A DNA stretch of 64,000 nt from a virus: positions 3,842-67,841 of IMG/VR virus record IMGVR_UViG_3300032053_000060, one strand, 5' to 3'. Shown here piece by piece: positions 1-64,000 of this stretch. Position numbers and translations under genes: made by a program. The number at the start of each line of letters is the position of its first letter. Positions within the stretch are counted from its first letter, which is position 1. Under the pieces are notes generated by a model. It had not been told where the DNA came from. It saw only the letters and a program-made list of their open reading frames with translations, and did no database searches.

Positions 1-3000
1 TATAAAATAATTATAAGTTGTAAAATTATCTAAATTAATATCAGTGTATGTTGTTAACGGACTTTGGACTGATGCGACATTAACCATATCACGATAAATA
101 TCATAACCACTAACTGCAACGTTATCAATTGAAACATCCCATGTTATTTGTATCGATGATGGTGTAATACTTCCAGAATATATTGTTGGATCTGATGGAT
201 TTTCATTATCAAGAGTACGAACTATTAATATATTGCTAATATCTGAAGTATTTCCAAATATATCCATCGAAGAAACTTTATATGAATAATTTGTACCATT
301 TGTTAATGCGACATCATTATAGAATGTGTCTGTTGTAAATGTTTGAAACTCATTATTTTTATACACTGTATAACCACTAACTCCAGCAGTATCAGTAGAC
401 GCATTCCACAATATTTGAATGTCGTATGGAGTTACAGTTCCAGCAGAAATTGACGGAATTGAAGGAGGTACACCATCTAATGTAGTTTGTACTAAAGTAT
501 TACTAAAATCTGAGAAATTATTTGAAGTATCTTTAGCTTTTACTTTATATGTGTACGTAGTATAATTTGTTAATCCAAAATTTACAAAACTAGTTCCAGT
601 GATAGAAGTTATTGGAGTTGTAAATGTATCACGATAAATATCATATCCACTAACTGCAACGTTATCAGTAGACGCGTTCCATGATAAATATATAGACGAT
701 GTAGTAATAGTGTAAGCAGAAATCGACGGAACTGAAGGTGGCGTATTATCCAATGTAGTTAATGATATTTCATTATAGTTGGAGTTATTACCAGCAGCAT
801 CAATTGCTATTACTGAATATACATAAGTAGTTACATCTGCTAATGGAGAATCTGTAAATGTCGTATCAGTCGTAAACCCTACAGGTGTTGGAAATAAATC
901 AAGACGATAAACATAATATCCACTAACTCCAACATTATCGGTCGAAGCATTCCAATTTATTGTAGCAGAAGATATTGTAGTAGTTCCAGCAAAAATTGTT
1001 GGAATTGTTGGAGCTTCGTTATCTAATGTAGTTAATGTTAATGTATTACTAAAATCTGAGAAATTATTTGAAGTGTCTTTAGCTTTAACTTTATACGTAT
1101 ATGATGTACCATTTGTTAATCCAAAATTTACAAAACTCGTTCCAGTGATAGAAGTTATTGGAGTTGTAAATGTATCACGATAAATATCATATCCACTAAC
1201 TGCAACGTTATCAGTAGATGCTGTCCAATGTATAGAAATAACAGTAGCAGTTACCATTGCAGAAGATATTGATGGAGTTGAAGGTGCTATATTATCTAAT
1301 GTAGTAGCTGTTATAGCATTACTAAACACTGAGAAGTTATTAGAAGTATCTTTAGATTTAACTTTATACACATATCGAGTCGTGCTTATTAATCCAGAAT
1401 CTGCGTAACTTGTTCCAACGATAGATGTTATTGGAGTAGTAAATGTATCACGATAAATGTCATATCCGCTAACTGAAACGTTATCAGTTGATGCCGCCCA
1501 ATTTACATAGATTGTGGTAGCTGATATAGTACCAAAAGAAATTGTTGGTGCTGTTGGAGCAGTAGTATCTAACGTGTTTATTATTAAAGTATTACTGAAT
1601 CCAGAATCATTGAATGTTGTATCTTTTGCTTTAACTTTATACGTATATGCTGTACCATTTGTTAATGTGATATCATTATACGTTAAATTAGTCGTAAATG
1701 CGATTGGAGTTACGAAATCATCTCTATAGATAGAATATCCACTGACAGCAGTATTGTCAGTAGATGCATCCCATAATATTTGTGCAGATGTTGCTGATAT
1801 AGTTCCAGCAGAAATTGTTGGAGTTGTTGGAGCATTAGTGTCTAATGTATTTAATGACAACGTATTACTAAAATTTGAGAAATTATTTGAAGTATCTTTA
1901 GCTTTTACTTTATATGTGTACGAATTATTTGCAATTAAGCTATTATCAGTGTAACTTGTGCCAATAATTGATGTTACTGGAGTTGTAAATGTATCACGAT
2001 AAATGTCATATCCACTAACTGAAACATTATCAGTTGATGCTGTCCATAATATATTTGCTGATGTTGGAGTTATTGTACCAGCAGAAATTGAAGGCGCAGT
2101 TGGAGCCACAGTATCTAAAGTAGTAGCCGTTATAGCGTTACTAAATACTGAGAAGTTATTAGAAGTATCTTTAGATTTAATTTTATATATGTAAGTTATA
2201 GCAGATGTTAATCCGATATTATTATAACTGGTTCCAACAATAGATGTTATTGGCGTTGTAAAGGTATTGCGGTAAATATCATATCCACTAACTGCAACGT
2301 TATCAGTTGATGCGGTCCATAATAATTGAACTGATGTAGCAGATACTGTACCAGCAGAAATAACTGGCGTTGAAGGAACTATATTGTCTAAAGTTGTAGA
2401 GCTTATAGCGTTACTAAATACTGAGAAGTTATTAGAAGTATCTTTAGATTTAATTTTATATACGTATTGTGTTGTACTTATTAATCCACTATCAGTATAA
2501 CTCGTTCCGGTGATAGATGTTATTGGAGTTGTAAATGTATCACGATAAATATCATATCCACTAACTGCAACGTTATCAGTTGAAGCATTCCAATGTATAT
2601 TAATAGTTGCTGGAGTTATTGTTCCAGCGGAAATAACTGGAGTTGAAGGGACAACATTATCTAAAGTAGTAGCAGTTATTGCATTACTAAATACTGAGAA
2701 GTTATTAGACGTATCTTTAGATTTAATTTTATATACGTAAGTTGTAGTAGTTATTAGACTAGAATCAGTATAACTTGTACCAACAATAGATGTTATTGGC
2801 GTTGTAAAGGTATTGCGGTAAATATCATATCCACTAACTGCCGTGTTGTCTGTAGACGCATTCCATAATATTTGTACAGAAGTTGCGTTAATAGTTCCAG
2901 CAGAAATAACTGGTGTTGAAGGTGCTACATTATCTAAAGTGTTTATGATTACAGTGTTACTAAATGATGAGAAATTATTAGACGTATCTTTAGATTTAAT

Positions 3001-4930
3001 TTTATATGTATAAGTTACAGATGGAACTAATGTCGTATCAGTATAACTTATGCCAGTAATTGATGTTACTGGAGTTGTAAATGTATCACGATAAATATCA
3101 TATCCGCTAACTGCAACGTTATCAGTAGAAGCAGTCCAACTTATTTGTGCAGATGTTGGAGTTACTGTGCCAGCAGAAATAACTGGTGTTGAAGGAACAA
3201 CGTTATCTAAAGTACTAGCAGTTATAGCATTACTATAAACTGTAGCATTGCCTGATATGTCTTTCGCTTTAATTCTGTAAGTATATGACGTTCCAACCGA
3301 TAATCCAGTATTTGTATAACTCGTATCAGTAGTAGACGCAATATAAACTATAGAACTAGTTCCACGATAAATATCGTAACCACTAATTGCAATATTATCA
3401 GTTGACGCATCCCATAATACTTGTATAGATGATGTAGTTATTGTACCAACGGATATTACAGGAGTTGAAGGCGGCTCATTATCTAGAGTTGATATAGTTA
3501 ATACGTTACTTAACACTGAATAATTTCCATTTATATCAAATACGTCAATCGCATATGTATATTCAGTTCCGTTTGTTAATCCCACATCAGTATAACTATT
3601 GCCAGTGATTGTGGTTATTATAGAATTATCTCTATAAATGTCATATCCAGCAACTCCAAAATTATCTACTGAGGGATGCCACATTATTTGTACAGATGAT
3701 GGAGTAATCGTTCCAGCGGATATTGATGGAAGTGTTGGTGCTAAGTCGTCTGGAGTTATTGCAGTTGCTTCATTACTAAAATCAGAAATATTTCCAGATA
3801 AATCTGTTGCAAATATTTTATACGTATAAGAGTTTCCAATTACAAGTGACATTCTATCTACATAATTTGTAACTGTGGAATTATCACCAGTTGATCGTCC
3901 TACTATATCAAAGGTTATATTATTAATACCATCAGCTCTAAACATCGTATATGTTAACACTGCATATGCTGGTGCAGTCCAACTCAGGTCAATTTCTGAA
4001 GAATTTATTGGTTCTGCAATTAAATCAGTTGGAGGATCCAATATTATTGTAGGTAACGTTACGGTAGAACCTGAAGTTATTTGACTATATGACGAATAAT
4101 TAAACGATTGATCTATTGCTTTTATTCTATATTCGTATGTTGTTCCTGGGGTCAATCCAATATCTGTATATGCGCCAAAATTACTTCCAGTTATGGTTGA
4201 TTCTATTAATGAAATATCATTTTTGATATTTTTAGCTATGACATATCCAATTACACCAGATTCTCCATTAATATTATCAATAGATTTTGTCCATGTTAAA
4301 TATGCAGAAGATATTGAAATTGCTTCTGCTGTTACATTTGTTGGAGTTGTTGGAGATTCTGTATCTAAATCTGATGTTGTAGTAATATTAACAGTATTAC
4401 TAGGTGATGATATATTTCCATAAGTATCTGTTGTTATTATATAATAATCATATGTTGTTCCTGCGGTTAAATTAGTATCAATATACGAAGAGTCTCCGTA
4501 ACTTGGAATAGAATTAACTAATATTCCATCTCTGTATATATAATATCCTAAAACATCAACATTATCAGTAGAATCAGTAAACGATATTAAACTTCTTGTT
4601 TTTGATAATGCAGTTGCGGCAGTTATAACTGGAGCACTTGGAGCGGTAACATCTTTAAACCATAAATATTCTGCACTACTTGGAGATTCGTCGAAATATT
4701 CATTAAATGATTTAACTGTATATGATGCTGATATTGGAGTTGTAATCATAACATCAAAAAATCTTGTAGTATTTTTTGCTCTAACAGTTCCAACTTTTAT
4801 CAAATTTTTATATACATAATATCCTTCAACTTTTTCTTGTACTGGTGATGCTGTCCATTGTATATCAACGCCATAAGCACTAATACCTATGACTGAAGTT
4901 ATAACTGGAGCGGTTGAAGGTGCTGCGGTT
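1..4930 (-). repeat. Array of ~18 tandem FN3 coding repeats (~270-276 nt period in the left part)
   Basis: Recurring D-x-x-x-P-S-T-P...W-x-A-S-T-D-N-V-A-V-S-G-Y-D-I-Y-R...Y-x-Y-K-(I/V)-K-x-K-D-T-S-N-N-F-S; near-identical DNA such as gtatcacgataaatatcatatccactaactgcaacgttatcagt near 630, 1175, 2540 and 3085. Confidence 0.9.
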
Positions 4931-7900
4931 TCAGTTAATGTATAATCTTGTTCATATGCTCCCAAATCTGGAGGATTTAAACGTATATTACCCTCTTTGT
5001 CTAAAATTGGAGTTGATGGTGTAGTTAATCCTACGTTTAATACTGTAGCGCCAGCAGTTGACTTCAAATGTAAATTTTTAACCATACTCCAATTTCTATT
5101 GCCAGTAAACATAAATTTATTACGTTGTGAAGAACTGGTCATATCAATAGTATAATTGTTAGTAAATGGTCCTGCACCCATAGCCACACCACCATTACCA
5201 ATTCCACCATCTACTGAAGTTCCAGTGCTTAATTCAAAATGTTCGGATATATTATTAAATGCGCTACAATTTGTTGAGCCTGCTCCAGTATAAGAACCAC
5301 CGCTATTTTTTTTACCAATTCTAATACCGGGAGGTCTAGATGAAGTACATAATGGACTATATGCTCCAGCAATATGAGGGTCATAATATCCAGAAGTTGC
5401 TCTAATAACAGTATTATTAGCTATTAAACTTCTATCACTACCTTCAAGCCAAATACCAATAGGATGATCGACCATAACAATGTTATTTGTTATAATATGT
5501 CTGTCACCACCATCAAATCCTCCAATTCCTTGAACGTCTGAAAATGGTGCGCCATATGGGAAATAATTACCAGTTATTGAAGTATTACCTGCCCATGCTG
5601 CATAATTTACAATGCCTGATGGAAGGTATGGATTAAAAGGATTTACTAATGATCTAAGTTCATTGTTTTGTACTTTAATATCAGAAACCGTTCCTCTAAA
5701 TTGTATCATATCATTATGATTACTATCTGTGACTTTAAACATTTCTTGAATTTTATTATTTACTATTACTGTACCATTTTGAGTAACGTGCATAGCATCA
5801 GATGTTGCACCTTCTATTATATTACCACTAATAGTAGTAGTATTACCCTTGAAATCTAACATGAATCCAGCATAATTACGTAAGTGGTTTCCTATAAATT
5901 TTGCGTTAGTACATGCTTGAGTAGTAGATGCTGCTAATCCAACTTCAATACCGTTTCCAATTCTTTCCATCCAATATGAACCATATTGAGATGGACTTGT
6001 TCCTCGCAATGTAGTCATTGTAGATTTTTGACTTGGGTAATATCCACTTCCACGTTCAATTACGTTTTGTGCTCCGTATATTGTACAATTTTGTATAGTT
6101 ATATTTGTAGATGCTTTACCCGAATTTGCTAATGCTCCTAAAATAATAGCTTGACTCATTGCAGCATTACCATCACCAGCATTTTGTGATGTCCATGTTG
6201 GGATAAATGCATTTGCTGGCATAAGTTTAGATGTGATTGTAATACCATCAATCGTCCAATTCCAAGCGCCAAAAGTTCTAAGTTTTCCAAAAATTGGAGT
6301 ATGTCCTTGCATTGGAGTTACTAGAACTTTACCACCAGTAATTTGTTGTGTTATATCGGGACAGCCATGATATCCGCGAGCTAAATAAATAGTATCTTCA
6401 GCCTGAAATGATTGTGATGACACAACTTCAGCAAAGGTTTTCCAAGGCGAATTTATAGAACCATCATTAGAATCTTTACCTATTAATGGGTCTATATAGT
6501 ATTCTGTTAATCTAGGACTTGCAGATAACGGAGTGTTTACGGTTGACGAATTGCTAAAGTCAGATTTATTATTTATTACATCTACAGATTTAACTTTGTA
6601 TGTATATGTAGAATCTGATAATAATCCAGTATCGAAATAATATATACCAGATGTATTTACTATAGCTGTTGAAAAATTATTTCTATATAATTCATAAGAA
6701 CTTACTAAACTTCCTCCAACATTTACAGTGGCAGCATTCCATGTTACAACAGTAGAATTAGATCCTGATAATGTTGCCAATAACCCTGTTGGAGCATTTG
6801 GAAATACTATTGGTGAAGGTGTTGTTACTGTTGCACTATTACTATAATTAGAATAATTATTTGCAGCATCTCTTGCTCTAACTTTATAATTATATGTAGT
6901 TAATGGTAATAACAATCCGTCTAAATCATAATAACTTGTCGCTGATATATTTGAAACTGTAACAACATTACTTCCAGATATATCACGAACTAATTCATAA
7001 TCAATAACTGCGACATTATCGCTTGAATTTGTCCAATTTAAATATACTGCTGTTGGCGATATTGTAGTTGCAGATAATGAAGGTGTAGATGGAACTCCAA
7101 TATCAGGAACAATTATAGTTACTAAATTACTAAATTCTGAAACGTTTCCAGAAATATCTTTTGATTTTACACCATATGTATATGCAGACGATCCAGATAT
7201 TGGGGAATTGTCAGTATATTCAGTTATATTACTTGTAAGAGTTACTAAATAATCATATTGGGTATTATTTATATTTCTATAAACATCATAAAAATCAACT
7301 CCAGATGCTCCAACAGTAGGAGCGTCCCAATTCATATAAATTATATTGTTTAAAATACTTACTATTGAAACGTCTAAATTTTCTGGTGAGTTGACTAATT
7401 TATATGTTAATATGGTTGAAATATTACTAAAATCAGAAATATTACCAGCTTGATCTTTTGCTGTAGCCTTATATGTATAATGAGTTTCTGAACTTAATCC
7501 AGAATCATTATACGAAGTTGAACTACTAGGAATTGTCGAAATTAATGTATACTCTGGACCACCAGAATCCATACGATATAAATCATATGCAGTAACACCA
7601 AATCCATAATTATCAGTTGATGCATTCCAAGAAATATATGAACCACTAATAGAAGTAGTAACTGCTGTTAAATTTTCAGGGACAGATGGAGCTACAGAAT
7701 CAAAATCCGATATTGTTGTAACTATAGAATCTGAACTATAATTTGAATAATTATTTGAAGCATCAATGGCTCTTATATTATAAGTGTATTGAGTTCCTTG
7801 AAGTAATCCTGTATCAGAATATGATTCTGTTCCAGATATATTAGGAGTAACGTTGACAAAATTTACACCGTTTCTATATAATGCATATGCAATTACGCCA

Positions 7901-10900
7901 CTACCACTACCATCAGATGATCCAGTCCAAGAAATAATAACTTTAGTTTGTGATAATGCTGAAGTTTGTAAATTAGTTGGTGACGCTGGGGGAGTAGTAT
8001 CGGGAGTTACTACTACAGCATCACTTAACGTAGAAGTATTATAATATTTATCAAAGGCTTGAATTGTATATGTTCCTGCTACTGAAGAATTATATACTAA
8101 GAAATTAGTAACATTTTTTGTTCTAACATTACCAACTTTAACACTATCTTTAAATATATAATATCCATCAACTTTGTCTGCTGAAACCGGAGAAGTCCAA
8201 GATAAATCTGCACCATAACCACTAATAGGTATTACTGTCAATCCTGTAGGTTGACTTGGAGAAGTGATATCTGGAACTCCATTAGAAACTGTATATTCAT
8301 ATGCACCAACATCTGGAGGAACATCTCGTAGAGTTCCATCAGCATCAGTATTTGGAAGATTGCCAGAACTCTTACCAGTATTTAGTAATGTCAACGCACC
8401 AGAAGTTAAATGTGCATTTCTGCGGGCATAACTATAATCATTTGCATAAGAAAAGTTTGCAAAATTTGTTGTATAATCACCAGCATTGTAATTTAATGCT
8501 ATGTTTCCACCACTAATCATATTACTTACTGGTATTACGAAGTTTTCAGCTACGTTATTAAATGCACTAGTTCCATACGTTGGAGAAAGTATTGTTATAA
8601 TTGGAACTTGGACACCAGATTGACTTCCACTTGTAGCTCTAAGTATAGTATTAAAGTTTATTCTACTCTTTGTACCAGCAGTTTTTAAGTATATTCCATA
8701 AGGGTGGTCAATTATTATAATATTATTTTCAATCGATACGTTATATGCAGAAGTACCAGTTGCTGATGGTATAATACCATAAATTCTACCTTCTGGACCA
8801 CTAGCAGCATTCCAAGCTCTACTTAAATGTGCTTGTTTAGGATTTGTAAATGCTATAAATTCATTATTTTTAATATATGAAATTGGATTAGTGCTAGAAG
8901 CTCCTAACAATAACATTCTACCTTCAGTATTATTTCCACTATTAACTGTTGCGAATTTAGTGTGAGCATTTAAAACTTTATTATATTCAAATGTAGCATA
9001 ATCTGATTGTAATGTTACTGCCGCTGTTGAAGTTGTACCTATTGCGAAATCTTCAATTATATTATGACCAATATAAGCACTAGTAGATCCCGAATACGAT
9101 TCTATGCCGCCTATATTGTATAAATGATTTCCTCTAAAAGTATTTCCTAATCCATAATTTTTAATACCAGTACCTATACCAGCTTCTGTTATCCAATTCG
9201 TATCAGTCCAACTTGAAGTATCTTGTGCGCCATATATAGTACAATTTTCAATTGTTATATAACTTGAATTATTACCAACTCCGGTATATGTGGTTACAGC
9301 TTTATTAGCATTAAATATACCAGTTATATCAGCATGTCCAGATGGGGTGTTTGCTCTACTTATTGTTAAACCTTTGAAATTCCATCGATTAGCATTTCTT
9401 AAAGTTAAACTACGAATAACTGGAGTATGTCCAGGCATTGGTAATACATATACATCAGCACTTGCTGCAATATTTCCAGAAGAAATATATGGAGTTCCGT
9501 GGTATCCACGATATAGATAAATTCTATCACCAGGATTAAACGTCTTAGCATTTACAACATCGGCTAACGTATTCCATGGTTGACGTATAGTGCCAGGATT
9601 ATTAATATTACCAATTAATGGATTTACATAAAATTCGGTTTGAGTAGTTGTGACTCCTGCTGATGTTGTTAATGTAATAATGTTACTAAATGATGATTCG
9701 TTATTTGATGTATCTTTTGATTTAACTTTATAAACATATTCAGTATTATCAATTAATCCAGTATCAGAATATGATAATCCTGTAGTAAATGCGATTGGAT
9801 TAACGAAAGAATTTCTATATACATTATATCCACTAACAGCAACGTTATCAGTAGAGGCGTTCCAAGATAACGATATTGACGACGATGATGACACTTGACC
9901 AGATAATGAAGGAGTAGTTGGTCCTGTTATATCACTGGTAATTGGAACAGTTGTAGTTGCGGTAATAGAATTGCTGTAAACAGATTCATTATTTGAACTA
10001 TCAACGGCTGCAACATTGTAAATATAAGGAGTATTTTGAGTTAATCCAATATTTAAATAAGACAATCCAGTTACAGAAGTTATGATTGACGAATTTCTAT
10101 AAACATTATATGAAACTACAGCAACGTTATCGGTCGAAGATGTCCATATTAAATTAACTGAGGTTGGAGTAATTGTTCCTGTTGATAATACTGGAGAAGA
10201 AGGTAGCTCTGTATCAGTTGTGGTATCATAAGAAACATCGCTAAAATTTGATATATTTCCTAATCCGTCTAATGCTCTAATTTTATAATAATATGTTACA
10301 CCAGAATTTAATCCAGTATCATTCACATCATTGCTATTGTACGCAATACCAGATAGCCTTAATGAAAATCCACTTGTATCAGAAGTTAAACTTGAATATA
10401 TGTTATAACTACCATTACTATCAATATCTGTAGTTGCATCCCAAGATATTGATATACTGTTAGGTCCAGAATTTATAACTGCAAAGTTTTGTGGTATTTG
10501 TAAAGTTCTACCAGTTGTTATAGTTTGGGTGGTACTATATGCTGAAGTATTTCCAGATAAATCAAAAGATTTAACTTTATAAGTATAAACAATATTTTCA
10601 GATAATCCAGTATCAGTATAATAATTTTGAGTTGATCCAGTTATTTCTATTAAATTTCTTGCTAATATATAACCAGCTAATCCAACTCCACCAATATTAT
10701 CAGTTGAAGCATTCCACGTTATATATGTGCTAGTTGAAGATAATGTTGATACTGATAATCCAGTTGGAACAGAAGGGGCAACTAAATCTTCTGACGATGA
10801 TGTTATTATATTTACAATATTACTAGCATCTGATAAATTATTATAAGCATCTTTTGCTTTTAATGTGTAATTATATGAAGAATTTGAAACTATGGTTGTA

Positions 10901-12714
10901 TCAGTATAATTTAATACTCCGTCAACAACCGTGGCTAATAAATTTGAATCTCTATAAACATTATATGCAACTACTTCAAAATTATCCGTCGCCGCATCCC
11001 ATAATAATTGTGCAGACGATGTAGTTAATGTTCCTGCTGATAATGTTGGAGTAGATGGCGCAATTAAATCTGGACCAGCAGTTATACCATTACTTAAAGT
11101 GGAAACATTGTAAAATTTATCAAAAGATTGAATAGTATATGTACCACTTGCTGCGGGATCTAATACTAAGAAATTTGTAGTGCTTTTAGTTCTAACATTT
11201 CCGACTCTTGTTCCATTTCTAAAAATGTAATAACCGTCAACTTTTTCAGCAGATACTGGAGCAGTCCATGATAAGTCTACACCATAACCACTAATAGGTC
11301 TTGATATTAATCCAATTGGTTGGCTTGGAGATGTAATATCTGGAGCGTTGTTAGAAACACTATATTCAAATGCGCCAACGTCTGGGTTGCCTGAACGAAG
11401 TGTGCCATCTAAGTCTATTGTTGGTATACTAGAACCACTTATACCAGCATTAATTAATGTTAAAGCGCCAGAAGTTAAATGTGCATCTCTATATGCTGCG
11501 GAAAAATCATTAGCAAAATTAAATTTTACTAAATTAGTTGCATAATTTCCATCATTATAATTTAAAACATAATTTCCACCGCTGGTAATATTTGATACTG
11601 GAATTGCAAATCCTTCAGCAATATTATTATATACTGTGGTAACACCAGTATTTATAACAACTGTTATTAACGGAATACTTACACTTCCACTTGCGGCACG
11701 AACTACAGTATTATTGATAATTTTACTATTACTAGGTTTTAAGTATATACCATAAGTATGATCTACTGCAACTAAATTATTTTCAATTGTATAATTATAA
11801 ACGGTTGTGGTAGTAGCTGAACCAAATATACCATAAATTCTACTTGTTGGTCCAGTAGCACTAGTCCAATCTGTATTTAAATGTGCTTGTTTTGGATTTG
11901 TAAATGCTATAAGTTCATTATTTCTAATTATTGTGCGCGGATTAGTATTTGTAGAACCTATTCTTAATATATTAGCTTCAATATTTACACCAACACCACT
12001 GCCACCATTTATAGTGGAAAATTTAGAATGCGCGTTCATAACTTTATTGTATTCAAATGTCGAATAATCTGAAGCTAATAATGCACCATAATCAACATAT
12101 CTAGTGCTAAATGCAAAATCTTCAATTGTATTATAACCAACATATGCACTAGTAGAACCAGAATACGAATATATACCACTGTTGTTATATAAATGGTTTC
12201 CAATAAATCTATTTCCGAGTCCGTAATTTTTAATACCAGCAGTCACACCAGCTTCAGCAACCCATGTTGCGTCAGACCATACAGAGGCGTCTTGCGCTCC
12301 ATATACAGTACAATTTTCAATTGTAATATGATTTGAAGGACTTGAAGAATACATGGTTACAGATTTATTTCCAGATAATGCTACTAATGCAAAATCAGAA
12401 TGTCCAGCAGGAGTCGCAGAACGAGTTATTGTAAGACCTTTAAAATTCCAATGATTAGCACCACTTAAAGTTAAACTACGAATAATTGGCGAATGTCCAG
12501 AGACTGGTAATACATATACATCAGCACTAGCATTTAAACTTCCACTATTAACTATAAATGGCGTACCATGATAACCACGTTTTAAATATATTTTATCACC
12601 AGGATTAAATACTTTATTAGCAACAACTAATGCTAAAGTACTCCAAGGTTGACTGTTTGTACCAGGGTTGTTTATATTACCATTAAGTGGATCTACATAA
12701 TAATCTATACCCAT
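1..12714 (-). CDS. Giant (>4,238 aa, 3'-truncated by window) protein: 3 right-handed beta-helix (DUF1565/pectin-lyase-like) domains plus ~30 FN3 repeats; putative virion fibre/depolymerase
   Basis: ATG at 12714 with GAGGGAG RBS and late promoter upstream; starts MGIDYYVDPLNGNINNPGTNSQPWSTL...PGDKIYLKRGYHG. The same frame gave sensible protein at spot checks (9630 FYVNPLIGNINNPG, 6483 YYIDPLIGKDSNDG, 1-60 PLTTYTDINLDNFTTYNYFI). The ORF track reports no terminated ORF in this frame, consistent with no stop codon in the window. Confidence 0.93.
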   Translation of the reverse strand, partial: MGIDYYVDPLNGNINNPGTNSQPWSTLALVVANKVFNPGDKIYLKRGYHGTPFIVNSGSLNASADVYVLPVSGHSPIIRSLTLSGANHWNFKGLTITRSATPAGHSDFALVALSGNKSVTMYSSSPSNHITIENCTVYGAQDASVWSDATWVAEAGVTAGIKNYGLGNRFIGNHLYNNSGIYSYSGSTSAYVGYNTIEDFAFSTRYVDYGALLASDYSTFEYNKVMNAHSKFSTINGGSGVGVNIEANILRIGSTNTNPRTIIRNNELIAFTNPKQAHLNTDWTSATGPTSRIYGIFGSATTTTVYNYTIENNLVAVDHTYGIYLKPSNSKIINNTVVRAASGSVSIPLITVVINTGVTTVYNNIAEGFAIPVSNITSGGNYVLNYNDGNYATNLVKFNFANDFSAAYRDAHLTSGALTLINAGISGSSIPTIDLDGTLRSGNPDVGAFEYSVSNNAPDITSPSQPIGLISRPISGYGVDLSWTAPVSAEKVDGYYIFRNGTRVGNVRTKSTTNFLVLDPAASGTYTIQSFDKFYNVSTLSNGITAGPDLIAPSTPTLSAGTLTTSSAQLLWDAATDNFEVVAYNVYRDSNLLATVVDGVLNYTDTTIVSNSSYNYTLKAKDAYNNLSDASNIVNIITSSSEDLVAPSVPTGLSVSTLSSTSTYITWNASTDNIGGVGLAGYILARNLIEITGSTQNYYTDTGLSENIVYTYKVKSFDLSGNTSAYSTTQTITTGRTLQIPQNFAVINSGPNSISISWDATTDIDSNGSYNIYSSLTSDTSGFSLRLSGIAYNSNDVNDTGLNSGVTYYYKIRALDGLGNISNFSDVSYDTTTDTELPSSPVLSTGTITPTSVNLIWTSSTDNVAVVSYNVYRNSSIITSVTGLSYLNIGLTQNTPYIYNVAAVDSSNNESVYSNSITATTTVPITSDITGPTTPSLSGQVSSSSSISLSWNASTDNVAVSGYNVYRNSFVNPIAFTTGLSYSDTGLIDNTEYVYKVKSKDTSNNESSFSNIITLTTSAGVTTTQTEFYVNPLIGNINNPGTIRQPWNTLADVVNAKTFNPGDRIYLYRGYHGTPYISSGNIAASADVYVLPMPGHTPVIRSLTLRNANRWNFKGLTISRANTPSGHADITGIFNANKAVTTYTGVGNNSSYITIENCTIYGAQDTSSWTDTNWITEAGIGTGIKNYGLGNTFRGNHLYNIGGIESYSGSTSAYIGHNIIEDFAIGTTSTAAVTLQSDYATFEYNKVLNAHTKFATVNSGNNTEGRMLLLGASSTNPISYIKNNEFIAFTNPKQAHLSRAWNAASGPEGRIYGIIPSATGTSAYNVSIENNIIIIDHPYGIYLKTAGTKSRINFNTILRATSGSQSGVQVPIITILSPTYGTSAFNNVAENFVIPVSNMISGGNIALNYNAGDYTTNFANFSYANDYSYARRNAHLTSGALTLLNTGKSSGNLPNTDADGTLRDVPPDVGAYEYTVSNGVPDITSPSQPTGLTVIPISGYGADLSWTSPVSADKVDGYYIFKDSVKVGNVRTKNVTNFLVYNSSVAGTYTIQAFDKYYNTSTLSDAVVVTPDTTPPASPTNLQTSALSQTKVIISWTGSSDGSGSGVIAYALYRNGVNFVNVTPNISGTESYSDTGLLQGTQYTYNIRAIDASNNYSNYSSDSIVTTISDFDSVAPSVPENLTAVTTSISGSYISWNASTDNYGFGVTAYDLYRMDSGGPEYTLISTIPSSSTSYNDSGLSSETHYTYKATAKDQAGNISDFSNISTILTYKLVNSPENLDVSIVSILNNIIYMNWDAPTVGASGVDFYDVYRNINNTQYDYLVTLTSNITEYTDNSPISGSSAYTYGVKSKDISGNVSEFSNLVTIIVPDIGVPSTPSLSATTISPTAVYLNWTNSSDNVAVIDYELVRDISGSNVVTVSNISATSYYDLDGLLLPLTTYNYKVRARDAANNYSNYSNSATVTTPSPIVFPNAPTGLLATLSGSNSTVVTWNAATVNVGGSLVSSYELYRNNFSTAIVNTSGIYYFDTGLLSDSTYTYKVKSVDVINNKSDFSNSSTVNTPLSASPRLTEYYIDPLIGKDSNDGSINSPWKTFAEVVSSQSFQAEDTIYLARGYHGCPDITQQITGGKVLVTPMQGHTPIFGKLRTFGAWNWTIDGITITSKLMPANAFIPTWTSQNAGDGNAAMSQAIILGALANSGKASTNITIQNCTIYGAQNVIERGSGYYPSQKSTMTTLRGTSPSQYGSYWMERIGNGIEVGLAASTTQACTNAKFIGNHLRNYAGFMLDFKGNTTTISGNIIEGATSDAMHVTQNGTVIVNNKIQEMFKVTDSNHNDMIQFRGTVSDIKVQNNELRSLVNPFNPYLPSGIVNYAAWAGNTSITGNYFPYGAPFSDVQGIGGFDGGDRHIITNNIVMVDHPIGIWLEGSDRSLIANNTVIRATSGYYDPHIAGAYSPLCTSSRPPGIRIGKKNSGGSYTGAGSTNCSAFNNISEHFELSTGTSVDGGIGNGGVAMGAGPFTNNYTIDMTSSSQRNKFMFTGNRNWSMVKNLHLKSTAGATVLNVGLTTPSTPILDKEGNIRLNPPDLGAYEQDYTLTETAAPSTAPVITSVIGISAYGVDIQWTASPVQEKVEGYYVYKNLIKVGTVRAKNTTRFFDVMITTPISASYTVKSFNEYFDESPSSAEYLWFKDVTAPSAPVITAATALSKTRSLISFTDSTDNVDVLGYYIYRDGILVNSIPSYGDSSYIDTNLTAGTTYDYYIITTDTYGNISSPSNTVNITTTSDLDTESPTTPTNVTAEAISISSAYLTWTKSIDNINGESGVIGYVIAKNIKNDISLIESTITGSNFGAYTDIGLTPGTTYEYRIKAIDQSFNYSSYSQITSGSTVTLPTIILDPPTDLIAEPINSSEIDLSWTAPAYAVLTYTMFRADGINNITFDIVGRSTGDNSTVTNYVDRMSLVIGNSYTYKIFATDLSGNISDFSNEATAITPDDLAPTLPSISAGTITPSSVQIMWHPSVDNFGVAGYDIYRDNSIITTITGNSYTDVGLTNGTEYTYAIDVFDINGNYSVLSNVLTISTLDNEPPSTPVISVGTITTSSIQVLWDASTDNIAISGYDIYRGTSSIVYIASTTDTSYTNTGLSVGTSYTYRIKAKDISGNATVYSNAITASTLDNVVPSTPVISAGTVTPTSAQISWTASTDNVAVSGYDIYRDTFTTPVTSITGISYTDTTLVPSVTYTYKIKSKDTSNNFSSFSNTVIINTLDNVAPSTPVISAGTINATSVQILWNASTDNTAVSGYDIYRNTFTTPITSIVGTSYTDSSLITTTTYVYKIKSKDTSNNFSVFSNAITATTLDNVVPSTPVISAGTITPATINIHWNASTDNVAVSGYDIYRDTFTTPITSITGTSYTDSGLISTTQYVYKIKSKDTSNNFSVFSNAISSTTLDNIVPSTPVISAGTVSATSVQLLWTASTDNVAVSGYDIYRNTFTTPITSIVGTSYNNIGLTSAITYIYKIKSKDTSNNFSVFSNAITATTLDTVAPTAPSISAGTITPTSANILWTASTDNVSVSGYDIYRDTFTTPVTSIIGTSYTDNSLIANNSYTYKVKAKDTSNNFSNFSNTLSLNTLDTNAPTTPTISAGTISATSAQILWDASTDNTAVSGYSIYRDDFVTPIAFTTNLTYNDITLTNGTAYTYKVKAKDTTFNDSGFSNTLIINTLDTTAPTAPTISFGTISATTIYVNWAASTDNVSVSGYDIYRDTFTTPITSIVGTSYADSGLISTTRYVYKVKSKDTSNNFSVFSNAITATTLDNIAPSTPSISSAMVTATVISIHWTASTDNVAVSGYDIYRDTFTTPITSITGTSFVNFGLTNGTSYTYKVKAKDTSNNFSDFSNTLTLTTLDNEAPTIPTIFAGTTTISSATINWNASTDNVGVSGYYVYRLDLFPTPVGFTTDTTFTDSPLADVTTYVYSVIAIDAAGNNSNYNEISLTTLDNTPPSVPSISAYTITTSSIYLSWNASTDNVAVSGYDIYRDTFTTPITSITGTSFVNFGLTNYTTYTYKVKAKDTSNNFSDFSNTLVQTTLDGVPPSIPSISAGTVTPYDIQILWNASTDTAGVSGYTVYKNNEFQTFTTDTFYNDVALTNGTNYSYKVSSMDIFGNTSDISNILIVRTLDNENPSDPTIYSGSITPSSIQITWDVSIDNVAVSGYDIYRDMVNVASVQSPLTTYTDINLDNFTTYNYFI
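6520..8270 (-). repeat. Block of ~6 FN3 repeats between beta-helix domains 2 and 3
   Basis: Repeats begin DITSPSQP, DTTPPASP, DSVAPSVP, VNSPENL, DIGVPSTP, IVFPNAP; boundaries approximate. Confidence 0.8.
9650..11345 (-). repeat. Block of ~6 FN3 repeats between beta-helix domains 1 and 2
   Basis: Repeats begin DITSPSQP, DLIAPSTP, DLVAPSVP, LQIPQN, DTELPSSP, DITGPTTP; boundaries approximate. Confidence 0.8.
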
Positions 12715-12756
12715 TTTTTCAATCTCCCTCAAAATTTAGTTTCTTATTGATATAGT

Positions 12757-12764
12757 TATTTATA
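12757..12764 (-). promoter_or_regulatory. T4-type late promoter TATAAATA for the giant gene
   Basis: Exact TATAAATA 43 nt upstream of the ATG; same TATAAATAACTATAT context as the gp22 promoter. Confidence 0.8.
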
Positions 12765-12899
12765 TTAAAATATGACATTTTTTATAATATAATAAATAAA
12801 AATTTAATACAAAAATATTTTTTAAAACGAAAATTTAATGAATATTTTAATAAATTTTATTAAAATGTCCCAATAAGTATTCAATATGCTATTTTAAAA

Positions 12900-13487
12900 T
12901 CAAATCTTATAATGAATTTTAATTAATTTGACCAATTCCCATTTTTTTTCTTTTGGCTTTTTATCATTTAAAAATGACATATCTATATTTAAAGCCTTAC
13001 AAGCACGTTCCAATTGTTCAACTTTTATCGTTAACCAATTGACAACCCTTGGATCAAAATCAACTATATCTATTTCTGGAGAATTTTTAACAATATCTTT
13101 TTCAATAATGTCAGTTTCTTTTTCATTTTGTTTTATAATAGGACTATGATTCTCTATAACCGTCTCAGCAATCTGCTTATTGATTGGTTCTGGTTCATAT
13201 TCTGCCGCAGGCTCATCTTTTTTAACATCCATTGGAATTCTATATCGTTCTGGAATCTGTATTTCTTCTACTTTGTTGTCAGTATACTCCATTTTATTAT
13301 TTTGTGTCATAGAATCAATCATGCTAAAATCTGCCATTAGAGGTGATAAAAAAGGAAATTGAGTAAGTATTTCATACGGACCTTGAATTACTTCACCAGT
13401 TTTTAAAGTTATTGCTGGTGAATCTTTTTCCCACACTTTTCTTAAATTTACAGGAAATTCCATTTTATTATAAAATCTTATTTGCAT
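12900..13487 (-). CDS. Hypothetical protein; small N-terminal domain, acidic linker, possible C-terminal helix-extended-helix (Rho-N/SAP-like) motif
   Basis: 195-aa ORF with GGAGAG RBS; C-terminus IKVEQLERACKALNI...KWELVKLI. Confidence 0.7.
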   Translation of the reverse strand: MQIRFYNKMEFPVNLRKVWEKDSPAITLKTGEVIQGPYEILTQFPFLSPLMADFSMIDSMTQNNKMEYTDNKVEEIQIPERYRIPMDVKKDEPAAEYEPEPINKQIAETVIENHSPIIKQNEKETDIIEKDIVKNSPEIDIVDFDPRVVNWLTIKVEQLERACKALNIDMSFLNDKKPKEKKWELVKLIKIHYKI

Positions 13488-13540
13488 ATTATCTCTCCAT
13501 TATTAAATATTATATCATATTTAATTCATATTTAACGGAA

Positions 13541-15304
13541 TTAGCAATTTATCTTCCATTTTTTATATCCACAATCCCATAATTTATATATTTCATTAGT
13601 TTTCGTTATTTCGCTTTCACTACCATTTTCAAGTTTAAATAACTTTTTAAGTCTATATTTATTAAAAGTAAATCTATGTTTTCGCTTCCATAATGTAATA
13701 TTTCCAACATAAAAATATCTAATTGGTATACAACTGATCAAAGAAAACCCATTTTTTAAATATACATCTCCACTACCCCACCTATTATCACTGTATGATA
13801 TTAAAGTTTTCGTTCTATTAAATCTTCTAAAATGTGTTAATAATTTACTAAATGCACCGGGAATAGAACAATTTAACTTATTACAAAATCTATTTAGCTC
13901 AAAATCAGCTTTTCTAGTTTTTATAGCGTTATTAAAACACATTATAGATATTAGTTCATTTTTATAATATAACCCATAAGATATAGTCGTTTGTTTACAA
14001 TATCCTTGTAAATGATTAGTTTCACAAAATACATGGCTATCATATTTATTAACCATTTTAATTTCACATTTTCTAGCAAATACTTTATAATCACAAATTC
14101 CTAAAGAATTTTTTATTTTAGATTTACAAATTTCATTTTTATCATCCCATTCATCTTCAAAAATAGTCAATAACTTCACATTTTTTTCTAAACATTTGAG
14201 TAATTTATCATTATGATAATTTTTATCTGATATATATTTTTCACTATGCCAAATATTTCCACAAAATTCTATAGCAAGATTTTTATTAGGAATGAAAATA
14301 TCTAATTCTTTTGGGGAAATAACAGTTTTATCATTTTGTATAACTATATCTAAATATATACTTTGTACAAAGTCGTATACTTCATTTTCTTTTCCTCTTT
14401 TTATACTTTTATAACATTTAGGACATACAAGTTTATAATACTTTCCAGTTATTTGCGACCAAGAAAAATTAAAATCATGTCCACAATCATTACATTTAAA
14501 ATTTATAAGGGATTCAGTGGTATTATAATATATATCAGTATCAGGAATAAATATTCTATTTTCTTTACATATATTTTTTAATTTTTCACAAACTTGTTTT
14601 TTATTTTTTAGTTTACTACACCCTAAACACTTATTTAAATTATTTATTAAAGTTTCAACTTCATAACCACAATCATTACACTTAAATTTAGATTTAACTC
14701 TTGTACCATTAAATTCTATAATTGACCAATTAAGTTTTTGTATTTTATTTAAACAACTTGGGGTTATAACTTTATTAATTGATGGGTGTGGTATGTTAAA
14801 TGTTACACCATTTTCAATTTTAATCTTTTCTATTTTATTTAAATACTCAGCTTCAGTTAAAATGCCAATACTTCTTATTTTGCAAATTTGACATTCTATT
14901 TTTTGTTGAGTTTTTTCAAAATATCCTAAAGATTTAATAACTATCTTATTTAAATCATTTTTACAAATAAAAGTTAGAGAATCATCCCATCTATTATAAA
15001 ACTCTTTTTTTGGTTCATAATCTAAATTAAATTTATCACAATAATCTATTATTAATTGTTTTGGTATGCCCATTTCTATATACTTTTGTTCTTTTTCACA
15101 ATGAGGACAAATGGTAATATCTTTTTGATTTCTGCGTATTTGAGTTATAGAAACTTTATAAATATGATTTAAATTATTTTTACACTTAATTTCTATTAAA
15201 GTATTACAATTGAATTCTGATTTACTAGGAATATTTATTTCAACATTTTTAAATAAAAAATATTCATTTAATAAATCCGTCATGTTCGGCTTTGGACGAG
15301 GCAT
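13541..15304 (-). CDS. Hef-like homing endonuclease: Zn-ribbon repeats + Vsr/DUF559-like nuclease + C-terminal Mom/GNAT-like domain
   Basis: Multiple CxxC; KELDIFIPNKNLAIEFCGNIWHS; C-terminal NHLQG..ELNRFC..GAFSKLL..ISYSDNRWGSGDVY..GF..WDCG. Confidence 0.7.
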   Translation of the reverse strand: MPRPKPNMTDLLNEYFLFKNVEINIPSKSEFNCNTLIEIKCKNNLNHIYKVSITQIRRNQKDITICPHCEKEQKYIEMGIPKQLIIDYCDKFNLDYEPKKEFYNRWDDSLTFICKNDLNKIVIKSLGYFEKTQQKIECQICKIRSIGILTEAEYLNKIEKIKIENGVTFNIPHPSINKVITPSCLNKIQKLNWSIIEFNGTRVKSKFKCNDCGYEVETLINNLNKCLGCSKLKNKKQVCEKLKNICKENRIFIPDTDIYYNTTESLINFKCNDCGHDFNFSWSQITGKYYKLVCPKCYKSIKRGKENEVYDFVQSIYLDIVIQNDKTVISPKELDIFIPNKNLAIEFCGNIWHSEKYISDKNYHNDKLLKCLEKNVKLLTIFEDEWDDKNEICKSKIKNSLGICDYKVFARKCEIKMVNKYDSHVFCETNHLQGYCKQTTISYGLYYKNELISIMCFNNAIKTRKADFELNRFCNKLNCSIPGAFSKLLTHFRRFNRTKTLISYSDNRWGSGDVYLKNGFSLISCIPIRYFYVGNITLWKRKHRFTFNKYRLKKLFKLENGSESEITKTNEIYKLWDCGYKKWKINC

Positions 15305-15339
15305 TATATTATCCTTATTTGGAGTATATATGTCATTTT

Positions 15340-16770
15340 TTAAATGTCAACAATTTTATGCCACAAAAACTTAATAGATCCACATTTATAAACTTTAATA
15401 AATCCGTTTGATGTCATAATGTCGTTTTCGTTCTTAATTTGCGTCTGGTAACGACTTAATACTTTATTTCCTTTTATCCATACATATCCAGGATCAGTTA
15501 TTGATATTTGTTTAAAATTTAACTTTTTGTATAAATTGCCACAAGACCAATCCATATCTGCATATGATATTATATTTTTAGGGTTTATAATTTTTATAAA
15601 GTGAGATAATAATCTACTAGCGCCACCAACTATAGTATCCTTTGAAACATATCTTAATAGTTCATATTCGTGATCAGTAAATCTACTTTTACCAAATGTC
15701 ATTAACGCAACTAATATGTTATCATTATATAATCCATAATTAAATGATGATATAGTCCATCCTTGTAAATGATTTTCTAAACAAAACTTTTTAGCATCTT
15801 TATAAATGACTTCTTTTATTTGTAATTTTCTAGCAAATATAATAACATCTTTTTTTAATATAGATTTTATTCTATTTTTAATGATTTGATTTTTATTAAT
15901 CCAATCATGTTCATAAATCATTATAATGTTTATATTTTTAGATAATCCAAGAAGTTTTTTGTCTTTGTGATAATATTGCCCCTTTTTACCGAAACTATGC
16001 CAATAATTTCCATTATACTCAAATGCGACATTTAATTTTGGAAAATAAAAATCTAATTCTTTTGGATTAATTGCTGATCTATCATTTCTAATATAGTCAA
16101 TATTTTCTATTAATCCCAATGAATCGAAATATTTTTTTAATTCGTTTTCACCATTACTTACAGAAGGCATTATTACACATTTTGGACATCCATTTGCCAA
16201 ATATATATGATTATGTATATTTTGTGAAAATTCGCCATGTTTTTTACATATTATTGTTCTATTCAACCCAGTATCTTCCATTTTTGAATAATCATATTTA
16301 TCGTTATGAATTTTATTAGCTTTTTCTATCCATATGTCTTTATTATATGTGTGATTTCTATTATATATTTCATGTGAACATTTATTACAAATATGTTCAG
16401 ATTTTTTATAAAATAATGATTCTATTTTTATAATTCTTGAATGATTATGTTTTAAACAAGTAATTTTTATTTTAGTTTTATTTCCATTAAATTCTTCCAT
16501 CATTTCAATTTTAATGTTAATAGTATCAAATTTTTTTATTTTTTCGTTATATTTTTCAATGGTTAATGGAGAATTATCATTACAACATTTAATTTTTCTG
16601 GCTTGAAATGTGTATTCTCTAGATTGCAGTTGAGAATACTTATGAATTGGACAAAAAACTTTTATTTTATCTTTTTGTGTTTCTAATCCTGTAAAAGTGT
16701 ATTCATATCCTGTTTTTTGTGAAGATTCATTCAATCTATTTGATATTTCATCTTTAGTCATTTTTTTCAT
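15340..16770 (-). CDS. Second Hef-like homing endonuclease (CxxH/CxxC repeats + Vsr-like nuclease + Mom/GNAT-like domain)
   Basis: CKKHGEFSQ..H..GCPKC; KELDFYFPKLNVAFEYNGNYWHS; NHLQG..ELLRY..GGASRLL..ISYADMDWSCGNLY. Confidence 0.7.
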   Translation of the reverse strand: MKKMTKDEISNRLNESSQKTGYEYTFTGLETQKDKIKVFCPIHKYSQLQSREYTFQARKIKCCNDNSPLTIEKYNEKIKKFDTINIKIEMMEEFNGNKTKIKITCLKHNHSRIIKIESLFYKKSEHICNKCSHEIYNRNHTYNKDIWIEKANKIHNDKYDYSKMEDTGLNRTIICKKHGEFSQNIHNHIYLANGCPKCVIMPSVSNGENELKKYFDSLGLIENIDYIRNDRSAINPKELDFYFPKLNVAFEYNGNYWHSFGKKGQYYHKDKKLLGLSKNINIIMIYEHDWINKNQIIKNRIKSILKKDVIIFARKLQIKEVIYKDAKKFCLENHLQGWTISSFNYGLYNDNILVALMTFGKSRFTDHEYELLRYVSKDTIVGGASRLLSHFIKIINPKNIISYADMDWSCGNLYKKLNFKQISITDPGYVWIKGNKVLSRYQTQIKNENDIMTSNGFIKVYKCGSIKFLWHKIVDI

Positions 16771-16806
16771 AATATATAGCTCCTATATACTATTATATAT
16801 ACAAAT

Positions 16807-16846
16807 AAATAAAAGTAAAGGGTGAAAATAATTCCACCCTTTACTT
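16807..16846 (-). terminator. Intrinsic terminator after the major capsid gene
   Basis: 12-bp stem aagtaaagggtg (16813-16824) / caccctttactt (16835-16846) followed by a U-rich tract on the minus strand. Confidence 0.8.
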
Positions 16847-16873
16847 AAACTATTTATTTAAAATAATTATAGA

Positions 16874-18232
16874 TTATCGGCTGCCTGCGAGAGCACTATT
16901 TTGAAGACCGATAACATTAATGAAGCGATAATAGTTTTCTGCACCAAAGAGGTTGTCGCAGATACCGTATCTAGTCATTATACCGATAACTGGTTGAAAT
17001 GATTCAACTGAGGTTGTACGGCTAAACATAACTGGGACGTATGGGCAATAAATGATGCCTGCATCATTGTCTTTTGGACCTTTATAACCAACTACTGCAT
17101 AGTCTTGTTTTGCAAAACTATCACGATAGACTGTAAAGCGACCAAGAGTACCAACTTTAGCAACTCCAGAAACTTCAGTATTTAAACTTGCAGCGATTGG
17201 AGACATTAAGAAATTGTCCAACGATTCGATTGCAGCAACGACACCTGGGGAGGCGACGATGAAGTTACCAGCACCACGACGAGTGGCGATAGCGATTTCA
17301 TTCGACGCTTTCAAGCAAATTGTATACAATGTACGGAATTTTTCTTGTTCCCAGCGACCATCTGCTGTTCCGTTTGCATTACCAACTGAACCATAATTCC
17401 ATGTTAATACGCCACCTTGGATAGCCTTGACGATGATACGATTCTTGATTTCAAGATCGATTTCAGCGGCAATTTCATAAGCCAAGAGATCAGTCAATTC
17501 TTCTTCAACGTCAACATTATGCATGTTAGCTAAGTCTTGTTGAGCTTCAAGAGTCCAACGAGCTTTCAATTTACGAGTTCCGGCAGTAATTTCTTTCTTT
17601 TCAATGGTTAAACCCATTTCGCGCATATTGCCAGATTCTGCATCACAAACCTTACCGCTAGTATCTAAACGTTCTGCCCATTGTGTTGTATAAGCATCAG
17701 CACCAGTTTGAATGCCTGTACCTGTGATATTAGCAATGCTGCCACCCGGCGTGTCAGCTTGATAACCATATTGCGCAATAGCTGCACCACCAGTAATGCC
17801 TGAGCCTGCAACTGAACCTGAATATTGTGGGTAAACTGCATTGTAGCCAGCTTCTTGACCTGCAACTGAACCTGATTGATAACGATAACGTAAAGCATAT
17901 GCTAAACCGACTGGGGTAAACATAGGTTGAACGCCAACGAGATCGTTGGTAATTAATTCTGGGAATACGCGAGCTACGAGAGGCATAGCGATACCCATAT
18001 ATTTAGCAACGCCTTGTAAACCTGTGTTTGCTGGATTTGAAGTACCATCAGCGCATCCTGAGCCAACTTCTGATGAAGTGCCTGCGCCAGATTCTTCAAG
18101 AATTTGTCTGTTGAACCAACGTTCCTCGTTTTCGAGTAATTGTGCAGTTAAGACTTGTTTCTTTTCGCTTTTGATATGCGAGATCATTGGATCCCATTTT
18201 TCTAAAAGTCGTTCGATGTTGTGATTAGCCAT
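16874..18232 (-). CDS. gp23: Major capsid protein (T4 gp23-like)
   Basis: LLEKWDPM, LVGVQPMFTPVGLAYALRYRY, TRKLKARWTLEAQQDL, YCPYVP, FQPVIGIMTRYG; start set at ATG 18232 behind CAGGAGA RBS. Confidence 0.97.
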   Translation of the reverse strand: MANHNIERLLEKWDPMISHIKSEKKQVLTAQLLENEERWFNRQILEESGAGTSSEVGSGCADGTSNPANTGLQGVAKYMGIAMPLVARVFPELITNDLVGVQPMFTPVGLAYALRYRYQSGSVAGQEAGYNAVYPQYSGSVAGSGITGGAAIAQYGYQADTPGGSIANITGTGIQTGADAYTTQWAERLDTSGKVCDAESGNMREMGLTIEKKEITAGTRKLKARWTLEAQQDLANMHNVDVEEELTDLLAYEIAAEIDLEIKNRIIVKAIQGGVLTWNYGSVGNANGTADGRWEQEKFRTLYTICLKASNEIAIATRRGAGNFIVASPGVVAAIESLDNFLMSPIAASLNTEVSGVAKVGTLGRFTVYRDSFAKQDYAVVGYKGPKDNDAGIIYCPYVPVMFSRTTSVESFQPVIGIMTRYGICDNLFGAENYYRFINVIGLQNSALAGSR

Positions 18233-18273
18233 GATAAAATTCTCCTGTAGAAGATTGTTTGTTGTTTGTTTGT

Positions 18274-19374
18274 TTACTTCGTGTTGACTTTTGATGCCCA
18301 TTTGTTTATATCTGGGTTAGCACCATCTGGTACTTTAGTTACATCTTTTTTGCCAGTTACGATTTCTTTTTGATCACTTTCAGAAAGTACTTTTCTTACT
18401 TGATGATCGATAATAGCCTTATCAGCTTCAGTTTGTGTTTTTACTTGAGCAACTGGAATTAAAGGTTTTTTAACACTTTCATCAATTTTTTGAACAGGTT
18501 TTACAACTTGTACTTCAACTGATTTTACGTTTGATTCGATGATGATATCACGAATCTTTGAAAACCGAGCTTCCAATTCTTCAACTTCTACACCTTCTAG
18601 AAGTTTTACAGCTTTATCCTTTTGGGGTTTTGTTAAACCCTCAGTGAGAGCATTGAACTTCATATTTCGTTCAATGTCTCGTTTCTCTTTCTTGAGTTTT
18701 ACTTCAACTTTAGATTTTTCTTCTACAGTAGATTCAAGAGATGAGATTCGTTCTTTTGCTTCTTTTAGCAATTTATAGCTAGTTGAATCCAACTTAACGT
18801 AATTTTTAGTAAATGCTTCCATAATACTAGTTACGAGTGGTTCAAGAACAGCCATTTTAGTTTCTGCTTCCATAATCGCAGCAGGAATATTTTCAATTAA
18901 TTTTGCTTCCATATAATCGGAAGCCTTTTCAATTAAATCCGCTTTGAAATTTTTAACTTCTTCACTAAGAGCAGAGTCTTGTTTTTCTTTGAATTCTTTC
19001 GCTTCAGCAAGAAGTAGAGCTTCTGCTTCTTTTTGAAACGAATCAATTTCATTTTGTTTTTGGGTGTCAATAAGTTCTTTATATTTGACCGTTTCTTCAA
19101 TTATCGTTTCTTCCAATTCTTTTTTATACCGTTCAGCCTGCTCAACTAATATTTTTTCATTCTCTTCAGATTCTTTTAAAAGTTTAGATTTTTGTTCTTC
19201 TAAATCTTTCTTAATTATCTCAATTTCTTCTTGTAAGAGTTGTTCTTTCGCAGAAACTCTAGCAGCAACTGTTTCATTTATGAGTTGCATAACTTTTTGT
19301 TGAGTTTCTTCGTTTAAGATGCCTTTTTCCAACCCTTCAAAAAGCTTTTGAGTATCTATTTTTTCGAGTGACAT
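18274..19374 (-). CDS. gp22: Prohead core scaffold protein (gp22-like)
   Basis: E/K-rich coiled coil, LTEGLTKPQKDKAVKLLEGV motif, position between gp21 and gp23. Confidence 0.85.
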   Translation of the reverse strand: MSLEKIDTQKLFEGLEKGILNEETQQKVMQLINETVAARVSAKEQLLQEEIEIIKKDLEEQKSKLLKESEENEKILVEQAERYKKELEETIIEETVKYKELIDTQKQNEIDSFQKEAEALLLAEAKEFKEKQDSALSEEVKNFKADLIEKASDYMEAKLIENIPAAIMEAETKMAVLEPLVTSIMEAFTKNYVKLDSTSYKLLKEAKERISSLESTVEEKSKVEVKLKKEKRDIERNMKFNALTEGLTKPQKDKAVKLLEGVEVEELEARFSKIRDIIIESNVKSVEVQVVKPVQKIDESVKKPLIPVAQVKTQTEADKAIIDHQVRKVLSESDQKEIVTGKKDVTKVPDGANPDINKWASKVNTK

Positions 19375-19408
19375 TATGGAGTCTCCTTTAAATATTTTTA
19401 TATATAGT

Positions 19409-19416
19409 TATTTATA
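19409..19416 (-). promoter_or_regulatory. T4-type late promoter TATAAATA
   Basis: Exact match 35 nt upstream of the gp22 start. Confidence 0.8.
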
Positions 19417-19422
19417 ATTCAT

Positions 19423-20130
19423 TTAACCTAAATCTTTTAAAAAGTTTTCTAATGCTTTTAGAAATACTTTATTTTTATCTTCAGATTTGGTTGGTAATGT
19501 ACTTACAGTGGATTCTAATTGGTTGTAACATTCAACAATAATGCCACCATCTTTAATGATGTATTCTTTATTTTCTAATATGCCATCTACGAAACCTTTT
19601 GGGGCAGAAGGATCAGAAACTATATCAATTGCAATCATTTCATAAGATTCTACATCTTTTGATCCATCTTGATTTGCATCCTCAGCTAGCGATCCTAACC
19701 CTCTTGTCGAAACTCCTAATCGCAATTTTTTCTTTAAAAATGTTTCTACTATTTTTCCACAAGGATTATCAGTTAATATTTCAGCTTTTCCAATACAATC
19801 ATTTCCTTGCCATTCTAACGATTTTGTATAATGTGATACTCTATCTAAATTTATTTCAACTCCATTTGGATGCCCCAATTCTCCATATGATCTAAATCCA
19901 AAATTTGGATTCATGCGCTCATTTACATATTTTTGAACGCATTCTTGCATTTGACTCAATATATATTTTCTACCATTTCTATTTTTAGTATTTGTTTGAA
20001 TAAATGGACCTTCAATAAAATAAGACTTTTTTGATATGCCAGTTTCGTCATCTTTTGCAGATTCTATTAATACGTCTACTGGACGTAAATTGAAATCTTT
20101 TGCTTCAGTTATGAGTTTAAGTTGTCTCAT
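19423..20130 (-). CDS. gp21: Prohead protease (gp21)
   Basis: NRNGRKY, GELGHP, INLDRVSH, LGVSTRGLGS, DIVSDPSAP motifs. Confidence 0.95.
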   Translation of the reverse strand: MRQLKLITEAKDFNLRPVDVLIESAKDDETGISKKSYFIEGPFIQTNTKNRNGRKYILSQMQECVQKYVNERMNPNFGFRSYGELGHPNGVEINLDRVSHYTKSLEWQGNDCIGKAEILTDNPCGKIVETFLKKKLRLGVSTRGLGSLAEDANQDGSKDVESYEMIAIDIVSDPSAPKGFVDGILENKEYIIKDGGIIVECYNQLESTVSTLPTKSEDKNKVFLKALENFLKDLG

Positions 20131-20359
20131 TTTTAATTTTATCCTTTGGTTCCATATTCATTTTTTCTAATTCTAATGCTGATATAGCCGTTTTTTCAGC
20201 TTGTGCATTAATTTTAGTTAAAACGTTCAATTTATTATTATTTATAATATTTTTCAATGCAGAATTAACAACTTTTGGAAATACTTCATCAGCTTCTGTA
20301 TATTTGTTATTAGCTAGGGCGTTTAAAAATTGTTTAATGTGTTCTCTGTTTTCAGTCAT
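20117..20359 (-). CDS. Small prohead core protein (gp67/gp68-like by position)
   Basis: 80-aa ORF between the portal and protease genes. Confidence 0.55.
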   Translation of the reverse strand: MTENREHIKQFLNALANNKYTEADEVFPKVVNSALKNIINNNKLNVLTKINAQAEKTAISALELEKMNMEPKDKIKNETT

Positions 20360-20379
20360 GTTGTATTCCTTGTTTGTTG

Positions 20380-23160
20380 TTATGCGAAACTTTCTAATGC
20401 TTCTCCACCAGTCGATTTCTCCGGTTTAGATGTGGTTTCTTTTGATTTTCCGGTAATATCAGTACCACTTTCAGTTTCTGGCGCTGAAGGTTCTTCTGAT
20501 GAACTGTCCATGTCTCCTAAAGATCCACCACTAGATCCACCACTAGATCCACCACTAGATCCACCACTAGATCCTCCTGGAGCAATTTTATTTTTATTTA
20601 ATTTTAACGCTTCTTCATTTTCTAATATTTCGTCAGGCTTAAATTTTAAGAATCTTCGCATTAACCATGTTTTATCAAACATTGGAGTTTGTCCAGCATC
20701 TCCAGGTTCTGTATATGGCATAAATCTTTCGAAATTTTCGGCTCTTTGTGTTAATAATTCCGTTTCAATATAATCTTCAAATATATTATTACTATTAAAC
20801 TTTATATGAAAATCTTTTTCTGTTATGCCATATTCATCAGCATATCCCTTTAATCTTAAATGACTTAGATATATTTGTAAAAATACATTTGCAAATCTAT
20901 TAACAAACTTTTGAACCATTTTATGAAAACGAACCTCTTCTCTAGTTATATCAGAAGTATCTCCTAAGCTAAATCCAGAATCTTGCTCCATTCTAGACAT
21001 TGGAATTCTTAGGGATCTAAATAGATTTTTTTGCATATAAACTATATCGTCAATTTGTCCAAGATTATCTCCACCTGGAAGAGTTTCAATTGATGACCCT
21101 TTACCATCTTGAGATGGAAACCAATAATCCTCAATCATTGCCATAGTATCAACAGTTTGTGATGCTTCACCCGTAGTTGGATCATACGTTTTTCTTTGGC
21201 GATATTTTTTCATTAATCCTTGAACGTAAGCTTCAGCTTTTTGTTTTGGTAATTTGCCTACTTCAATTTTAAATATACGTCTCTCAGGAGCACGACAATT
21301 GTGTACCGGACAAGCATTTACAATGAAATTATGATGTTCAGATTCAACTTCAATATCATAAACTTCACGCTTACCAACTGGGTCTATTGAAATAACATTT
21401 TCAAAATCTTCTAATGGGATTTTTGTTAAAGTTACTGTCCAAGAATCTTTACCAGAAATGACTCTATTTTCAAATTTATGCGATCTTGAAGGTCTATGAG
21501 TTATTTTTCCAGATGATAATCCCAAAGAACACCATAATTCTTTTATATCTTCAATTAATTTTTTATTTGCTAATTGAATAGTTGAAAACCATGTTCCATT
21601 ATTTGTATATCGTTCACATCCATCAGCATCAGATAATCCTTCAATAAATGCCAATTTTATAGAATTTGATGAATTAAAAACCCATTCTGGTATTCTTTTA
21701 TTAGCAAATCCTTTTATATAACCTAAATCTTCAAATATTTTTACAGCTATAGTAGAATTAGTATAATAATTTGTATATTTTCTATTTTTGGATGTTGAAC
21801 GATTACAAACGCCAAAATACTTAGACAATAAGCCACTATATTCTACATTAAGTTCTGGATGTTCACCTTCAGCAAATACTACATTATTTTTTGAAATACT
21901 TCCATCACCTATCAAAAATCCAAATAATTTAGCAAAATCTTCATCTACATATTCTGGAACATTTTTTATTTCTTGAGTTTTAAACGTTAATTCTTTTAAT
22001 TTACAAACTTGTTCACCAAATTGTGTGTTTATTTTAGTTTTTTTAGTTTTTTCTTCAAATTTAGCATTTATAAATTGATGTCGTTTAATTTCTAATTTTC
22101 CAGCTTCTACGTAATCAATTTTTTCAGTTGTAGTATCTTTAACTAATATTGGATGATCTGGAGTACATATCAATTCATTATGTCTAGTTCTTACTTTTAT
22201 AGTTTCTTTTTCTCCACTATTCCACTTATTTGTAACTTTTGTAGGTATTAATATTCCATTATTATAAGAATATACATTATCACCTATATTTAAATCTTTA
22301 ATATATTTGTATCCATTTTCAGTTTTAACTCTAGATTCAGAATCTAAACAAAGTCTATAAATGACAAGAGAATCTTCTAATTGTTTAAGTTTTCTATAAT
22401 CAACTTTCGCATAATCTAAGAATGATCTAACTATTTTAGTTTGTCTATCTGGATAATCATATAATCCAGAATTGGCATAAGCCACCATTTGAGTAGGCAT
22501 AACTAAAATATTTGAAGGACCTTTATGTACGAATTGGTATATATTATCAGATTCTATTTCTTCCCATATAGGATGAGTGAACTCCGGTCTTAATTTTTTT
22601 ATCTTTAAAATTCCTCGATCTTTTGCAGTTTCTGGGTCAACAACCTTTTCAAAGGAAATTTCACCATCAATCATATATTCCATCCACCATTCATTAATAT
22701 ACTTATCAGCTTCCAAAACTTCTTTATATATGTATTTCCATTCTTTATTTAAATTTTTTAATATATTCTCATTTTGCATGAATTTTGGATTTTTTATAAA
22801 TAAATTCATAAAATTTCCATCATCATCAAAGTTTATAGCCTCATCTTCTATTTCGCCTAATGCAAATGAGATTACAGGAAACATTGACATATCACGACGT
22901 GACGATAACATCGAATTTTTATTAGATTCTGTTTTATATATAAATGAATTTAATTGACCAGTCTGTTTTTGAAATTCTGCTGAAGATATAGTAGAAACGT
23001 CGTCCATTTCACTTGCTGCTGGGATATTCGGCTTTCCATACTTATCTTCTTGTCGGTCAAAAACATTAAAATTTCTTTTGTAATGTGTTGCTTGAGCCTG
23101 TTTAGACCAATTATTGCGCTTAACAAAACTATCTATTACTTTAGAAAACATATTTGCCAT
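20380..23160 (-). CDS. gp20: Portal protein (gp20) containing an intein
   Basis: LKQLEDSLVIYRL | CRAPERRIFKIEVGKLPKQKAEAY, MIEDYWFP, IETLPGGDNLGQIDD, ITREEVRFHK. Confidence 0.95.
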   Translation of the reverse strand: MANMFSKVIDSFVKRNNWSKQAQATHYKRNFNVFDRQEDKYGKPNIPAASEMDDVSTISSAEFQKQTGQLNSFIYKTESNKNSMLSSRRDMSMFPVISFALGEIEDEAINFDDDGNFMNLFIKNPKFMQNENILKNLNKEWKYIYKEVLEADKYINEWWMEYMIDGEISFEKVVDPETAKDRGILKIKKLRPEFTHPIWEEIESDNIYQFVHKGPSNILVMPTQMVAYANSGLYDYPDRQTKIVRSFLDYAKVDYRKLKQLEDSLVIYRLCLDSESRVKTENGYKYIKDLNIGDNVYSYNNGILIPTKVTNKWNSGEKETIKVRTRHNELICTPDHPILVKDTTTEKIDYVEAGKLEIKRHQFINAKFEEKTKKTKINTQFGEQVCKLKELTFKTQEIKNVPEYVDEDFAKLFGFLIGDGSISKNNVVFAEGEHPELNVEYSGLLSKYFGVCNRSTSKNRKYTNYYTNSTIAVKIFEDLGYIKGFANKRIPEWVFNSSNSIKLAFIEGLSDADGCERYTNNGTWFSTIQLANKKLIEDIKELWCSLGLSSGKITHRPSRSHKFENRVISGKDSWTVTLTKIPLEDFENVISIDPVGKREVYDIEVESEHHNFIVNACPVHNCRAPERRIFKIEVGKLPKQKAEAYVQGLMKKYRQRKTYDPTTGEASQTVDTMAMIEDYWFPSQDGKGSSIETLPGGDNLGQIDDIVYMQKNLFRSLRIPMSRMEQDSGFSLGDTSDITREEVRFHKMVQKFVNRFANVFLQIYLSHLRLKGYADEYGITEKDFHIKFNSNNIFEDYIETELLTQRAENFERFMPYTEPGDAGQTPMFDKTWLMRRFLKFKPDEILENEEALKLNKNKIAPGGSSGGSSGGSSGGSSGGSLGDMDSSSEEPSAPETESGTDITGKSKETTSKPEKSTGGEALESFA
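20521..20577 (-). repeat. 12-bp tandem repeat (ctagatccacca) encoding GGSS repeats in the portal C-terminal tail
   Basis: agatccacca ctagatccac cactagatcc accactagat ccaccactag atcctcc. Confidence 0.9.
21298..22350 (-). mobile_element. Intein (351 aa) with LAGLIDADG endonuclease in the portal protein
   Basis: Starts CLDSESRV, block B CTPDHPIL, LFGFLIGDGS and FIEGLSDADG motifs, ends VYDIEVESEHHNFIVNACPVHN followed by Cys+1. Confidence 0.95.
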
Positions 23161-23222
23161 TTTAAATTCCCCTTATTACTATTATAATAAATACTAAATA
23201 TATCTACTATAACACCAAGTTA

Positions 23223-23230
23223 TATTTATA
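23223..23230 (-). promoter_or_regulatory. T4-type late promoter TATAAATA for the portal operon
   Basis: Exact match 63 nt upstream of the gp20 start. Confidence 0.7.
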
Positions 23231-23247
23231 TATTTAGGGGGGGGAAA

Positions 23248-23694
23248 ATGAACAAACTTTTTAAAAAATGTATTTTTACGCCTATTAATAGATCAAAATA
23301 TAAGGGTAATGGTGCAATAGTAGCACGTTCTGGTTGGGAATTAAAATTTATGAATTTTTTAGATAAGACAGATACAGTATTAGAATGGAGATCAGAACCG
23401 TTTCCAATAGTATATTTTAATCCAATAAAACAAAAAATGTCCCGATATTATCCAGATTTTTTAATAATTTTTAAAGGAAAAGATGGTAATATACATACAG
23501 AATTAATAGAAATAAAACCTTATAAACAAACAATTCCTCCAGTAAATACGGGAAAGAAACGTAAATCTACATTACTTGTAGAATCTCACATGTGGTTTAT
23601 TAATTCCGCAAAATGGAAAGCTGCTAGAGATTATTGTGCAGTAAGAAATATAGTTTTTAGAATTATGACTGAAAAAGAATTAAATATTCGTTAG
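23248..23694 (+). CDS. gp4: Head completion nuclease (T4 gp4-like, TnsA-type PD-(D/E)xK fold)
   Basis: KYKG..RSGWELKFM..WRSEP..RYYPDF..LIEIKPYKQT..NSAKWKAA..MTEKEL. Confidence 0.9.
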   Translation: MNKLFKKCIFTPINRSKYKGNGAIVARSGWELKFMNFLDKTDTVLEWRSEPFPIVYFNPIKQKMSRYYPDFLIIFKGKDGNIHTELIEIKPYKQTIPPVNTGKKRKSTLLVESHMWFINSAKWKAARDYCAVRNIVFRIMTEKELNIR

Positions 23695-24623
23695 CCAAAA
23701 ACTTCACTAAATTCTTCGTCTTTAGTTTGTGCGGTTTTAATTCGTTTAATTATTTGATCTATTTCTTCTAGTCTACGGGTTAAGTCTCTATATTTATTAC
23801 TTATAAAATATGTAGCTATATCTTTTCCAGTTGGCAATTCATATTTGGTATACACTTCAAGTAATTTAGTACAAAATATTTCTGGTATTTTATTTAAATC
23901 TATTAAAGCTGTGTTTCTTTTTAATTTTAAAGAAATTTCATCGCCTATAGTTACAACATCGCCGTTTTCTTTTGTATAACTTGGAGTAGAATCTAATAAC
24001 ATTTCATTTAGTAATTCTGGAGAATTTGCAATTTTTTCAGCAGTCTTTATACCAATCTTAGGTTTAATTGCAGGAACATTATCGCCTTTATCGCCCATTA
24101 AAATTTTAATTTGTAATTTTTTATCAGGATCATCACATTTTACAAATGACATTTTCATAGGATCATATATTTTTATGTTGTTATATTTTAATAATTGAAC
24201 GTAATCAGAATCTGAGGTAATTATTATTTTATCTTCTTGTTGTAAATTTTTAGATAAAATGGCTGCAATATCATCAGCTTCCATATATTTTATATTAAGT
24301 ACGTAAAAAGGAAAATTCTTTTTAGTATCATCTACAAATTCTTGAAAAGCTTTAAAAAATTCATCCCAATTGATATCATCATTTGCTTCTTTTTCTCTAT
24401 TCTCTTTTCTATGTTGCTTATATTCAGGATAAATCTTTTTTCTCCAATTTTCTTTAGAATCTACTGCTAAAACTACCTTAGTTGCATCAAATTTTTTACA
24501 TAAGCTAAAAATATGATTATACATAACATGTTTGAAATATTGCCAACCTACATCAGCTATATCTTTTCTTGCAGCAAATAAACATCTATACGCTACATGA
24601 TTTAAATCAAATATTAATAACAT
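23691..24623 (-). CDS. rnh: RNase H / 5'-3' exonuclease (T4 rnh-like)
   Basis: NWRKKIYPEYK, EADDI, SDSDYVQL, LMGDKGDNVP. Confidence 0.9.
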   Translation of the reverse strand: MLLIFDLNHVAYRCLFAARKDIADVGWQYFKHVMYNHIFSLCKKFDATKVVLAVDSKENWRKKIYPEYKQHRKENREKEANDDINWDEFFKAFQEFVDDTKKNFPFYVLNIKYMEADDIAAILSKNLQQEDKIIITSDSDYVQLLKYNNIKIYDPMKMSFVKCDDPDKKLQIKILMGDKGDNVPAIKPKIGIKTAEKIANSPELLNEMLLDSTPSYTKENGDVVTIGDEISLKLKRNTALIDLNKIPEIFCTKLLEVYTKYELPTGKDIATYFISNKYRDLTRRLEEIDQIIKRIKTAQTKDEEFSEVFG

Positions 24624-24651
24624 GATATTCCTTTATAATATAATTAAATAT

Positions 24652-24679
24652 ATTATATAAGTATTTTTAATAAATGCAA
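24652..24679 (-). promoter_or_regulatory. sigma70-like promoter TTGCAT-N16-TATAAT
   Basis: Read directly; upstream of rnh. Confidence 0.6.
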
Positions 24680-24695
24680 GCGTTTTATTTAAAGT

Positions 24696-25013
24696 TTAAT
24701 CCGTTAAATCTTTTAAAATAATTTCCATTTTCTCTTTTAATTTTTTAATTGGATTTTTAATATGTTCTCCAATTTCTAATCTCTGATTATTATATTTATG
24801 CATTATGTGGTCTGGTGGGTATATAGCTTCTTGTATTTCTTTTTCTATTTCTTCTTTAGTTGGGAATATATCGTTATATTTCTTAGGATGATCTACTATC
24901 TCATTACTTTCAGGCATTTCTTTGATTAGTTCAGATTCTTCTACTGTATTAACTAATGGATTTTCGTTAGGTTCAGTTATTATAATATCATCTTTTAAAA
25001 TTTGTTTAGACAT
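24696..25013 (-). CDS. Hypothetical protein
   Basis: 105-aa acidic ORF with AAGGAA RBS, within an operon. Confidence 0.7.
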   Translation of the reverse strand: MSKQILKDDIIITEPNENPLVNTVEESELIKEMPESNEIVDHPKKYNDIFPTKEEIEKEIQEAIYPPDHIMHKYNNQRLEIGEHIKNPIKKLKEKMEIILKDLTD

Positions 25014-25025
25014 AATTATTATTCC

Positions 25026-25526
25026 TTATTCTTCGTTTAAAAATCCGTAATATGCGATGGCTGTAGCATCACAGATTCCATCGTGAAATACCCTACTTCT
25101 TTTAGTTGCTAAAAAATTAGTATTTGGAAATTTTTCTTTACAAAATTTCATTGTACCTTGCTTATCTTCGTGATTATAATCCTCACCTAATACACATTTT
25201 TTCCATCGTTGCGGTAAAACTAAAAATAATTCAAATTTATATACCAATAAAAATTTTAATACTTCACATGTCGCCATTAACCCATAATACGATCCACCAA
25301 ATTGAAACATACTAACTCGTCCCCCTAATAACCCAACACTAACTTGTTCTAAATAAATTTTATCAGGGTTGTGCTTTTTTATAAATTCTGCAACTAATTT
25401 AAAATCTATTATATCTTTCCCACTTTTTAATGTGCGAGTAGGCATTACACAAACTTCAATTATTGTATTTTCATCCATACAACATAATCCACCAGTTTTA
25501 CCAGGATCAATACCTACGATTTTCAT
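25026..25526 (-). CDS. ruvC: RuvC-like Holliday junction resolvase
   Basis: VGIDPGKTGG, IYLEQV, PQRWKK, DGICDATAIA acidic catalytic pattern. Confidence 0.88.
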   Translation of the reverse strand: MKIVGIDPGKTGGLCCMDENTIIEVCVMPTRTLKSGKDIIDFKLVAEFIKKHNPDKIYLEQVSVGLLGGRVSMFQFGGSYYGLMATCEVLKFLLVYKFELFLVLPQRWKKCVLGEDYNHEDKQGTMKFCKEKFPNTNFLATKRSRVFHDGICDATAIAYYGFLNEE

Positions 25527-25849
25527 TTTTTCTTTTTTCTTATAATTATAAAATTTTGGGGGCTGTCAGACCACGATTGTCCATCATTATTGCCTTCTTG
25601 GACTCTAACTTTTTTAGACCATTTATTTATATTTTCGGATAATGTGCTTATATGCATTAATGCTGCTGGTATAAAATGACATTTACAAGATTTACAATTA
25701 TATTTTTTTAAAATTGAATTTCCCATAGATGATACTATTTCATGTTCGTCGTCTTCTATAAGTGTTATATCCTTACTACCACAGTCTGGACATAACATAC
25801 CTTCAGTATTTTTATGTTCGTCGCCTGGAGGGTTAATTGGGTGTAGCAT
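25523..25849 (-). CDS. Zn-ribbon hypothetical protein
   Basis: CPDCGS ... CKSC; 4-nt overlap with the ruvC start. Confidence 0.7.
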   Translation of the reverse strand: MLHPINPPGDEHKNTEGMLCPDCGSKDITLIEDDEHEIVSSMGNSILKKYNCKSCKCHFIPAALMHISTLSENINKWSKKVRVQEGNNDGQSWSDSPQNFIIIRKKKK

Positions 25850-25861
25850 GTGTATAGTTCC

Positions 25862-26242
25862 TTATAATTTTTTATAAATATTTTGAATTTGAGTTTGAAT
25901 ATCTTTTTTATGTTCTTCTGTAAAATACTTGGTTTTTATTAATTTGCGTTGCTCTGAAAAAAAGTATTTATGCCTGCAAGAATTGAAATTAGAATTATCT
26001 AATAAATTATAATATTTTAATAATTCTATTATAGTTTTCTCTATTAGTAAATAATTGTCTTTATTGTTTAATAATAATTTTTCTATTAATATCAATAACG
26101 GTTTCACTTCTATATCTTTATCTTTTAATATTTTTATGAAAGATTTTATATCATTTTCAGTTAATACATTTCCAGAATTTAATTTTTGAGATATATGAAT
26201 ATTATCCAGTTCTTCTTGTATTTTGATTAATATAGAACTCAT
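25862..26242 (-). CDS. Hypothetical protein
   Basis: 126-aa ORF with GAGG RBS; TATAAATA at 26291-26298 and 26297-26304 (minus) upstream. Confidence 0.65.
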   Translation of the reverse strand: MSSILIKIQEELDNIHISQKLNSGNVLTENDIKSFIKILKDKDIEVKPLLILIEKLLLNNKDNYLLIEKTIIELLKYYNLLDNSNFNSCRHKYFFSEQRKLIKTKYFTEEHKKDIQTQIQNIYKKL

Positions 26243-26321
26243 TTCAAAATAATACCTCGTATAATAATTATAACAAGAATATGGTATAATTATTTATATT
26301 TATATATTTTGAAAGGATATT

Positions 26322-26819
26322 ATGAAACTAAATACTAAAGAGCTTTTCGAGAATGAATCTAAAGTCAAGTCTTACTTGGAAAAATATGCAACATATAAGA
26401 CTGCTTTAGAAAAAGAAATAGAGCTTATGAAAGCCAATTTAGAAAAGGATTGTATTAATATAGATGAAACTAATTTAGTAACTGAATGTAATAAATGTGT
26501 ACAATTATACAATAAATATTCAATGATTTATGCAGATAAAAAACCATTTTTAAATAGATTAAATAGAAATTTAGACGAAATTCAAAGTTACTTATTTGAT
26601 TATTATATGTTTAATTATGATAAGAGTACAAAAATGACAGTTTCTTTAGCTGATAAGTATATAAAGTCTCATTGTATGTATAAAGAAATAAGTGAAATTT
26701 ACGAAAATTATTCAAATTATTTACAATTAATAGAAAGAACTTTAGAGTATTGTCGTAACAGGGGTTATGCCGTTAAAAATATAATAGAAATACAAAAAAT
26801 TAAGTTTGGAATGAATTAA
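26322..26819 (+). CDS. uvsY: Recombination mediator UvsY-like
   Basis: EKDCINIDETNL..E, C-terminal NRGYAVKNIIEIQK; adjacent to uvsW. Confidence 0.8.
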   Translation: MKLNTKELFENESKVKSYLEKYATYKTALEKEIELMKANLEKDCINIDETNLVTECNKCVQLYNKYSMIYADKKPFLNRLNRNLDEIQSYLFDYYMFNYDKSTKMTVSLADKYIKSHCMYKEISEIYENYSNYLQLIERTLEYCRNRGYAVKNIIEIQKIKFGMN

Positions 26820-28273
26820 TGTTTGATACTAATTTAGTAAAAATAATAAAAATAGATAACGTTTACGCAAAAATTGTAACAGAACACCCATCTCTACTTA
26901 ATGATGTATCTAATTATTTTACAGTATATGTACAAGGATATAAATTCATGCCTAAATATAAAATGGGCATATGGGATGGAAAATTGCGGTTTATAGAAAG
27001 AGATGGGACTTTTTTAATAGGGTTATTAAACTTGTTATATAAATTTATTAAAAATTATGATATAAAAATAGATTTAGATTTAGATTTAGTAAATAATAAT
27101 GTTGACTTTGAAGATGAATTTAATAATATAACTACTGAGTGGTTAGTGGAAAGTATAACTCCTAGAGATTATCAATTAGAAGGTGCTATAAAAGCTATAA
27201 AATATAAACGAGGAATTTTGGAACATGCGACGGCTGCTGGAAAATCTTTAACTATCGCAATGATATTAAAATATTTAGAATTGTCAAATAAATGTAAAAA
27301 AATGATGATTTTAGTTCCTACTGCTGGATTAGTTGAACAAATGTATTCTGATTTTTTAGAATACGGAATAGAAGAAAAATTATTGGGACGATTTTATGAA
27401 AAAGAGAAAAATATAGACCGATTAATAACTATATCCACATGGCAATCTATGCATGTACATAAAGATTTAATAAATGAATTTGATTGTATTATTACAGATG
27501 AATGTCATACTCAGAGAGCAAATGTTGTAAGATCCGTATTATTAAATTCTGAAAATGCAATCTATAGAATAGGGACTTCTGGAACTGTAGATTTACATAA
27601 ATCGCAAAAATGGCTTATAGAAGGAGTTTTAGGTCCAGTTATACACAATATTCCACCAGCGTTTTTGATTGATAATGGTTATGCATCAGATGTTAAGGTT
27701 AATATTTTGTTTCTTCAACATAAAGAAGCTGATGTTAAAAAATTAAAAGGGATGCCATACCAAGAAGAAAAAACTTGGATACAAACATGTAATATACGAA
27801 ATAAAATTATTAGAAAACTTATTAAAAAACATCAAGAATTGGAGCATAACGTTTTAATTTTATTTGATCATATAGAGCATGGAAATTTTATTAAAGAAAG
27901 TCTAAAAGATTTAGAACAAGATGGGGCGCATATATTTATGGTTACTGGAGAAACCCCAGCTAAAGAGCGCGAACGTATTAGAAAATTTACAAATGAAAAT
28001 AAAAAGGTGATTTTATTAGGTACTTATGGAGTATTATCTACAGGAGTAAATATAAATAGATTAAATGCTCTAATATTTTCAGTTGCAGGAAAATCTATGA
28101 TTAGAATATTACAAAGTATAGGTAGAGGTATGAGATTACATCATGAAAAAAATGGCGTAAGAGTATATGATATATGCGATAGTTTTAAATATTCAGAAAA
28201 ACATTTAAGTGATCGTTTGACTATTTACGATAAGGCAGGTTATAAAGTTGACGTAAATGATATAATACTCTAG
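26819..28273 (+). CDS. uvsW: UvsW DNA helicase
   Basis: GYKFMPKYKMGIWDGK, PRDYQ, TAAGKS, DECH, LQSIGRGMR. Confidence 0.95.
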   Translation: MFDTNLVKIIKIDNVYAKIVTEHPSLLNDVSNYFTVYVQGYKFMPKYKMGIWDGKLRFIERDGTFLIGLLNLLYKFIKNYDIKIDLDLDLVNNNVDFEDEFNNITTEWLVESITPRDYQLEGAIKAIKYKRGILEHATAAGKSLTIAMILKYLELSNKCKKMMILVPTAGLVEQMYSDFLEYGIEEKLLGRFYEKEKNIDRLITISTWQSMHVHKDLINEFDCIITDECHTQRANVVRSVLLNSENAIYRIGTSGTVDLHKSQKWLIEGVLGPVIHNIPPAFLIDNGYASDVKVNILFLQHKEADVKKLKGMPYQEEKTWIQTCNIRNKIIRKLIKKHQELEHNVLILFDHIEHGNFIKESLKDLEQDGAHIFMVTGETPAKERERIRKFTNENKKVILLGTYGVLSTGVNINRLNALIFSVAGKSMIRILQSIGRGMRLHHEKNGVRVYDICDSFKYSEKHLSDRLTIYDKAGYKVDVNDIIL

Positions 28274-28284
28274 GAATAATTAAT

Positions 28285-30135
28285 ATGGCAGTATTTCAAA
28301 ATAGTTCATTATATTCGTTATCCATTATGATAAATGGGGTTAGGAGAAATATACGTCCTGGAGAACAAATTTCTGGACCAGATTCTTTAGCAGCAGTTGT
28401 CGGATTAACTATTATAAACCCTTCAACTAAAACTATTATTCCTAAAGAAAATATAATACAACCTCAAACTATAAATAATATAGCCTCTAAAAATAATTAT
28501 AGACCAGAAATTATTCCAAAGTTTTTAATAAGTGAAAATAGTAAAAGTAATTTTAAATTTATAATAGATGAGGAAATAAAATATTTAGAAAATATAAAAA
28601 ATAAAAATGAAATTCCATCAGTAACATTGGCAGTTTTGACAAAAAATCATTTAGACTTAATAAAAACGTGTTGTGAATCTATTTTTAATAAAGTGCATTA
28701 TAAAAATACAACATTATTAATAATAGATACTGGTTCTACAGATCAATCAGTTTTAGAGTATTATAAATTGTTGAATGACAAATGTATATCTAAAAACTGG
28801 AAATATAAATTTGTACAATTAGATACTTTCCATTATAGTAAAAATTATAATTATGTTATAAAAAACCATATTGATACTGATTACGTTTTATTACAAAATA
28901 ATGATACGACAGCTATTAATGATTATGTTACAGAAATGATGCAAATTGGAATTATGAATAAGGTTGGTTCAGTTGGTTGTAGAATGTTTTATCCAAATGG
29001 TACTATCCAACATGATGGTCAAACTTTTTATAATGGTAATAATAATATAATAAATAGTCCATCACATATAAATTTAAGCAAAACTAAAGAATCTGCCGAT
29101 AAAGATGTTCCTGAAAAAATTTGTCTAGTTGATGGTAATACTGCCGCTGGCGCATTAATGAGAACTAAAGATTATTTGCTTGTAGATGGGCTTGATGAAA
29201 ATTATAAAGATATTTTTCAAGATGTAGATTTAATGGCAAAAATTCCTCATTTTTTAAATAAGTTTAATTACTGCAATAAAAATGCAGAAATTTACCATAT
29301 AGATAATGCTTCTAGAAAAGCCGTAGGTTTAAATAGAGTAAATATTGATTCTGATGTTAAGTATATTGATAGGAAATTTAAAGAAAATAATTTATTATAT
29401 GCAAAATTACCTAAAAAAGTTGATTTTTCTATTATAACTTTAGTTAGGAATTTAGATGACTATAAAGATTTTTTAAATAGTGTAAGAATTCAAAATGGAC
29501 AACATACTATAGAATTAATAGCCATTCCAAATTTTCATAATACGTTTACATCTGCGGCTAAAGGATTAAATTATGCTAAGAGTATATCTTCGGGAGAAAT
29601 ACTAATTTATTGTCATGAAGATATTTTAGTCGGAGAAAACTGGCTAAATACTATTAAAAAACATATTGTAGAACTAACTCAAACCAATGAGCGAATTGGT
29701 GTATTGGGAATGGCTGGTGTTTCAGTGTCTCAAAAACCAATTTTCTTCTTAACTAATGAAAATGGTGATACTGTAAATAATTATGGCGCAAATACTAGGA
29801 TTGAGTGTCCATATTTAGATGAATTATGTTTAATAACTTTAAAAAATTCAAATTTATCATTTAATCATAATATATTTGACGGATTTCATTTTTATGGCGC
29901 AAACTTATGTTTAGATGCAAAATTAAAAAATTGTAAAAACTATTCAATAAATGCTAGTTGTTATCATAAGTCTGATGGTTCTAAAAATTTACGAACTACT
30001 GAAATGTATAATAAATATGCTGCTGATGCTAATAAATTTAATAATTACGCTAAATCTAAAGGGGTATTTAATTGGAGAACCACTACTGCAATGAGTGTTA
30101 ATGGTAATATAACTCTATTTCCAAAGAAACATTAA
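28285..30135 (+). CDS. Glycosyltransferase with two GT2 (GT-A) domains
   Basis: IIDTGSTD, LQNNDT, TIQHDG, FQDVDL; second domain YCHEDI, LDELCL, FDGFHFYGANLCL. Confidence 0.85.
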   Translation: MAVFQNSSLYSLSIMINGVRRNIRPGEQISGPDSLAAVVGLTIINPSTKTIIPKENIIQPQTINNIASKNNYRPEIIPKFLISENSKSNFKFIIDEEIKYLENIKNKNEIPSVTLAVLTKNHLDLIKTCCESIFNKVHYKNTTLLIIDTGSTDQSVLEYYKLLNDKCISKNWKYKFVQLDTFHYSKNYNYVIKNHIDTDYVLLQNNDTTAINDYVTEMMQIGIMNKVGSVGCRMFYPNGTIQHDGQTFYNGNNNIINSPSHINLSKTKESADKDVPEKICLVDGNTAAGALMRTKDYLLVDGLDENYKDIFQDVDLMAKIPHFLNKFNYCNKNAEIYHIDNASRKAVGLNRVNIDSDVKYIDRKFKENNLLYAKLPKKVDFSIITLVRNLDDYKDFLNSVRIQNGQHTIELIAIPNFHNTFTSAAKGLNYAKSISSGEILIYCHEDILVGENWLNTIKKHIVELTQTNERIGVLGMAGVSVSQKPIFFLTNENGDTVNNYGANTRIECPYLDELCLITLKNSNLSFNHNIFDGFHFYGANLCLDAKLKNCKNYSINASCYHKSDGSKNLRTTEMYNKYAADANKFNNYAKSKGVFNWRTTTAMSVNGNITLFPKKH

Positions 30136-30143
30136 AAAAGTAC

Positions 30144-30171
30144 TTGAAATTTTATTTTGATCATATATAAT
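30144..30171 (+). promoter_or_regulatory. sigma70-like promoter TTGAAA-N16-TATAAT pointing into a non-coding region
   Basis: Read directly; no ORF of 60 aa or more downstream before the convergent gene. Confidence 0.65.
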
Positions 30172-30177
30172 ATAAAT

Positions 30178-30650
30178 GTCACTATGACGTGTCGGTATTC
30201 TAAACAGTTTTTTTCCGACTATAAAAAAAAATAAAGAAGATTTGTTGATGTATATGTAAGTTGAATTTATTCTATAAACTTACATAGGTTCTTAAATAAA
30301 CTGGAGTAGCCTGATTATAGACTATTTTTTCGTTTAGGTAAAGAACAAGGTATGCTAAACATTAATATTTAATTATATTGATGTTGAATCGAGCACTTAA
30401 CCCTTTAGTGTGGCCAAATTTGTCTGCGATGCACAAGAATACGGATTATCTTCTTATTCGTTAAGAGAAAATAACATAAAGAAGTGCTAGTAAGTTATAT
30501 TATTAACTTAAAAAGCGTTATAAGGAAAAAAAATTACCTGATGTAAGGTTATTAAATTATTGTTTATAATAATATTTTAAAATAAATAATAAAGTTAATG
30601 GTAAACGAAGTGAACCATTCTGTAATGAAACGAAGTGAAATGAAAGATTT
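30178..30650 (+). ncRNA. Candidate large structured ncRNA or transcription-primed replication origin
   Basis: At least 8 stems including long-range pairs and a G-U wobble; two AAACGAAGTGAA copies (30603-30614, 30628-30639). Confidence 0.5.
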
Positions 30651-30666
30651 TAATAAACATATAAAC

Positions 30667-31278
30667 TTAGTATGTTTTTAAAAAATTATTTTTAACTTTT
30701 GGTGCCCCTAAATTTCTTCTAGCTACACCACCAACAGCAATGCCTTTGTAAGTACTAGTACTAACATTTCCTAATTTATATTTACCTAATAAAAATTTAG
30801 ACCATTCTTCATCTAATTTTTCTAATTCGTTTATATCATTAAAATATATAGGAACTTCAAAGGATTTCAATTCTTTAAAATAATTATTTAAAGAAATTTT
30901 ATCTTCATTTGTTAATAATCCATCTTTAGAAATTATAATTTTATGGTTTCCTGGTTTATTTCCAATTTTTAATGGTAATTTGTCTGCATCTGGTTTTATT
31001 CTTACAATTCCACTAATTAATAAGTTTTTATCATTAATAGATGTTGACAATGGTAATATACAATCCCAATACATGTTATCAGCCATATTTGTATAACCTA
31101 TAATTTCTCCATAATCGAAAGGATTAAGTTCACTACTACCCCATTTATAAATAGTCTTTTTTAAATATTCAAGTCTAATTGGTAAAGGGGTTTGTATTCC
31201 AAGTTTAACTATATCACTCAATGAATAATTTTTTTTAACAGATTCGTATAATAATGATAAAAATTTAGCTGGGTTCAT
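30667..31278 (-). CDS. Late protein with an inorganic-pyrophosphatase-like motif
   Basis: PFDYGEIIGYTNMADNMYWDCI resembles the PPase P-x-NYG-x-I...DGDPLD motif; TATAAATA at 31297-31304; ATG 31278 preferred over TTG 31290. Confidence 0.5.
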   Translation of the reverse strand: MNPAKFLSLLYESVKKNYSLSDIVKLGIQTPLPIRLEYLKKTIYKWGSSELNPFDYGEIIGYTNMADNMYWDCILPLSTSINDKNLLISGIVRIKPDADKLPLKIGNKPGNHKIIISKDGLLTNEDKISLNNYFKELKSFEVPIYFNDINELEKLDEEWSKFLLGKYKLGNVSTSTYKGIAVGGVARRNLGAPKVKNNFLKTY

Positions 31279-31314
31279 AATATCTTCCAATAATAGTATT
31301 TATATTTTTATATC

Positions 31315-31342
31315 TTGATTATTATTATTATTAAGATATAAT
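31315..31342 (+). promoter_or_regulatory. sigma70-like promoter TTGATT-N16-TATAAT for nrdA
   Basis: Read directly. Confidence 0.6.
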
Positions 31343-31421
31343 TTAAATATATAAACTTTAAAAATAATATTGTTATTGATAAATAACAATCCAGATAAAA
31401 TAAAGATAAGAGGATGCCTAT

Positions 31422-33068
31422 ATGACGGATAATACTATTGATATAAAAATGCCTGTTTTAATAAAGAAACGTTCTGGTAAAAACGAAAAGTTGGATATTA
31501 ATAAAATTCATAAAGTTCTATCATGGGCTACTGAAGGATTAAAGAATGTCTCAGTTTCAGATATTGAAGTAAACGCTAGTTTACAATTAAAGGATGGAAT
31601 TAAAACTTCACAAATTCATAAAGTTTTAATTGAGTCTGCTGTAAGTTTAATATCTGCTAAAACTCCAAATTACCAATTTGTAGCTTCTAGACTTTTAAAT
31701 TATTATATTAGAAAAGAAACTTTTGGGTTATACACTTCAAAAGAGTTACCACATTTAAATAAAATTATAGAAAAAAATGTAAAACTTAAAATTTATGATA
31801 AAGTAATTCTTGAACAATATACTAAATTGGAAATTGATTCTATAAATGATTATATTCATCATGATAGAGATTTTAATTTTGCTTATGCTGGTATACAACA
31901 AATGGTTGATAAATATTTATTAAAAGATCGAATAACTAATATTTTACATGAAACTCCACAATATACTTTTATGGTCATAGCAATGACTGTATTTGGACAT
32001 TACCCAAAAGATACAAGAATTGATTATATCCGAAGACTTTATAATCAAATTTCATTATTTAAAATTAATTTACCAACTCCTATATTATGTGGCATTAGAA
32101 CACCATTGCGACAATATAGTAGTTGTACATTGATTGACATTGGTGATTCATTACCTAGTATATTTTCATCTAACACTGCTGTTGGATATTATACTGCTAA
32201 AAGAGCAGGTATTGGTCTTAATATTGGTCGCGTTAGAGCAATTGGATCTTCAATACGAAATGGTGAAGTTGTTCATACAGGATTAATACCATATTTAAAA
32301 ATGTTAGAAGCTACAACTAAATGTACTACACAAAACGGAGTTCGTGGTGGATCATCGACTACATATTATCCATTTTGGCATTATGAAGTAGAAGAATTAT
32401 TAGTATTAAAAAATAATAAAGGTAATGACGAAAATAGAATTCGTAAAATGGATTATGGAATACAATTATGTAGATTATTTTATAAAAGAGTAAAAAATAA
32501 TGAAGATATTACTCTTTTTAGTCCGTCTGATGTAAATGGGTTATATGATAGCTTTGGAGATAATACTAAATTTGAAGAATTATATTTAAAATATGAAAAA
32601 GATCCGCTTATAAGACATAAAAAAATAAATGCTAGAGATTTATTTTCAAAAATTGCACAAGAAAGAATTGAAACTGGAAGAATTTATATTATGAATATAG
32701 ATCATACTAATGAACATAGTTCATTTAAAGATCATATAAGTATGTCTAACTTATGCGTTGTTGGTGATACTAAAATTGATATAAAAATTAATGAAATAAC
32801 CCAAATTACTACCATTGAAGAATTATTTAAAACGTATAATAAAAATGATGATATAAAAATAATGAGTATGGCATTAAATAATGAAAAACAATATTCAAAT
32901 TTAGATAATGTATTTAAAACTGGTGAAACAGACGAATTAATAGAAATAACAGATGAAAAAACAGGTAAAAAATTAACATGTACATTAGAACATAAAATAT
33001 ATACTAAAAATAGAGGTTATGTTGAAGCTAAACATTTAAATGAAGATGATGAATTATGTATTTTTTAA
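31422..33068 (+). CDS. nrdA: Class Ia ribonucleotide reductase alpha, N-terminal fragment fused to the N-half of a split intein
   Basis: ATP-cone (KKRSGKNEKLDINKIHKVL), PTPI, SSCTLI, QNGVRGG, ETGRIYIMNID, MSNL | CVVGDT...; stop at 33068. Confidence 0.95.
   Translation: MTDNTIDIKMPVLIKKRSGKNEKLDINKIHKVLSWATEGLKNVSVSDIEVNASLQLKDGIKTSQIHKVLIESAVSLISAKTPNYQFVASRLLNYYIRKETFGLYTSKELPHLNKIIEKNVKLKIYDKVILEQYTKLEIDSINDYIHHDRDFNFAYAGIQQMVDKYLLKDRITNILHETPQYTFMVIAMTVFGHYPKDTRIDYIRRLYNQISLFKINLPTPILCGIRTPLRQYSSCTLIDIGDSLPSIFSSNTAVGYYTAKRAGIGLNIGRVRAIGSSIRNGEVVHTGLIPYLKMLEATTKCTTQNGVRGGSSTTYYPFWHYEVEELLVLKNNKGNDENRIRKMDYGIQLCRLFYKRVKNNEDITLFSPSDVNGLYDSFGDNTKFEELYLKYEKDPLIRHKKINARDLFSKIAQERIETGRIYIMNIDHTNEHSSFKDHISMSNLCVVGDTKIDIKINEITQITTIEELFKTYNKNDDIKIMSMALNNEKQYSNLDNVFKTGETDELIEITDEKTGKKLTCTLEHKIYTKNRGYVEAKHLNEDDELCIF
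32754..33065 (+). mobile_element. Split intein N-fragment (104 aa)
   Basis: CVVGDTKIDI block A, LTCTLEHKIYTKNRGYVEAKHLNEDDEL block B, then stop codon. Confidence 0.93.
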
Positions 33069-33094
33069 ATAATAAATTAGGATAATATACTATT

Positions 33095-33442
33095 ATGTAC
33101 AGTGTTTATAAACATACTTTTAAAGAAACTAATAAATGTTATATTGGTTATACGAAATTTTTAATAATAGAACGATTAAAAAAACATCATACAAATGCAA
33201 TGTCTAATATACAAACAAAGTTTTATAGAGCAATAAGAAAATATGGAATAGAAAGTATTTCTTCTGAGATTTTATTTACAACCGAAGATGAAATATTAGC
33301 AAAACAAAAAGAAATAGAATTTATAAAAATGTATGATTCATTTAAAAAAGGTTATAATATGACATTAGGTGGTGATGGAAAAGCTAATTTTTTAATAAAT
33401 TCAAAACTAAAAAAATCTAACTATATAGAAGGAAGATTATGA
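33095..33442 (+). CDS. Free-standing GIY-YIG endonuclease (catalytic domain only) between the split-intein halves
   Basis: SVYKHT..CYIGYT..RLKKH..FYRAIRKYG..EIEFIK..GYNMTLGG; 115 aa, no NUMOD tail. Confidence 0.88.
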   Translation: MYSVYKHTFKETNKCYIGYTKFLIIERLKKHHTNAMSNIQTKFYRAIRKYGIESISSEILFTTEDEILAKQKEIEFIKMYDSFKKGYNMTLGGDGKANFLINSKLKKSNYIEGRL

Positions 33443-33543
33443 TTAAAATTAAAAGAATAAAAAAAGATATTAATATACCAGTATATGATATTACAGTTAA
33501 AGAAACTTCAAATTTCTTTGCAAATAATATATTAATTCATAAT
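33439..33543 (+). mobile_element. Split intein C-fragment (35 aa)
   Basis: Basic N-terminus MIKIKRIKK, block F VYDITV, block G ILIHN followed by Cys. Confidence 0.93.
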
Positions 33544-34485
33544 TGTACGGAAATAACCTTGCCAACAACTCCAATAAATACTATTGATGATTCTGAAGGC
33601 GAAATAGCGTTATGCGTTTTATCCGCTGTTAATTTAGGACAAATAAATGATTTAGATGACTTAGAAGAGACTTGCGAATTAATAGTTCGTACATTAGATT
33701 TCGTAGTTGAACATCAAGAATACCCAGTTAAATCTGCTGAACATATGAAAAGTCGAAGAAGTATTGGAGTTGGATTTACAAATTTAGCTTATTATCTTGC
33801 TAAAAATAAAGTAGGATATGATAAAACTGGTTATGAATTAATAGATAAAACTGCTGAAGCATTTCAATATTATTTACTTAAAGCATCTGTTAAATTAGCA
33901 AAAGAATTTGGTCCTTGTGCATATTTTAATAAAACGAAATATTCTGATGGAATTCTTCCAATTGACACGTATAATAAAAATGTTGATAAATTTTATAAAA
34001 GAGAATTGACATACGATTGGGAATTATTACGAAAAGATATTATACAATATGGTATTAGAAATTCTACATTATCAACTCAAATGCCATGCGAATCTTCTTC
34101 AGTACTAAATAATTCTACAAATGGCATAGAACCACCAAGAGGTTTGGTATCTACTAAAAAATCTAAGCAAGGGCTTCTAAAACAAGTTGTACCAGAAGCT
34201 AATAAGATTGGGCATTTTTATACTACAGCTTATGAAATGTCTAATGATGGATACTTAGAAATAGTTTCATTAATACAAAAATATTTTGATCAGGCTATGT
34301 CTGTAAACAATTATTATGACTTTACAAAATATGAAGATGGAGAATTGCCATTATCTATTGTTTTAGACAATATTATGTATGCTTATTCGTTGGGAATAAA
34401 AACTTTATATTATGCAAATTCCAATGATGGTAAAACTGACTCAGATAAAGAATCTGATTGCTTAGGTGGCGCTTGTTCGGTATAA
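33439..34485 (+). CDS. nrdA: Split intein C-half fused to the C-terminal fragment of RNR alpha
   Basis: ...VYDITVKETSNFFANNILIHN | CTEITLP, EIALCVLSAVN, MPCESSS..NSTNGIEP, KTLYY, C-terminal CLGGACSV. Confidence 0.95.
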   Translation: MIKIKRIKKDINIPVYDITVKETSNFFANNILIHNCTEITLPTTPINTIDDSEGEIALCVLSAVNLGQINDLDDLEETCELIVRTLDFVVEHQEYPVKSAEHMKSRRSIGVGFTNLAYYLAKNKVGYDKTGYELIDKTAEAFQYYLLKASVKLAKEFGPCAYFNKTKYSDGILPIDTYNKNVDKFYKRELTYDWELLRKDIIQYGIRNSTLSTQMPCESSSVLNNSTNGIEPPRGLVSTKKSKQGLLKQVVPEANKIGHFYTTAYEMSNDGYLEIVSLIQKYFDQAMSVNNYYDFTKYEDGELPLSIVLDNIMYAYSLGIKTLYYANSNDGKTDSDKESDCLGGACSV

Positions 34486-34503
34486 TATCATTAAGGATAA
34501 ATT

Positions 34504-35571
34504 ATGAAACAAATAATTAATTTAAAACAAATAGATTTTACAAAAGAACCTATGTTTTTTGGTGAAGGTTTAAACTTACAACGGTATGATTCTTTTAAAT
34601 ATAAAAAGTTTTTTGATTTATTTAAAGAACAGATGTCGTTTTTTTGGCGACCAGAAGAAATATCTTTAATGAAAGATATTAACGATTATAAAAATTTAAC
34701 AGATCATGAGCAAAAGATTTTCACTAGAAATCTTTTGTATCAAACATTATTAGATTCGGTACAAGCCAGAGCGATACCTTATATATCTGAACGTACATCT
34801 TTGCCAGAAATAGAAGCATCATGTTCTGCATGGCAATTTTTTGAACAAATACATTCATATTCATATACTTATATAATAAAAAATATTTATGCGAACCCGT
34901 CAGAAGTATTTGATGAAGCATTAAAAAATGAAGAAATTAAAAAAAGAGCATTAAGTGTTACAAAATATTATAACGATTTAATAAATTCTTATGGTGAATC
35001 CGATATAGATCAAAAGAAAAAATTATATTTAACGTTAATATCTGTAAATATTTTAGAAGGTATTAGGTTTTATGTGTCATTTGCATGTTCTTATTGTTTT
35101 GCGCAAAACAAAAGTATGGAAGGTAATGCTAAAATAATTTCTTTAATAAATAGAGATGAAAATTTACATTTAGCAATGACGCAAAATATCATAAAAATAC
35201 TTAAAAATAATGAAAGTGAAGGATTTGTTGAAATTGCAAAAGAATTAGAAGATGAATGTATAAAAATGTATCAAGATGCAGCAAATGAAGAAATTGCATG
35301 GGCGCAATATCTTTTTTCTGAAGGAAGTATGTTAGGATTAAATGCTGAAATATTAGAACTATATATGAAATATTTAACAAATAAACGAATGACTTCCATT
35401 GGCATGAAACCAATATTTGGTAAAATTGATAATCCTATTAATTGGATTAAACAGTGGACAGAAGGAAAAGACGTTCAAATCGCTCCACAAGAGACTGAAA
35501 TAGAGTCATATAAAATTTCATCTATTAAAAATGATATAAATAAAATAAATTTTGATAAATTCGTTTTATAA
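34504..35571 (+). CDS. nrdB: Class Ia ribonucleotide reductase beta subunit
   Basis: FFWRPEEISL, LLDSVQ, EQIHSYSY, LEGIRFYVSFAC, RDENLH, QIAPQETEI. Confidence 0.97.
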   Translation: MKQIINLKQIDFTKEPMFFGEGLNLQRYDSFKYKKFFDLFKEQMSFFWRPEEISLMKDINDYKNLTDHEQKIFTRNLLYQTLLDSVQARAIPYISERTSLPEIEASCSAWQFFEQIHSYSYTYIIKNIYANPSEVFDEALKNEEIKKRALSVTKYYNDLINSYGESDIDQKKKLYLTLISVNILEGIRFYVSFACSYCFAQNKSMEGNAKIISLINRDENLHLAMTQNIIKILKNNESEGFVEIAKELEDECIKMYQDAANEEIAWAQYLFSEGSMLGLNAEILELYMKYLTNKRMTSIGMKPIFGKIDNPINWIKQWTEGKDVQIAPQETEIESYKISSIKNDINKINFDKFVL

Positions 35572-35578
35572 AAATATA

Positions 35579-35606
35579 TTGATTAATAGTAAAAAAGATG
35601 TATAAT
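35579..35606 (+). promoter_or_regulatory. sigma70-like promoter TTGATT-N16-TATAAT for nrdJ
   Basis: Read directly. Confidence 0.6.
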
Positions 35607-35703
35607 TTAATCATGATAAAAGTTAATATTAATTTTTATTTTAAGGGTGATAAATAACCTTACCATTATTAATTTTAAAATAAAAAGAAATAGGAGTTTA
35701 ATT

Positions 35704-38700
35704 ATGTCGATTAAAGCTTTACAAGAATATACTCGTTATGCTAAATATGCAAAATTTTTACCAGAAAAACAACGTAGAGAAACCTGGGATGAACAAGTTG
35801 ATAGAGTTTTTGATATGCATGCTAAAAAATTAGGTGATAAATTAGAATTAATAAAGGATGATTTTGAATTTGCTAAAAATATGATGCGTCGTAAACGTAT
35901 ATTAGGATCTCAAAGAGCCTTACAGTTTGGTGGTGAACCAATTTTAAAGAAAAATGTTAGAATTTATAATTGTTTTGATAAAAACACCAAATTTATTACA
36001 AATAAAGGAACGAAATCATTTAAAGAATTTAATGATGGCGATGATGTTACAGTTTTATCTGGTCTTGGTAATTGGAAACCAGCTAAAGTCAAATCATATG
36101 GTGAACAATCGTTAAATAAAATTATTATAAAAAGAGGATTAGCTGAATATACAATAAACGCCACTAAAAATCATAGGTGGATATTAAAAGATGGCAGTGA
36201 AACAACAAATTTAAAAGTTGGAGACAGCTTACAATTTGCTCCAAATATAACAAATTCAGAATATGATGATTTTACACCGTTCCAAAAACTTTATTGGTGT
36301 TATGGGTATGTTTATGGTGATGGAACCAAATTAAAGAATAAAAAAGGAGAATATGTGTATTCTATGGTTAGATTATGTAAAAAAGATTCAAAATATCAAA
36401 ATAGATTTACTGAAATGGGATTTAAAACAAATACAAATTTATCATTAAACGGTGATTTTTTTGCATACACTGGATCTTATTTGAAAACTTGTCCAAATTT
36501 AGAAACGGATTCTAAAGAATTAATATACGCTTTTATAAAAGGATATTTAGCTGCTGACGGTAATAAAAACAGATCAAATGATGTGTTACGAACATATGAA
36601 TCTATTCAATCATCAGAAAAATCTCACATAGAATTTTTAAGAAAAGCGTTACCAATGTGTGGATATTACATCGTATCTGAAAAAGATTTAACTGGTGAAG
36701 AAACTAATTTTGGTATTAGACCATATACTATACAATTTAGAATAATTAATACATATGGAAAAACTGCCGTATCCTTTAAAGTAGATGAAATAATAGAAAA
36801 TATAAAAACGGAAATGGTATGGTGTCTTGAAGTAGAGGATGATAAATCGTTTGTTTTACCACACGGGTTTGTTACTGGAAATTGCTGCGCTTCATATTGT
36901 GATCGTCCTAGATTTTTCCAAGAAGCATTATTTAATTTATTAGCTGGAACTGGTGTAGGGTTTAGCGTTCAATTAAAAGATATTGAAAAATTACCAACAA
37001 TAAATAAATTAAATGATGAAAAAGTCATTTATAATATAGAAGACAGTATTGAAGGATGGTCTGATGCTTTAGGAATATTAGTATCATCATATTTTACTAA
37101 CAATCAACCATTTGAAGAATATTTTGGAAAAACAATACAATTTAACTTTGATAAAATAAGACCATCAGGCTCCCCTTTAAGTTGGGGTGGTAAAGCTCCA
37201 GGACCAAATGCTTTGAAAAAAAGTTTAGAAAAAATTAAAAATATATTCGAAATTGCTTTAAATGATGGAAGAAATAAATTAAAACCTATTGAAGCATATG
37301 ATATAGTTATGCATGCTTCAGATGGTGTTATTTCTGGAGGAGTTCGTAGATCAGCAACTATTTGCTTATTTTCTCCATTCGATGAAGAAATGTGTAAAGC
37401 TAAAACTGGAGATTGGTTTATTAAAAATCCGCAAAGAGGAAGATCGAATAACTCCGCAATTTTAGTAAGAAACAAAACTACAAAAGAAGAATTTAATAAA
37501 TTATTTAAATCAACAAAAGAGTTTGGTGAACCTGGATTTGTATGGGCTGAAAATGATAGGGTTCTTTTTAACCCATGTTGTGAGATTTCACTTTATGGAT
37601 ATACAGAAGATAGTGAATCTGGATGGGAATTTTGTAATTTATGTACTATAAATATGAAAAAATGTAAGACAGAACAAGATTTTTTTGATGCATGTAAAGC
37701 ATCTTCAATATTAGGAACTATTCAAGCTATGTATACAGATTTTCCATATTTAGGAAATGTGACTGAAAAAATAGTTCGTAGAGAAGCCTTATTAGGATGT
37801 TCTATTACTGGTTTTATGGATAATCCAGAAATAGCATTAAATCCAAAAATTCAAAAAAATGGTGCCGAAATAATAGTAAAAGAGAATGAAAAAATTTCTA
37901 AAATATTAGGGATAAATGCGGCAGCAAGAGTTACGACAGTAAAACCTGAAGGCTCGGCATCATGTTTATTAGGAAGTTCATCTGGCATTCATCCACATCA
38001 TGCAAAAAGATATATTAGACGAGTACAAGCTAATAAATCTGAATTTCCTTTACAGTATTTTAAATTACATAATCCTAAAGCTATAGAAGAGTCTGTTTGG
38101 TCACAAAATAAAACAGACGATGTTATTTCATTTTTATGTGAAGTTCCAGAAGGAGCTAGAGTTAAAACCCAAATTGGAGCAATCGAATTATTAAAAAATG
38201 TAATGTCTACACAACAAAATTGGATAGAGTATGGCACTACAAAAAGAAGTGTACAACCATGGTTGAGACATAATGTAAGTAATACAATAACTGTTAAAGA
38301 TTCAGAATGGGATGAAGTTGAAAAATTTATTTATGACAATAAACAATGGTTTGCTGGAATTTCGTTATTACCAGCTAGTGGTGATTTGGATTATCCACAA
38401 GCTCCATTTTCAACAATTTTAACAGAAAAAGAAATAATATTGGAATTTGGCGAAGGTGCTTTATTTGCGTCTGGATTAATTGTGGACGGACAACACGCAT
38501 TTGATAATAATTTATGGAAAGCGTGTGATAGCGCATTGGGTATTGGAGAAAAATTAGAATTACCAGTGTTATCATCGGAACCAACAATGCCTATAAAAAA
38601 TGGGTATACCAACAAAGTATACACACAAAAATTAAAAATATACACTGAAGAATTGACCAAGTTTTTTAATGATAAAGAAAAATATGATAAAATTTTCATG

Positions 38701-38970
38701 AAATTAGATTGGAATAGAAGATTTCAACAATTTTCTGATAGATATGTTGAAGGCAATTTGCGTAAATGTTGTCATTTATTAAAATATGTATCATTATGGA
38801 AATTATGGTTAGATTTAAAACGTGAATATGTTGATGTAGATTGGTCATTAGCTGTTGAAGAAGAATATAGTATTGATATGAGTACTATAGCTGGCGCAGC
38901 ATGTCAAGGTGGTGCGTGTGAAATAGGAGATTTAGGCGATTCTATAAAATCAGCAAAAGAAAATAAATGA
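35704..38970 (+). CDS. nrdJ: Class II (adenosylcobalamin-dependent, monomeric-type) ribonucleotide reductase with intein
   Basis: RRETWDEQVDRV, GTGVGFS, DSIEGW, SGGVRRSA, GEPG, NPCCEI, VKPEGS, C-terminal CQGGACEI; ATG 35704 behind TAGGAG. Confidence 0.92.
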   Translation: MSIKALQEYTRYAKYAKFLPEKQRRETWDEQVDRVFDMHAKKLGDKLELIKDDFEFAKNMMRRKRILGSQRALQFGGEPILKKNVRIYNCFDKNTKFITNKGTKSFKEFNDGDDVTVLSGLGNWKPAKVKSYGEQSLNKIIIKRGLAEYTINATKNHRWILKDGSETTNLKVGDSLQFAPNITNSEYDDFTPFQKLYWCYGYVYGDGTKLKNKKGEYVYSMVRLCKKDSKYQNRFTEMGFKTNTNLSLNGDFFAYTGSYLKTCPNLETDSKELIYAFIKGYLAADGNKNRSNDVLRTYESIQSSEKSHIEFLRKALPMCGYYIVSEKDLTGEETNFGIRPYTIQFRIINTYGKTAVSFKVDEIIENIKTEMVWCLEVEDDKSFVLPHGFVTGNCCASYCDRPRFFQEALFNLLAGTGVGFSVQLKDIEKLPTINKLNDEKVIYNIEDSIEGWSDALGILVSSYFTNNQPFEEYFGKTIQFNFDKIRPSGSPLSWGGKAPGPNALKKSLEKIKNIFEIALNDGRNKLKPIEAYDIVMHASDGVISGGVRRSATICLFSPFDEEMCKAKTGDWFIKNPQRGRSNNSAILVRNKTTKEEFNKLFKSTKEFGEPGFVWAENDRVLFNPCCEISLYGYTEDSESGWEFCNLCTINMKKCKTEQDFFDACKASSILGTIQAMYTDFPYLGNVTEKIVRREALLGCSITGFMDNPEIALNPKIQKNGAEIIVKENEKISKILGINAAARVTTVKPEGSASCLLGSSSGIHPHHAKRYIRRVQANKSEFPLQYFKLHNPKAIEESVWSQNKTDDVISFLCEVPEGARVKTQIGAIELLKNVMSTQQNWIEYGTTKRSVQPWLRHNVSNTITVKDSEWDEVEKFIYDNKQWFAGISLLPASGDLDYPQAPFSTILTEKEIILEFGEGALFASGLIVDGQHAFDNNLWKACDSALGIGEKLELPVLSSEPTMPIKNGYTNKVYTQKLKIYTEELTKFFNDKEKYDKIFMKLDWNRRFQQFSDRYVEGNLRKCCHLLKYVSLWKLWLDLKREYVDVDWSLAVEEEYSIDMSTIAGAACQGGACEIGDLGDSIKSAKENK
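35971..36882 (+). mobile_element. Intein (304 aa) with LAGLIDADG endonuclease in NrdJ
   Basis: YN | CFDKNTKF, ATKNHRW, YGYVYGDG and FIKGYLAADG, VWCLEV..FVTGN | C. Confidence 0.93.
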
Positions 38971-39035
38971 AATCGCAAACGTATAAAATAACCTCACGAA
39001 CGAGTTTGGTATAAGTGGAAACGATTTGGAAAACA

Positions 39036-39542
39036 TTAAACATCTTTAGACAATAGACTTATTGTATATATTTCTGGATTTTGTAATCCGAACATATATA
39101 CAATATCTCCAGCTTTAGTGTTAGCTTCAGCTTCTAATTCTAGATTCCTACCATTTAAATCTTTAGGAATTTTATTTAACGTATTTTGCCAGTAATGAGT
39201 TAATTCATGTGCAATAGTTCTTATAATATCTGCTAATCCTCTATTTTTACCATATACATTAATAATATTACCATTTAAATCAAAAGAACCATAAGTCATA
39301 CCTTCTTTTCTTGTAAATAAAATATTAATTTTTGGTATTTCTTCTAATTCTAATTGTTCTTTTATGAAATCCATAAATTTTTGAATTATCATTATATTAT
39401 TATCATTAATATTAAATTCTGGTTCAAAAGATATATTTTGTTTATCAGATTCAGTTAATGGTATATACGATTCTTCTAAAATTTGATCTATTTCAAGTTC
39501 TGACTCTGTAAATTTATTTATTAATTTAGTTTTAAATGACAT
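39036..39542 (-). CDS. HExxH zinc metallopeptidase-like late protein
   Basis: DIIRTIAHELTHYWQ...LEAEAN; TATAAATA at 39561-39568. Confidence 0.75.
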   Translation of the reverse strand: MSFKTKLINKFTESELEIDQILEESYIPLTESDKQNISFEPEFNINDNNIMIIQKFMDFIKEQLELEEIPKINILFTRKEGMTYGSFDLNGNIINVYGKNRGLADIIRTIAHELTHYWQNTLNKIPKDLNGRNLELEAEANTKAGDIVYMFGLQNPEIYTISLLSKDV

Positions 39543-39592
39543 AATATATCCTTTTTACTATATTTATATCTTTTATAATCGTATTTTATATA

Positions 39593-40156
39593 TTATAATT
39601 TTTCCCAAAGTAAAAAGTCTTCTTTAAAATAATCTTTAATCAATGAAATTTGTTTTAATGATAAATCATTTATTATATATTTTTTATCAGATGTATTTAT
39701 ATTTGGAAATTCTGGTGGAATATTTATATTAAATTTTTCATTTATATCTTTTATAATGATATTAAGACCATTTTCATATTTATAAATTTTATCATGTTTA
39801 AAAAATTTTACATGAGTTATTTGTTTTTTATATTCTAAATTATATTTTAAAAAATCTACTTTTTCTATAAGTGATAAATCTATTTCTGAAGAATTTAAAA
39901 TATTTTTGAAAAGATTTAGTACATTAATTTTTACAATAATATTAGTATTTATATAATTTATTACACTAACATACCTATTTATCGGATTTCTGAGTATTGT
40001 AAATATAAAATTATTTTCATTTTCATATTTTTTAAATTGTGTATCTAATATATGTTCCGTAGATAAAAATTTAATATTTTTTAAATTTTCATTAAAATGT
40101 TTTATAATAGAACGACCGCCAGTTTTTGCAATATGATTAAATAAAATATGATTCAT
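39593..40156 (-). CDS. Sulfotransferase family 2-like protein
   Basis: FNHIAKTGGRS (5'-PSB loop), ILRNPINRYVS (3'-PB), YFKEDF. Confidence 0.8.
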   Translation of the reverse strand: MNHILFNHIAKTGGRSIIKHFNENLKNIKFLSTEHILDTQFKKYENENNFIFTILRNPINRYVSVINYINTNIIVKINVLNLFKNILNSSEIDLSLIEKVDFLKYNLEYKKQITHVKFFKHDKIYKYENGLNIIIKDINEKFNINIPPEFPNINTSDKKYIINDLSLKQISLIKDYFKEDFLLWEKL

Positions 40157-40163
40157 ATATTTA

Positions 40164-41960
40164 TTATGAGAAAGTTTTTTGAATTTCTTCTATTTCTTCT
40201 AACTTTGTAAAATCATTCTCTTTTTTAAGTTTAATAATTCTATCAAAATGATTATTATCTATTTCTGATTTATGAGTTATTATATAGACGCAAAGCTCGG
40301 GATACATAGTTGTTAATTTTGTTTTCAAAAATGACATAAGATTTTCAATACCAGTTCTACACATAGAACTATCTAAAATTTCGTCTAATATAAGTATATT
40401 ACAATTTATACTATTTTGCATTTTTGTTATATCTAAAAATGAAAACATAAAAGCTAAATCTATTCTTTTTTCTTCACCTGATGAAAAGTTATTATAAGAA
40501 AATTCATCTCTATTTCTAGATTTTAAAGTTTCTTTTAATTCTTTATCGAAAGAAATATTATAATTAGCACCAAACATTGATAAGTAAGTATTCATATTTT
40601 TATTTAATAATGGTACTATTTTATTAACAATATAAGTTCTAATGCCTTCTTCACCTAATATATTTCGTAAATAATCTGAATAATTTAATAAATTTTCATA
40701 TTCCGAATATTCATTTTCTTTTTTAGTTAATTTTGTTTTACATATTTGTATTTCTTCGTCTGTTACTACATTGGTTAATTGTAATGTTTTATTTTTAGTA
40801 GATTCTATTTTAGAATCAACTTCTCGTAAATTGTAATTAAGTTCTTCAATTTTTTTAGAAATATTTAAATCTTTTTTTATTAAAATATCTACTTTATTAA
40901 GTTTATCAACTATTTCAGTTAATTTTAAGTTACCATTTGAAATACTTAATTTATAGTTATTAAAAGTTTCAATTTTGGAATTTATTTCAATTTCAATAGT
41001 ATTAAGATGATTATGGTCTGAATCTGTATTTGTAGGTTTTTTACAAGTTGGACAAAATGGATTCAATTTATAAAATTCTTTTTCTTTATTTAATTTTTTT
41101 ATTTCATTACTTAATGAATTGTAATTTGCTTCAATTTTGTATATTTTATTTTGAAAATCATTTTTAGCAAAAGTTAACTTATCTTTAATTTCGTTATAAT
41201 TTTTATTAGATAATTGAGTCGTATAATCAACATTCGCGTCTATTAATTGTTGTTTTTTGATTGATAACTCTGTTAATTCATTTTGTTTAGTATTTTCAAA
41301 TTCTTGTTGTAATTTATTTAGTTTATTTTGCGTTTCTGTTTTATCATTTAATAGGGTGTTTAAAGATTCTAAATCTCTTTCAACTATTTTTTTATTTTGT
41401 TTATGTTCATTATACTCTTTAGAAACTTTTTTAAACATTTTCCCATAAACTGATAAATTTAAACCATCTTCAAAAATTGTTCTTTTTTCAGAAGCTTCCA
41501 ATTTAAAAAATGGTTTTGAATAACCTATATTCAAAGTTATAGAATTTATAAATGATAATTTTGATATTTTAATTAAATCGTTTATTTTTTGTTGAGTTTC
41601 TTTTTTAGAAGTAGTTTTATTATCTACTTCATTTTCATTTATTAATCTACAATAATTAGGAGATAATCCACGTTCAATTTTATATGGAACGTCATTAATA
41701 TCTAAGAATAATGTTATTTCACACTCTTTACCATTTAGCTTGTTTATCATTTGATCTATATTTAGATTGCGCATAGAACTACCAAATAATGCAAATATAA
41801 TTGCATCGTTCAATATAGATTTACCTATACCGTTTGTAGTATCTTGAGTAGGATTTCTTCCGATTATAGCGTTAATACCTGAAGTGAATGTATATTCTAG
41901 TGGTATGGCACCAACAGAAAAGAAATTTTTTATTATAAGTTTTTTAAAGTGAAGTTTCAT
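40164..41960 (-). CDS. gp46: Recombination exonuclease ATPase subunit (gp46/SbcC/Rad50)
   Basis: KNFFSVG, NGIGKS, CPTC hook, FSSGEEKRIDLA, ILDE. Confidence 0.95.
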   Translation of the reverse strand: MKLHFKKLIIKNFFSVGAIPLEYTFTSGINAIIGRNPTQDTTNGIGKSILNDAIIFALFGSSMRNLNIDQMINKLNGKECEITLFLDINDVPYKIERGLSPNYCRLINENEVDNKTTSKKETQQKINDLIKISKLSFINSITLNIGYSKPFFKLEASEKRTIFEDGLNLSVYGKMFKKVSKEYNEHKQNKKIVERDLESLNTLLNDKTETQNKLNKLQQEFENTKQNELTELSIKKQQLIDANVDYTTQLSNKNYNEIKDKLTFAKNDFQNKIYKIEANYNSLSNEIKKLNKEKEFYKLNPFCPTCKKPTNTDSDHNHLNTIEIEINSKIETFNNYKLSISNGNLKLTEIVDKLNKVDILIKKDLNISKKIEELNYNLREVDSKIESTKNKTLQLTNVVTDEEIQICKTKLTKKENEYSEYENLLNYSDYLRNILGEEGIRTYIVNKIVPLLNKNMNTYLSMFGANYNISFDKELKETLKSRNRDEFSYNNFSSGEEKRIDLAFMFSFLDITKMQNSINCNILILDEILDSSMCRTGIENLMSFLKTKLTTMYPELCVYIITHKSEIDNNHFDRIIKLKKENDFTKLEEIEEIQKTFS

Positions 41961-41963
41961 ATT

Positions 41964-43061
41964 TTATTCTTCATTTTCAACGAGGTTATATAATTTATTA
42001 ACATATAGTTTAAAATCATCCTTAGATAAATGTTCTGGTAATGATAAATTATCAATATATTCGTTTAAAAATAATAACGCATTACCTTGAATATTTTCAA
42101 CCATATCTTCAGAATTTATTTCTTCTAACCCACCACTCGTTTCATCTATACTATCATATTTCAATGAAAATTCTTTTATTTTATTTTCTATTTTTAATAA
42201 TTCATTAGGATCTATAATTTTATCTATTTTCAATTTTATAAAATTATTACCCAATTCGTTTATTAAATCTGAATTTTCTAGTAATTCTGAGAGTTTTACT
42301 TGCTTATGTTTTGGTGATACTGTATTTTCGACAAATTCTCCAGTTTTTGAAATTGTATCAAAAATTGTAAAGCCTTTAATATCTCCATAATCATTCGAAG
42401 TTATTTCGTAAGGACATCCCAAATATTGAATATTACCGTATGTTCTTCTTAGATGAAAGTGACCAGAGTAAACTGAACCAAAAACATCAAATTCAGATTG
42501 ATTTATACCTTTATCTTCAACTACTCCAGCAACCATTTCAAATCCATTAATTTCAAAGTGTCCTAAACATAAATCGAAATATTTCTTATTAGATTTTTTA
42601 CATTTTTGAATAATTTCCGTGAATTTATTATAATTAAAAGATTCTTTAATTAACCATGGAACCAATAGTGTTTTACATCCATTTAAATCTATTTGGGTTA
42701 TTTGCGTAATAACTTCAATTCTAGGGTCAAAATGTTTAAACATTGATAATGCATTTATTTCTAATGTATTTTTATAATATATTTCATGATTACCACTTAA
42801 CATATGAATAGTTACATTTGGAAGTTCTTTCAATAGTTTTTCCATCAATTTTATTGTTGTATCTTTAACTAAAACATTAGTAGTATCAGGACAATCAAAA
42901 AAATCTCCCAAAATAAATATTTTTTCAACATTGCTAGATTGTAATTTTGGAATAAACGATTTAGCAAAAAATTCTACTTGATGCTTTAAAAATTTTTCAA
43001 GCAATAAGGGTGAAGATTTTTTAACACCAAAATGTAAATCTGATATAAGGGCTATTTTCAT
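41964..43061 (-). CDS. gp47: Recombination nuclease subunit (gp47/SbcD/Mre11)
   Basis: SDLHFG, LGDFFD, GNHE, GHFE, SGHFH; ATG 43061 preferred start. Confidence 0.95.
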   Translation of the reverse strand: MKIALISDLHFGVKKSSPLLLEKFLKHQVEFFAKSFIPKLQSSNVEKIFILGDFFDCPDTTNVLVKDTTIKLMEKLLKELPNVTIHMLSGNHEIYYKNTLEINALSMFKHFDPRIEVITQITQIDLNGCKTLLVPWLIKESFNYNKFTEIIQKCKKSNKKYFDLCLGHFEINGFEMVAGVVEDKGINQSEFDVFGSVYSGHFHLRRTYGNIQYLGCPYEITSNDYGDIKGFTIFDTISKTGEFVENTVSPKHKQVKLSELLENSDLINELGNNFIKLKIDKIIDPNELLKIENKIKEFSLKYDSIDETSGGLEEINSEDMVENIQGNALLFLNEYIDNLSLPEHLSKDDFKLYVNKLYNLVENEE

Positions 43062-43084
43062 AGCGAATATTATAACACAGTATT

Positions 43085-43603
43085 TCAATTAAGCAAGATA
43101 TCATCCTTTTTAAAGAAATTCTTTTCTCTAAAATATTTTTCTATATATCCCTTAACAGCTTCGTTATGTTTGGTTTCTTTTTTAATAACTTGAATAAAAG
43201 CATTAATTGCAATTTGTGTACAATATGCAAAAGATGACATAACTTTTTTATTAGTTCTTTTTGAAATAGAATCTGGATCGTAATTCTTACTATATTTTAA
43301 TAAAAAGAAAATAGCTTTAGACTTCATTTCTTCTAGATAACTATAGCCAGAAAAACTAGATTTTGTGGCAAGATTTTCAACCAAATCTAAAAATATCTCT
43401 CCCAACCGCTCTGATGCCATGCCACTTTTTTTAAATTTAATTAATTCATTTTTTAATTCTTCACTATTTACATGCTGTCTTTTTACAATTTTTATTTTTC
43501 CTTTGCCTCGTTTTCTATTTCTAATATCAATTTTAGAAGCATTTTCTGTGGGAGTTTTTATTACCTCTTGCAACTTTATTTTAGTTTTTTTAGAAATAGC
43601 CAT
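43085..43603 (-). CDS. gp55: Late transcription sigma factor (gp55)
   Basis: LGEIFL..LATKSSFSGYSYLEEM..FAYCTQIAINAFIQVIKKE; ATG 43603 behind AGGAG; TATAAATA promoters present in the window. Confidence 0.9.
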   Translation of the reverse strand: MAISKKTKIKLQEVIKTPTENASKIDIRNRKRGKGKIKIVKRQHVNSEELKNELIKFKKSGMASERLGEIFLDLVENLATKSSFSGYSYLEEMKSKAIFFLLKYSKNYDPDSISKRTNKKVMSSFAYCTQIAINAFIQVIKKETKHNEAVKGYIEKYFREKNFFKKDDILLN

Positions 43604-43729
43604 TATAAATCTCCTATTAATTGATTTAATAACTAACAAATTATAACATATAAATGAAATAAATATTATTATTGTAAAAATAAAAGATATAAGGTATAAT
43701 AATACATCAACAATATATTTGGAGTTAAT

Positions 43730-44803
43730 ATGGCAGAACGTATATGTAGTTACCCTAGCGATAAAAATGGATGTGGTATGTTAAGAACTATCGTACCATT
43801 ACAATTTATGACTACAAAATTAGAATGGGATTCGACATTCGTATATCAATTTGTATTTGACTTAAATTTAATATTAAGAACTACTTCATGGTTGAGATTT
43901 CAAAGACAATGCACTGAAAATCAATTCACATGTATTAGTGAATATAAAAAGTTCATTAATCAACATAAATCGCCAACTAAGCTCATGTATGAATTAGACG
44001 ATTTGGTTCATGGTATAGAACCTCATAATATTCTGGCATATCAATTTTATACTCCAATACGTCGTCAAAATGTAGTTAATATAATGAAAATGTGTGACAA
44101 AGTTACATTTTCTACGCAATTTTTAAAAGATTTTTATCAGCAAAATTTTGGTATAAATCATTCTCACGTTATTCCTAATTTTTTACCAAAGTTTTTATGG
44201 AATCCTGATTTTAGCAAAAGTAAACGACCTAACAAAACAAAACCTGTAGTGTGTTGGGGTGGGTCTAGCTCCCACGTCGGTCCAGGTGGCGATTTAGAAT
44301 TCTTATTGCCAATGGTAGAAGCGACAATGGATGAATTTGAATGGTTGTTTATTGGCGTGTTACCTCCAATATTTGCGGAACAAGTTGGAAATAGACAAAA
44401 AATTGCATCAAAATATGAAGGTAAATTATCATTTATTCCTTGGGCACATTTTTGGGAATATGCTACTATGATGCAGACTGTTAAAGCTGATATTTGCATT
44501 GCGCCTATTACAGATAGTGTATTCAATTTAGCAAAATCTGATTTAAAATATTTAGAATATTGCGCGATGAATATACCTGCAATTTGTTCAACAATAGGTA
44601 ATAAAAAAGGTCCATACGATTTAGTTGGATGTACTAACTTGGTTGAAAATGATGCAGATGCATGGTATCAAGCTATAAAAAATTTATTAGGTGATGAAAA
44701 TAGAAAGGCTAAAACGCTAGAAATTCAACAGAAACATGTAAATGCGCGTTGGTTAGAAAATGAAGAAAATGTCGAAGTGTATAGAAAAGTATATTCAGAA
44801 TAA
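43730..44803 (+). CDS. Glycosyltransferase (GT-B/GT4-like)
   Basis: GCGMLR, YELDDL, VIPNFLP, WGGSSSH, DICIAPI..FNLAKSDLKYLEY. Confidence 0.85.
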   Translation: MAERICSYPSDKNGCGMLRTIVPLQFMTTKLEWDSTFVYQFVFDLNLILRTTSWLRFQRQCTENQFTCISEYKKFINQHKSPTKLMYELDDLVHGIEPHNILAYQFYTPIRRQNVVNIMKMCDKVTFSTQFLKDFYQQNFGINHSHVIPNFLPKFLWNPDFSKSKRPNKTKPVVCWGGSSSHVGPGGDLEFLLPMVEATMDEFEWLFIGVLPPIFAEQVGNRQKIASKYEGKLSFIPWAHFWEYATMMQTVKADICIAPITDSVFNLAKSDLKYLEYCAMNIPAICSTIGNKKGPYDLVGCTNLVENDADAWYQAIKNLLGDENRKAKTLEIQQKHVNARWLENEENVEVYRKVYSE

Positions 44804-44806
44804 AAC

Positions 44807-44834
44807 TTGCAATCTGTATTAATGGTGATATAAT
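44807..44834 (+). promoter_or_regulatory. sigma70-like promoter TTGCAA-N16-TATAAT
   Basis: Read directly. Confidence 0.6.
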
Positions 44835-44858
44835 ATCTCTCCTAAAGAGGGGTAAATT

Positions 44859-45167
44859 ATGCAAGCAACACCAAGTTATGCGGAATCTATAACATTATTT
44901 AATTCATTATTATTTTCCTGTACTAAAGATATTGGTCAGAAAAATTTTAAAAATGCAGAAAAATCATTAGAAAAAGCTTTAAAATTGTTAAAATATCTTC
45001 CAAAAATCCAAAAAATTGACGAAAAAAGAAATAATTTGAATTCTCTAAAGCAAGAAAATCAAAAATTAAATAAAGTTTTAATAGAATCTAAAAATCTTTT
45101 AAATAAACAAAAAAATATTATCGAAGAATTAAATAAAAACATTTTAAATCAGCCAATTAAAAAGTAA
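44859..45167 (+). CDS. Hypothetical coiled-coil protein
   Basis: 102-aa ORF, GAGGGG RBS. Confidence 0.7.
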   Translation: MQATPSYAESITLFNSLLFSCTKDIGQKNFKNAEKSLEKALKLLKYLPKIQKIDEKRNNLNSLKQENQKLNKVLIESKNLLNKQKNIIEELNKNILNQPIKK

Positions 45168-45195
45168 TTGACCTAGTTAATAAACTAAGTATACT
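45168..45195 (+). promoter_or_regulatory. sigma70-like promoter TTGACC-N16-TATACT
   Basis: Read directly. Confidence 0.55.
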
Positions 45196-45236
45196 TTAAA
45201 TATACCCATTAATAAACAACCATTTAAGGAGAACCC

Positions 45237-45674
45237 ATGGGACTCAATACTGAAGAAAAAGAAGAAAAGCCAAAAAAACTTTTCACCATCACTATAGACG
45301 TATACGACACTGGCGACTCAGATTCGTCTATGGTAGAATATCGAAAAAGTGCTAGTGGACTAGGACGACCGCGCAAGTGGGAACTTACTCCAGGAGACTT
45401 CGTTCGTCGAGTCGAAGAAACATTAGGAGATTACTCCAGTCTATTGTCGGATTGGAATAATTTAATTGGAAAAAGTTCAAAAGAATTAGCAGGACTCACA
45501 TTAGCGTCATTAGCTGCATCTTCTGCTATAGCATCTTCTAATACCATTAAAACCGTCCAAGTTAAGGATAATGTAGAAACTAAAAAGTCTAAAACTAAGC
45601 GAAATCAAAATGAATCTGAATCTGATATGACTGAAGATATGGACTTTGGTTCATTTGATAAGCCTACTGAATGA
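45237..45674 (+). CDS. Hypothetical protein
   Basis: 145-aa ORF with AAGGAG RBS, acidic C-terminus. Confidence 0.75.
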   Translation: MGLNTEEKEEKPKKLFTITIDVYDTGDSDSSMVEYRKSASGLGRPRKWELTPGDFVRRVEETLGDYSSLLSDWNNLIGKSSKELAGLTLASLAASSAIASSNTIKTVQVKDNVETKKSKTKRNQNESESDMTEDMDFGSFDKPTE

Positions 45675-45892
45675 CTGATATTTTTATAAATTATTTGCAA
45701 TATGAAACATTGCCAAAATTATCATTTTGGAAAAAATTATTTTTATCAGATTTAAACATTCTAGAAATAGAAAATAAAATAAACGATAAAAATTTTAAAT
45801 TGTGGAAAAAACATGTTGCAAATTGTCTTCGTGAACATATAATACCACCAGAGAAACCTAAAAGGTTATCTTATACCAAGGAGTTAAAATGA
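45671..45892 (+). CDS. Hypothetical protein
   Basis: 73 aa, ATGA-coupled to both neighbours. Confidence 0.65.
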   Translation: MTDIFINYLQYETLPKLSFWKKLFLSDLNILEIENKINDKNFKLWKKHVANCLREHIIPPEKPKRLSYTKELK

Positions 45893-46092
45893 ACGGCAGA
45901 GTAGCAAAACGATTACGTAAACAAACAGAATTTAAAAAAACTAAACAAGTTGAAATTATTGGAGACTATAATATAAACTTGGGATATAGAATTTTAAATG
46001 TACCAAAAACAACCTTAAAAAAGTTGACAGATTCTGAAAAATTAATTAAACAAAATTATAAAAAAGCTAAAAAACAATATAATCAACATTAA
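45889..46092 (+). CDS. Small basic hypothetical protein
   Basis: 67 aa, MNGRVAKRLRK, AAGGAG RBS. Confidence 0.65.
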   Translation: MNGRVAKRLRKQTEFKKTKQVEIIGDYNINLGYRILNVPKTTLKKLTDSEKLIKQNYKKAKKQYNQH

Positions 46093-46121
46093 TTTTAAAG
46101 CTTTAATATAAAGGGGCTTAG

Positions 46122-49100
46122 ATGTATTCATCTGTTTATTTATCAAGACGAACGTCTAAGATTCATTACTGGGAATATAATGAAAAGGGTAAGAAGTGTT
46201 ATAAAAGTTGCCCTGCCCCGATGTATTTTTATATGAAAAGTGAAGACGGCGAATATACGTCTATTTATGGTGATAAATTAAAAAAAGTAGAATTTGATTC
46301 GTATGAAAAATATAAAAGTTCTAAGGAAATGTTTAAAACTTCAGGTCATGAATTATTTGAATCTGATGTTTCTATAGAAAATAGGTTTATATTAGATAAT
46401 TATTCTAAAGAAAAAGTTAATATCCCAAAATATGATATTTATTTTATCGATATTGAGGTGCATTCAGAAGAGGGATTTCCACTTCCAGAAAAAGCCGACC
46501 ATCCAATTACAATCATAACAATTTATAGTACTGCGCAAAATAAATATTTTATATTTTCTGAAAAATTATTCGATACTAAATTTTTACCAGAAAATGCTGA
46601 AGTCAATTTTTATAATGGAGATGAACAAAAATTACTAATAGGGTTTATAGAATTTATACGAAAATCTCATCCAGACGTACTTAGCGGCTGGAATTGTATG
46701 CCATTTGATATTCCATACATTATTAATCGTGGATATAAATTGCTAGGAGAAGAAATAACCAATTCTTTGTCTCCTATTAAACAAATTAGAAAAGAAACCC
46801 GAAAAACCCGTTGGGGATTACCTTACGAAATTTATAAAATAATGGGTATTAATATTATCGATTATTTAGAATTGTATCGAAAATATGAAGCAGGCGAGCG
46901 TGAATCATATAAATTAGATTTTATTGCAGAACTAGAATTAGAAAAGGGAAAAATTAAATATGAAGGTTCGTTAAAAGAATTGTATCACAATGACTGGCAA
47001 AAATATTGCGAATACAATTTCGTTGACGTACAATTACTTGTGGAGTTAGATAGAGTTAAACAATTTTTTAATATTTTATTTACAGTTTGTTGTAATTGTA
47101 GAGTCCCATTTGAACAATACGATAAAACAGTTAGAGTTTTAGACGGAGCATTTATAAGTAAATTGGGAAAAAATAAAATTATTTTGCCTGACGCGAAGGA
47201 AGTTGATGAAACTGCTGAAAAATTTGAAGGTGCATTCGTATTCGATACTATTAGTGGTGCATATGATTGGGTGGTATCCTTTGATGCCACATCACTATAT
47301 CCAAGTGTTATGTTATTACATAATATTTCTCCAGAAACTAAAGTTTTAGTTATTAATCCTATATCAGTTTCTAAAGTGTGTGATATATTAGACGGAAAAG
47401 AATCATCTGAACAAGAACAAAATTCTATGGCATATGAAGATAAATCAGTAAAAGATATGGCGGAATTCATACTTAAAAATAATTATTCGATATCTTCAAA
47501 TGGCGTAGTATATAGACATGATAAACAAGGTGTTGTATCGTCATTTATTGCTGAATGGTTTGAAAAACGTCAATATCATAAAAAATTAATGAAAAAAGCT
47601 AAAGAAGCGGGAAATCACGACGAAATGGTTAAACAAGATGGGTTACAATATAATTATAAAATTTTGTTGAATTCTACGTATGGTTATGTTGGTACTAGAT
47701 ATAGTAGAATGTTCGATTTACATAATGCAGAGGCTGTTACTAAAACTGGTCAAGAATGTATTAAAAAATCTATGGATTCTGTAAATTATTTTTTCCAAAA
47801 TAAATGGGAAAATAGTAAAGTTGGAATGAAAGTAAATGCTAAAAATACTGGAAATTTAGTAATTTGTGGAGATACTGACAGTATAAGTCATGACTCTATC
47901 ATAACTTATGATAAAAATAAATATACAATACGAGATTTTTTTAATAAATTATACAAAGAACAATTTAATAATTATAAAATTGGTACAAATTATAGAGAAT
48001 TTATTTTTCCAGAAAATGTAAAATTACCATATTATGACGAAGAATTGAAAAAAATAAAACTTGGTAAAGTTCAATATGTTGAAAAACATATTACTAATAA
48101 AAAAATGTATAAAATAAAAACAAAATCTGGAAAATATATTAAAGTTACAGAAGATCATTCTGTTATGGTTTTAAAAGATGGAAAATTAATTCAAAAAAAA
48201 CCAACAGAATTAATTAAAACTGATAAAATAATCACAATAAAATTGCCAGATTATGAAATTGATGAAATTGAATCCATTGAATTAATTTCTGATGGTACTG
48301 AAGAACAAGAAGTATATGATATTGGTATGATAAATACTCCGCATACATTTTTTGCTAATGACATTTTAGTACATAATTCTTTATATTTAAATTGTGGTGA
48401 TATATTAAAATCGTTTAAATATCCACATGAAAATGATATTCCAAAATGTAAAGAATTTTTAGATAAAAAAGTTATTACTTTAATAAATTCTATAATTGAG
48501 CCAGCAATTGAACAATTAACCACAAAGAGATTAAATTCTCCAAAAAATACTATATTTTTCAAACGTGAAATGATCGCACGTAGAGCTATATTTTTGAAAA
48601 AGAAAAATTATGTTGCTTGGGTTATGAATATGGAAGGTGTAGATGTAAAAGATATTGAAAATCCAAAAGATTCATTAAAAGCTAAAGGTATCGAATTAAT
48701 AAAATCTACCTTTGGAAAAGATTTAAAAAATTTCATGAGAGATTATATTTTTGAATTATTACATCATTTAGATAATTCTAAATCTAACGATAAAATGAAA
48801 CAAATAAAATCCAAATTTAAAGAATTGAGTATAGAATCTATAGCTAAAATTGGTAATATAAAAGAATTTTATAAGTATTTAGATTCAAATCAGTTACCAA
48901 TCAAAGGTGCAACAAGTGCAGCTAAAGCCTCTGCTGGACATAACTTATTACTAAAACAGAAAAATTTACAATCAATATATCCTGAAATTCGTGAAGGTGA
49001 TAAAATAAAAATAGTATCTTTAAAAGATTGTCCATTTTATAAATTTGATGTTATAGCATTTAAAGATGTTTTGCCTAAAGAATTTAACTTGCATGAGTAC

Positions 49101-49220
49101 ATAGACTACGATATAATATACGAGAAGAATTTATTAACCCCATTAAAAAGGTTTTACGATGCTTTAAATTGGCAAATACCAAACTTTAACCAAGATGACA
49201 TATCAGACCTATTCAATTAA
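46122..49220 (+). CDS. gp43: Family B DNA polymerase (gp43) with mini-intein
   Basis: Exo DIEV, GWNCMPFDIPY, SYKLDFIA; pol FDATSLYPS, KILLNSTYG, CGDTD | S, KKKNY. Confidence 0.96.
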   Translation: MYSSVYLSRRTSKIHYWEYNEKGKKCYKSCPAPMYFYMKSEDGEYTSIYGDKLKKVEFDSYEKYKSSKEMFKTSGHELFESDVSIENRFILDNYSKEKVNIPKYDIYFIDIEVHSEEGFPLPEKADHPITIITIYSTAQNKYFIFSEKLFDTKFLPENAEVNFYNGDEQKLLIGFIEFIRKSHPDVLSGWNCMPFDIPYIINRGYKLLGEEITNSLSPIKQIRKETRKTRWGLPYEIYKIMGINIIDYLELYRKYEAGERESYKLDFIAELELEKGKIKYEGSLKELYHNDWQKYCEYNFVDVQLLVELDRVKQFFNILFTVCCNCRVPFEQYDKTVRVLDGAFISKLGKNKIILPDAKEVDETAEKFEGAFVFDTISGAYDWVVSFDATSLYPSVMLLHNISPETKVLVINPISVSKVCDILDGKESSEQEQNSMAYEDKSVKDMAEFILKNNYSISSNGVVYRHDKQGVVSSFIAEWFEKRQYHKKLMKKAKEAGNHDEMVKQDGLQYNYKILLNSTYGYVGTRYSRMFDLHNAEAVTKTGQECIKKSMDSVNYFFQNKWENSKVGMKVNAKNTGNLVICGDTDSISHDSIITYDKNKYTIRDFFNKLYKEQFNNYKIGTNYREFIFPENVKLPYYDEELKKIKLGKVQYVEKHITNKKMYKIKTKSGKYIKVTEDHSVMVLKDGKLIQKKPTELIKTDKIITIKLPDYEIDEIESIELISDGTEEQEVYDIGMINTPHTFFANDILVHNSLYLNCGDILKSFKYPHENDIPKCKEFLDKKVITLINSIIEPAIEQLTTKRLNSPKNTIFFKREMIARRAIFLKKKNYVAWVMNMEGVDVKDIENPKDSLKAKGIELIKSTFGKDLKNFMRDYIFELLHHLDNSKSNDKMKQIKSKFKELSIESIAKIGNIKEFYKYLDSNQLPIKGATSAAKASAGHNLLLKQKNLQSIYPEIREGDKIKIVSLKDCPFYKFDVIAFKDVLPKEFNLHEYIDYDIIYEKNLLTPLKRFYDALNWQIPNFNQDDISDLFN
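47880..48377 (+). mobile_element. Mini-intein (166 aa, no endonuclease) at the DTD/S motif-C site of PolB
   Basis: SISHDSII, VTEDHS, VYDIGM..HTFFANDILVHN | S. Confidence 0.93.
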
Positions 49221-49247
49221 AAATCACACCAAACAAAAGGACCACGC

Positions 49248-49484
49248 ATGGCAGATAAACTTAAAGATGTGTATAAAAATAATCCAGAAATCATCTCGTA
49301 CATAGCATTACGAGATGGAAAATTAATAATAGATATTAATGAAGATAAGACTACAACTACGGATATTATGTTGGTCTATTCTAATGTTTTGACTGAATAT
49401 ATCAAATCTTCAGCATCATTGTTAGAAGAAGTATCAAAAAATATTACACCAACCAATGAGGAAGACTCCGATGGCAAAAACTAA
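49248..49484 (+). CDS. Hypothetical protein
   Basis: 78 aa, AAAGGA RBS, overlaps the uvsX start. Confidence 0.65.
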   Translation: MADKLKDVYKNNPEIISYIALRDGKLIIDINEDKTTTTDIMLVYSNVLTEYIKSSASLLEEVSKNITPTNEEDSDGKN

Positions 49485-50622
49485 AGAGACAAAAATAAAG
49501 AAACTTGACGCTACAAATAAAGCTAGAGATTTTCTAAGTAAACATAAAATAAATGATTACACGACAATCTTAGATGATTCCCCATATTCAAAAACTTCAA
49601 ATTGGATAAGCTCTGGTAGTTATTCTTTAAATAGAGTTTTAAGTGGATCATATTTTAAAGGATTTGCAAGCAATAGATTATATGTGGTCGCTGGACCAAG
49701 TGGTGCTGGAAAAACGGTGGTAGCTGGAAACACTACCAGAAATGCTCAAGAAGATGATTATACTGTTGCATATTTCGATTCTGAAAATGCTATTGACAAA
49801 GAATCAATGAATCGTATGGGTGTAGATACTGATAGTTTAATTTATATTCCAATTAGAACTATTTCGGATTTAAAAAATCAAGCTATAGATTTAATTCGTA
49901 AATGGAGAGAAGAATATGGTCCAGATGCAAAGCTAATGATGATTTGCGATTCACTTGGCGGCATGGCGGGCACAAAAGAAATGAATGATATTGAAGAACA
50001 AAAGCATGCAAGTGATATGGGACAAAGAGCAAAAGAATTGCGCTCAACAGCTAGACTATTGACAATTGAATGTGGTCAATATAATGTACCAATGATTTGC
50101 ACAAATCATACATATGAGCAACCAGCAGCAAATCCTCAAGCTGCTCCTGTTACTAAAATGGTTGGCGGTGAAGGATTTATGTATGCTGCATCTGGAGTAA
50201 TTTATCTTAAAAAGCGTGCTGTTCGTGAGGCTGAAAAGAACGCAGCAGGAGACAATGTTAAAGTTAAAAAGGGTAATATTCTAATAGCAGTATCAGAAAA
50301 GAATAGATTCGTTCCAGAAGGCACTTCAGGAGAAATATACCTAGATTTTACAAGAGGATTGAGTCAATATTACGGATTATTGAATGATGCATTAGAATTT
50401 GGATACTTTGAAAAGAAAGGTCCAAGAATTGAGGTAAAACATTTAAATAAATCATTGTTTGAAACTCAAATTTATAATAAGGAAGTATTTGGTCCAATTT
50501 TAAATGAATTAAATGAAAAAGTTGAAGCAAAATATAAATTTTCAAATATGAAGGAAGACGATTTAGGATTAAAAGAAGAGCTAGGTGAAACTACAGAACC
50601 TCAAGATATAGATTCAAAATAA
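49471..50622 (+). CDS. uvsX: RecA-like recombinase UvsX
   Basis: SSGSYSLNRVLSG, GPSGAGKT, FDSENA, DSLG, DMGQRAK, TNHTY. Confidence 0.95.
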   Translation: MAKTKETKIKKLDATNKARDFLSKHKINDYTTILDDSPYSKTSNWISSGSYSLNRVLSGSYFKGFASNRLYVVAGPSGAGKTVVAGNTTRNAQEDDYTVAYFDSENAIDKESMNRMGVDTDSLIYIPIRTISDLKNQAIDLIRKWREEYGPDAKLMMICDSLGGMAGTKEMNDIEEQKHASDMGQRAKELRSTARLLTIECGQYNVPMICTNHTYEQPAANPQAAPVTKMVGGEGFMYAASGVIYLKKRAVREAEKNAAGDNVKVKKGNILIAVSEKNRFVPEGTSGEIYLDFTRGLSQYYGLLNDALEFGYFEKKGPRIEVKHLNKSLFETQIYNKEVFGPILNELNEKVEAKYKFSNMKEDDLGLKEELGETTEPQDIDSK

Positions 50623-50641
50623 CCAAATATTCCATCCCTCC

Positions 50642-50667
50642 CTCCACACTTTATTACAAGTGTGGAG
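50642..50667. other. Perfect 10-bp hairpin between uvsX and gp41 (processing/attenuation signal)
   Basis: ctccacactt-tattac-aagtgtggag; no U-tract follows. Confidence 0.5.
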
Positions 50668-50689
50668 TTATAGAACTGGTGAAAACCAC

Positions 50690-52102
50690 ATGAACATTAA
50701 GCCTGAAAAAATCGAATATTATATCGTAAAAATGATGCTGGAATCTGATTTGTTTATTAGGACATATGCTAATAAAATGGCTCCAGAAATGTTTTCAAAT
50801 GACTTAAAAACCATCATAATTGGTATTTTAGCATTTTATAAAAAGACTAATAAAACAGTTAAGGTGAATATTTTAGAAGATTTAATTATTCCAAAAATTT
50901 GCAAAGATAAAGATTATGAGGTAGAGATTGCAAAAGAACAATTACAAAAAGTTCTAGCATTAGATTCTGATTCTAATGATTTATTTACAAGTTTAAAAGA
51001 AGATATTGAAAATTTTATAAAAACTCGAAAATTTATATTAGCTTGGGCGAAAGCTTCTCCATTATTAGACGAACAAAAACATGATGAAGCCAGGACTATA
51101 ATTGAAGATGCGTTTAAAGTTACATTTGATGAGTCTATGGGATTAGATTACTGGGAGGATTTAGAAAAGCGTTCTGCTCGTTCTAATGATATTAAAGAAA
51201 CAATGGCAACATCTTTACCAACTCTTGATAAATATATTGGTGGAGGGTATAGACGAAAAGCATTGTTTGTATTTGCTGGACCTCCAAACGTGGGTAAGTC
51301 ACTAGTGTTAAATGATGCTGCATCATCATTATCTTTAAACGGATTTAATGTTTTATATTTATCTTTAGAACTTTCAGAAGATTACATATCACAACGAACT
51401 GATGCTAAAATTGGTAATTGTTCTATGAATTCGATAAATTTAAGTCCTGAAGATGCTATTAAAACGGTTATTGCAAAAAGAAATATATTAAAGAAAAATA
51501 ATAAAAAGATAGGAAAATTAATCTATAAAGATTATTCTCCAAATTCAATTTCTTGTAACGACATAAAATGTTTTATTAAGAATTGGGAATTAAAAAACGA
51601 CTTAAAATTTGATTTTATCGTTGTCGATTATTTAAAATTAATAAAAGCAAATGGTAAAGTCTATGGGGATAATTTATATAATAAGTTGGGTACAGTGTGT
51701 GAAGAATTAAGAGATATTGCAAGAACATTTAACGTTTGTGTAATTTCCGCATCACAAACTGATAGACAATCAATGAATTCCGATAGTATTAAAATGAGTA
51801 ATATATCTGACTCTATAGCTATCGTACAGACTGCTGATGTATTGGTTACACTAGCTAGAGATGAAACGTTAAATGCTCAAAATTTAATGCTGGTTTCTGT
51901 TGTAAAATCTAGATTTAGTAAAAATAACTCTCAATTTACTGCAAGAATTGATTACGATTACATGCGATTAATAGATATGGGTGATGGTACAAGCGTTGAT
52001 AAAAATAAACATAGTACACCGTCTAATACGCAGTCTAATACCAATCGCGCTCAACCAGATGATTTTGACGATGAGCCTAAAGATGATTTAAAATTATTCT
52101 AA
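50690..52102 (+). CDS. gp41: Replicative DnaB-like helicase (gp41)
   Basis: GLDYWED, GPPNVGKS, YLSLELSE, VVDYL, SASQTDR, KSRF. Confidence 0.93.
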   Translation: MNIKPEKIEYYIVKMMLESDLFIRTYANKMAPEMFSNDLKTIIIGILAFYKKTNKTVKVNILEDLIIPKICKDKDYEVEIAKEQLQKVLALDSDSNDLFTSLKEDIENFIKTRKFILAWAKASPLLDEQKHDEARTIIEDAFKVTFDESMGLDYWEDLEKRSARSNDIKETMATSLPTLDKYIGGGYRRKALFVFAGPPNVGKSLVLNDAASSLSLNGFNVLYLSLELSEDYISQRTDAKIGNCSMNSINLSPEDAIKTVIAKRNILKKNNKKIGKLIYKDYSPNSISCNDIKCFIKNWELKNDLKFDFIVVDYLKLIKANGKVYGDNLYNKLGTVCEELRDIARTFNVCVISASQTDRQSMNSDSIKMSNISDSIAIVQTADVLVTLARDETLNAQNLMLVSVVKSRFSKNNSQFTARIDYDYMRLIDMGDGTSVDKNKHSTPSNTQSNTNRAQPDDFDDEPKDDLKLF

Positions 52103-52111
52103 TAAATGTAT

Positions 52112-52140
52112 TTGACTTGTGTGGCAATACTGTATATAAT
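52112..52140 (+). promoter_or_regulatory. sigma70-like promoter TTGACT-N17-TATAAT
   Basis: Read directly; upstream of the gp33/59/32 block. Confidence 0.7.
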
Positions 52141-52212
52141 ATACATATATCAAATTACTACAAAGTTAATTAATCTATGAAATAAACATAATTAATTTGA
52201 TAAAAGGTTCAT

Positions 52213-52482
52213 ATGTCCAGCAAACAAAATCCATCAGGTAAAGAAATGACTTACGAGGCTATAGGAAAAAAATTAAATATTTCTCCTCAACAGGTCCATA
52301 AAATTGAAAAAGAAGCAAGTAACAAAGTAATCCGTAGAATAATGGAAGTGCATCAACTTGATATTTTTGATGCTATTGTAAAATATTCTAAATTATTTGG
52401 TATTGAAATGGACCAATGTTATAAAAAATTAGATAGCGGAAATTTAGAATTATTAGACATTTATATAACGGAAAATCATTAA
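52213..52482 (+). CDS. Sigma70 region-4-like HTH fused to a gp33-like late coactivator domain
   Basis: MTYEAIGKKLNISPQQVHKIEKEASNKV (sigma 4.2 pattern) then DIFDAIVKYSKLFGIEMD (gp33-like); T4 order 33-59-32. Confidence 0.6.
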   Translation: MSSKQNPSGKEMTYEAIGKKLNISPQQVHKIEKEASNKVIRRIMEVHQLDIFDAIVKYSKLFGIEMDQCYKKLDSGNLELLDIYITENH

Positions 52483-52483
52483 A

Positions 52484-53113
52484 ATGACAGGTTATGAATT
52501 ATATTCTTTTTATAGACAATTAGTGGGTTGGAAAGCAACTACATTGGATAATTATTTAGAAAGTAAAGAATTTAATTTTTATGAATCTTTAAAAGATTTT
52601 TTTGTTAAGATAAAAAAATTAAACGATGACGATATATACGATTATATTAAATTAATTTACAATAAGAAATTAAATACATTTTCTCCATATGAATTAATGG
52701 ATAATGATATATACGAATTATTTGAAAATTGGAAAAAAACTAAATCAACAAAATCGTTATACCATGAAGAAGTTGTAAAAAGTTTTTTATTTATTCGTAA
52801 TTTTTGTATAAATAAGTCTGTATCATTTGAAAATTATAAAATAAAATACGCAATAAAGCATATAAGAGAAGAAAAAATTGATTTTTGTGTTGCGGCATAT
52901 TTAAAATTAATAGATAAAAGGAAATTAAAAAAGATCGAAAAAATTATCTTGCAAAAATATTTATCGCAGTATAATATATTAATGCAACGTATAGACAATA
53001 ATCCAGAATTGAATACTTTACTAAAAAGTTCATTTGAAGATATGTCTATAATTCTAAAAGAAATTTCTCTCTTAGAATTAAATAAACCAAGTACATCAAG
53101 TACGCAAAAGTAA
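52484..53113 (+). CDS. Putative helicase loader (gp59-like)
   Basis: MTGYELYSFY N-terminus, ~210 aa, position immediately before gp32. Confidence 0.55.
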   Translation: MTGYELYSFYRQLVGWKATTLDNYLESKEFNFYESLKDFFVKIKKLNDDDIYDYIKLIYNKKLNTFSPYELMDNDIYELFENWKKTKSTKSLYHEEVVKSFLFIRNFCINKSVSFENYKIKYAIKHIREEKIDFCVAAYLKLIDKRKLKKIEKIILQKYLSQYNILMQRIDNNPELNTLLKSSFEDMSIILKEISLLELNKPSTSSTQK

Positions 53114-53123
53114 GGAGTATATC

Positions 53124-54092
53124 ATGTCAAAATTTAAACCAGTAACCAACTTTCAAAAGTTAAAGGAAACTTTAGCTGAGGAAAAAATAAAGCCAAAGGC
53201 TAATAGTTACAATAATCCTGTAATTTTTAAACCTACACTTATTGAAGGTCAAACAGAACCAACAGAATTCAGAATTCGTTTTTTACCAATGGAAGAGTCG
53301 TCAACTGGTAAACCTTGGATGCAGCTAAATTATCACATGTTTGAACGTTCTGGTGATGGTAAATTTATTAAAGTTATAGATCCGAGAACATTTGATAAAA
53401 ACGCAGCAAATCCTATAGCAGATTTAGCATATAAATTATGGAAGTCTGAAAATCCATATGATAAAGAACGCGCCAAAAAGTTATTCAAAAAGCAAAGGTT
53501 TTTTTTCTTAGTATACGTTAAAGAAGCTCCAGCTAATCAGCAAGAATTTGTCGGTAAAGTGTTAATTTTCGAAGGTGGTCAAAAAATTTACGAAAAACTT
53601 GAAAACTCTATCAAACATGGTAAATGTTTTTGGGATCCGTATAAGGGACAAGATTTCCTCTTGAGCATTAAAAAGCGTGACAAATGGCCAGATTATTCTG
53701 GATCTGAGTGGATTGGCGATTCCGGTCCAATAGTAGATGATGAAAAGTTAATGGATAAAGTTTGTGATGATTTAAGCAAGTTAAACATTAAACAGCAGAT
53801 AATAGACAAAGAAGGCGTTAAATCTGGCGCTGAATTATCAGAATTGCTTAATGGTGGAAGCAACAGCACTCCCGTAGCAAAAGACAAATCTGAGCCTACA
53901 AAAGATTTGATTCAGGAAGTTAAGCGTGAGAAATCAGTATCTAACGTTGTTCCTGATTTTGGAACTGATAGCGTCGCCACTCCAACTAAAAAGGTTGAAC
54001 CTACCGCTTCTAAAAAGGCAACGCCAGTTGCAGCATCGACAGAAGAGGACTTCAACATTGATGATTTGGACTTAGGCACAGACATCGAATAA
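53124..54092 (+). CDS. gp32: Single-stranded DNA-binding protein (gp32)
   Basis: IRFLP..PW, GKVLIFEGGQKIYEKL, FWDPYKGQDF, WPDYSGS, acidic tail. Confidence 0.9.
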   Translation: MSKFKPVTNFQKLKETLAEEKIKPKANSYNNPVIFKPTLIEGQTEPTEFRIRFLPMEESSTGKPWMQLNYHMFERSGDGKFIKVIDPRTFDKNAANPIADLAYKLWKSENPYDKERAKKLFKKQRFFFLVYVKEAPANQQEFVGKVLIFEGGQKIYEKLENSIKHGKCFWDPYKGQDFLLSIKKRDKWPDYSGSEWIGDSGPIVDDEKLMDKVCDDLSKLNIKQQIIDKEGVKSGAELSELLNGGSNSTPVAKDKSEPTKDLIQEVKREKSVSNVVPDFGTDSVATPTKKVEPTASKKATPVAASTEEDFNIDDLDLGTDIE

Positions 54093-54106
54093 TAAAAATA
54101 TAATTG

Positions 54107-54134
54107 TTGAAATGGCGAATCCCCGTGGTATAAT
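54107..54134 (+). promoter_or_regulatory. sigma70-like promoter TTGAAA-N16-TATAAT overlapping a terminator
   Basis: The -10 box lies essentially in the loop of the gp32 terminator hairpin. Confidence 0.55.
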
Positions 54135-54157
54135 TGTAAACCACGGGGATTTTTTTA
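54118..54157 (+). terminator. Intrinsic terminator after gp32
   Basis: aatccccgtggt / accacggggatt stem followed by a T-run. Confidence 0.85.
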
Positions 54158-54169
54158 TAAAGGAATAAT

Positions 54170-55477
54170 ATGGAAAAAACTATTGACTATAAAGAATTAT
54201 ATAATTTTTGGAATGGCGCTGTTATTGTTAGGGAAATAAAAAAATATTTAGATCCGAGAGGTATGGTAGGAGAGATTTTTAGAATAGATTCCGATATAAA
54301 TCATGATGCTACCATGTGTTACATTAGTGAAACTGAACCATTTGTATTGCGAGGACCTCATGAACATCACGACCAAAGCGACGTTTTTATAACGTGGGGT
54401 GATGATAATAGAATGATATATCAGTTGTATAATAAGAAAACAAATGAAATGAAGTATTTTATAACAGAACCTAATAAAATATATTCGGTCACGGTACGTC
54501 CAGGAATAGTTCACAGTTATAGAAACGTCTCAACAAATAAAATAAAAACATTAAATTTTCCTGATAAATTGTATAAGGGATTTAATAAAAAGGAAATAAT
54601 TGATGAAATTAGACATGAGGATATAGTCATACCAACTCGTAATATTTGGGTTTTTGGAGCTAATGGTAGGTTAGGATCAGAGCTAACTAAGCAATTATTT
54701 GATAATATGGGATATCATACTTATAATGTTATACCAATACTTGATAAATTTAGTAATGATAAAGATGGAATGACACAATTATCAATAGTATTAAAAAATG
54801 TTTTAGAAAATAAAAAACCTGATGATATTATAATAAATTGCATGGCTAAAACTAATGTTCAAGAAATAGAATCAAATTTTACTTTTGTAAATTTTCATTT
54901 GCCAAAATATTTAACTGAATTTTGTGTAAAAAATAAAATATATTTAATCAATTTTTCAACAGATTATGTATTTCAAACAGGCGAATTGAGTAATTATACT
55001 AAATCCAAAATGTTGTATGAAAATTGGTTAAGTAATATAGCTGATGATGATGGCGTATTACAAGGCTATCGTTTAGCTGATATAAAAAAATATATAAAAG
55101 TTATTAGAACTGCGAATTTATTTTCATTAAAAAATACAGATACTCATAATATTATAAATAAAATATTAGCAAAAAAAGAAGAACGTAAAATAACTATACC
55201 TTATGGGTTATTAATAATGCCGACATCTGTAGAAAGTTTAAGTAAATTTTTAAATGAAAAATATATTACTAATTTAGACAAATATAATCAATATATAGGA
55301 ATATCTGGTAAAGCTTATACATTTCAAGAATTTAAAGACAATTTTTTAAATTGTGATATTACAGTAGTAGAATTTGAAAATAATAAAATGCAAAATAATT
55401 CAAATTTATTTTTAAATGGTGAATTTTATTATGAAATAAATTGTGATGCCGACATAACCAAAAAATGTGAAGGATAA
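54170..55477 (+). CDS. Fused RmlC-like cupin epimerase + RmlD-like SDR reductase (NDP-deoxysugar synthesis)
   Basis: DPRG..EIFR, VLRGPHEH, PGIVHSY (RmlC); GANGRLGSEL, FSTDYVF, YTKSK (RmlD). Confidence 0.85.
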   Translation: MEKTIDYKELYNFWNGAVIVREIKKYLDPRGMVGEIFRIDSDINHDATMCYISETEPFVLRGPHEHHDQSDVFITWGDDNRMIYQLYNKKTNEMKYFITEPNKIYSVTVRPGIVHSYRNVSTNKIKTLNFPDKLYKGFNKKEIIDEIRHEDIVIPTRNIWVFGANGRLGSELTKQLFDNMGYHTYNVIPILDKFSNDKDGMTQLSIVLKNVLENKKPDDIIINCMAKTNVQEIESNFTFVNFHLPKYLTEFCVKNKIYLINFSTDYVFQTGELSNYTKSKMLYENWLSNIADDDGVLQGYRLADIKKYIKVIRTANLFSLKNTDTHNIINKILAKKEERKITIPYGLLIMPTSVESLSKFLNEKYITNLDKYNQYIGISGKAYTFQEFKDNFLNCDITVVEFENNKMQNNSNLFLNGEFYYEINCDADITKKCEG

Positions 55478-55478
55478 T

Positions 55479-56450
55479 TCAATTATTATTGTATGCAGTC
55501 CAACCCCTGTGATATTTTCTAATTCCTTTTATAACCGAAAACATATTTCCACTATTTAAATTGTTTTCTCTACAAAATTTATTCATATTTTTTATCTTAA
55601 TTATTTCACCTTTTGGATTTATCATAATATATTCTTTTGACTTTATTTCTGATATTTTATCACCCCAAGTTATTTTTCTTCCTTTCATAATTTTACTCAT
55701 TCTTTCTTTATGTTCTTGAGTATGTTTATATCCTTTGTGGTTTCCAAAGGTTCCATTTATTCTTTTAGTATTTAAAATTTTTTGTATGCTTTCTGGTGTT
55801 AATTTTCTCCCTTTAGAAGCTTTACTTATTTTTAATTTAGTTTCATCTGTCATTGGCTTTCTATTTTTATTACTATTCATAGTTCCGTTTATTCTTTTTG
55901 TATTTAAAATTTTTTCAATAGTTTCTTTTGAATGTTTATAATTTTTTCTTGATTTTACAATCTTATCAATCCAAGTTATTTTTCGTCCTTTCATTTTTGC
56001 ACTTTTCTTTTTTCTAGTTTCTTCAGAAACTATCACGCCAGAAGATCCTTCTCCACCAGATGTCATATTTACTAGAGGTCCACTTTCATTAAACCTTTTT
56101 ATATTTTTTATATAATTTATTTCTTCGATAAATGCGTCTTGTTCGGTCATATTTTCTTTTATTTTTATAATTAATGGATAATTTTTAGTTTCTTTTATAA
56201 TTTTATTTATCTTTTTAATTTTATACGGGTTATAATTTTCGGATTTTAAAAAATGATTTTTATATCTTCTATCTTTTCCTTTACCTATATAAAATGGTTC
56301 ATAATTAAATATAAAATTACAATTTTCATATTTATATATTCCAGGTTTTCTAGTATCTAACAATGCGTATATATAATAATCTTTAGAATATAGTTTTAAA
56401 TAAGATAATAAAAAATAATTTAAAAATAAATATTCTGAATAGTTTAACAT
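55479..56450 (-). CDS. GIY-YIG homing endonuclease with NUMOD3-like repeats
   Basis: YYIYALLD..PFYIGKGKDRR..H, LVNMTSGGEG, SEETRKK / SKETIEKI / TDETKLKIS repeats. Confidence 0.88.
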   Translation of the reverse strand: MLNYSEYLFLNYFLLSYLKLYSKDYYIYALLDTRKPGIYKYENCNFIFNYEPFYIGKGKDRRYKNHFLKSENYNPYKIKKINKIIKETKNYPLIIKIKENMTEQDAFIEEINYIKNIKRFNESGPLVNMTSGGEGSSGVIVSEETRKKKSAKMKGRKITWIDKIVKSRKNYKHSKETIEKILNTKRINGTMNSNKNRKPMTDETKLKISKASKGRKLTPESIQKILNTKRINGTFGNHKGYKHTQEHKERMSKIMKGRKITWGDKISEIKSKEYIMINPKGEIIKIKNMNKFCRENNLNSGNMFSVIKGIRKYHRGWTAYNNN

Positions 56451-56451
56451 A

Positions 56452-56616
56452 TTAAAATTCTTTTAATAATTTTTTAATATCTTTTTCTGCATATAAATTT
56501 CTACGACCTATTTTTTTAGAATTTAATATTTTTATTTTTTTCCATCTCCATATAGTTTGTCTACTAACTTTAAATTTAATTGATAATTCTTCAGTTGTAT
56601 AATAAATATCTATCAT
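56452..56616 (-). CDS. Small MerR/excisionase-like HTH protein (54 aa; below the ORF-track cutoff)
   Basis: Hand-translated MIDIYYTTEELSIKFKVSRQTIWRWKKIKILNSKKIGRRNLYAEKDIKKLLKEF; AAAGGA RBS; TATAAATA at 56647-56654. Confidence 0.8.
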   Translation of the reverse strand: MIDIYYTTEELSIKFKVSRQTIWRWKKIKILNSKKIGRRNLYAEKDIKKLLKEF

Positions 56617-56668
56617 AATAGGTCCTTTATATTAATGTTACATATGTATTTATAAATAAATAAATAAC

Positions 56669-56696
56669 TTGATATAATACAAATATTTGTTATAAT
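56669..56696 (+). promoter_or_regulatory. sigma70-like promoter TTGATA-N16-TATAAT
   Basis: Read directly; TG extended -10. Confidence 0.6.
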
Positions 56697-56730
56697 TTGA
56701 AAGAATAATACATTTAAGAGGTATAATAAT

Positions 56731-58647
56731 ATGGTTTCTAAAGATCAAGATATAAAAATTTTATCTGATATTTCTCATTGTATGTTAAGACCAAATATGT
56801 ATATTGGATCGGTATTAACTCAAAAGCAATTATTTTGGATTCCTGAAGATAAAAAAATTGTAATAAAAGAAATAGAATATATTCCTGGATTATATAAGAT
56901 ATTTGAAGAAATTTTAGATAATGGATATGATGAAATTTCATCTAGAGGTTATGGTGATACTTTAAATATAGAATATAATTATACTGAAGGATCTTTTAAA
57001 GTCTCTGATAATGGTCGCGGAATTCCATTAGAAAAACATAAAGATTCTGGCAAATATTTTCCAGAATTGGTTTATACTCAACTTAGAGCTGGATCAAATT
57101 TCAATGATGATGCTAGAACTTCTATTGGTATGAATGGTGTCGGTGCAACGTTGACTACAATATTTTCGGAATTTTTAATAGTTAGAGTTAAAAGAGATGG
57201 GAAAATATACGAACAACAATTCAAAAATAACTTATCTAAAATATCACAGCCATCTATTGAAAAGAATTTAAAACAAAAAGGGACTGGGACATTAGTATAT
57301 TTTAAACCTGATTATAAAATATTTAGTAAAAAATTACCAATAGAGTTAATAAAGAAACGATGTTTGGAATTATCTGTAGCATGTCAAAAAATAACTATAA
57401 ACTTAAAAATAATCGATAAAACAGAAGAAATATTTGTATATAAAAATAAAAAATTTGAAGATTTTATTGAGTTATTTTCTAGTCAGTATTCTATTTTTGA
57501 AGATGCAAAATCACAAATGAAATTGGCAATAATACACAACAAACATAGTGACTCGTTTGAACATTTTTCTAATATCAATGGAATAGATACTTTTCGCGGT
57601 GGTAGTCATGTTGAAGCTGTTAAAGAATTATTTTGTGATGAAATTAAAGAAAAATTAACAAAAGAATTAAAAATAGAGGTTTCAAATTTGGATGTTTCCA
57701 AAAATATGATATTAATATTATTTCAGGTCTGGAACGCGCCCCAATTTGAAGGTCAAACAAAAGAAAAATTTGTAAACGATAAAGTTACAGTCAAAGAATT
57801 TTTTAATAGTAAAATATCTACTCGTAGAATAACCTCTATTTTTTCGGAGTTGCCAGATTTAAAGCAATCAATAATAGATACTGTAACTGAAAAAAATGAA
57901 AGAAAAAATAATCAAGAATTGAAAAAATTACAAAAAAATATAGATAGAAAAAGAATTCCAAAATTGCTTGAGGCTTCTAATAGAGATAGATCAAAGTGTA
58001 GTATTTATATAACCGAAGGTGATTCGGCAATATCTACTCTGGCATCAATTAGAGATCCTAAATTTATGGCTGGATTGCCGTTACGTGGTAAAGTTATGAA
58101 TGTTTTAGAATGTTCTGAAAAGGATGTTATAGGAAATAAAGAAATTCAAGCCATAATGTCGTCAATAGGTCTTAAAATAGGCGAATCACCACTTGAAATT
58201 GTATTAGGAAAAGTTCAAAAGAGTTATTTAAATTATGGAAAAATTATAATAGCAACTGATCAGGATATGGATGGATATTGTATACGTTGTCTATTAATAA
58301 ATTTTATATATAAATTTTGGCCAGAATTGATTGAAAATGGATATGTTTATATTTTAGAAACTCCATTATATGAAATTATAGATTCTAAAAATGATAAAAT
58401 AGAATATTTTTATAATAAAGAAGATTTTGAATCTTATATGGATGGTAAACACTCTCAATCTTCTAGATATGAAATTTCATATTTTAAAGGGTTAGGCTCA
58501 TGTGGTATAACTGCTTGGGATTACATGGTTAATAAAAATCCAAATTTAATTCAAGTTTCATCAAAAAGTAAATCAGAATCAAATAAGAAATTAAAAATAG
58601 TGTTTGGAAACGACTCTTTGTTAAGAAAAGAGTGGTTATCCGAATAA
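56731..58647 (+). CDS. gp39: Type II topoisomerase large/ATPase subunit (gp39+gp60 as one ORF)
   Basis: RPNMYIGS, EILDN, DNGRGIP, GMNGVG, TEGDSA, PLRGK, TDQDMDG, YFKGLG. Confidence 0.95.
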   Translation: MVSKDQDIKILSDISHCMLRPNMYIGSVLTQKQLFWIPEDKKIVIKEIEYIPGLYKIFEEILDNGYDEISSRGYGDTLNIEYNYTEGSFKVSDNGRGIPLEKHKDSGKYFPELVYTQLRAGSNFNDDARTSIGMNGVGATLTTIFSEFLIVRVKRDGKIYEQQFKNNLSKISQPSIEKNLKQKGTGTLVYFKPDYKIFSKKLPIELIKKRCLELSVACQKITINLKIIDKTEEIFVYKNKKFEDFIELFSSQYSIFEDAKSQMKLAIIHNKHSDSFEHFSNINGIDTFRGGSHVEAVKELFCDEIKEKLTKELKIEVSNLDVSKNMILILFQVWNAPQFEGQTKEKFVNDKVTVKEFFNSKISTRRITSIFSELPDLKQSIIDTVTEKNERKNNQELKKLQKNIDRKRIPKLLEASNRDRSKCSIYITEGDSAISTLASIRDPKFMAGLPLRGKVMNVLECSEKDVIGNKEIQAIMSSIGLKIGESPLEIVLGKVQKSYLNYGKIIIATDQDMDGYCIRCLLINFIYKFWPELIENGYVYILETPLYEIIDSKNDKIEYFYNKEDFESYMDGKHSQSSRYEISYFKGLGSCGITAWDYMVNKNPNLIQVSSKSKSESNKKLKIVFGNDSLLRKEWLSE

Positions 58648-58653
58648 ATTTGT

Positions 58654-58681
58654 TTGACTCTGAACTTTATATTGTTATAAT
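58654..58681 (+). promoter_or_regulatory. sigma70-like promoter TTGACT-N16-TATAAT
   Basis: Read directly; TG extended -10. Confidence 0.65.
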
Positions 58682-58712
58682 TCACTCGAAACAATAACAG
58701 GATAACCGCCTT

Positions 58713-59459
58713 ATGATAAAAGGTTTATTTAATAAAATACAAATAAAAGAATTTTTATATCCATTACAAGTAATTTCTAATATATTAGATCCAAAAGATG
58801 ATGGTGGTATAATTTTAAATATAAATAAAGAAACTAAAGAAATAAACATTTTTACTAAAAAAATGTCCATAGGTACGATATTGTTTGTAAAATTTAAAGA
58901 TTTATTAAATACATTTGAAATAACTGATGAATCTATAGGGATTATAAATATTTCTGAATTTACTAAATATTTTTCAGTTATCGACGATGATAATACTGAA
59001 ATAGAGTATACAGATTCAAAATTTACAATAAAAGGGGTCGATACTGAAATTTGCTTTAACACATCTGATATTTCGTTAATAACTGAATCTAAAAAAGAAT
59101 TTAAATTTTCAGATTGGTTATGCGAATTTGTTTATGATGAAAAATTTTCAAAATTGGAAAAGGCTATTAAATCTTTCATAAATGAGGATTTTGTATATAT
59201 CAAGGGTGATTCTATTAATAATAAATTATCATTTACTGTTAGAAAATCTGATTTGGATATGAATAAATTTAAATTTTCTATAGATTGTCCTATAAAAAAA
59301 GATTTTCAAATAATAGCAAAAAAAGATATTTTTAACGTTTTAACTTCTGTAAATTGTAATAACATGACGATAAAGATAGCTGAAAGATTATTTAGCTTAG
59401 AATGTGAGCGTGAAAATAGCGTTATGACATTTTTTGTAGCAAATTATAATATAGCATAA
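58713..59459 (+). CDS. gp45: Sliding clamp (gp45-like)
   Basis: 248 aa, IGIINISEFTKYFSV, position directly before the clamp loader. Confidence 0.7.
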   Translation: MIKGLFNKIQIKEFLYPLQVISNILDPKDDGGIILNINKETKEINIFTKKMSIGTILFVKFKDLLNTFEITDESIGIINISEFTKYFSVIDDDNTEIEYTDSKFTIKGVDTEICFNTSDISLITESKKEFKFSDWLCEFVYDEKFSKLEKAIKSFINEDFVYIKGDSINNKLSFTVRKSDLDMNKFKFSIDCPIKKDFQIIAKKDIFNVLTSVNCNNMTIKIAERLFSLECERENSVMTFFVANYNIA

Positions 59460-59468
59460 GGTAAATAT

Positions 59469-60407
59469 ATGTCAAATATTGATTTAGAATATCCTTGGAC
59501 GGAAGAATTTAGACCTTCAAAAATTGAAGAAGTTATAGGAAATGAACATCTAATTAATAAGCTTAATGAATATTTAAGTTCTAAATCTATACCAAATTTA
59601 TTGTTGGTTGGTCACGCAGGCACTGGAAAAACTACAATTGCTAAAATACTAGCAGATACGATATGTGGAAAAAAACAATATCTATCAATTAATGCGTCAG
59701 AACGTAATAACATAGAGACTATTAGAAGTGATGTAATTCAATATTGTTCCACCAGTGGATTTGGTACAGAAATTAAAATAATTTTATTGGATGAATTTGA
59801 CGGAATGACCATCCAAGCGCAAAGATCGCTAAAAGCTATAATGGAAGATTATGCAAAAACTACTAGATTTATATTGACTGCAAATACCGAAAATAAAATA
59901 ATTGACCCAATTCAATCTAGATGTCAAAAATATGAATTTTTTTCAGCAAGTAAAAATAGTATAATTAAAAAATGTTTTGAAATTTTAAAGTCTAAAAAAA
60001 TAAAAATAAAAAACAGTAAAGAAGAAGTTGTAGACGCTGTTAAAAGTATTGTTAATAAGTGTTATCCAGATATAAGACTAACTATAAATAATTTACAAAA
60101 AAATTGCGTCAATGGTGAATTTGTTTATGATAAAACTTCTATAAATAATAAAGACACTTTAATAAAATATATTAAAGAAAGTGATATAAAATCTATCAGA
60201 GAAGAAATATTAAATACTACAGTCGATTATTTAGAATTGTATAATTTTATATATTTAAATATTAAAGATATAACTCAAAATCCCGAACATGGTGCAGGAG
60301 TAATTTTAATGATTTCTGAATATTTGTATCGGCATAGCACACATTTAAATTCAGAAATGAATTTTACTGCATGTTTGATAGAAATTAGAAACATATTAAA
60401 AAGTTAA
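59469..60407 (+). CDS. gp44: Clamp loader AAA+ subunit (gp44)
   Basis: WTEEFRP, GHAGTGKTT, INAS, LLDEFD, IQSRC, YPDIR. Confidence 0.95.
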   Translation: MSNIDLEYPWTEEFRPSKIEEVIGNEHLINKLNEYLSSKSIPNLLLVGHAGTGKTTIAKILADTICGKKQYLSINASERNNIETIRSDVIQYCSTSGFGTEIKIILLDEFDGMTIQAQRSLKAIMEDYAKTTRFILTANTENKIIDPIQSRCQKYEFFSASKNSIIKKCFEILKSKKIKIKNSKEEVVDAVKSIVNKCYPDIRLTINNLQKNCVNGEFVYDKTSINNKDTLIKYIKESDIKSIREEILNTTVDYLELYNFIYLNIKDITQNPEHGAGVILMISEYLYRHSTHLNSEMNFTACLIEIRNILKS

Positions 60408-60481
60408 GGAATAATAATGTGGCTTTTTCAAAAATTTATGATATAATAAATAAGTTAAATAAAAAACTATGGAGAAAACAA

Positions 60482-61198
60482 ATGAGTTTAAAATCATATT
60501 TAATAGTTGTTGATACAACAGAAGAGAGATTTTTGCGATCTATTGGCAGAGGCATTTTAAATGTACATATATCATTGGCTGAAACCGCAGAAATTGCAAG
60601 GGAGCAATTTTTAAAAGTTTTTAATCCAGCAATAGCAGAGCAAATAAAAAATTCAATATACATATACGATATTGCTGAGATTAGCTCTCATTTAGAAAAA
60701 ATTGACATTACAAAACAAATTCAATTGTTCGCATTTCTGCCATTGGCTGGAGGTCGCCCACAAAAGCAAGTTCCTCAAATCGCCCCAAACGAAATACATG
60801 AATTGCAACAAACTGCTTTAAATCAACAACTTAGACAAACTTCTCAGAATACGTTGTCACCAGAAAAAATGCAACTCCTTAGAGAAGTTGGGGCTATGCC
60901 TTTACAGGATAATGCTCCTGAAGGGACCAATTTACGCGTCAACGCATCTGTAGGATTAAACCGAAATGTGCAATCAGATATGATCGTTAAACCAAATCCG
61001 ACCCAAAATTTAAATACTGAACAAATGAATTTATTATCAAAAGTTGGCGTTAATATTCCAGAATTGAATTCGTTGTATAGTGATGGCGTGACTATAACGG
61101 ATAAACGTACAATAAATTCAGATTTAGCAGATGTGGGTTCAGAAAAACCTATGTCTGACGCAGAGTTAGCAGCACTACAAAACCAAGTAAGGAACTAA
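60482..61198 (+). CDS. Hypothetical protein (Q/N-rich C-terminal half)
   Basis: ATG 60482 behind GGAG; internal near-repeat LSPEKMQLLREVG / LNTEQMNLLSKVG. Confidence 0.7.
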   Translation: MSLKSYLIVVDTTEERFLRSIGRGILNVHISLAETAEIAREQFLKVFNPAIAEQIKNSIYIYDIAEISSHLEKIDITKQIQLFAFLPLAGGRPQKQVPQIAPNEIHELQQTALNQQLRQTSQNTLSPEKMQLLREVGAMPLQDNAPEGTNLRVNASVGLNRNVQSDMIVKPNPTQNLNTEQMNLLSKVGVNIPELNSLYSDGVTITDKRTINSDLADVGSEKPMSDAELAALQNQVRN

Positions 61199-61200
61199 AA

Positions 61201-61584
61201 ATGAGTAACAAATCGTCAAGCATGAAGAAAAAAGGTGGAAATTCTATAACCAAGAAGATGATTACTGGTAGAATGGATGACATGGCAAATTTAATGGTAG
61301 CTATGGAAGCGACAATGATGGAGTGGGAAGTTTGGTATAGAATTGTAAAAATGCAACAAATTTCATTAAAACGCGGTGAAATAACTCAAGACCAATTAGA
61401 TTTTTTTATAAATGATGGTCCAATATTTACTGATTTGACCGGAAAAATAATGGCTAGTATTAGATCACAGATTCCAGATTACGCTAAAGAAAAACAAGAT
61501 TCGCCTGTAGACTCTGGTAAGCCAGCTATTTTAGGCGCAGATGGATTTGCTGCCCAAAAAGAGACTAAACCATTAATTAAATAA
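61201..61584 (+). CDS. Hypothetical protein
   Basis: 127 aa, AAGGAA RBS. Confidence 0.7.
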   Translation: MSNKSSSMKKKGGNSITKKMITGRMDDMANLMVAMEATMMEWEVWYRIVKMQQISLKRGEITQDQLDFFINDGPIFTDLTGKIMASIRSQIPDYAKEKQDSPVDSGKPAILGADGFAAQKETKPLIK

Positions 61585-61606
61585 TTCTCAAAAACTGAAA
61601 GTTTTT

Positions 61607-62098
61607 ATGAAAAAAAAGTATAATTATAAACAGTTAAATATAGAAAAGGCTTTAAAAAATAAAGATGAATATTATTTAGATGATACTATTGTTGAAAAAA
61701 AAGATAATAAATCTTTAACAATTTTTGATTTCATAAATGATATACGTAAATATAAAACTGGAAAATTGTTAGAAGATGAATCAAACAACTCAGTATTTAA
61801 TTCTTTTATGATTTTAAAATTTTTATCTATGAAAGAGGATGATGTTCCAATTTGCAATTATCTAAATAAATATTGTAACATCTTAACGAAAGAACAAATG
61901 TATTTCGCTTTAATAAATTTAATTGAGAAAGATAATAGATTTTATAAATATATAAATAAAAAATCAGAAATAGATGATAGCGAATATGTAATAAAATATT
62001 TTAGTTGTTCCAAAAAAGAAGCTATTTCATATGTAGAATTAATGGGTTCTGAATGGACAGAAAAAATAAAAAATAAATATAAAATGGAAATTGTATGA
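61607..62098 (+). CDS. gp62: Clamp loader small subunit (gp62-like)
   Basis: FMILKFLSM..LNKY..KEQMY..RFYKYI..KYFSCSKKEAISY; directly before regA. Confidence 0.8.
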   Translation: MKKKYNYKQLNIEKALKNKDEYYLDDTIVEKKDNKSLTIFDFINDIRKYKTGKLLEDESNNSVFNSFMILKFLSMKEDDVPICNYLNKYCNILTKEQMYFALINLIEKDNRFYKYINKKSEIDDSEYVIKYFSCSKKEAISYVELMGSEWTEKIKNKYKMEIV

Positions 62099-62484
62099 CT
62101 ATAGGAATTCAAGTCCAATTAAAAAAAGATTTTTCAGTTATACGTGAAACATTAGAGAGAATTGGCGTAAAAAATAATAAAAAAATGACATTTTATCCTT
62201 CATGTTATTGCATAGAAACGAAAAATCCTGAAATACATAGAATAGTACATTTTAAAGAATTATTTACACTATCTGAAAGACCTACGACATTTGATGATTT
62301 AGATAAATTAAGAAGAAATACCGCTATTTTAATATTAGAAGGTTGGGGAATATTACAAGTTTTGGATAAAAGTATTATTGATGAAATAATGGTAGAAAAA
62401 ATACATATATTAAAATTTAGCGAAAAGCAAAAATATAATATAATTCATAAATATAAATTTTCATCTCATATAGTCGTAGCCTAA
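62095..62484 (+). CDS. regA: Translational repressor RegA
   Basis: FSVIRETLERIGV, SCY, IVHFKELF, RRNTAI..LEGWG. Confidence 0.9.
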   Translation: MTIGIQVQLKKDFSVIRETLERIGVKNNKKMTFYPSCYCIETKNPEIHRIVHFKELFTLSERPTTFDDLDKLRRNTAILILEGWGILQVLDKSIIDEIMVEKIHILKFSEKQKYNIIHKYKFSSHIVVA

Positions 62485-62491
62485 AAATGTC

Positions 62492-62519
62492 TTGAATTTT
62501 ATTTTTATTAAGATATAAT
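62492..62519 (+). promoter_or_regulatory. sigma70-like promoter TTGAAT-N16-TATAAT
   Basis: Read directly. Confidence 0.55.
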
Positions 62520-62525
62520 TTATAT

Positions 62526-63434
62526 ATGCAAATTTCAATAATAGAAGAATCTTTAGTAAAAGATGATAAAAGCGGAAATTTAAGTAAAATTTCTCAAGTT
62601 ATTGATATCAATAACTTGAACGATTTTTCAACTATAGCATTACAAACGCATATTTGTTGTGGTATTTTTAAAGATAATATAAGACGATTGGTTAATTTTG
62701 AATATATAAATTTTTTGCAGTATGACTTTGATAATGGAACTTCCCCAGAAGAAGTTATTAAAATCTTTAGGAGATATAATAAAGTTATTTTAGCGTCTAA
62801 AAATCACATGTTAGATAAAAATGATGGAAAAGGAATAATTCCAAGATTTCATTTATTTCTACAATTAGACTCTCCAGTAACAGATTATGAATTTTATTCA
62901 TTTATTATAAAGCGTATCGCAGACGACGAGAAAATTGCAATTGATCGTAGGTCAGTTGATGCTACTAGATATTTTTATAAGCATTCTGATATCCTTCATG
63001 TAATGACAGCTAGAGAAAATATTATATCAAAAAATTATAAACCATTTTATGATGATTATAATAGAAAAAAGGATTTAGAAGATGATGAGCGGTTAAAATA
63101 TTTAGAAAATTCAAATAAAAAATATAGCATAACAAGCGACCAGCGATATAAAGCCGCCAAACAATTGGTACAAACAAAAGTTAAAGCGTCTATATCTGGC
63201 AACGGTGGTAATAATAATACGTTTAATGTTGCATGTTATGGCGTTAAATGTGGATTGAACGATGCAGCATTAAAAGATTTATTAAACTGGTATAATGATA
63301 ATTACTGTTTCCCAAAATGGTCAAAATCAGGAATAGATAACAAAATAAAATATGCAAAAAAAATAGTCAAATATTCAGATCATTTTACACCGCCTTACAT
63401 TTTTAAAATAATAGGAATAGAATGCGCCAATTAG
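62526..63434 (+). CDS. AEP-superfamily primase/PrimPol-like protein with PriCT-like C-terminus
   Basis: LQYDFD (motif I), SKNH (II), PRFHLFL, D in VDATR; C-terminal GGNNNTFNVAC..GL..YNDNYCFPKWS. Confidence 0.65.
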   Translation: MQISIIEESLVKDDKSGNLSKISQVIDINNLNDFSTIALQTHICCGIFKDNIRRLVNFEYINFLQYDFDNGTSPEEVIKIFRRYNKVILASKNHMLDKNDGKGIIPRFHLFLQLDSPVTDYEFYSFIIKRIADDEKIAIDRRSVDATRYFYKHSDILHVMTARENIISKNYKPFYDDYNRKKDLEDDERLKYLENSNKKYSITSDQRYKAAKQLVQTKVKASISGNGGNNNTFNVACYGVKCGLNDAALKDLLNWYNDNYCFPKWSKSGIDNKIKYAKKIVKYSDHFTPPYIFKIIGIECAN

Positions 63435-64000
63435 ATATACCAGATTTATTAGAAACTCAATATAAAACATATTCATATTATGTCTTGGAATCAAGAGCTA
63501 TACCCCATATCGTTGATGGAATGAAGCCCGTTCAGAGACGGGCACTGTTTTCTGCAATGAAGCTTTGTTATAATGATCCAGTTAAAGTCGTAAAATTATC
63601 TGGATATACTATGCAATATCATCCTCATGGTGACGTTTCTATTTCAGATTCAATTTGTAATATGGCGCAGCGGTTTGTAGGAGCTACTAATGTAAATTGG
63701 TTTGACGGCAAAGGTGCATTTGGATCGAGATTGTCTAATATTTGTGCGTCTCCTAGATATATTTCAGTTAAATTATCTAAAAATTTTAAAGATATAATAG
63801 ATATAGACAATGATTTAATTGAAATGGTTTCATCTTATGATGATTGCTCTAAAGAACCAAAAAACTTTTTACCGCTGATTCCGACAGTTTTATTGAACCC
63901 AATCCAAGGCATTGCTGTAGGATTCGCGTGCGATATATTGCCAAGGAAACTAAAAGATGTTGTACACTGCCAGTTGGCATATTTAGAAGGTAAAGGATTC
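63422..64000 (+). CDS. gp52: Type II topoisomerase medium subunit (gp52), 3'-truncated by window; absent from the ORF track
   Basis: Hand-translated MRQLDIPDLLETQYKTYSYYVLESRAIPHIVDGMKPVQRRAL..YHPHGDVS..GAFGSR..ASPRYI..GIAVGFA. Confidence 0.95.
   Translation, partial: MRQLDIPDLLETQYKTYSYYVLESRAIPHIVDGMKPVQRRALFSAMKLCYNDPVKVVKLSGYTMQYHPHGDVSISDSICNMAQRFVGATNVNWFDGKGAFGSRLSNICASPRYISVKLSKNFKDIIDIDNDLIEMVSSYDDCSKEPKNFLPLIPTVLLNPIQGIAVGFACDILPRKLKDVVHCQLAYLEGKGF

Follow-up and report, generated by a model that had tools for sequence, protein, structure and literature searches.

Comparison with a related genome indicates that the 531-bp gap between two convergent genes of an uncultured phage holds a real element that is under selection, free of open reading frames (ORFs), rich in hairpins and without a known RNA family. 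We consider it reasonably probable that this element is a stand-alone, early-transcribed gene for a structured non-coding RNA (ncRNA) of about 400 nt, which would be read from the + strand and would belong to no described family. The window referred to throughout is the whole 64,000-nt stretch of viral DNA that was analysed (positions 3,842 to 67,841 of IMG/VR record IMGVR_UViG_3300032053_000060), and all coordinates are those of the window. A first-pass annotation of its letters had proposed at this place a promoter-driven, densely base-paired non-coding element. That core idea appears to survive, backed by a homolog, by covariation and by a neutral simulation, whereas the details of the fold and the length had to be redrawn. 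To our knowledge few phage ncRNAs are known besides tRNAs, and almost none comes from the large uncultured T4-type phages of sediment and soil.

Source phage and genomic context

The window comes from a viral contig of 67.8 kb with an estimated completeness of 34%, has a GC content of about 25% and encodes UvsY (Pfam PF11056), a helicase, ribonucleotide reductases, a family-B DNA polymerase and a portal protein. This polymerase is only about 28% identical to the enzymes of cultured phages, its best match being to PA5oct-like jumbo phages, and the contigs of the relatives described below span 262-380 kb. Gene content, polymerase divergence and the size of the relatives' contigs together identify the source, at the level of sequence, as an uncultured, deep-branching, large phage of the T4 type. 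The 20 listed sequencing runs that carry the region are all DNA metagenomes of sediment or lake water, with no RNA run among them, which says nothing about expression. Contigs from four runs, compared with positions 29600-31200, returned only near-identical pieces; the differences that they contain within the gap are small and four in number (30490, 30524, 30526 and 30588), therefore too few for a covariation test. The locus lies in a replication/recombination module, directly downstream of the UvsY and helicase genes and about 4 kb away from a switch in the transcribed strand, and ARAGORN found no tRNA or tmRNA genes in the window.

An ORF-free gap without coding capacity

The gap extends over 30136-30666 (531 bp), between the convergent ORFs 28285-30135 (+) and 30667-31290 (-). 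It had been singled out as the largest ORF-free gap of the window, and it is indeed the largest stretch without ORFs of at least 60 aa, the longest ORF inside having 28 aa. The upstream gene (28285..30135, + strand) encodes a 616-aa, two-domain glycosyltransferase (Pfam PF13712 and PF00535) whose homologs, with 36-64% identity, are present in all related loci; it served as the synteny anchor of the region. The convergent gene (30667..31290, - strand) encodes a 207-aa protein with no assigned family, for which neither Pfam nor PHROG gave a match; the ESM Atlas returned weak pyrophosphatase-like structural neighbours only (TM 0.42-0.59), with no link to RNA. Homologs of this gene occur in the related loci L005, L006, L008, L012 and L007, and it is missing from L004. 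The GC content of the gap (0.25) equals that of coding DNA and is unlike that of the three other internal gaps (0.11-0.16), a composition that speaks for an ncRNA and against an ordinary spacer.

Coding capacity is absent from the element. A protein-coding gene or pseudogene was rejected on account of the 28-aa limit on its ORFs, of the indels that separate it from its homolog in a sister phage, several of which are not multiples of three and thus leave no small ORF common to both phages, and of a tblastn search with all ORFs of at least 50 aa from 13 related loci, which yielded noise against the gap (best E-value 0.059). A mobile, MITE-like repeat was likewise discarded, the gap being single-copy in the 67.8-kb record, where it matches only itself; it lies clear of all 20 listed direct-repeat families, and Tandem Repeats Finder gave no rows for 30000-30800. 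A type III antitoxin-like repeat RNA would consist of a tandem array of repeats of about 35-50 nt starting from the promoter, normally followed by a toxin gene; the element has neither tandem repeats nor a co-directional ORF after it, and this candidate was also dropped.

The first-pass annotation could assign the element to no known RNA family, and the searches agree with it. Rfam 15, with 4227 models that include group I/II introns, RNase P, tmRNA, 6S, riboswitches, GOLLD, ROOL and HEARO, gave no matches in the whole window at gathering thresholds, and relaxing the E-value up to 10 over 29900-30900 added two weak matches, both inside the glycosyltransferase ORF. With blastn, the gap matched none of 50,697 phage records, and a literature search, covering the main text of open-access papers, found no description of the element.

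Promoter and boundaries

A sigma-70-type promoter is predicted on the + strand at 30144..30171, with the -35 hexamer TTGAAA at 30144-30149, a 16-nt spacer and the -10 hexamer TATAAT at 30166-30171, that is, 11 matches out of 12. A match of this quality is not rare in AT-rich DNA (15 in the window versus 9.4 in mononucleotide shuffles), and it is conservation, not score, that makes the promoter credible: the alignment shows both hexamers kept in the sister contig (TTGAAT and TATAAT), whereas the spacer has diverged. The promoter of the first-pass annotation therefore stands. Of the ten 11/12 matches on the + strand, five immediately precede this element or an ORF of the same strand. When 11 loci were scanned, with the window included and L019 left out, a promoter match of at least 10/12 was found at most a few tens of bases away from the upstream stop in ten of them.

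The body of the proposed ncRNA would occupy 30178..30575 on the + strand, its start being placed about 7 nt past the -10 hexamer and its end where alignable homology ends. The extent of about 480 nt given at first is thus too long, the conserved unit measuring about 400 nt from a predicted transcription start at about 30178 to about 30575. Its last part is a conserved 3' block (30531..30563, + strand), made of identical runs in the alignment, in which a U-rich run comes after a weak hairpin of 4 bp (30536-30539 / 30546-30549); the fold is no better than that of shuffles (p = 0.37), and it may act as a weak terminator. Beyond the end of homology lies a 6-bp hairpin with a T-rich tail (30597..30619, - strand), seen by eye only, which had been counted as part of the element. 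Because the T-rich run follows the hairpin on the - strand, this is probably the terminator of the 207-aa gene, outside the RNA; the sister contig lacks that gene and nothing aligns past about 30575. A scan for terminator-like sites between 29500 and 31500 found none on either strand, and an array of intrinsic terminators was rejected as an explanation of the hairpins, which carry no U-runs. A promoter-like site on the - strand (30342-30314) overlaps 18 nt that the sister phage lacks, and the comparison of the two phages revealed no conserved antisense promoter at the element.

Conservation in a sister phage

The one true homolog of the element is found on the single contig behind loci L002, L004 and L023, which represents a sister phage whose helicase and glycosyltransferase are 62% and 64% identical to those of the window. 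Homology runs from the promoter to about 30575 (blastn, 67.7% over 427 nt), and the element itself is 69% identical (253/366 aligned bases). In the flanking genes of the same two genomes, four-fold degenerate third positions agree at 38% of sites for the glycosyltransferase (n = 92) and at 48% for the helicase (n = 71), and first and second codon positions at 71-83%. Measured against the degenerate sites, the identity of the aligned element places it under purifying selection comparable to that acting on coding positions.

Other searches added no further homolog. Neither the 207-aa nor the 616-aa protein, used alone as a query against viral contigs, brought up a relative. A pattern scan of viral contigs for RNAs of the window's type returned five stretches, one of them the sister contig; the other four were rejected as chance matches in coding DNA of unrelated contigs. 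A second pattern scan recovered the sister contig only, and bacterial and archaeal genome contigs yielded nothing.

A row of hairpins maintained by compensatory change

Every stem listed in the first-pass annotation can be formed at the positions given there. Their arrangement into a nested multibranch fold does not hold, and what we find in its place is a series of separate hairpins, only one of which encloses another, all described here on the + strand. H1 (30177..30189) is a 5-bp hairpin at the 5' end that folds in both phages with invariant pairs. H2 (30191..30219), with a 5-bp stem and a conserved loop of 19 nt, also folds in both and has one both-sided change, from C:G to U:A. An A-rich linker with a purine box separates H2 from H3 (30253..30286), which combines a 10-bp stem with a conserved 14-nt loop, folds in both phages and has three both-sided changes in the unsupervised alignment and four in the hand register. 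H4 (30288..30346) has an outer stem of 6 bp (30288-30293 / 30341-30346) that encloses an inner hairpin, whose base lies at 30297-30301 / 30332-30336 and into which 18 nt are inserted in comparison with the sister; two both-sided changes fall in the outer stem and one in the inner stem. The gcctga/ttaggt stem, which the first-pass annotation had enclosed in this domain, sits within those 18 nt and is thus missing from the sister. A conserved linker leads to H5 (30358..30385), an 11-bp hairpin with one G-U pair, at whose place the sister has a 7-bp hairpin. The most conserved and GC-richest block of the element follows (30389..30440, GC 0.33-0.34); it is mostly unpaired or ambiguously paired and shares long identical runs between the two phages, with an internal 1-nt indel that leaves no shared reading frame. 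H8 (30441..30461) is a 6-bp hairpin, ACGGAT / ATTCGT, for which RNAalifold on the unsupervised alignment gave six pairs, with two both-sided changes and one one-sided change. Finally, H9 (30491..30510) is a 7-bp hairpin, and the sister forms one of equal stem length but different sequence no more than 2 nt away from that position.

The region around H8 had been read differently, as a domain closed by the long-range pairing agcactt/aagtgct with two stems enclosed. These stems find no support from covariation, the local hairpin at 30441-30461 covaries instead, and the closed domain is no more stable than shuffles (p = 0.29); the long-range stem does retain an invariant 5-bp core, CACTT/AAGTG, in both phages. 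One of the enclosed stems, tctta/taaga, corresponds to 30452-30456 / 30462-30466; it was counted one base off in the unsupervised test, and that row is invalid.

Both sequences were cut at alignment anchors and each piece was folded separately, a procedure that recovered H1, H2, H3, H4 with its inner hairpin, H5 and H9 in both phages; with H8, obtained through RNAalifold, seven local hairpins lie at matching positions in the window and the sister. Hand registration of nine helices gave 54 pairs, 35 of them identical, two paired after a one-sided change, 16 paired after changes on both sides and one broken. Since the sister is the only homolog, this covariation rests on two sequences, and the homolog-based check proposed with the first-pass annotation was in this way answered with compensatory changes from one homolog only. 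The register was set by flanking identity in H2, H3, H4 and H8, which account for ten of the 16 double changes, and by hand in H5 and H9, which account for the other six; MAFFT with RNAalifold found no consensus pairs in the H5 and H9 segments, which are not column-alignable. The stems originally listed were also scored on a plain MAFFT alignment, where 82% of their cells are paired, versus 37-50% with slid partners, and six double changes are seen, versus 0-3; the covariation score was reached by 8/500 shuffles and the percentage of paired cells by 1/500. In this unsupervised count H1, H3 and H4 came out clean and the long-range stem failed, and RNAalifold confirmed H8 and H2.

A register-free assessment came from a neutral simulation, in which 3000 descendants of the window's seven hairpin segments were generated at the observed divergence. 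Their minimum free energies summed to -20.6 +/- 5.3 kcal/mol, and to -40.9 at the lowest, and none of the 3000 reached the -43.1 of the real sister; never were more than five of the seven segments as stable as the real ones. The compensated stems and this simulation establish, within the limits of a two-genome comparison, that base pairing in the element is under selection.

Folding energies were less uniform. The 491-nt region folds modestly better than shuffles on the + strand (z -2.03, 3/100 shuffles as good) and more markedly so on the - strand (z -3.94, 0/100), so that the expectation of an unusually stable fold, part of the original proposal, was borne out only modestly on the strand of interest and more strongly on the opposite one. 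Among 20 genome windows of 400 nt, the candidate is the second lowest on the + strand, where two of the 19 controls come close (z -1.88 and -2.25), and the lowest on the - strand. On the other hand, when each local hairpin is compared on its own with 1000 dinucleotide shuffles, the combined result on the + strand is p = 1.7e-5, and the hairpin segments are more stable on the + than on the - strand. The helix cells include four G-U and no A-C combinations when read on the + strand, a count too small to settle the strand and likewise too small to separate RNA from hairpins in single-stranded DNA. Across the element the stems vary while loops and linkers stay conserved, a pattern to be expected of stems whose role is to display loops for recognition.

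The same position in related phages

Relatives were found through searches with the helicase and with alignments of the glycosyltransferase protein, which gave 15 loci reaching past the glycosyltransferase stop, 11 of them distinct (L005, L013 and L014 are identical in the gap, as are L006, L009 and L015). Ten of the 11 distinct relatives have at this position an ORF-free stretch of 328-731 bp, which in L007 comes after one extra ORF of 175 aa and in L017 is cut by the contig end; L019 has no gap, with co-directional ORFs right after the glycosyltransferase. By blastn, the gaps fall into groups unrelated in sequence: the window with L004; L012 with L016 and L007; L010 with L011 and L017; and L005, L006 and L008, each alone.

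The element of L012, L016 and L007 is different, GC-richer and about 330 nt long. Its RNAalifold structure of 57 pairs, derived from the same three sequences on which it was scored, has 87.6% of cells paired, versus 36-42% with slid partners, and 18 double-change pairs, versus 2-5; 0/500 shuffles reach the observed values. By eye, this unit ends in a short hairpin and a T-run. Also by eye, L010, L011 and L017 have two covarying 5' hairpins followed by repeat arrays containing AGTTACT, after which L010 and L011 show a strong hairpin with a T-run, and the gap of L008 contains an AT-only tandem array. A covariance model of the 5' half of the element (R1, 180 positions) recognized only its training pair (207 and 147 bits), with no hit below E = 1 in the other subgroups and no match when four related records (117-332 kb) were searched in full; it thus lends no support to one RNA family common to the whole clade. 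A k-mer search across subgroups found only ACGAAGT in common, and a short motif containing it has two copies in the window, at 30605 and 30630. ARAGORN detected no tRNA or tmRNA genes in ten related loci, and Rfam, run on eight of the related loci with E up to 1, gave one match, outside the gap. The order promoter, hairpin, hairpin, A-run and AGAAGA-like purine box recurs in several subgroups by eye, without statistical support.

Proposed function and alternative explanations

Under the ncRNA reading, the host sigma-70 RNA polymerase would start at the promoter at 30144-30171 and transcribe from about 30178 to near 30570. We infer the + strand to be the active one from the direction of the promoter and from the 4:0 ratio of G-U to A-C combinations; the more unusual fold of the whole region on the - strand counts against this reading. 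The predicted RNA would fold as seven or eight separate hairpins (H1, H2, H3, H4 with its inner hairpin, H5, H8 and H9), joined by A-rich linkers and by the GC-richer, highly conserved and largely single-stranded stretch 30389-30440. The stems would serve as scaffolds and the conserved loops and linkers as recognition surfaces, and the RNA would most likely act in trans early in infection by binding a protein or another RNA. Such binding through the conserved loops is the mechanism that we favour, as yet unproven, within the ncRNA reading. The ncRNA reading draws further support from the recurrence across the clade of the promoter (10/11 loci) and of the ORF-free stretch (10/11 relatives).

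An unlikely alternative, although one with several points in its favour, is that the region is a replication origin, in which the transcript of an early promoter primes or opens the adjacent A+T-rich DNA, as at oriE or oriF of T4, or works as a folded pre-primer resembling ColE1 RNA II; the hairpins would then serve primer folding or the binding of an initiator. The location fits, directly after the UvsY and helicase genes and close to the strand switch, and so does the way in which position but not sequence is kept in 10 of 11 relatives. Relative to T4 oriF and oriG, the promoter is present and the first strongly A+T-rich stretch (30500-30599, 14% GC) comes about 330 nt after the start; AT-rich DNA, however, follows almost any gene in this genome. 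Direct-repeat arrays occur in the gaps of L010, L011 and L017 (AGTTACT units) and of L008 (the AT-only tandem), and T4 offers precedents in oriE, which depends on an early promoter and has 12-nt iterons, and in oriF at uvsY, as far as the cited account extends (PMC3016281). The window itself has no tandem repeats, and hence none of the evenly spaced iterons of an oriE-type origin. The hairpin and T-run in which the L012/L016 unit appears, by eye, to end before the AT-rich DNA would make a primer stop short. According to the same account, oriF and oriG need about 100 bp and form R-loops in a sequence-independent manner (PMC3016281), which leaves seven compensated hairpins over about 350 nt unexplained.

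We regard as improbable a buffer acting in cis at the DNA level, in which terminator or insulator hairpins or protein-binding palindromes would separate two convergent genes with no functional RNA involved. The gap does lie between convergent genes in the window, its hairpins are symmetric and fold at least as unusually on the - strand, and the hairpin at 30597-30619 resembles a terminator of the - strand gene. In the sister phage, however, there is no convergent gene, the next gene is co-directional and the hairpins are nevertheless retained. Furthermore, the hairpins lack U-runs and the scan found no terminator-like site, G-U pairs appear only in the + strand reading, and palindromic sites would be expected to conserve their sequence, whereas here the stems change and the loops are conserved. 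Least probable of all is a non-functional spacer or decayed gene with chance AT-rich hairpins, or its variant in which very small proteins are encoded, for which the z of only -2.0 on the + strand, the two control windows near it and the several ORFs of 20-28 aa could be adduced. Against it stand an identity of 69% despite nearly saturated synonymous sites, hairpins retained in 0/3000 neutral simulations, frame-breaking indels, no shared small ORF and no protein remnant; an origin from a mobile repeat is countered by the single copy of the element.

Returning to the ncRNA reading, it is tempting to extend it to the whole clade, in which nearly every member fills this position with a promoter and ORF-free DNA. 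We offer only tentatively, as a rather unlikely extension, that uncultured T4-type jumbo phages share at this position one ancient, clade-wide RNA, large, structured and quick to evolve, which would take part in the work of the replication and nucleotide-metabolism module and of which the elements of the window and L004, of L012, L016 and L007, and of the repeat-bearing L010, L011 and L017 may be diverged forms. One possibility, by analogy with ColE1 RNA II, is that such an RNA controls or primes the firing of an origin, and another that it is a multi-site decoy for a host or defence protein. We know of neither a folded origin-controlling RNA nor a multi-site decoy RNA described for T4-type phages. 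A trans-acting RNA, if confirmed, would provide a new handle on early host takeover; should it instead be an origin RNA, it would give T4-type phages their first folded origin transcript. In practice, work on either is limited by the lack of a cultured host and by the single homolog.

Comparison with known systems

T4 itself makes two stable RNAs, C and D, of about 120-140 nt, which are produced early from the tRNA cluster and have no assigned function. The element would resemble them as a stable RNA made early by a T4-type phage; it differs in being three times longer and in lying in a window without tRNA genes. GOLLD and ROOL are large ORF-free structured RNAs of phages and prophages, with complex multi-domain folds and roles that are unassigned or only emerging. 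The candidate would likewise be a large, ORF-free and structured RNA carried by a phage, but it matches no Rfam model and consists of a row of simple hairpins at 25-28% GC. ColE1 RNA II is a promoter-driven RNA of several hundred nucleotides that has to fold into stem-loops and is encoded upstream of its site of action, in a plasmid system with an antisense RNA I and processing by RNase H. Promoter, length, lack of coding and stem-loops are features that the element is predicted to have in common with RNA II, whereas no conserved antisense promoter accompanies it and neither sequence nor Rfam similarity links the two.

Among very large phages, intergenic ncRNAs of PhiKZ have been detected by Grad-seq, the example given in the cited excerpt being about 100 nt long (PMC8545117). 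As is proposed for the candidate, these are described there as stand-alone intergenic transcripts of a very large phage with no assigned function; theirs is experimental evidence, however, whereas the candidate, of about 400 nt and from an unrelated T4-type lineage, comes from comparative sequence analysis only.

The T4 origins resemble the locus in genomic setting. Much about them is still poorly understood. At oriF, beside uvsY, a promoter and an unwinding element have been described, and the account cited here counts how oriE works and which rules govern R-loop formation among the open questions (PMC3016281). The locus shares with oriE and oriF a non-coding transcript driven by a promoter, here only predicted, the neighbourhood of recombination and replication genes (uvsY) and A+T-rich DNA downstream; with oriE it also shares the combination of an early promoter and direct repeats, the latter in some relatives of the locus. 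The T4 origins differ in being compact, about 100 bp, with no conserved RNA fold reported in that account (PMC3016281), whereas the element described here spans about 350 nt of hairpins that have been kept by compensatory change.

Conserved neighbourhood of the element

The gene order leading to the ORF-free element (window 25862-30135) is common to all the relatives and comprises the genes for a UvsY-like protein (26322-26819), a helicase (26819-28273) and a two-domain glycosyltransferase (28285-30135), for the last of which no full-length match was retrieved among 50,697 deposited phage records. On the other side, the element is bordered by a minus-strand gene (30667-31290) encoding a 207-aa protein that matches no Pfam and no PHROG family, is kept beside the element slot in five other lineages and, in the related phage locus L012, constitutes the N-terminal region of a larger protein, 560 aa long. 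Its Atlas structural model has weak neighbours among inorganic-pyrophosphatase-like proteins (TM 0.42-0.59). Adjoining the 3' end of this gene, two copies of a short ACGAAGT-containing motif lie 25 nt apart (30604-30641); the motif recurs at the same place in the relatives L005 (~5400-5430) and L008 (~5505-5560), whose gaps are otherwise unrelated, and is missing from the sister contig, which itself lacks the 207-aa gene.

Split, possibly extended and repetitive genes

Downstream, two ORFs (31422-33068 and 33439-34485) share the coding of the large subunit of a class I ribonucleotide reductase, matching positions 60-497 and 488-795 of PHROG 84, respectively, with a 115-aa GIY-YIG endonuclease ORF between them (33095-33442). 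Group I intron models gave no match at this locus (31422-34485); the arrangement is that of a reductase gene which a free-standing homing endonuclease has split. The 926-aa portal-protein ORF (20380-23160, minus strand) matches the portal profile only in its C-terminal part, being residues 623-857 the best stretch, and residues ~262-548 show weak PHROG matches to helicase or anaerobic-reductase families, which suggests either an insertion or an N-terminal extension. A giant minus-strand ORF of at least 4244 aa (1-12732) extends past the window edge and contains a 273-nt (91-aa) unit in at least 10-19 copies, besides larger repeats of ~3.07 kb.

Repeat arrays in the slots of relatives

Direct repeats occur behind the glycosyltransferase gene of several relatives. 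In L008, an AT-only unit of ~19 nt repeated about nine times is followed by three copies of a second unit of ~29 nt (~5240-5480), both arrays lying downstream of the ORF-free element of that locus. The slots of L011 (~4925-5055), L010 (~4930-5075) and L017 (~3530-3765), which form one gap-sequence subgroup, carry a promoter and two hairpins and then arrays of AGTTACT-containing repeats with units of roughly 45-48 nt, ending in L010 and L011 with a strong hairpin plus a T-run. These AGTTACT repeats could be either DNA iterons or a repeat RNA in the style of protein sponges or of type III antitoxins.
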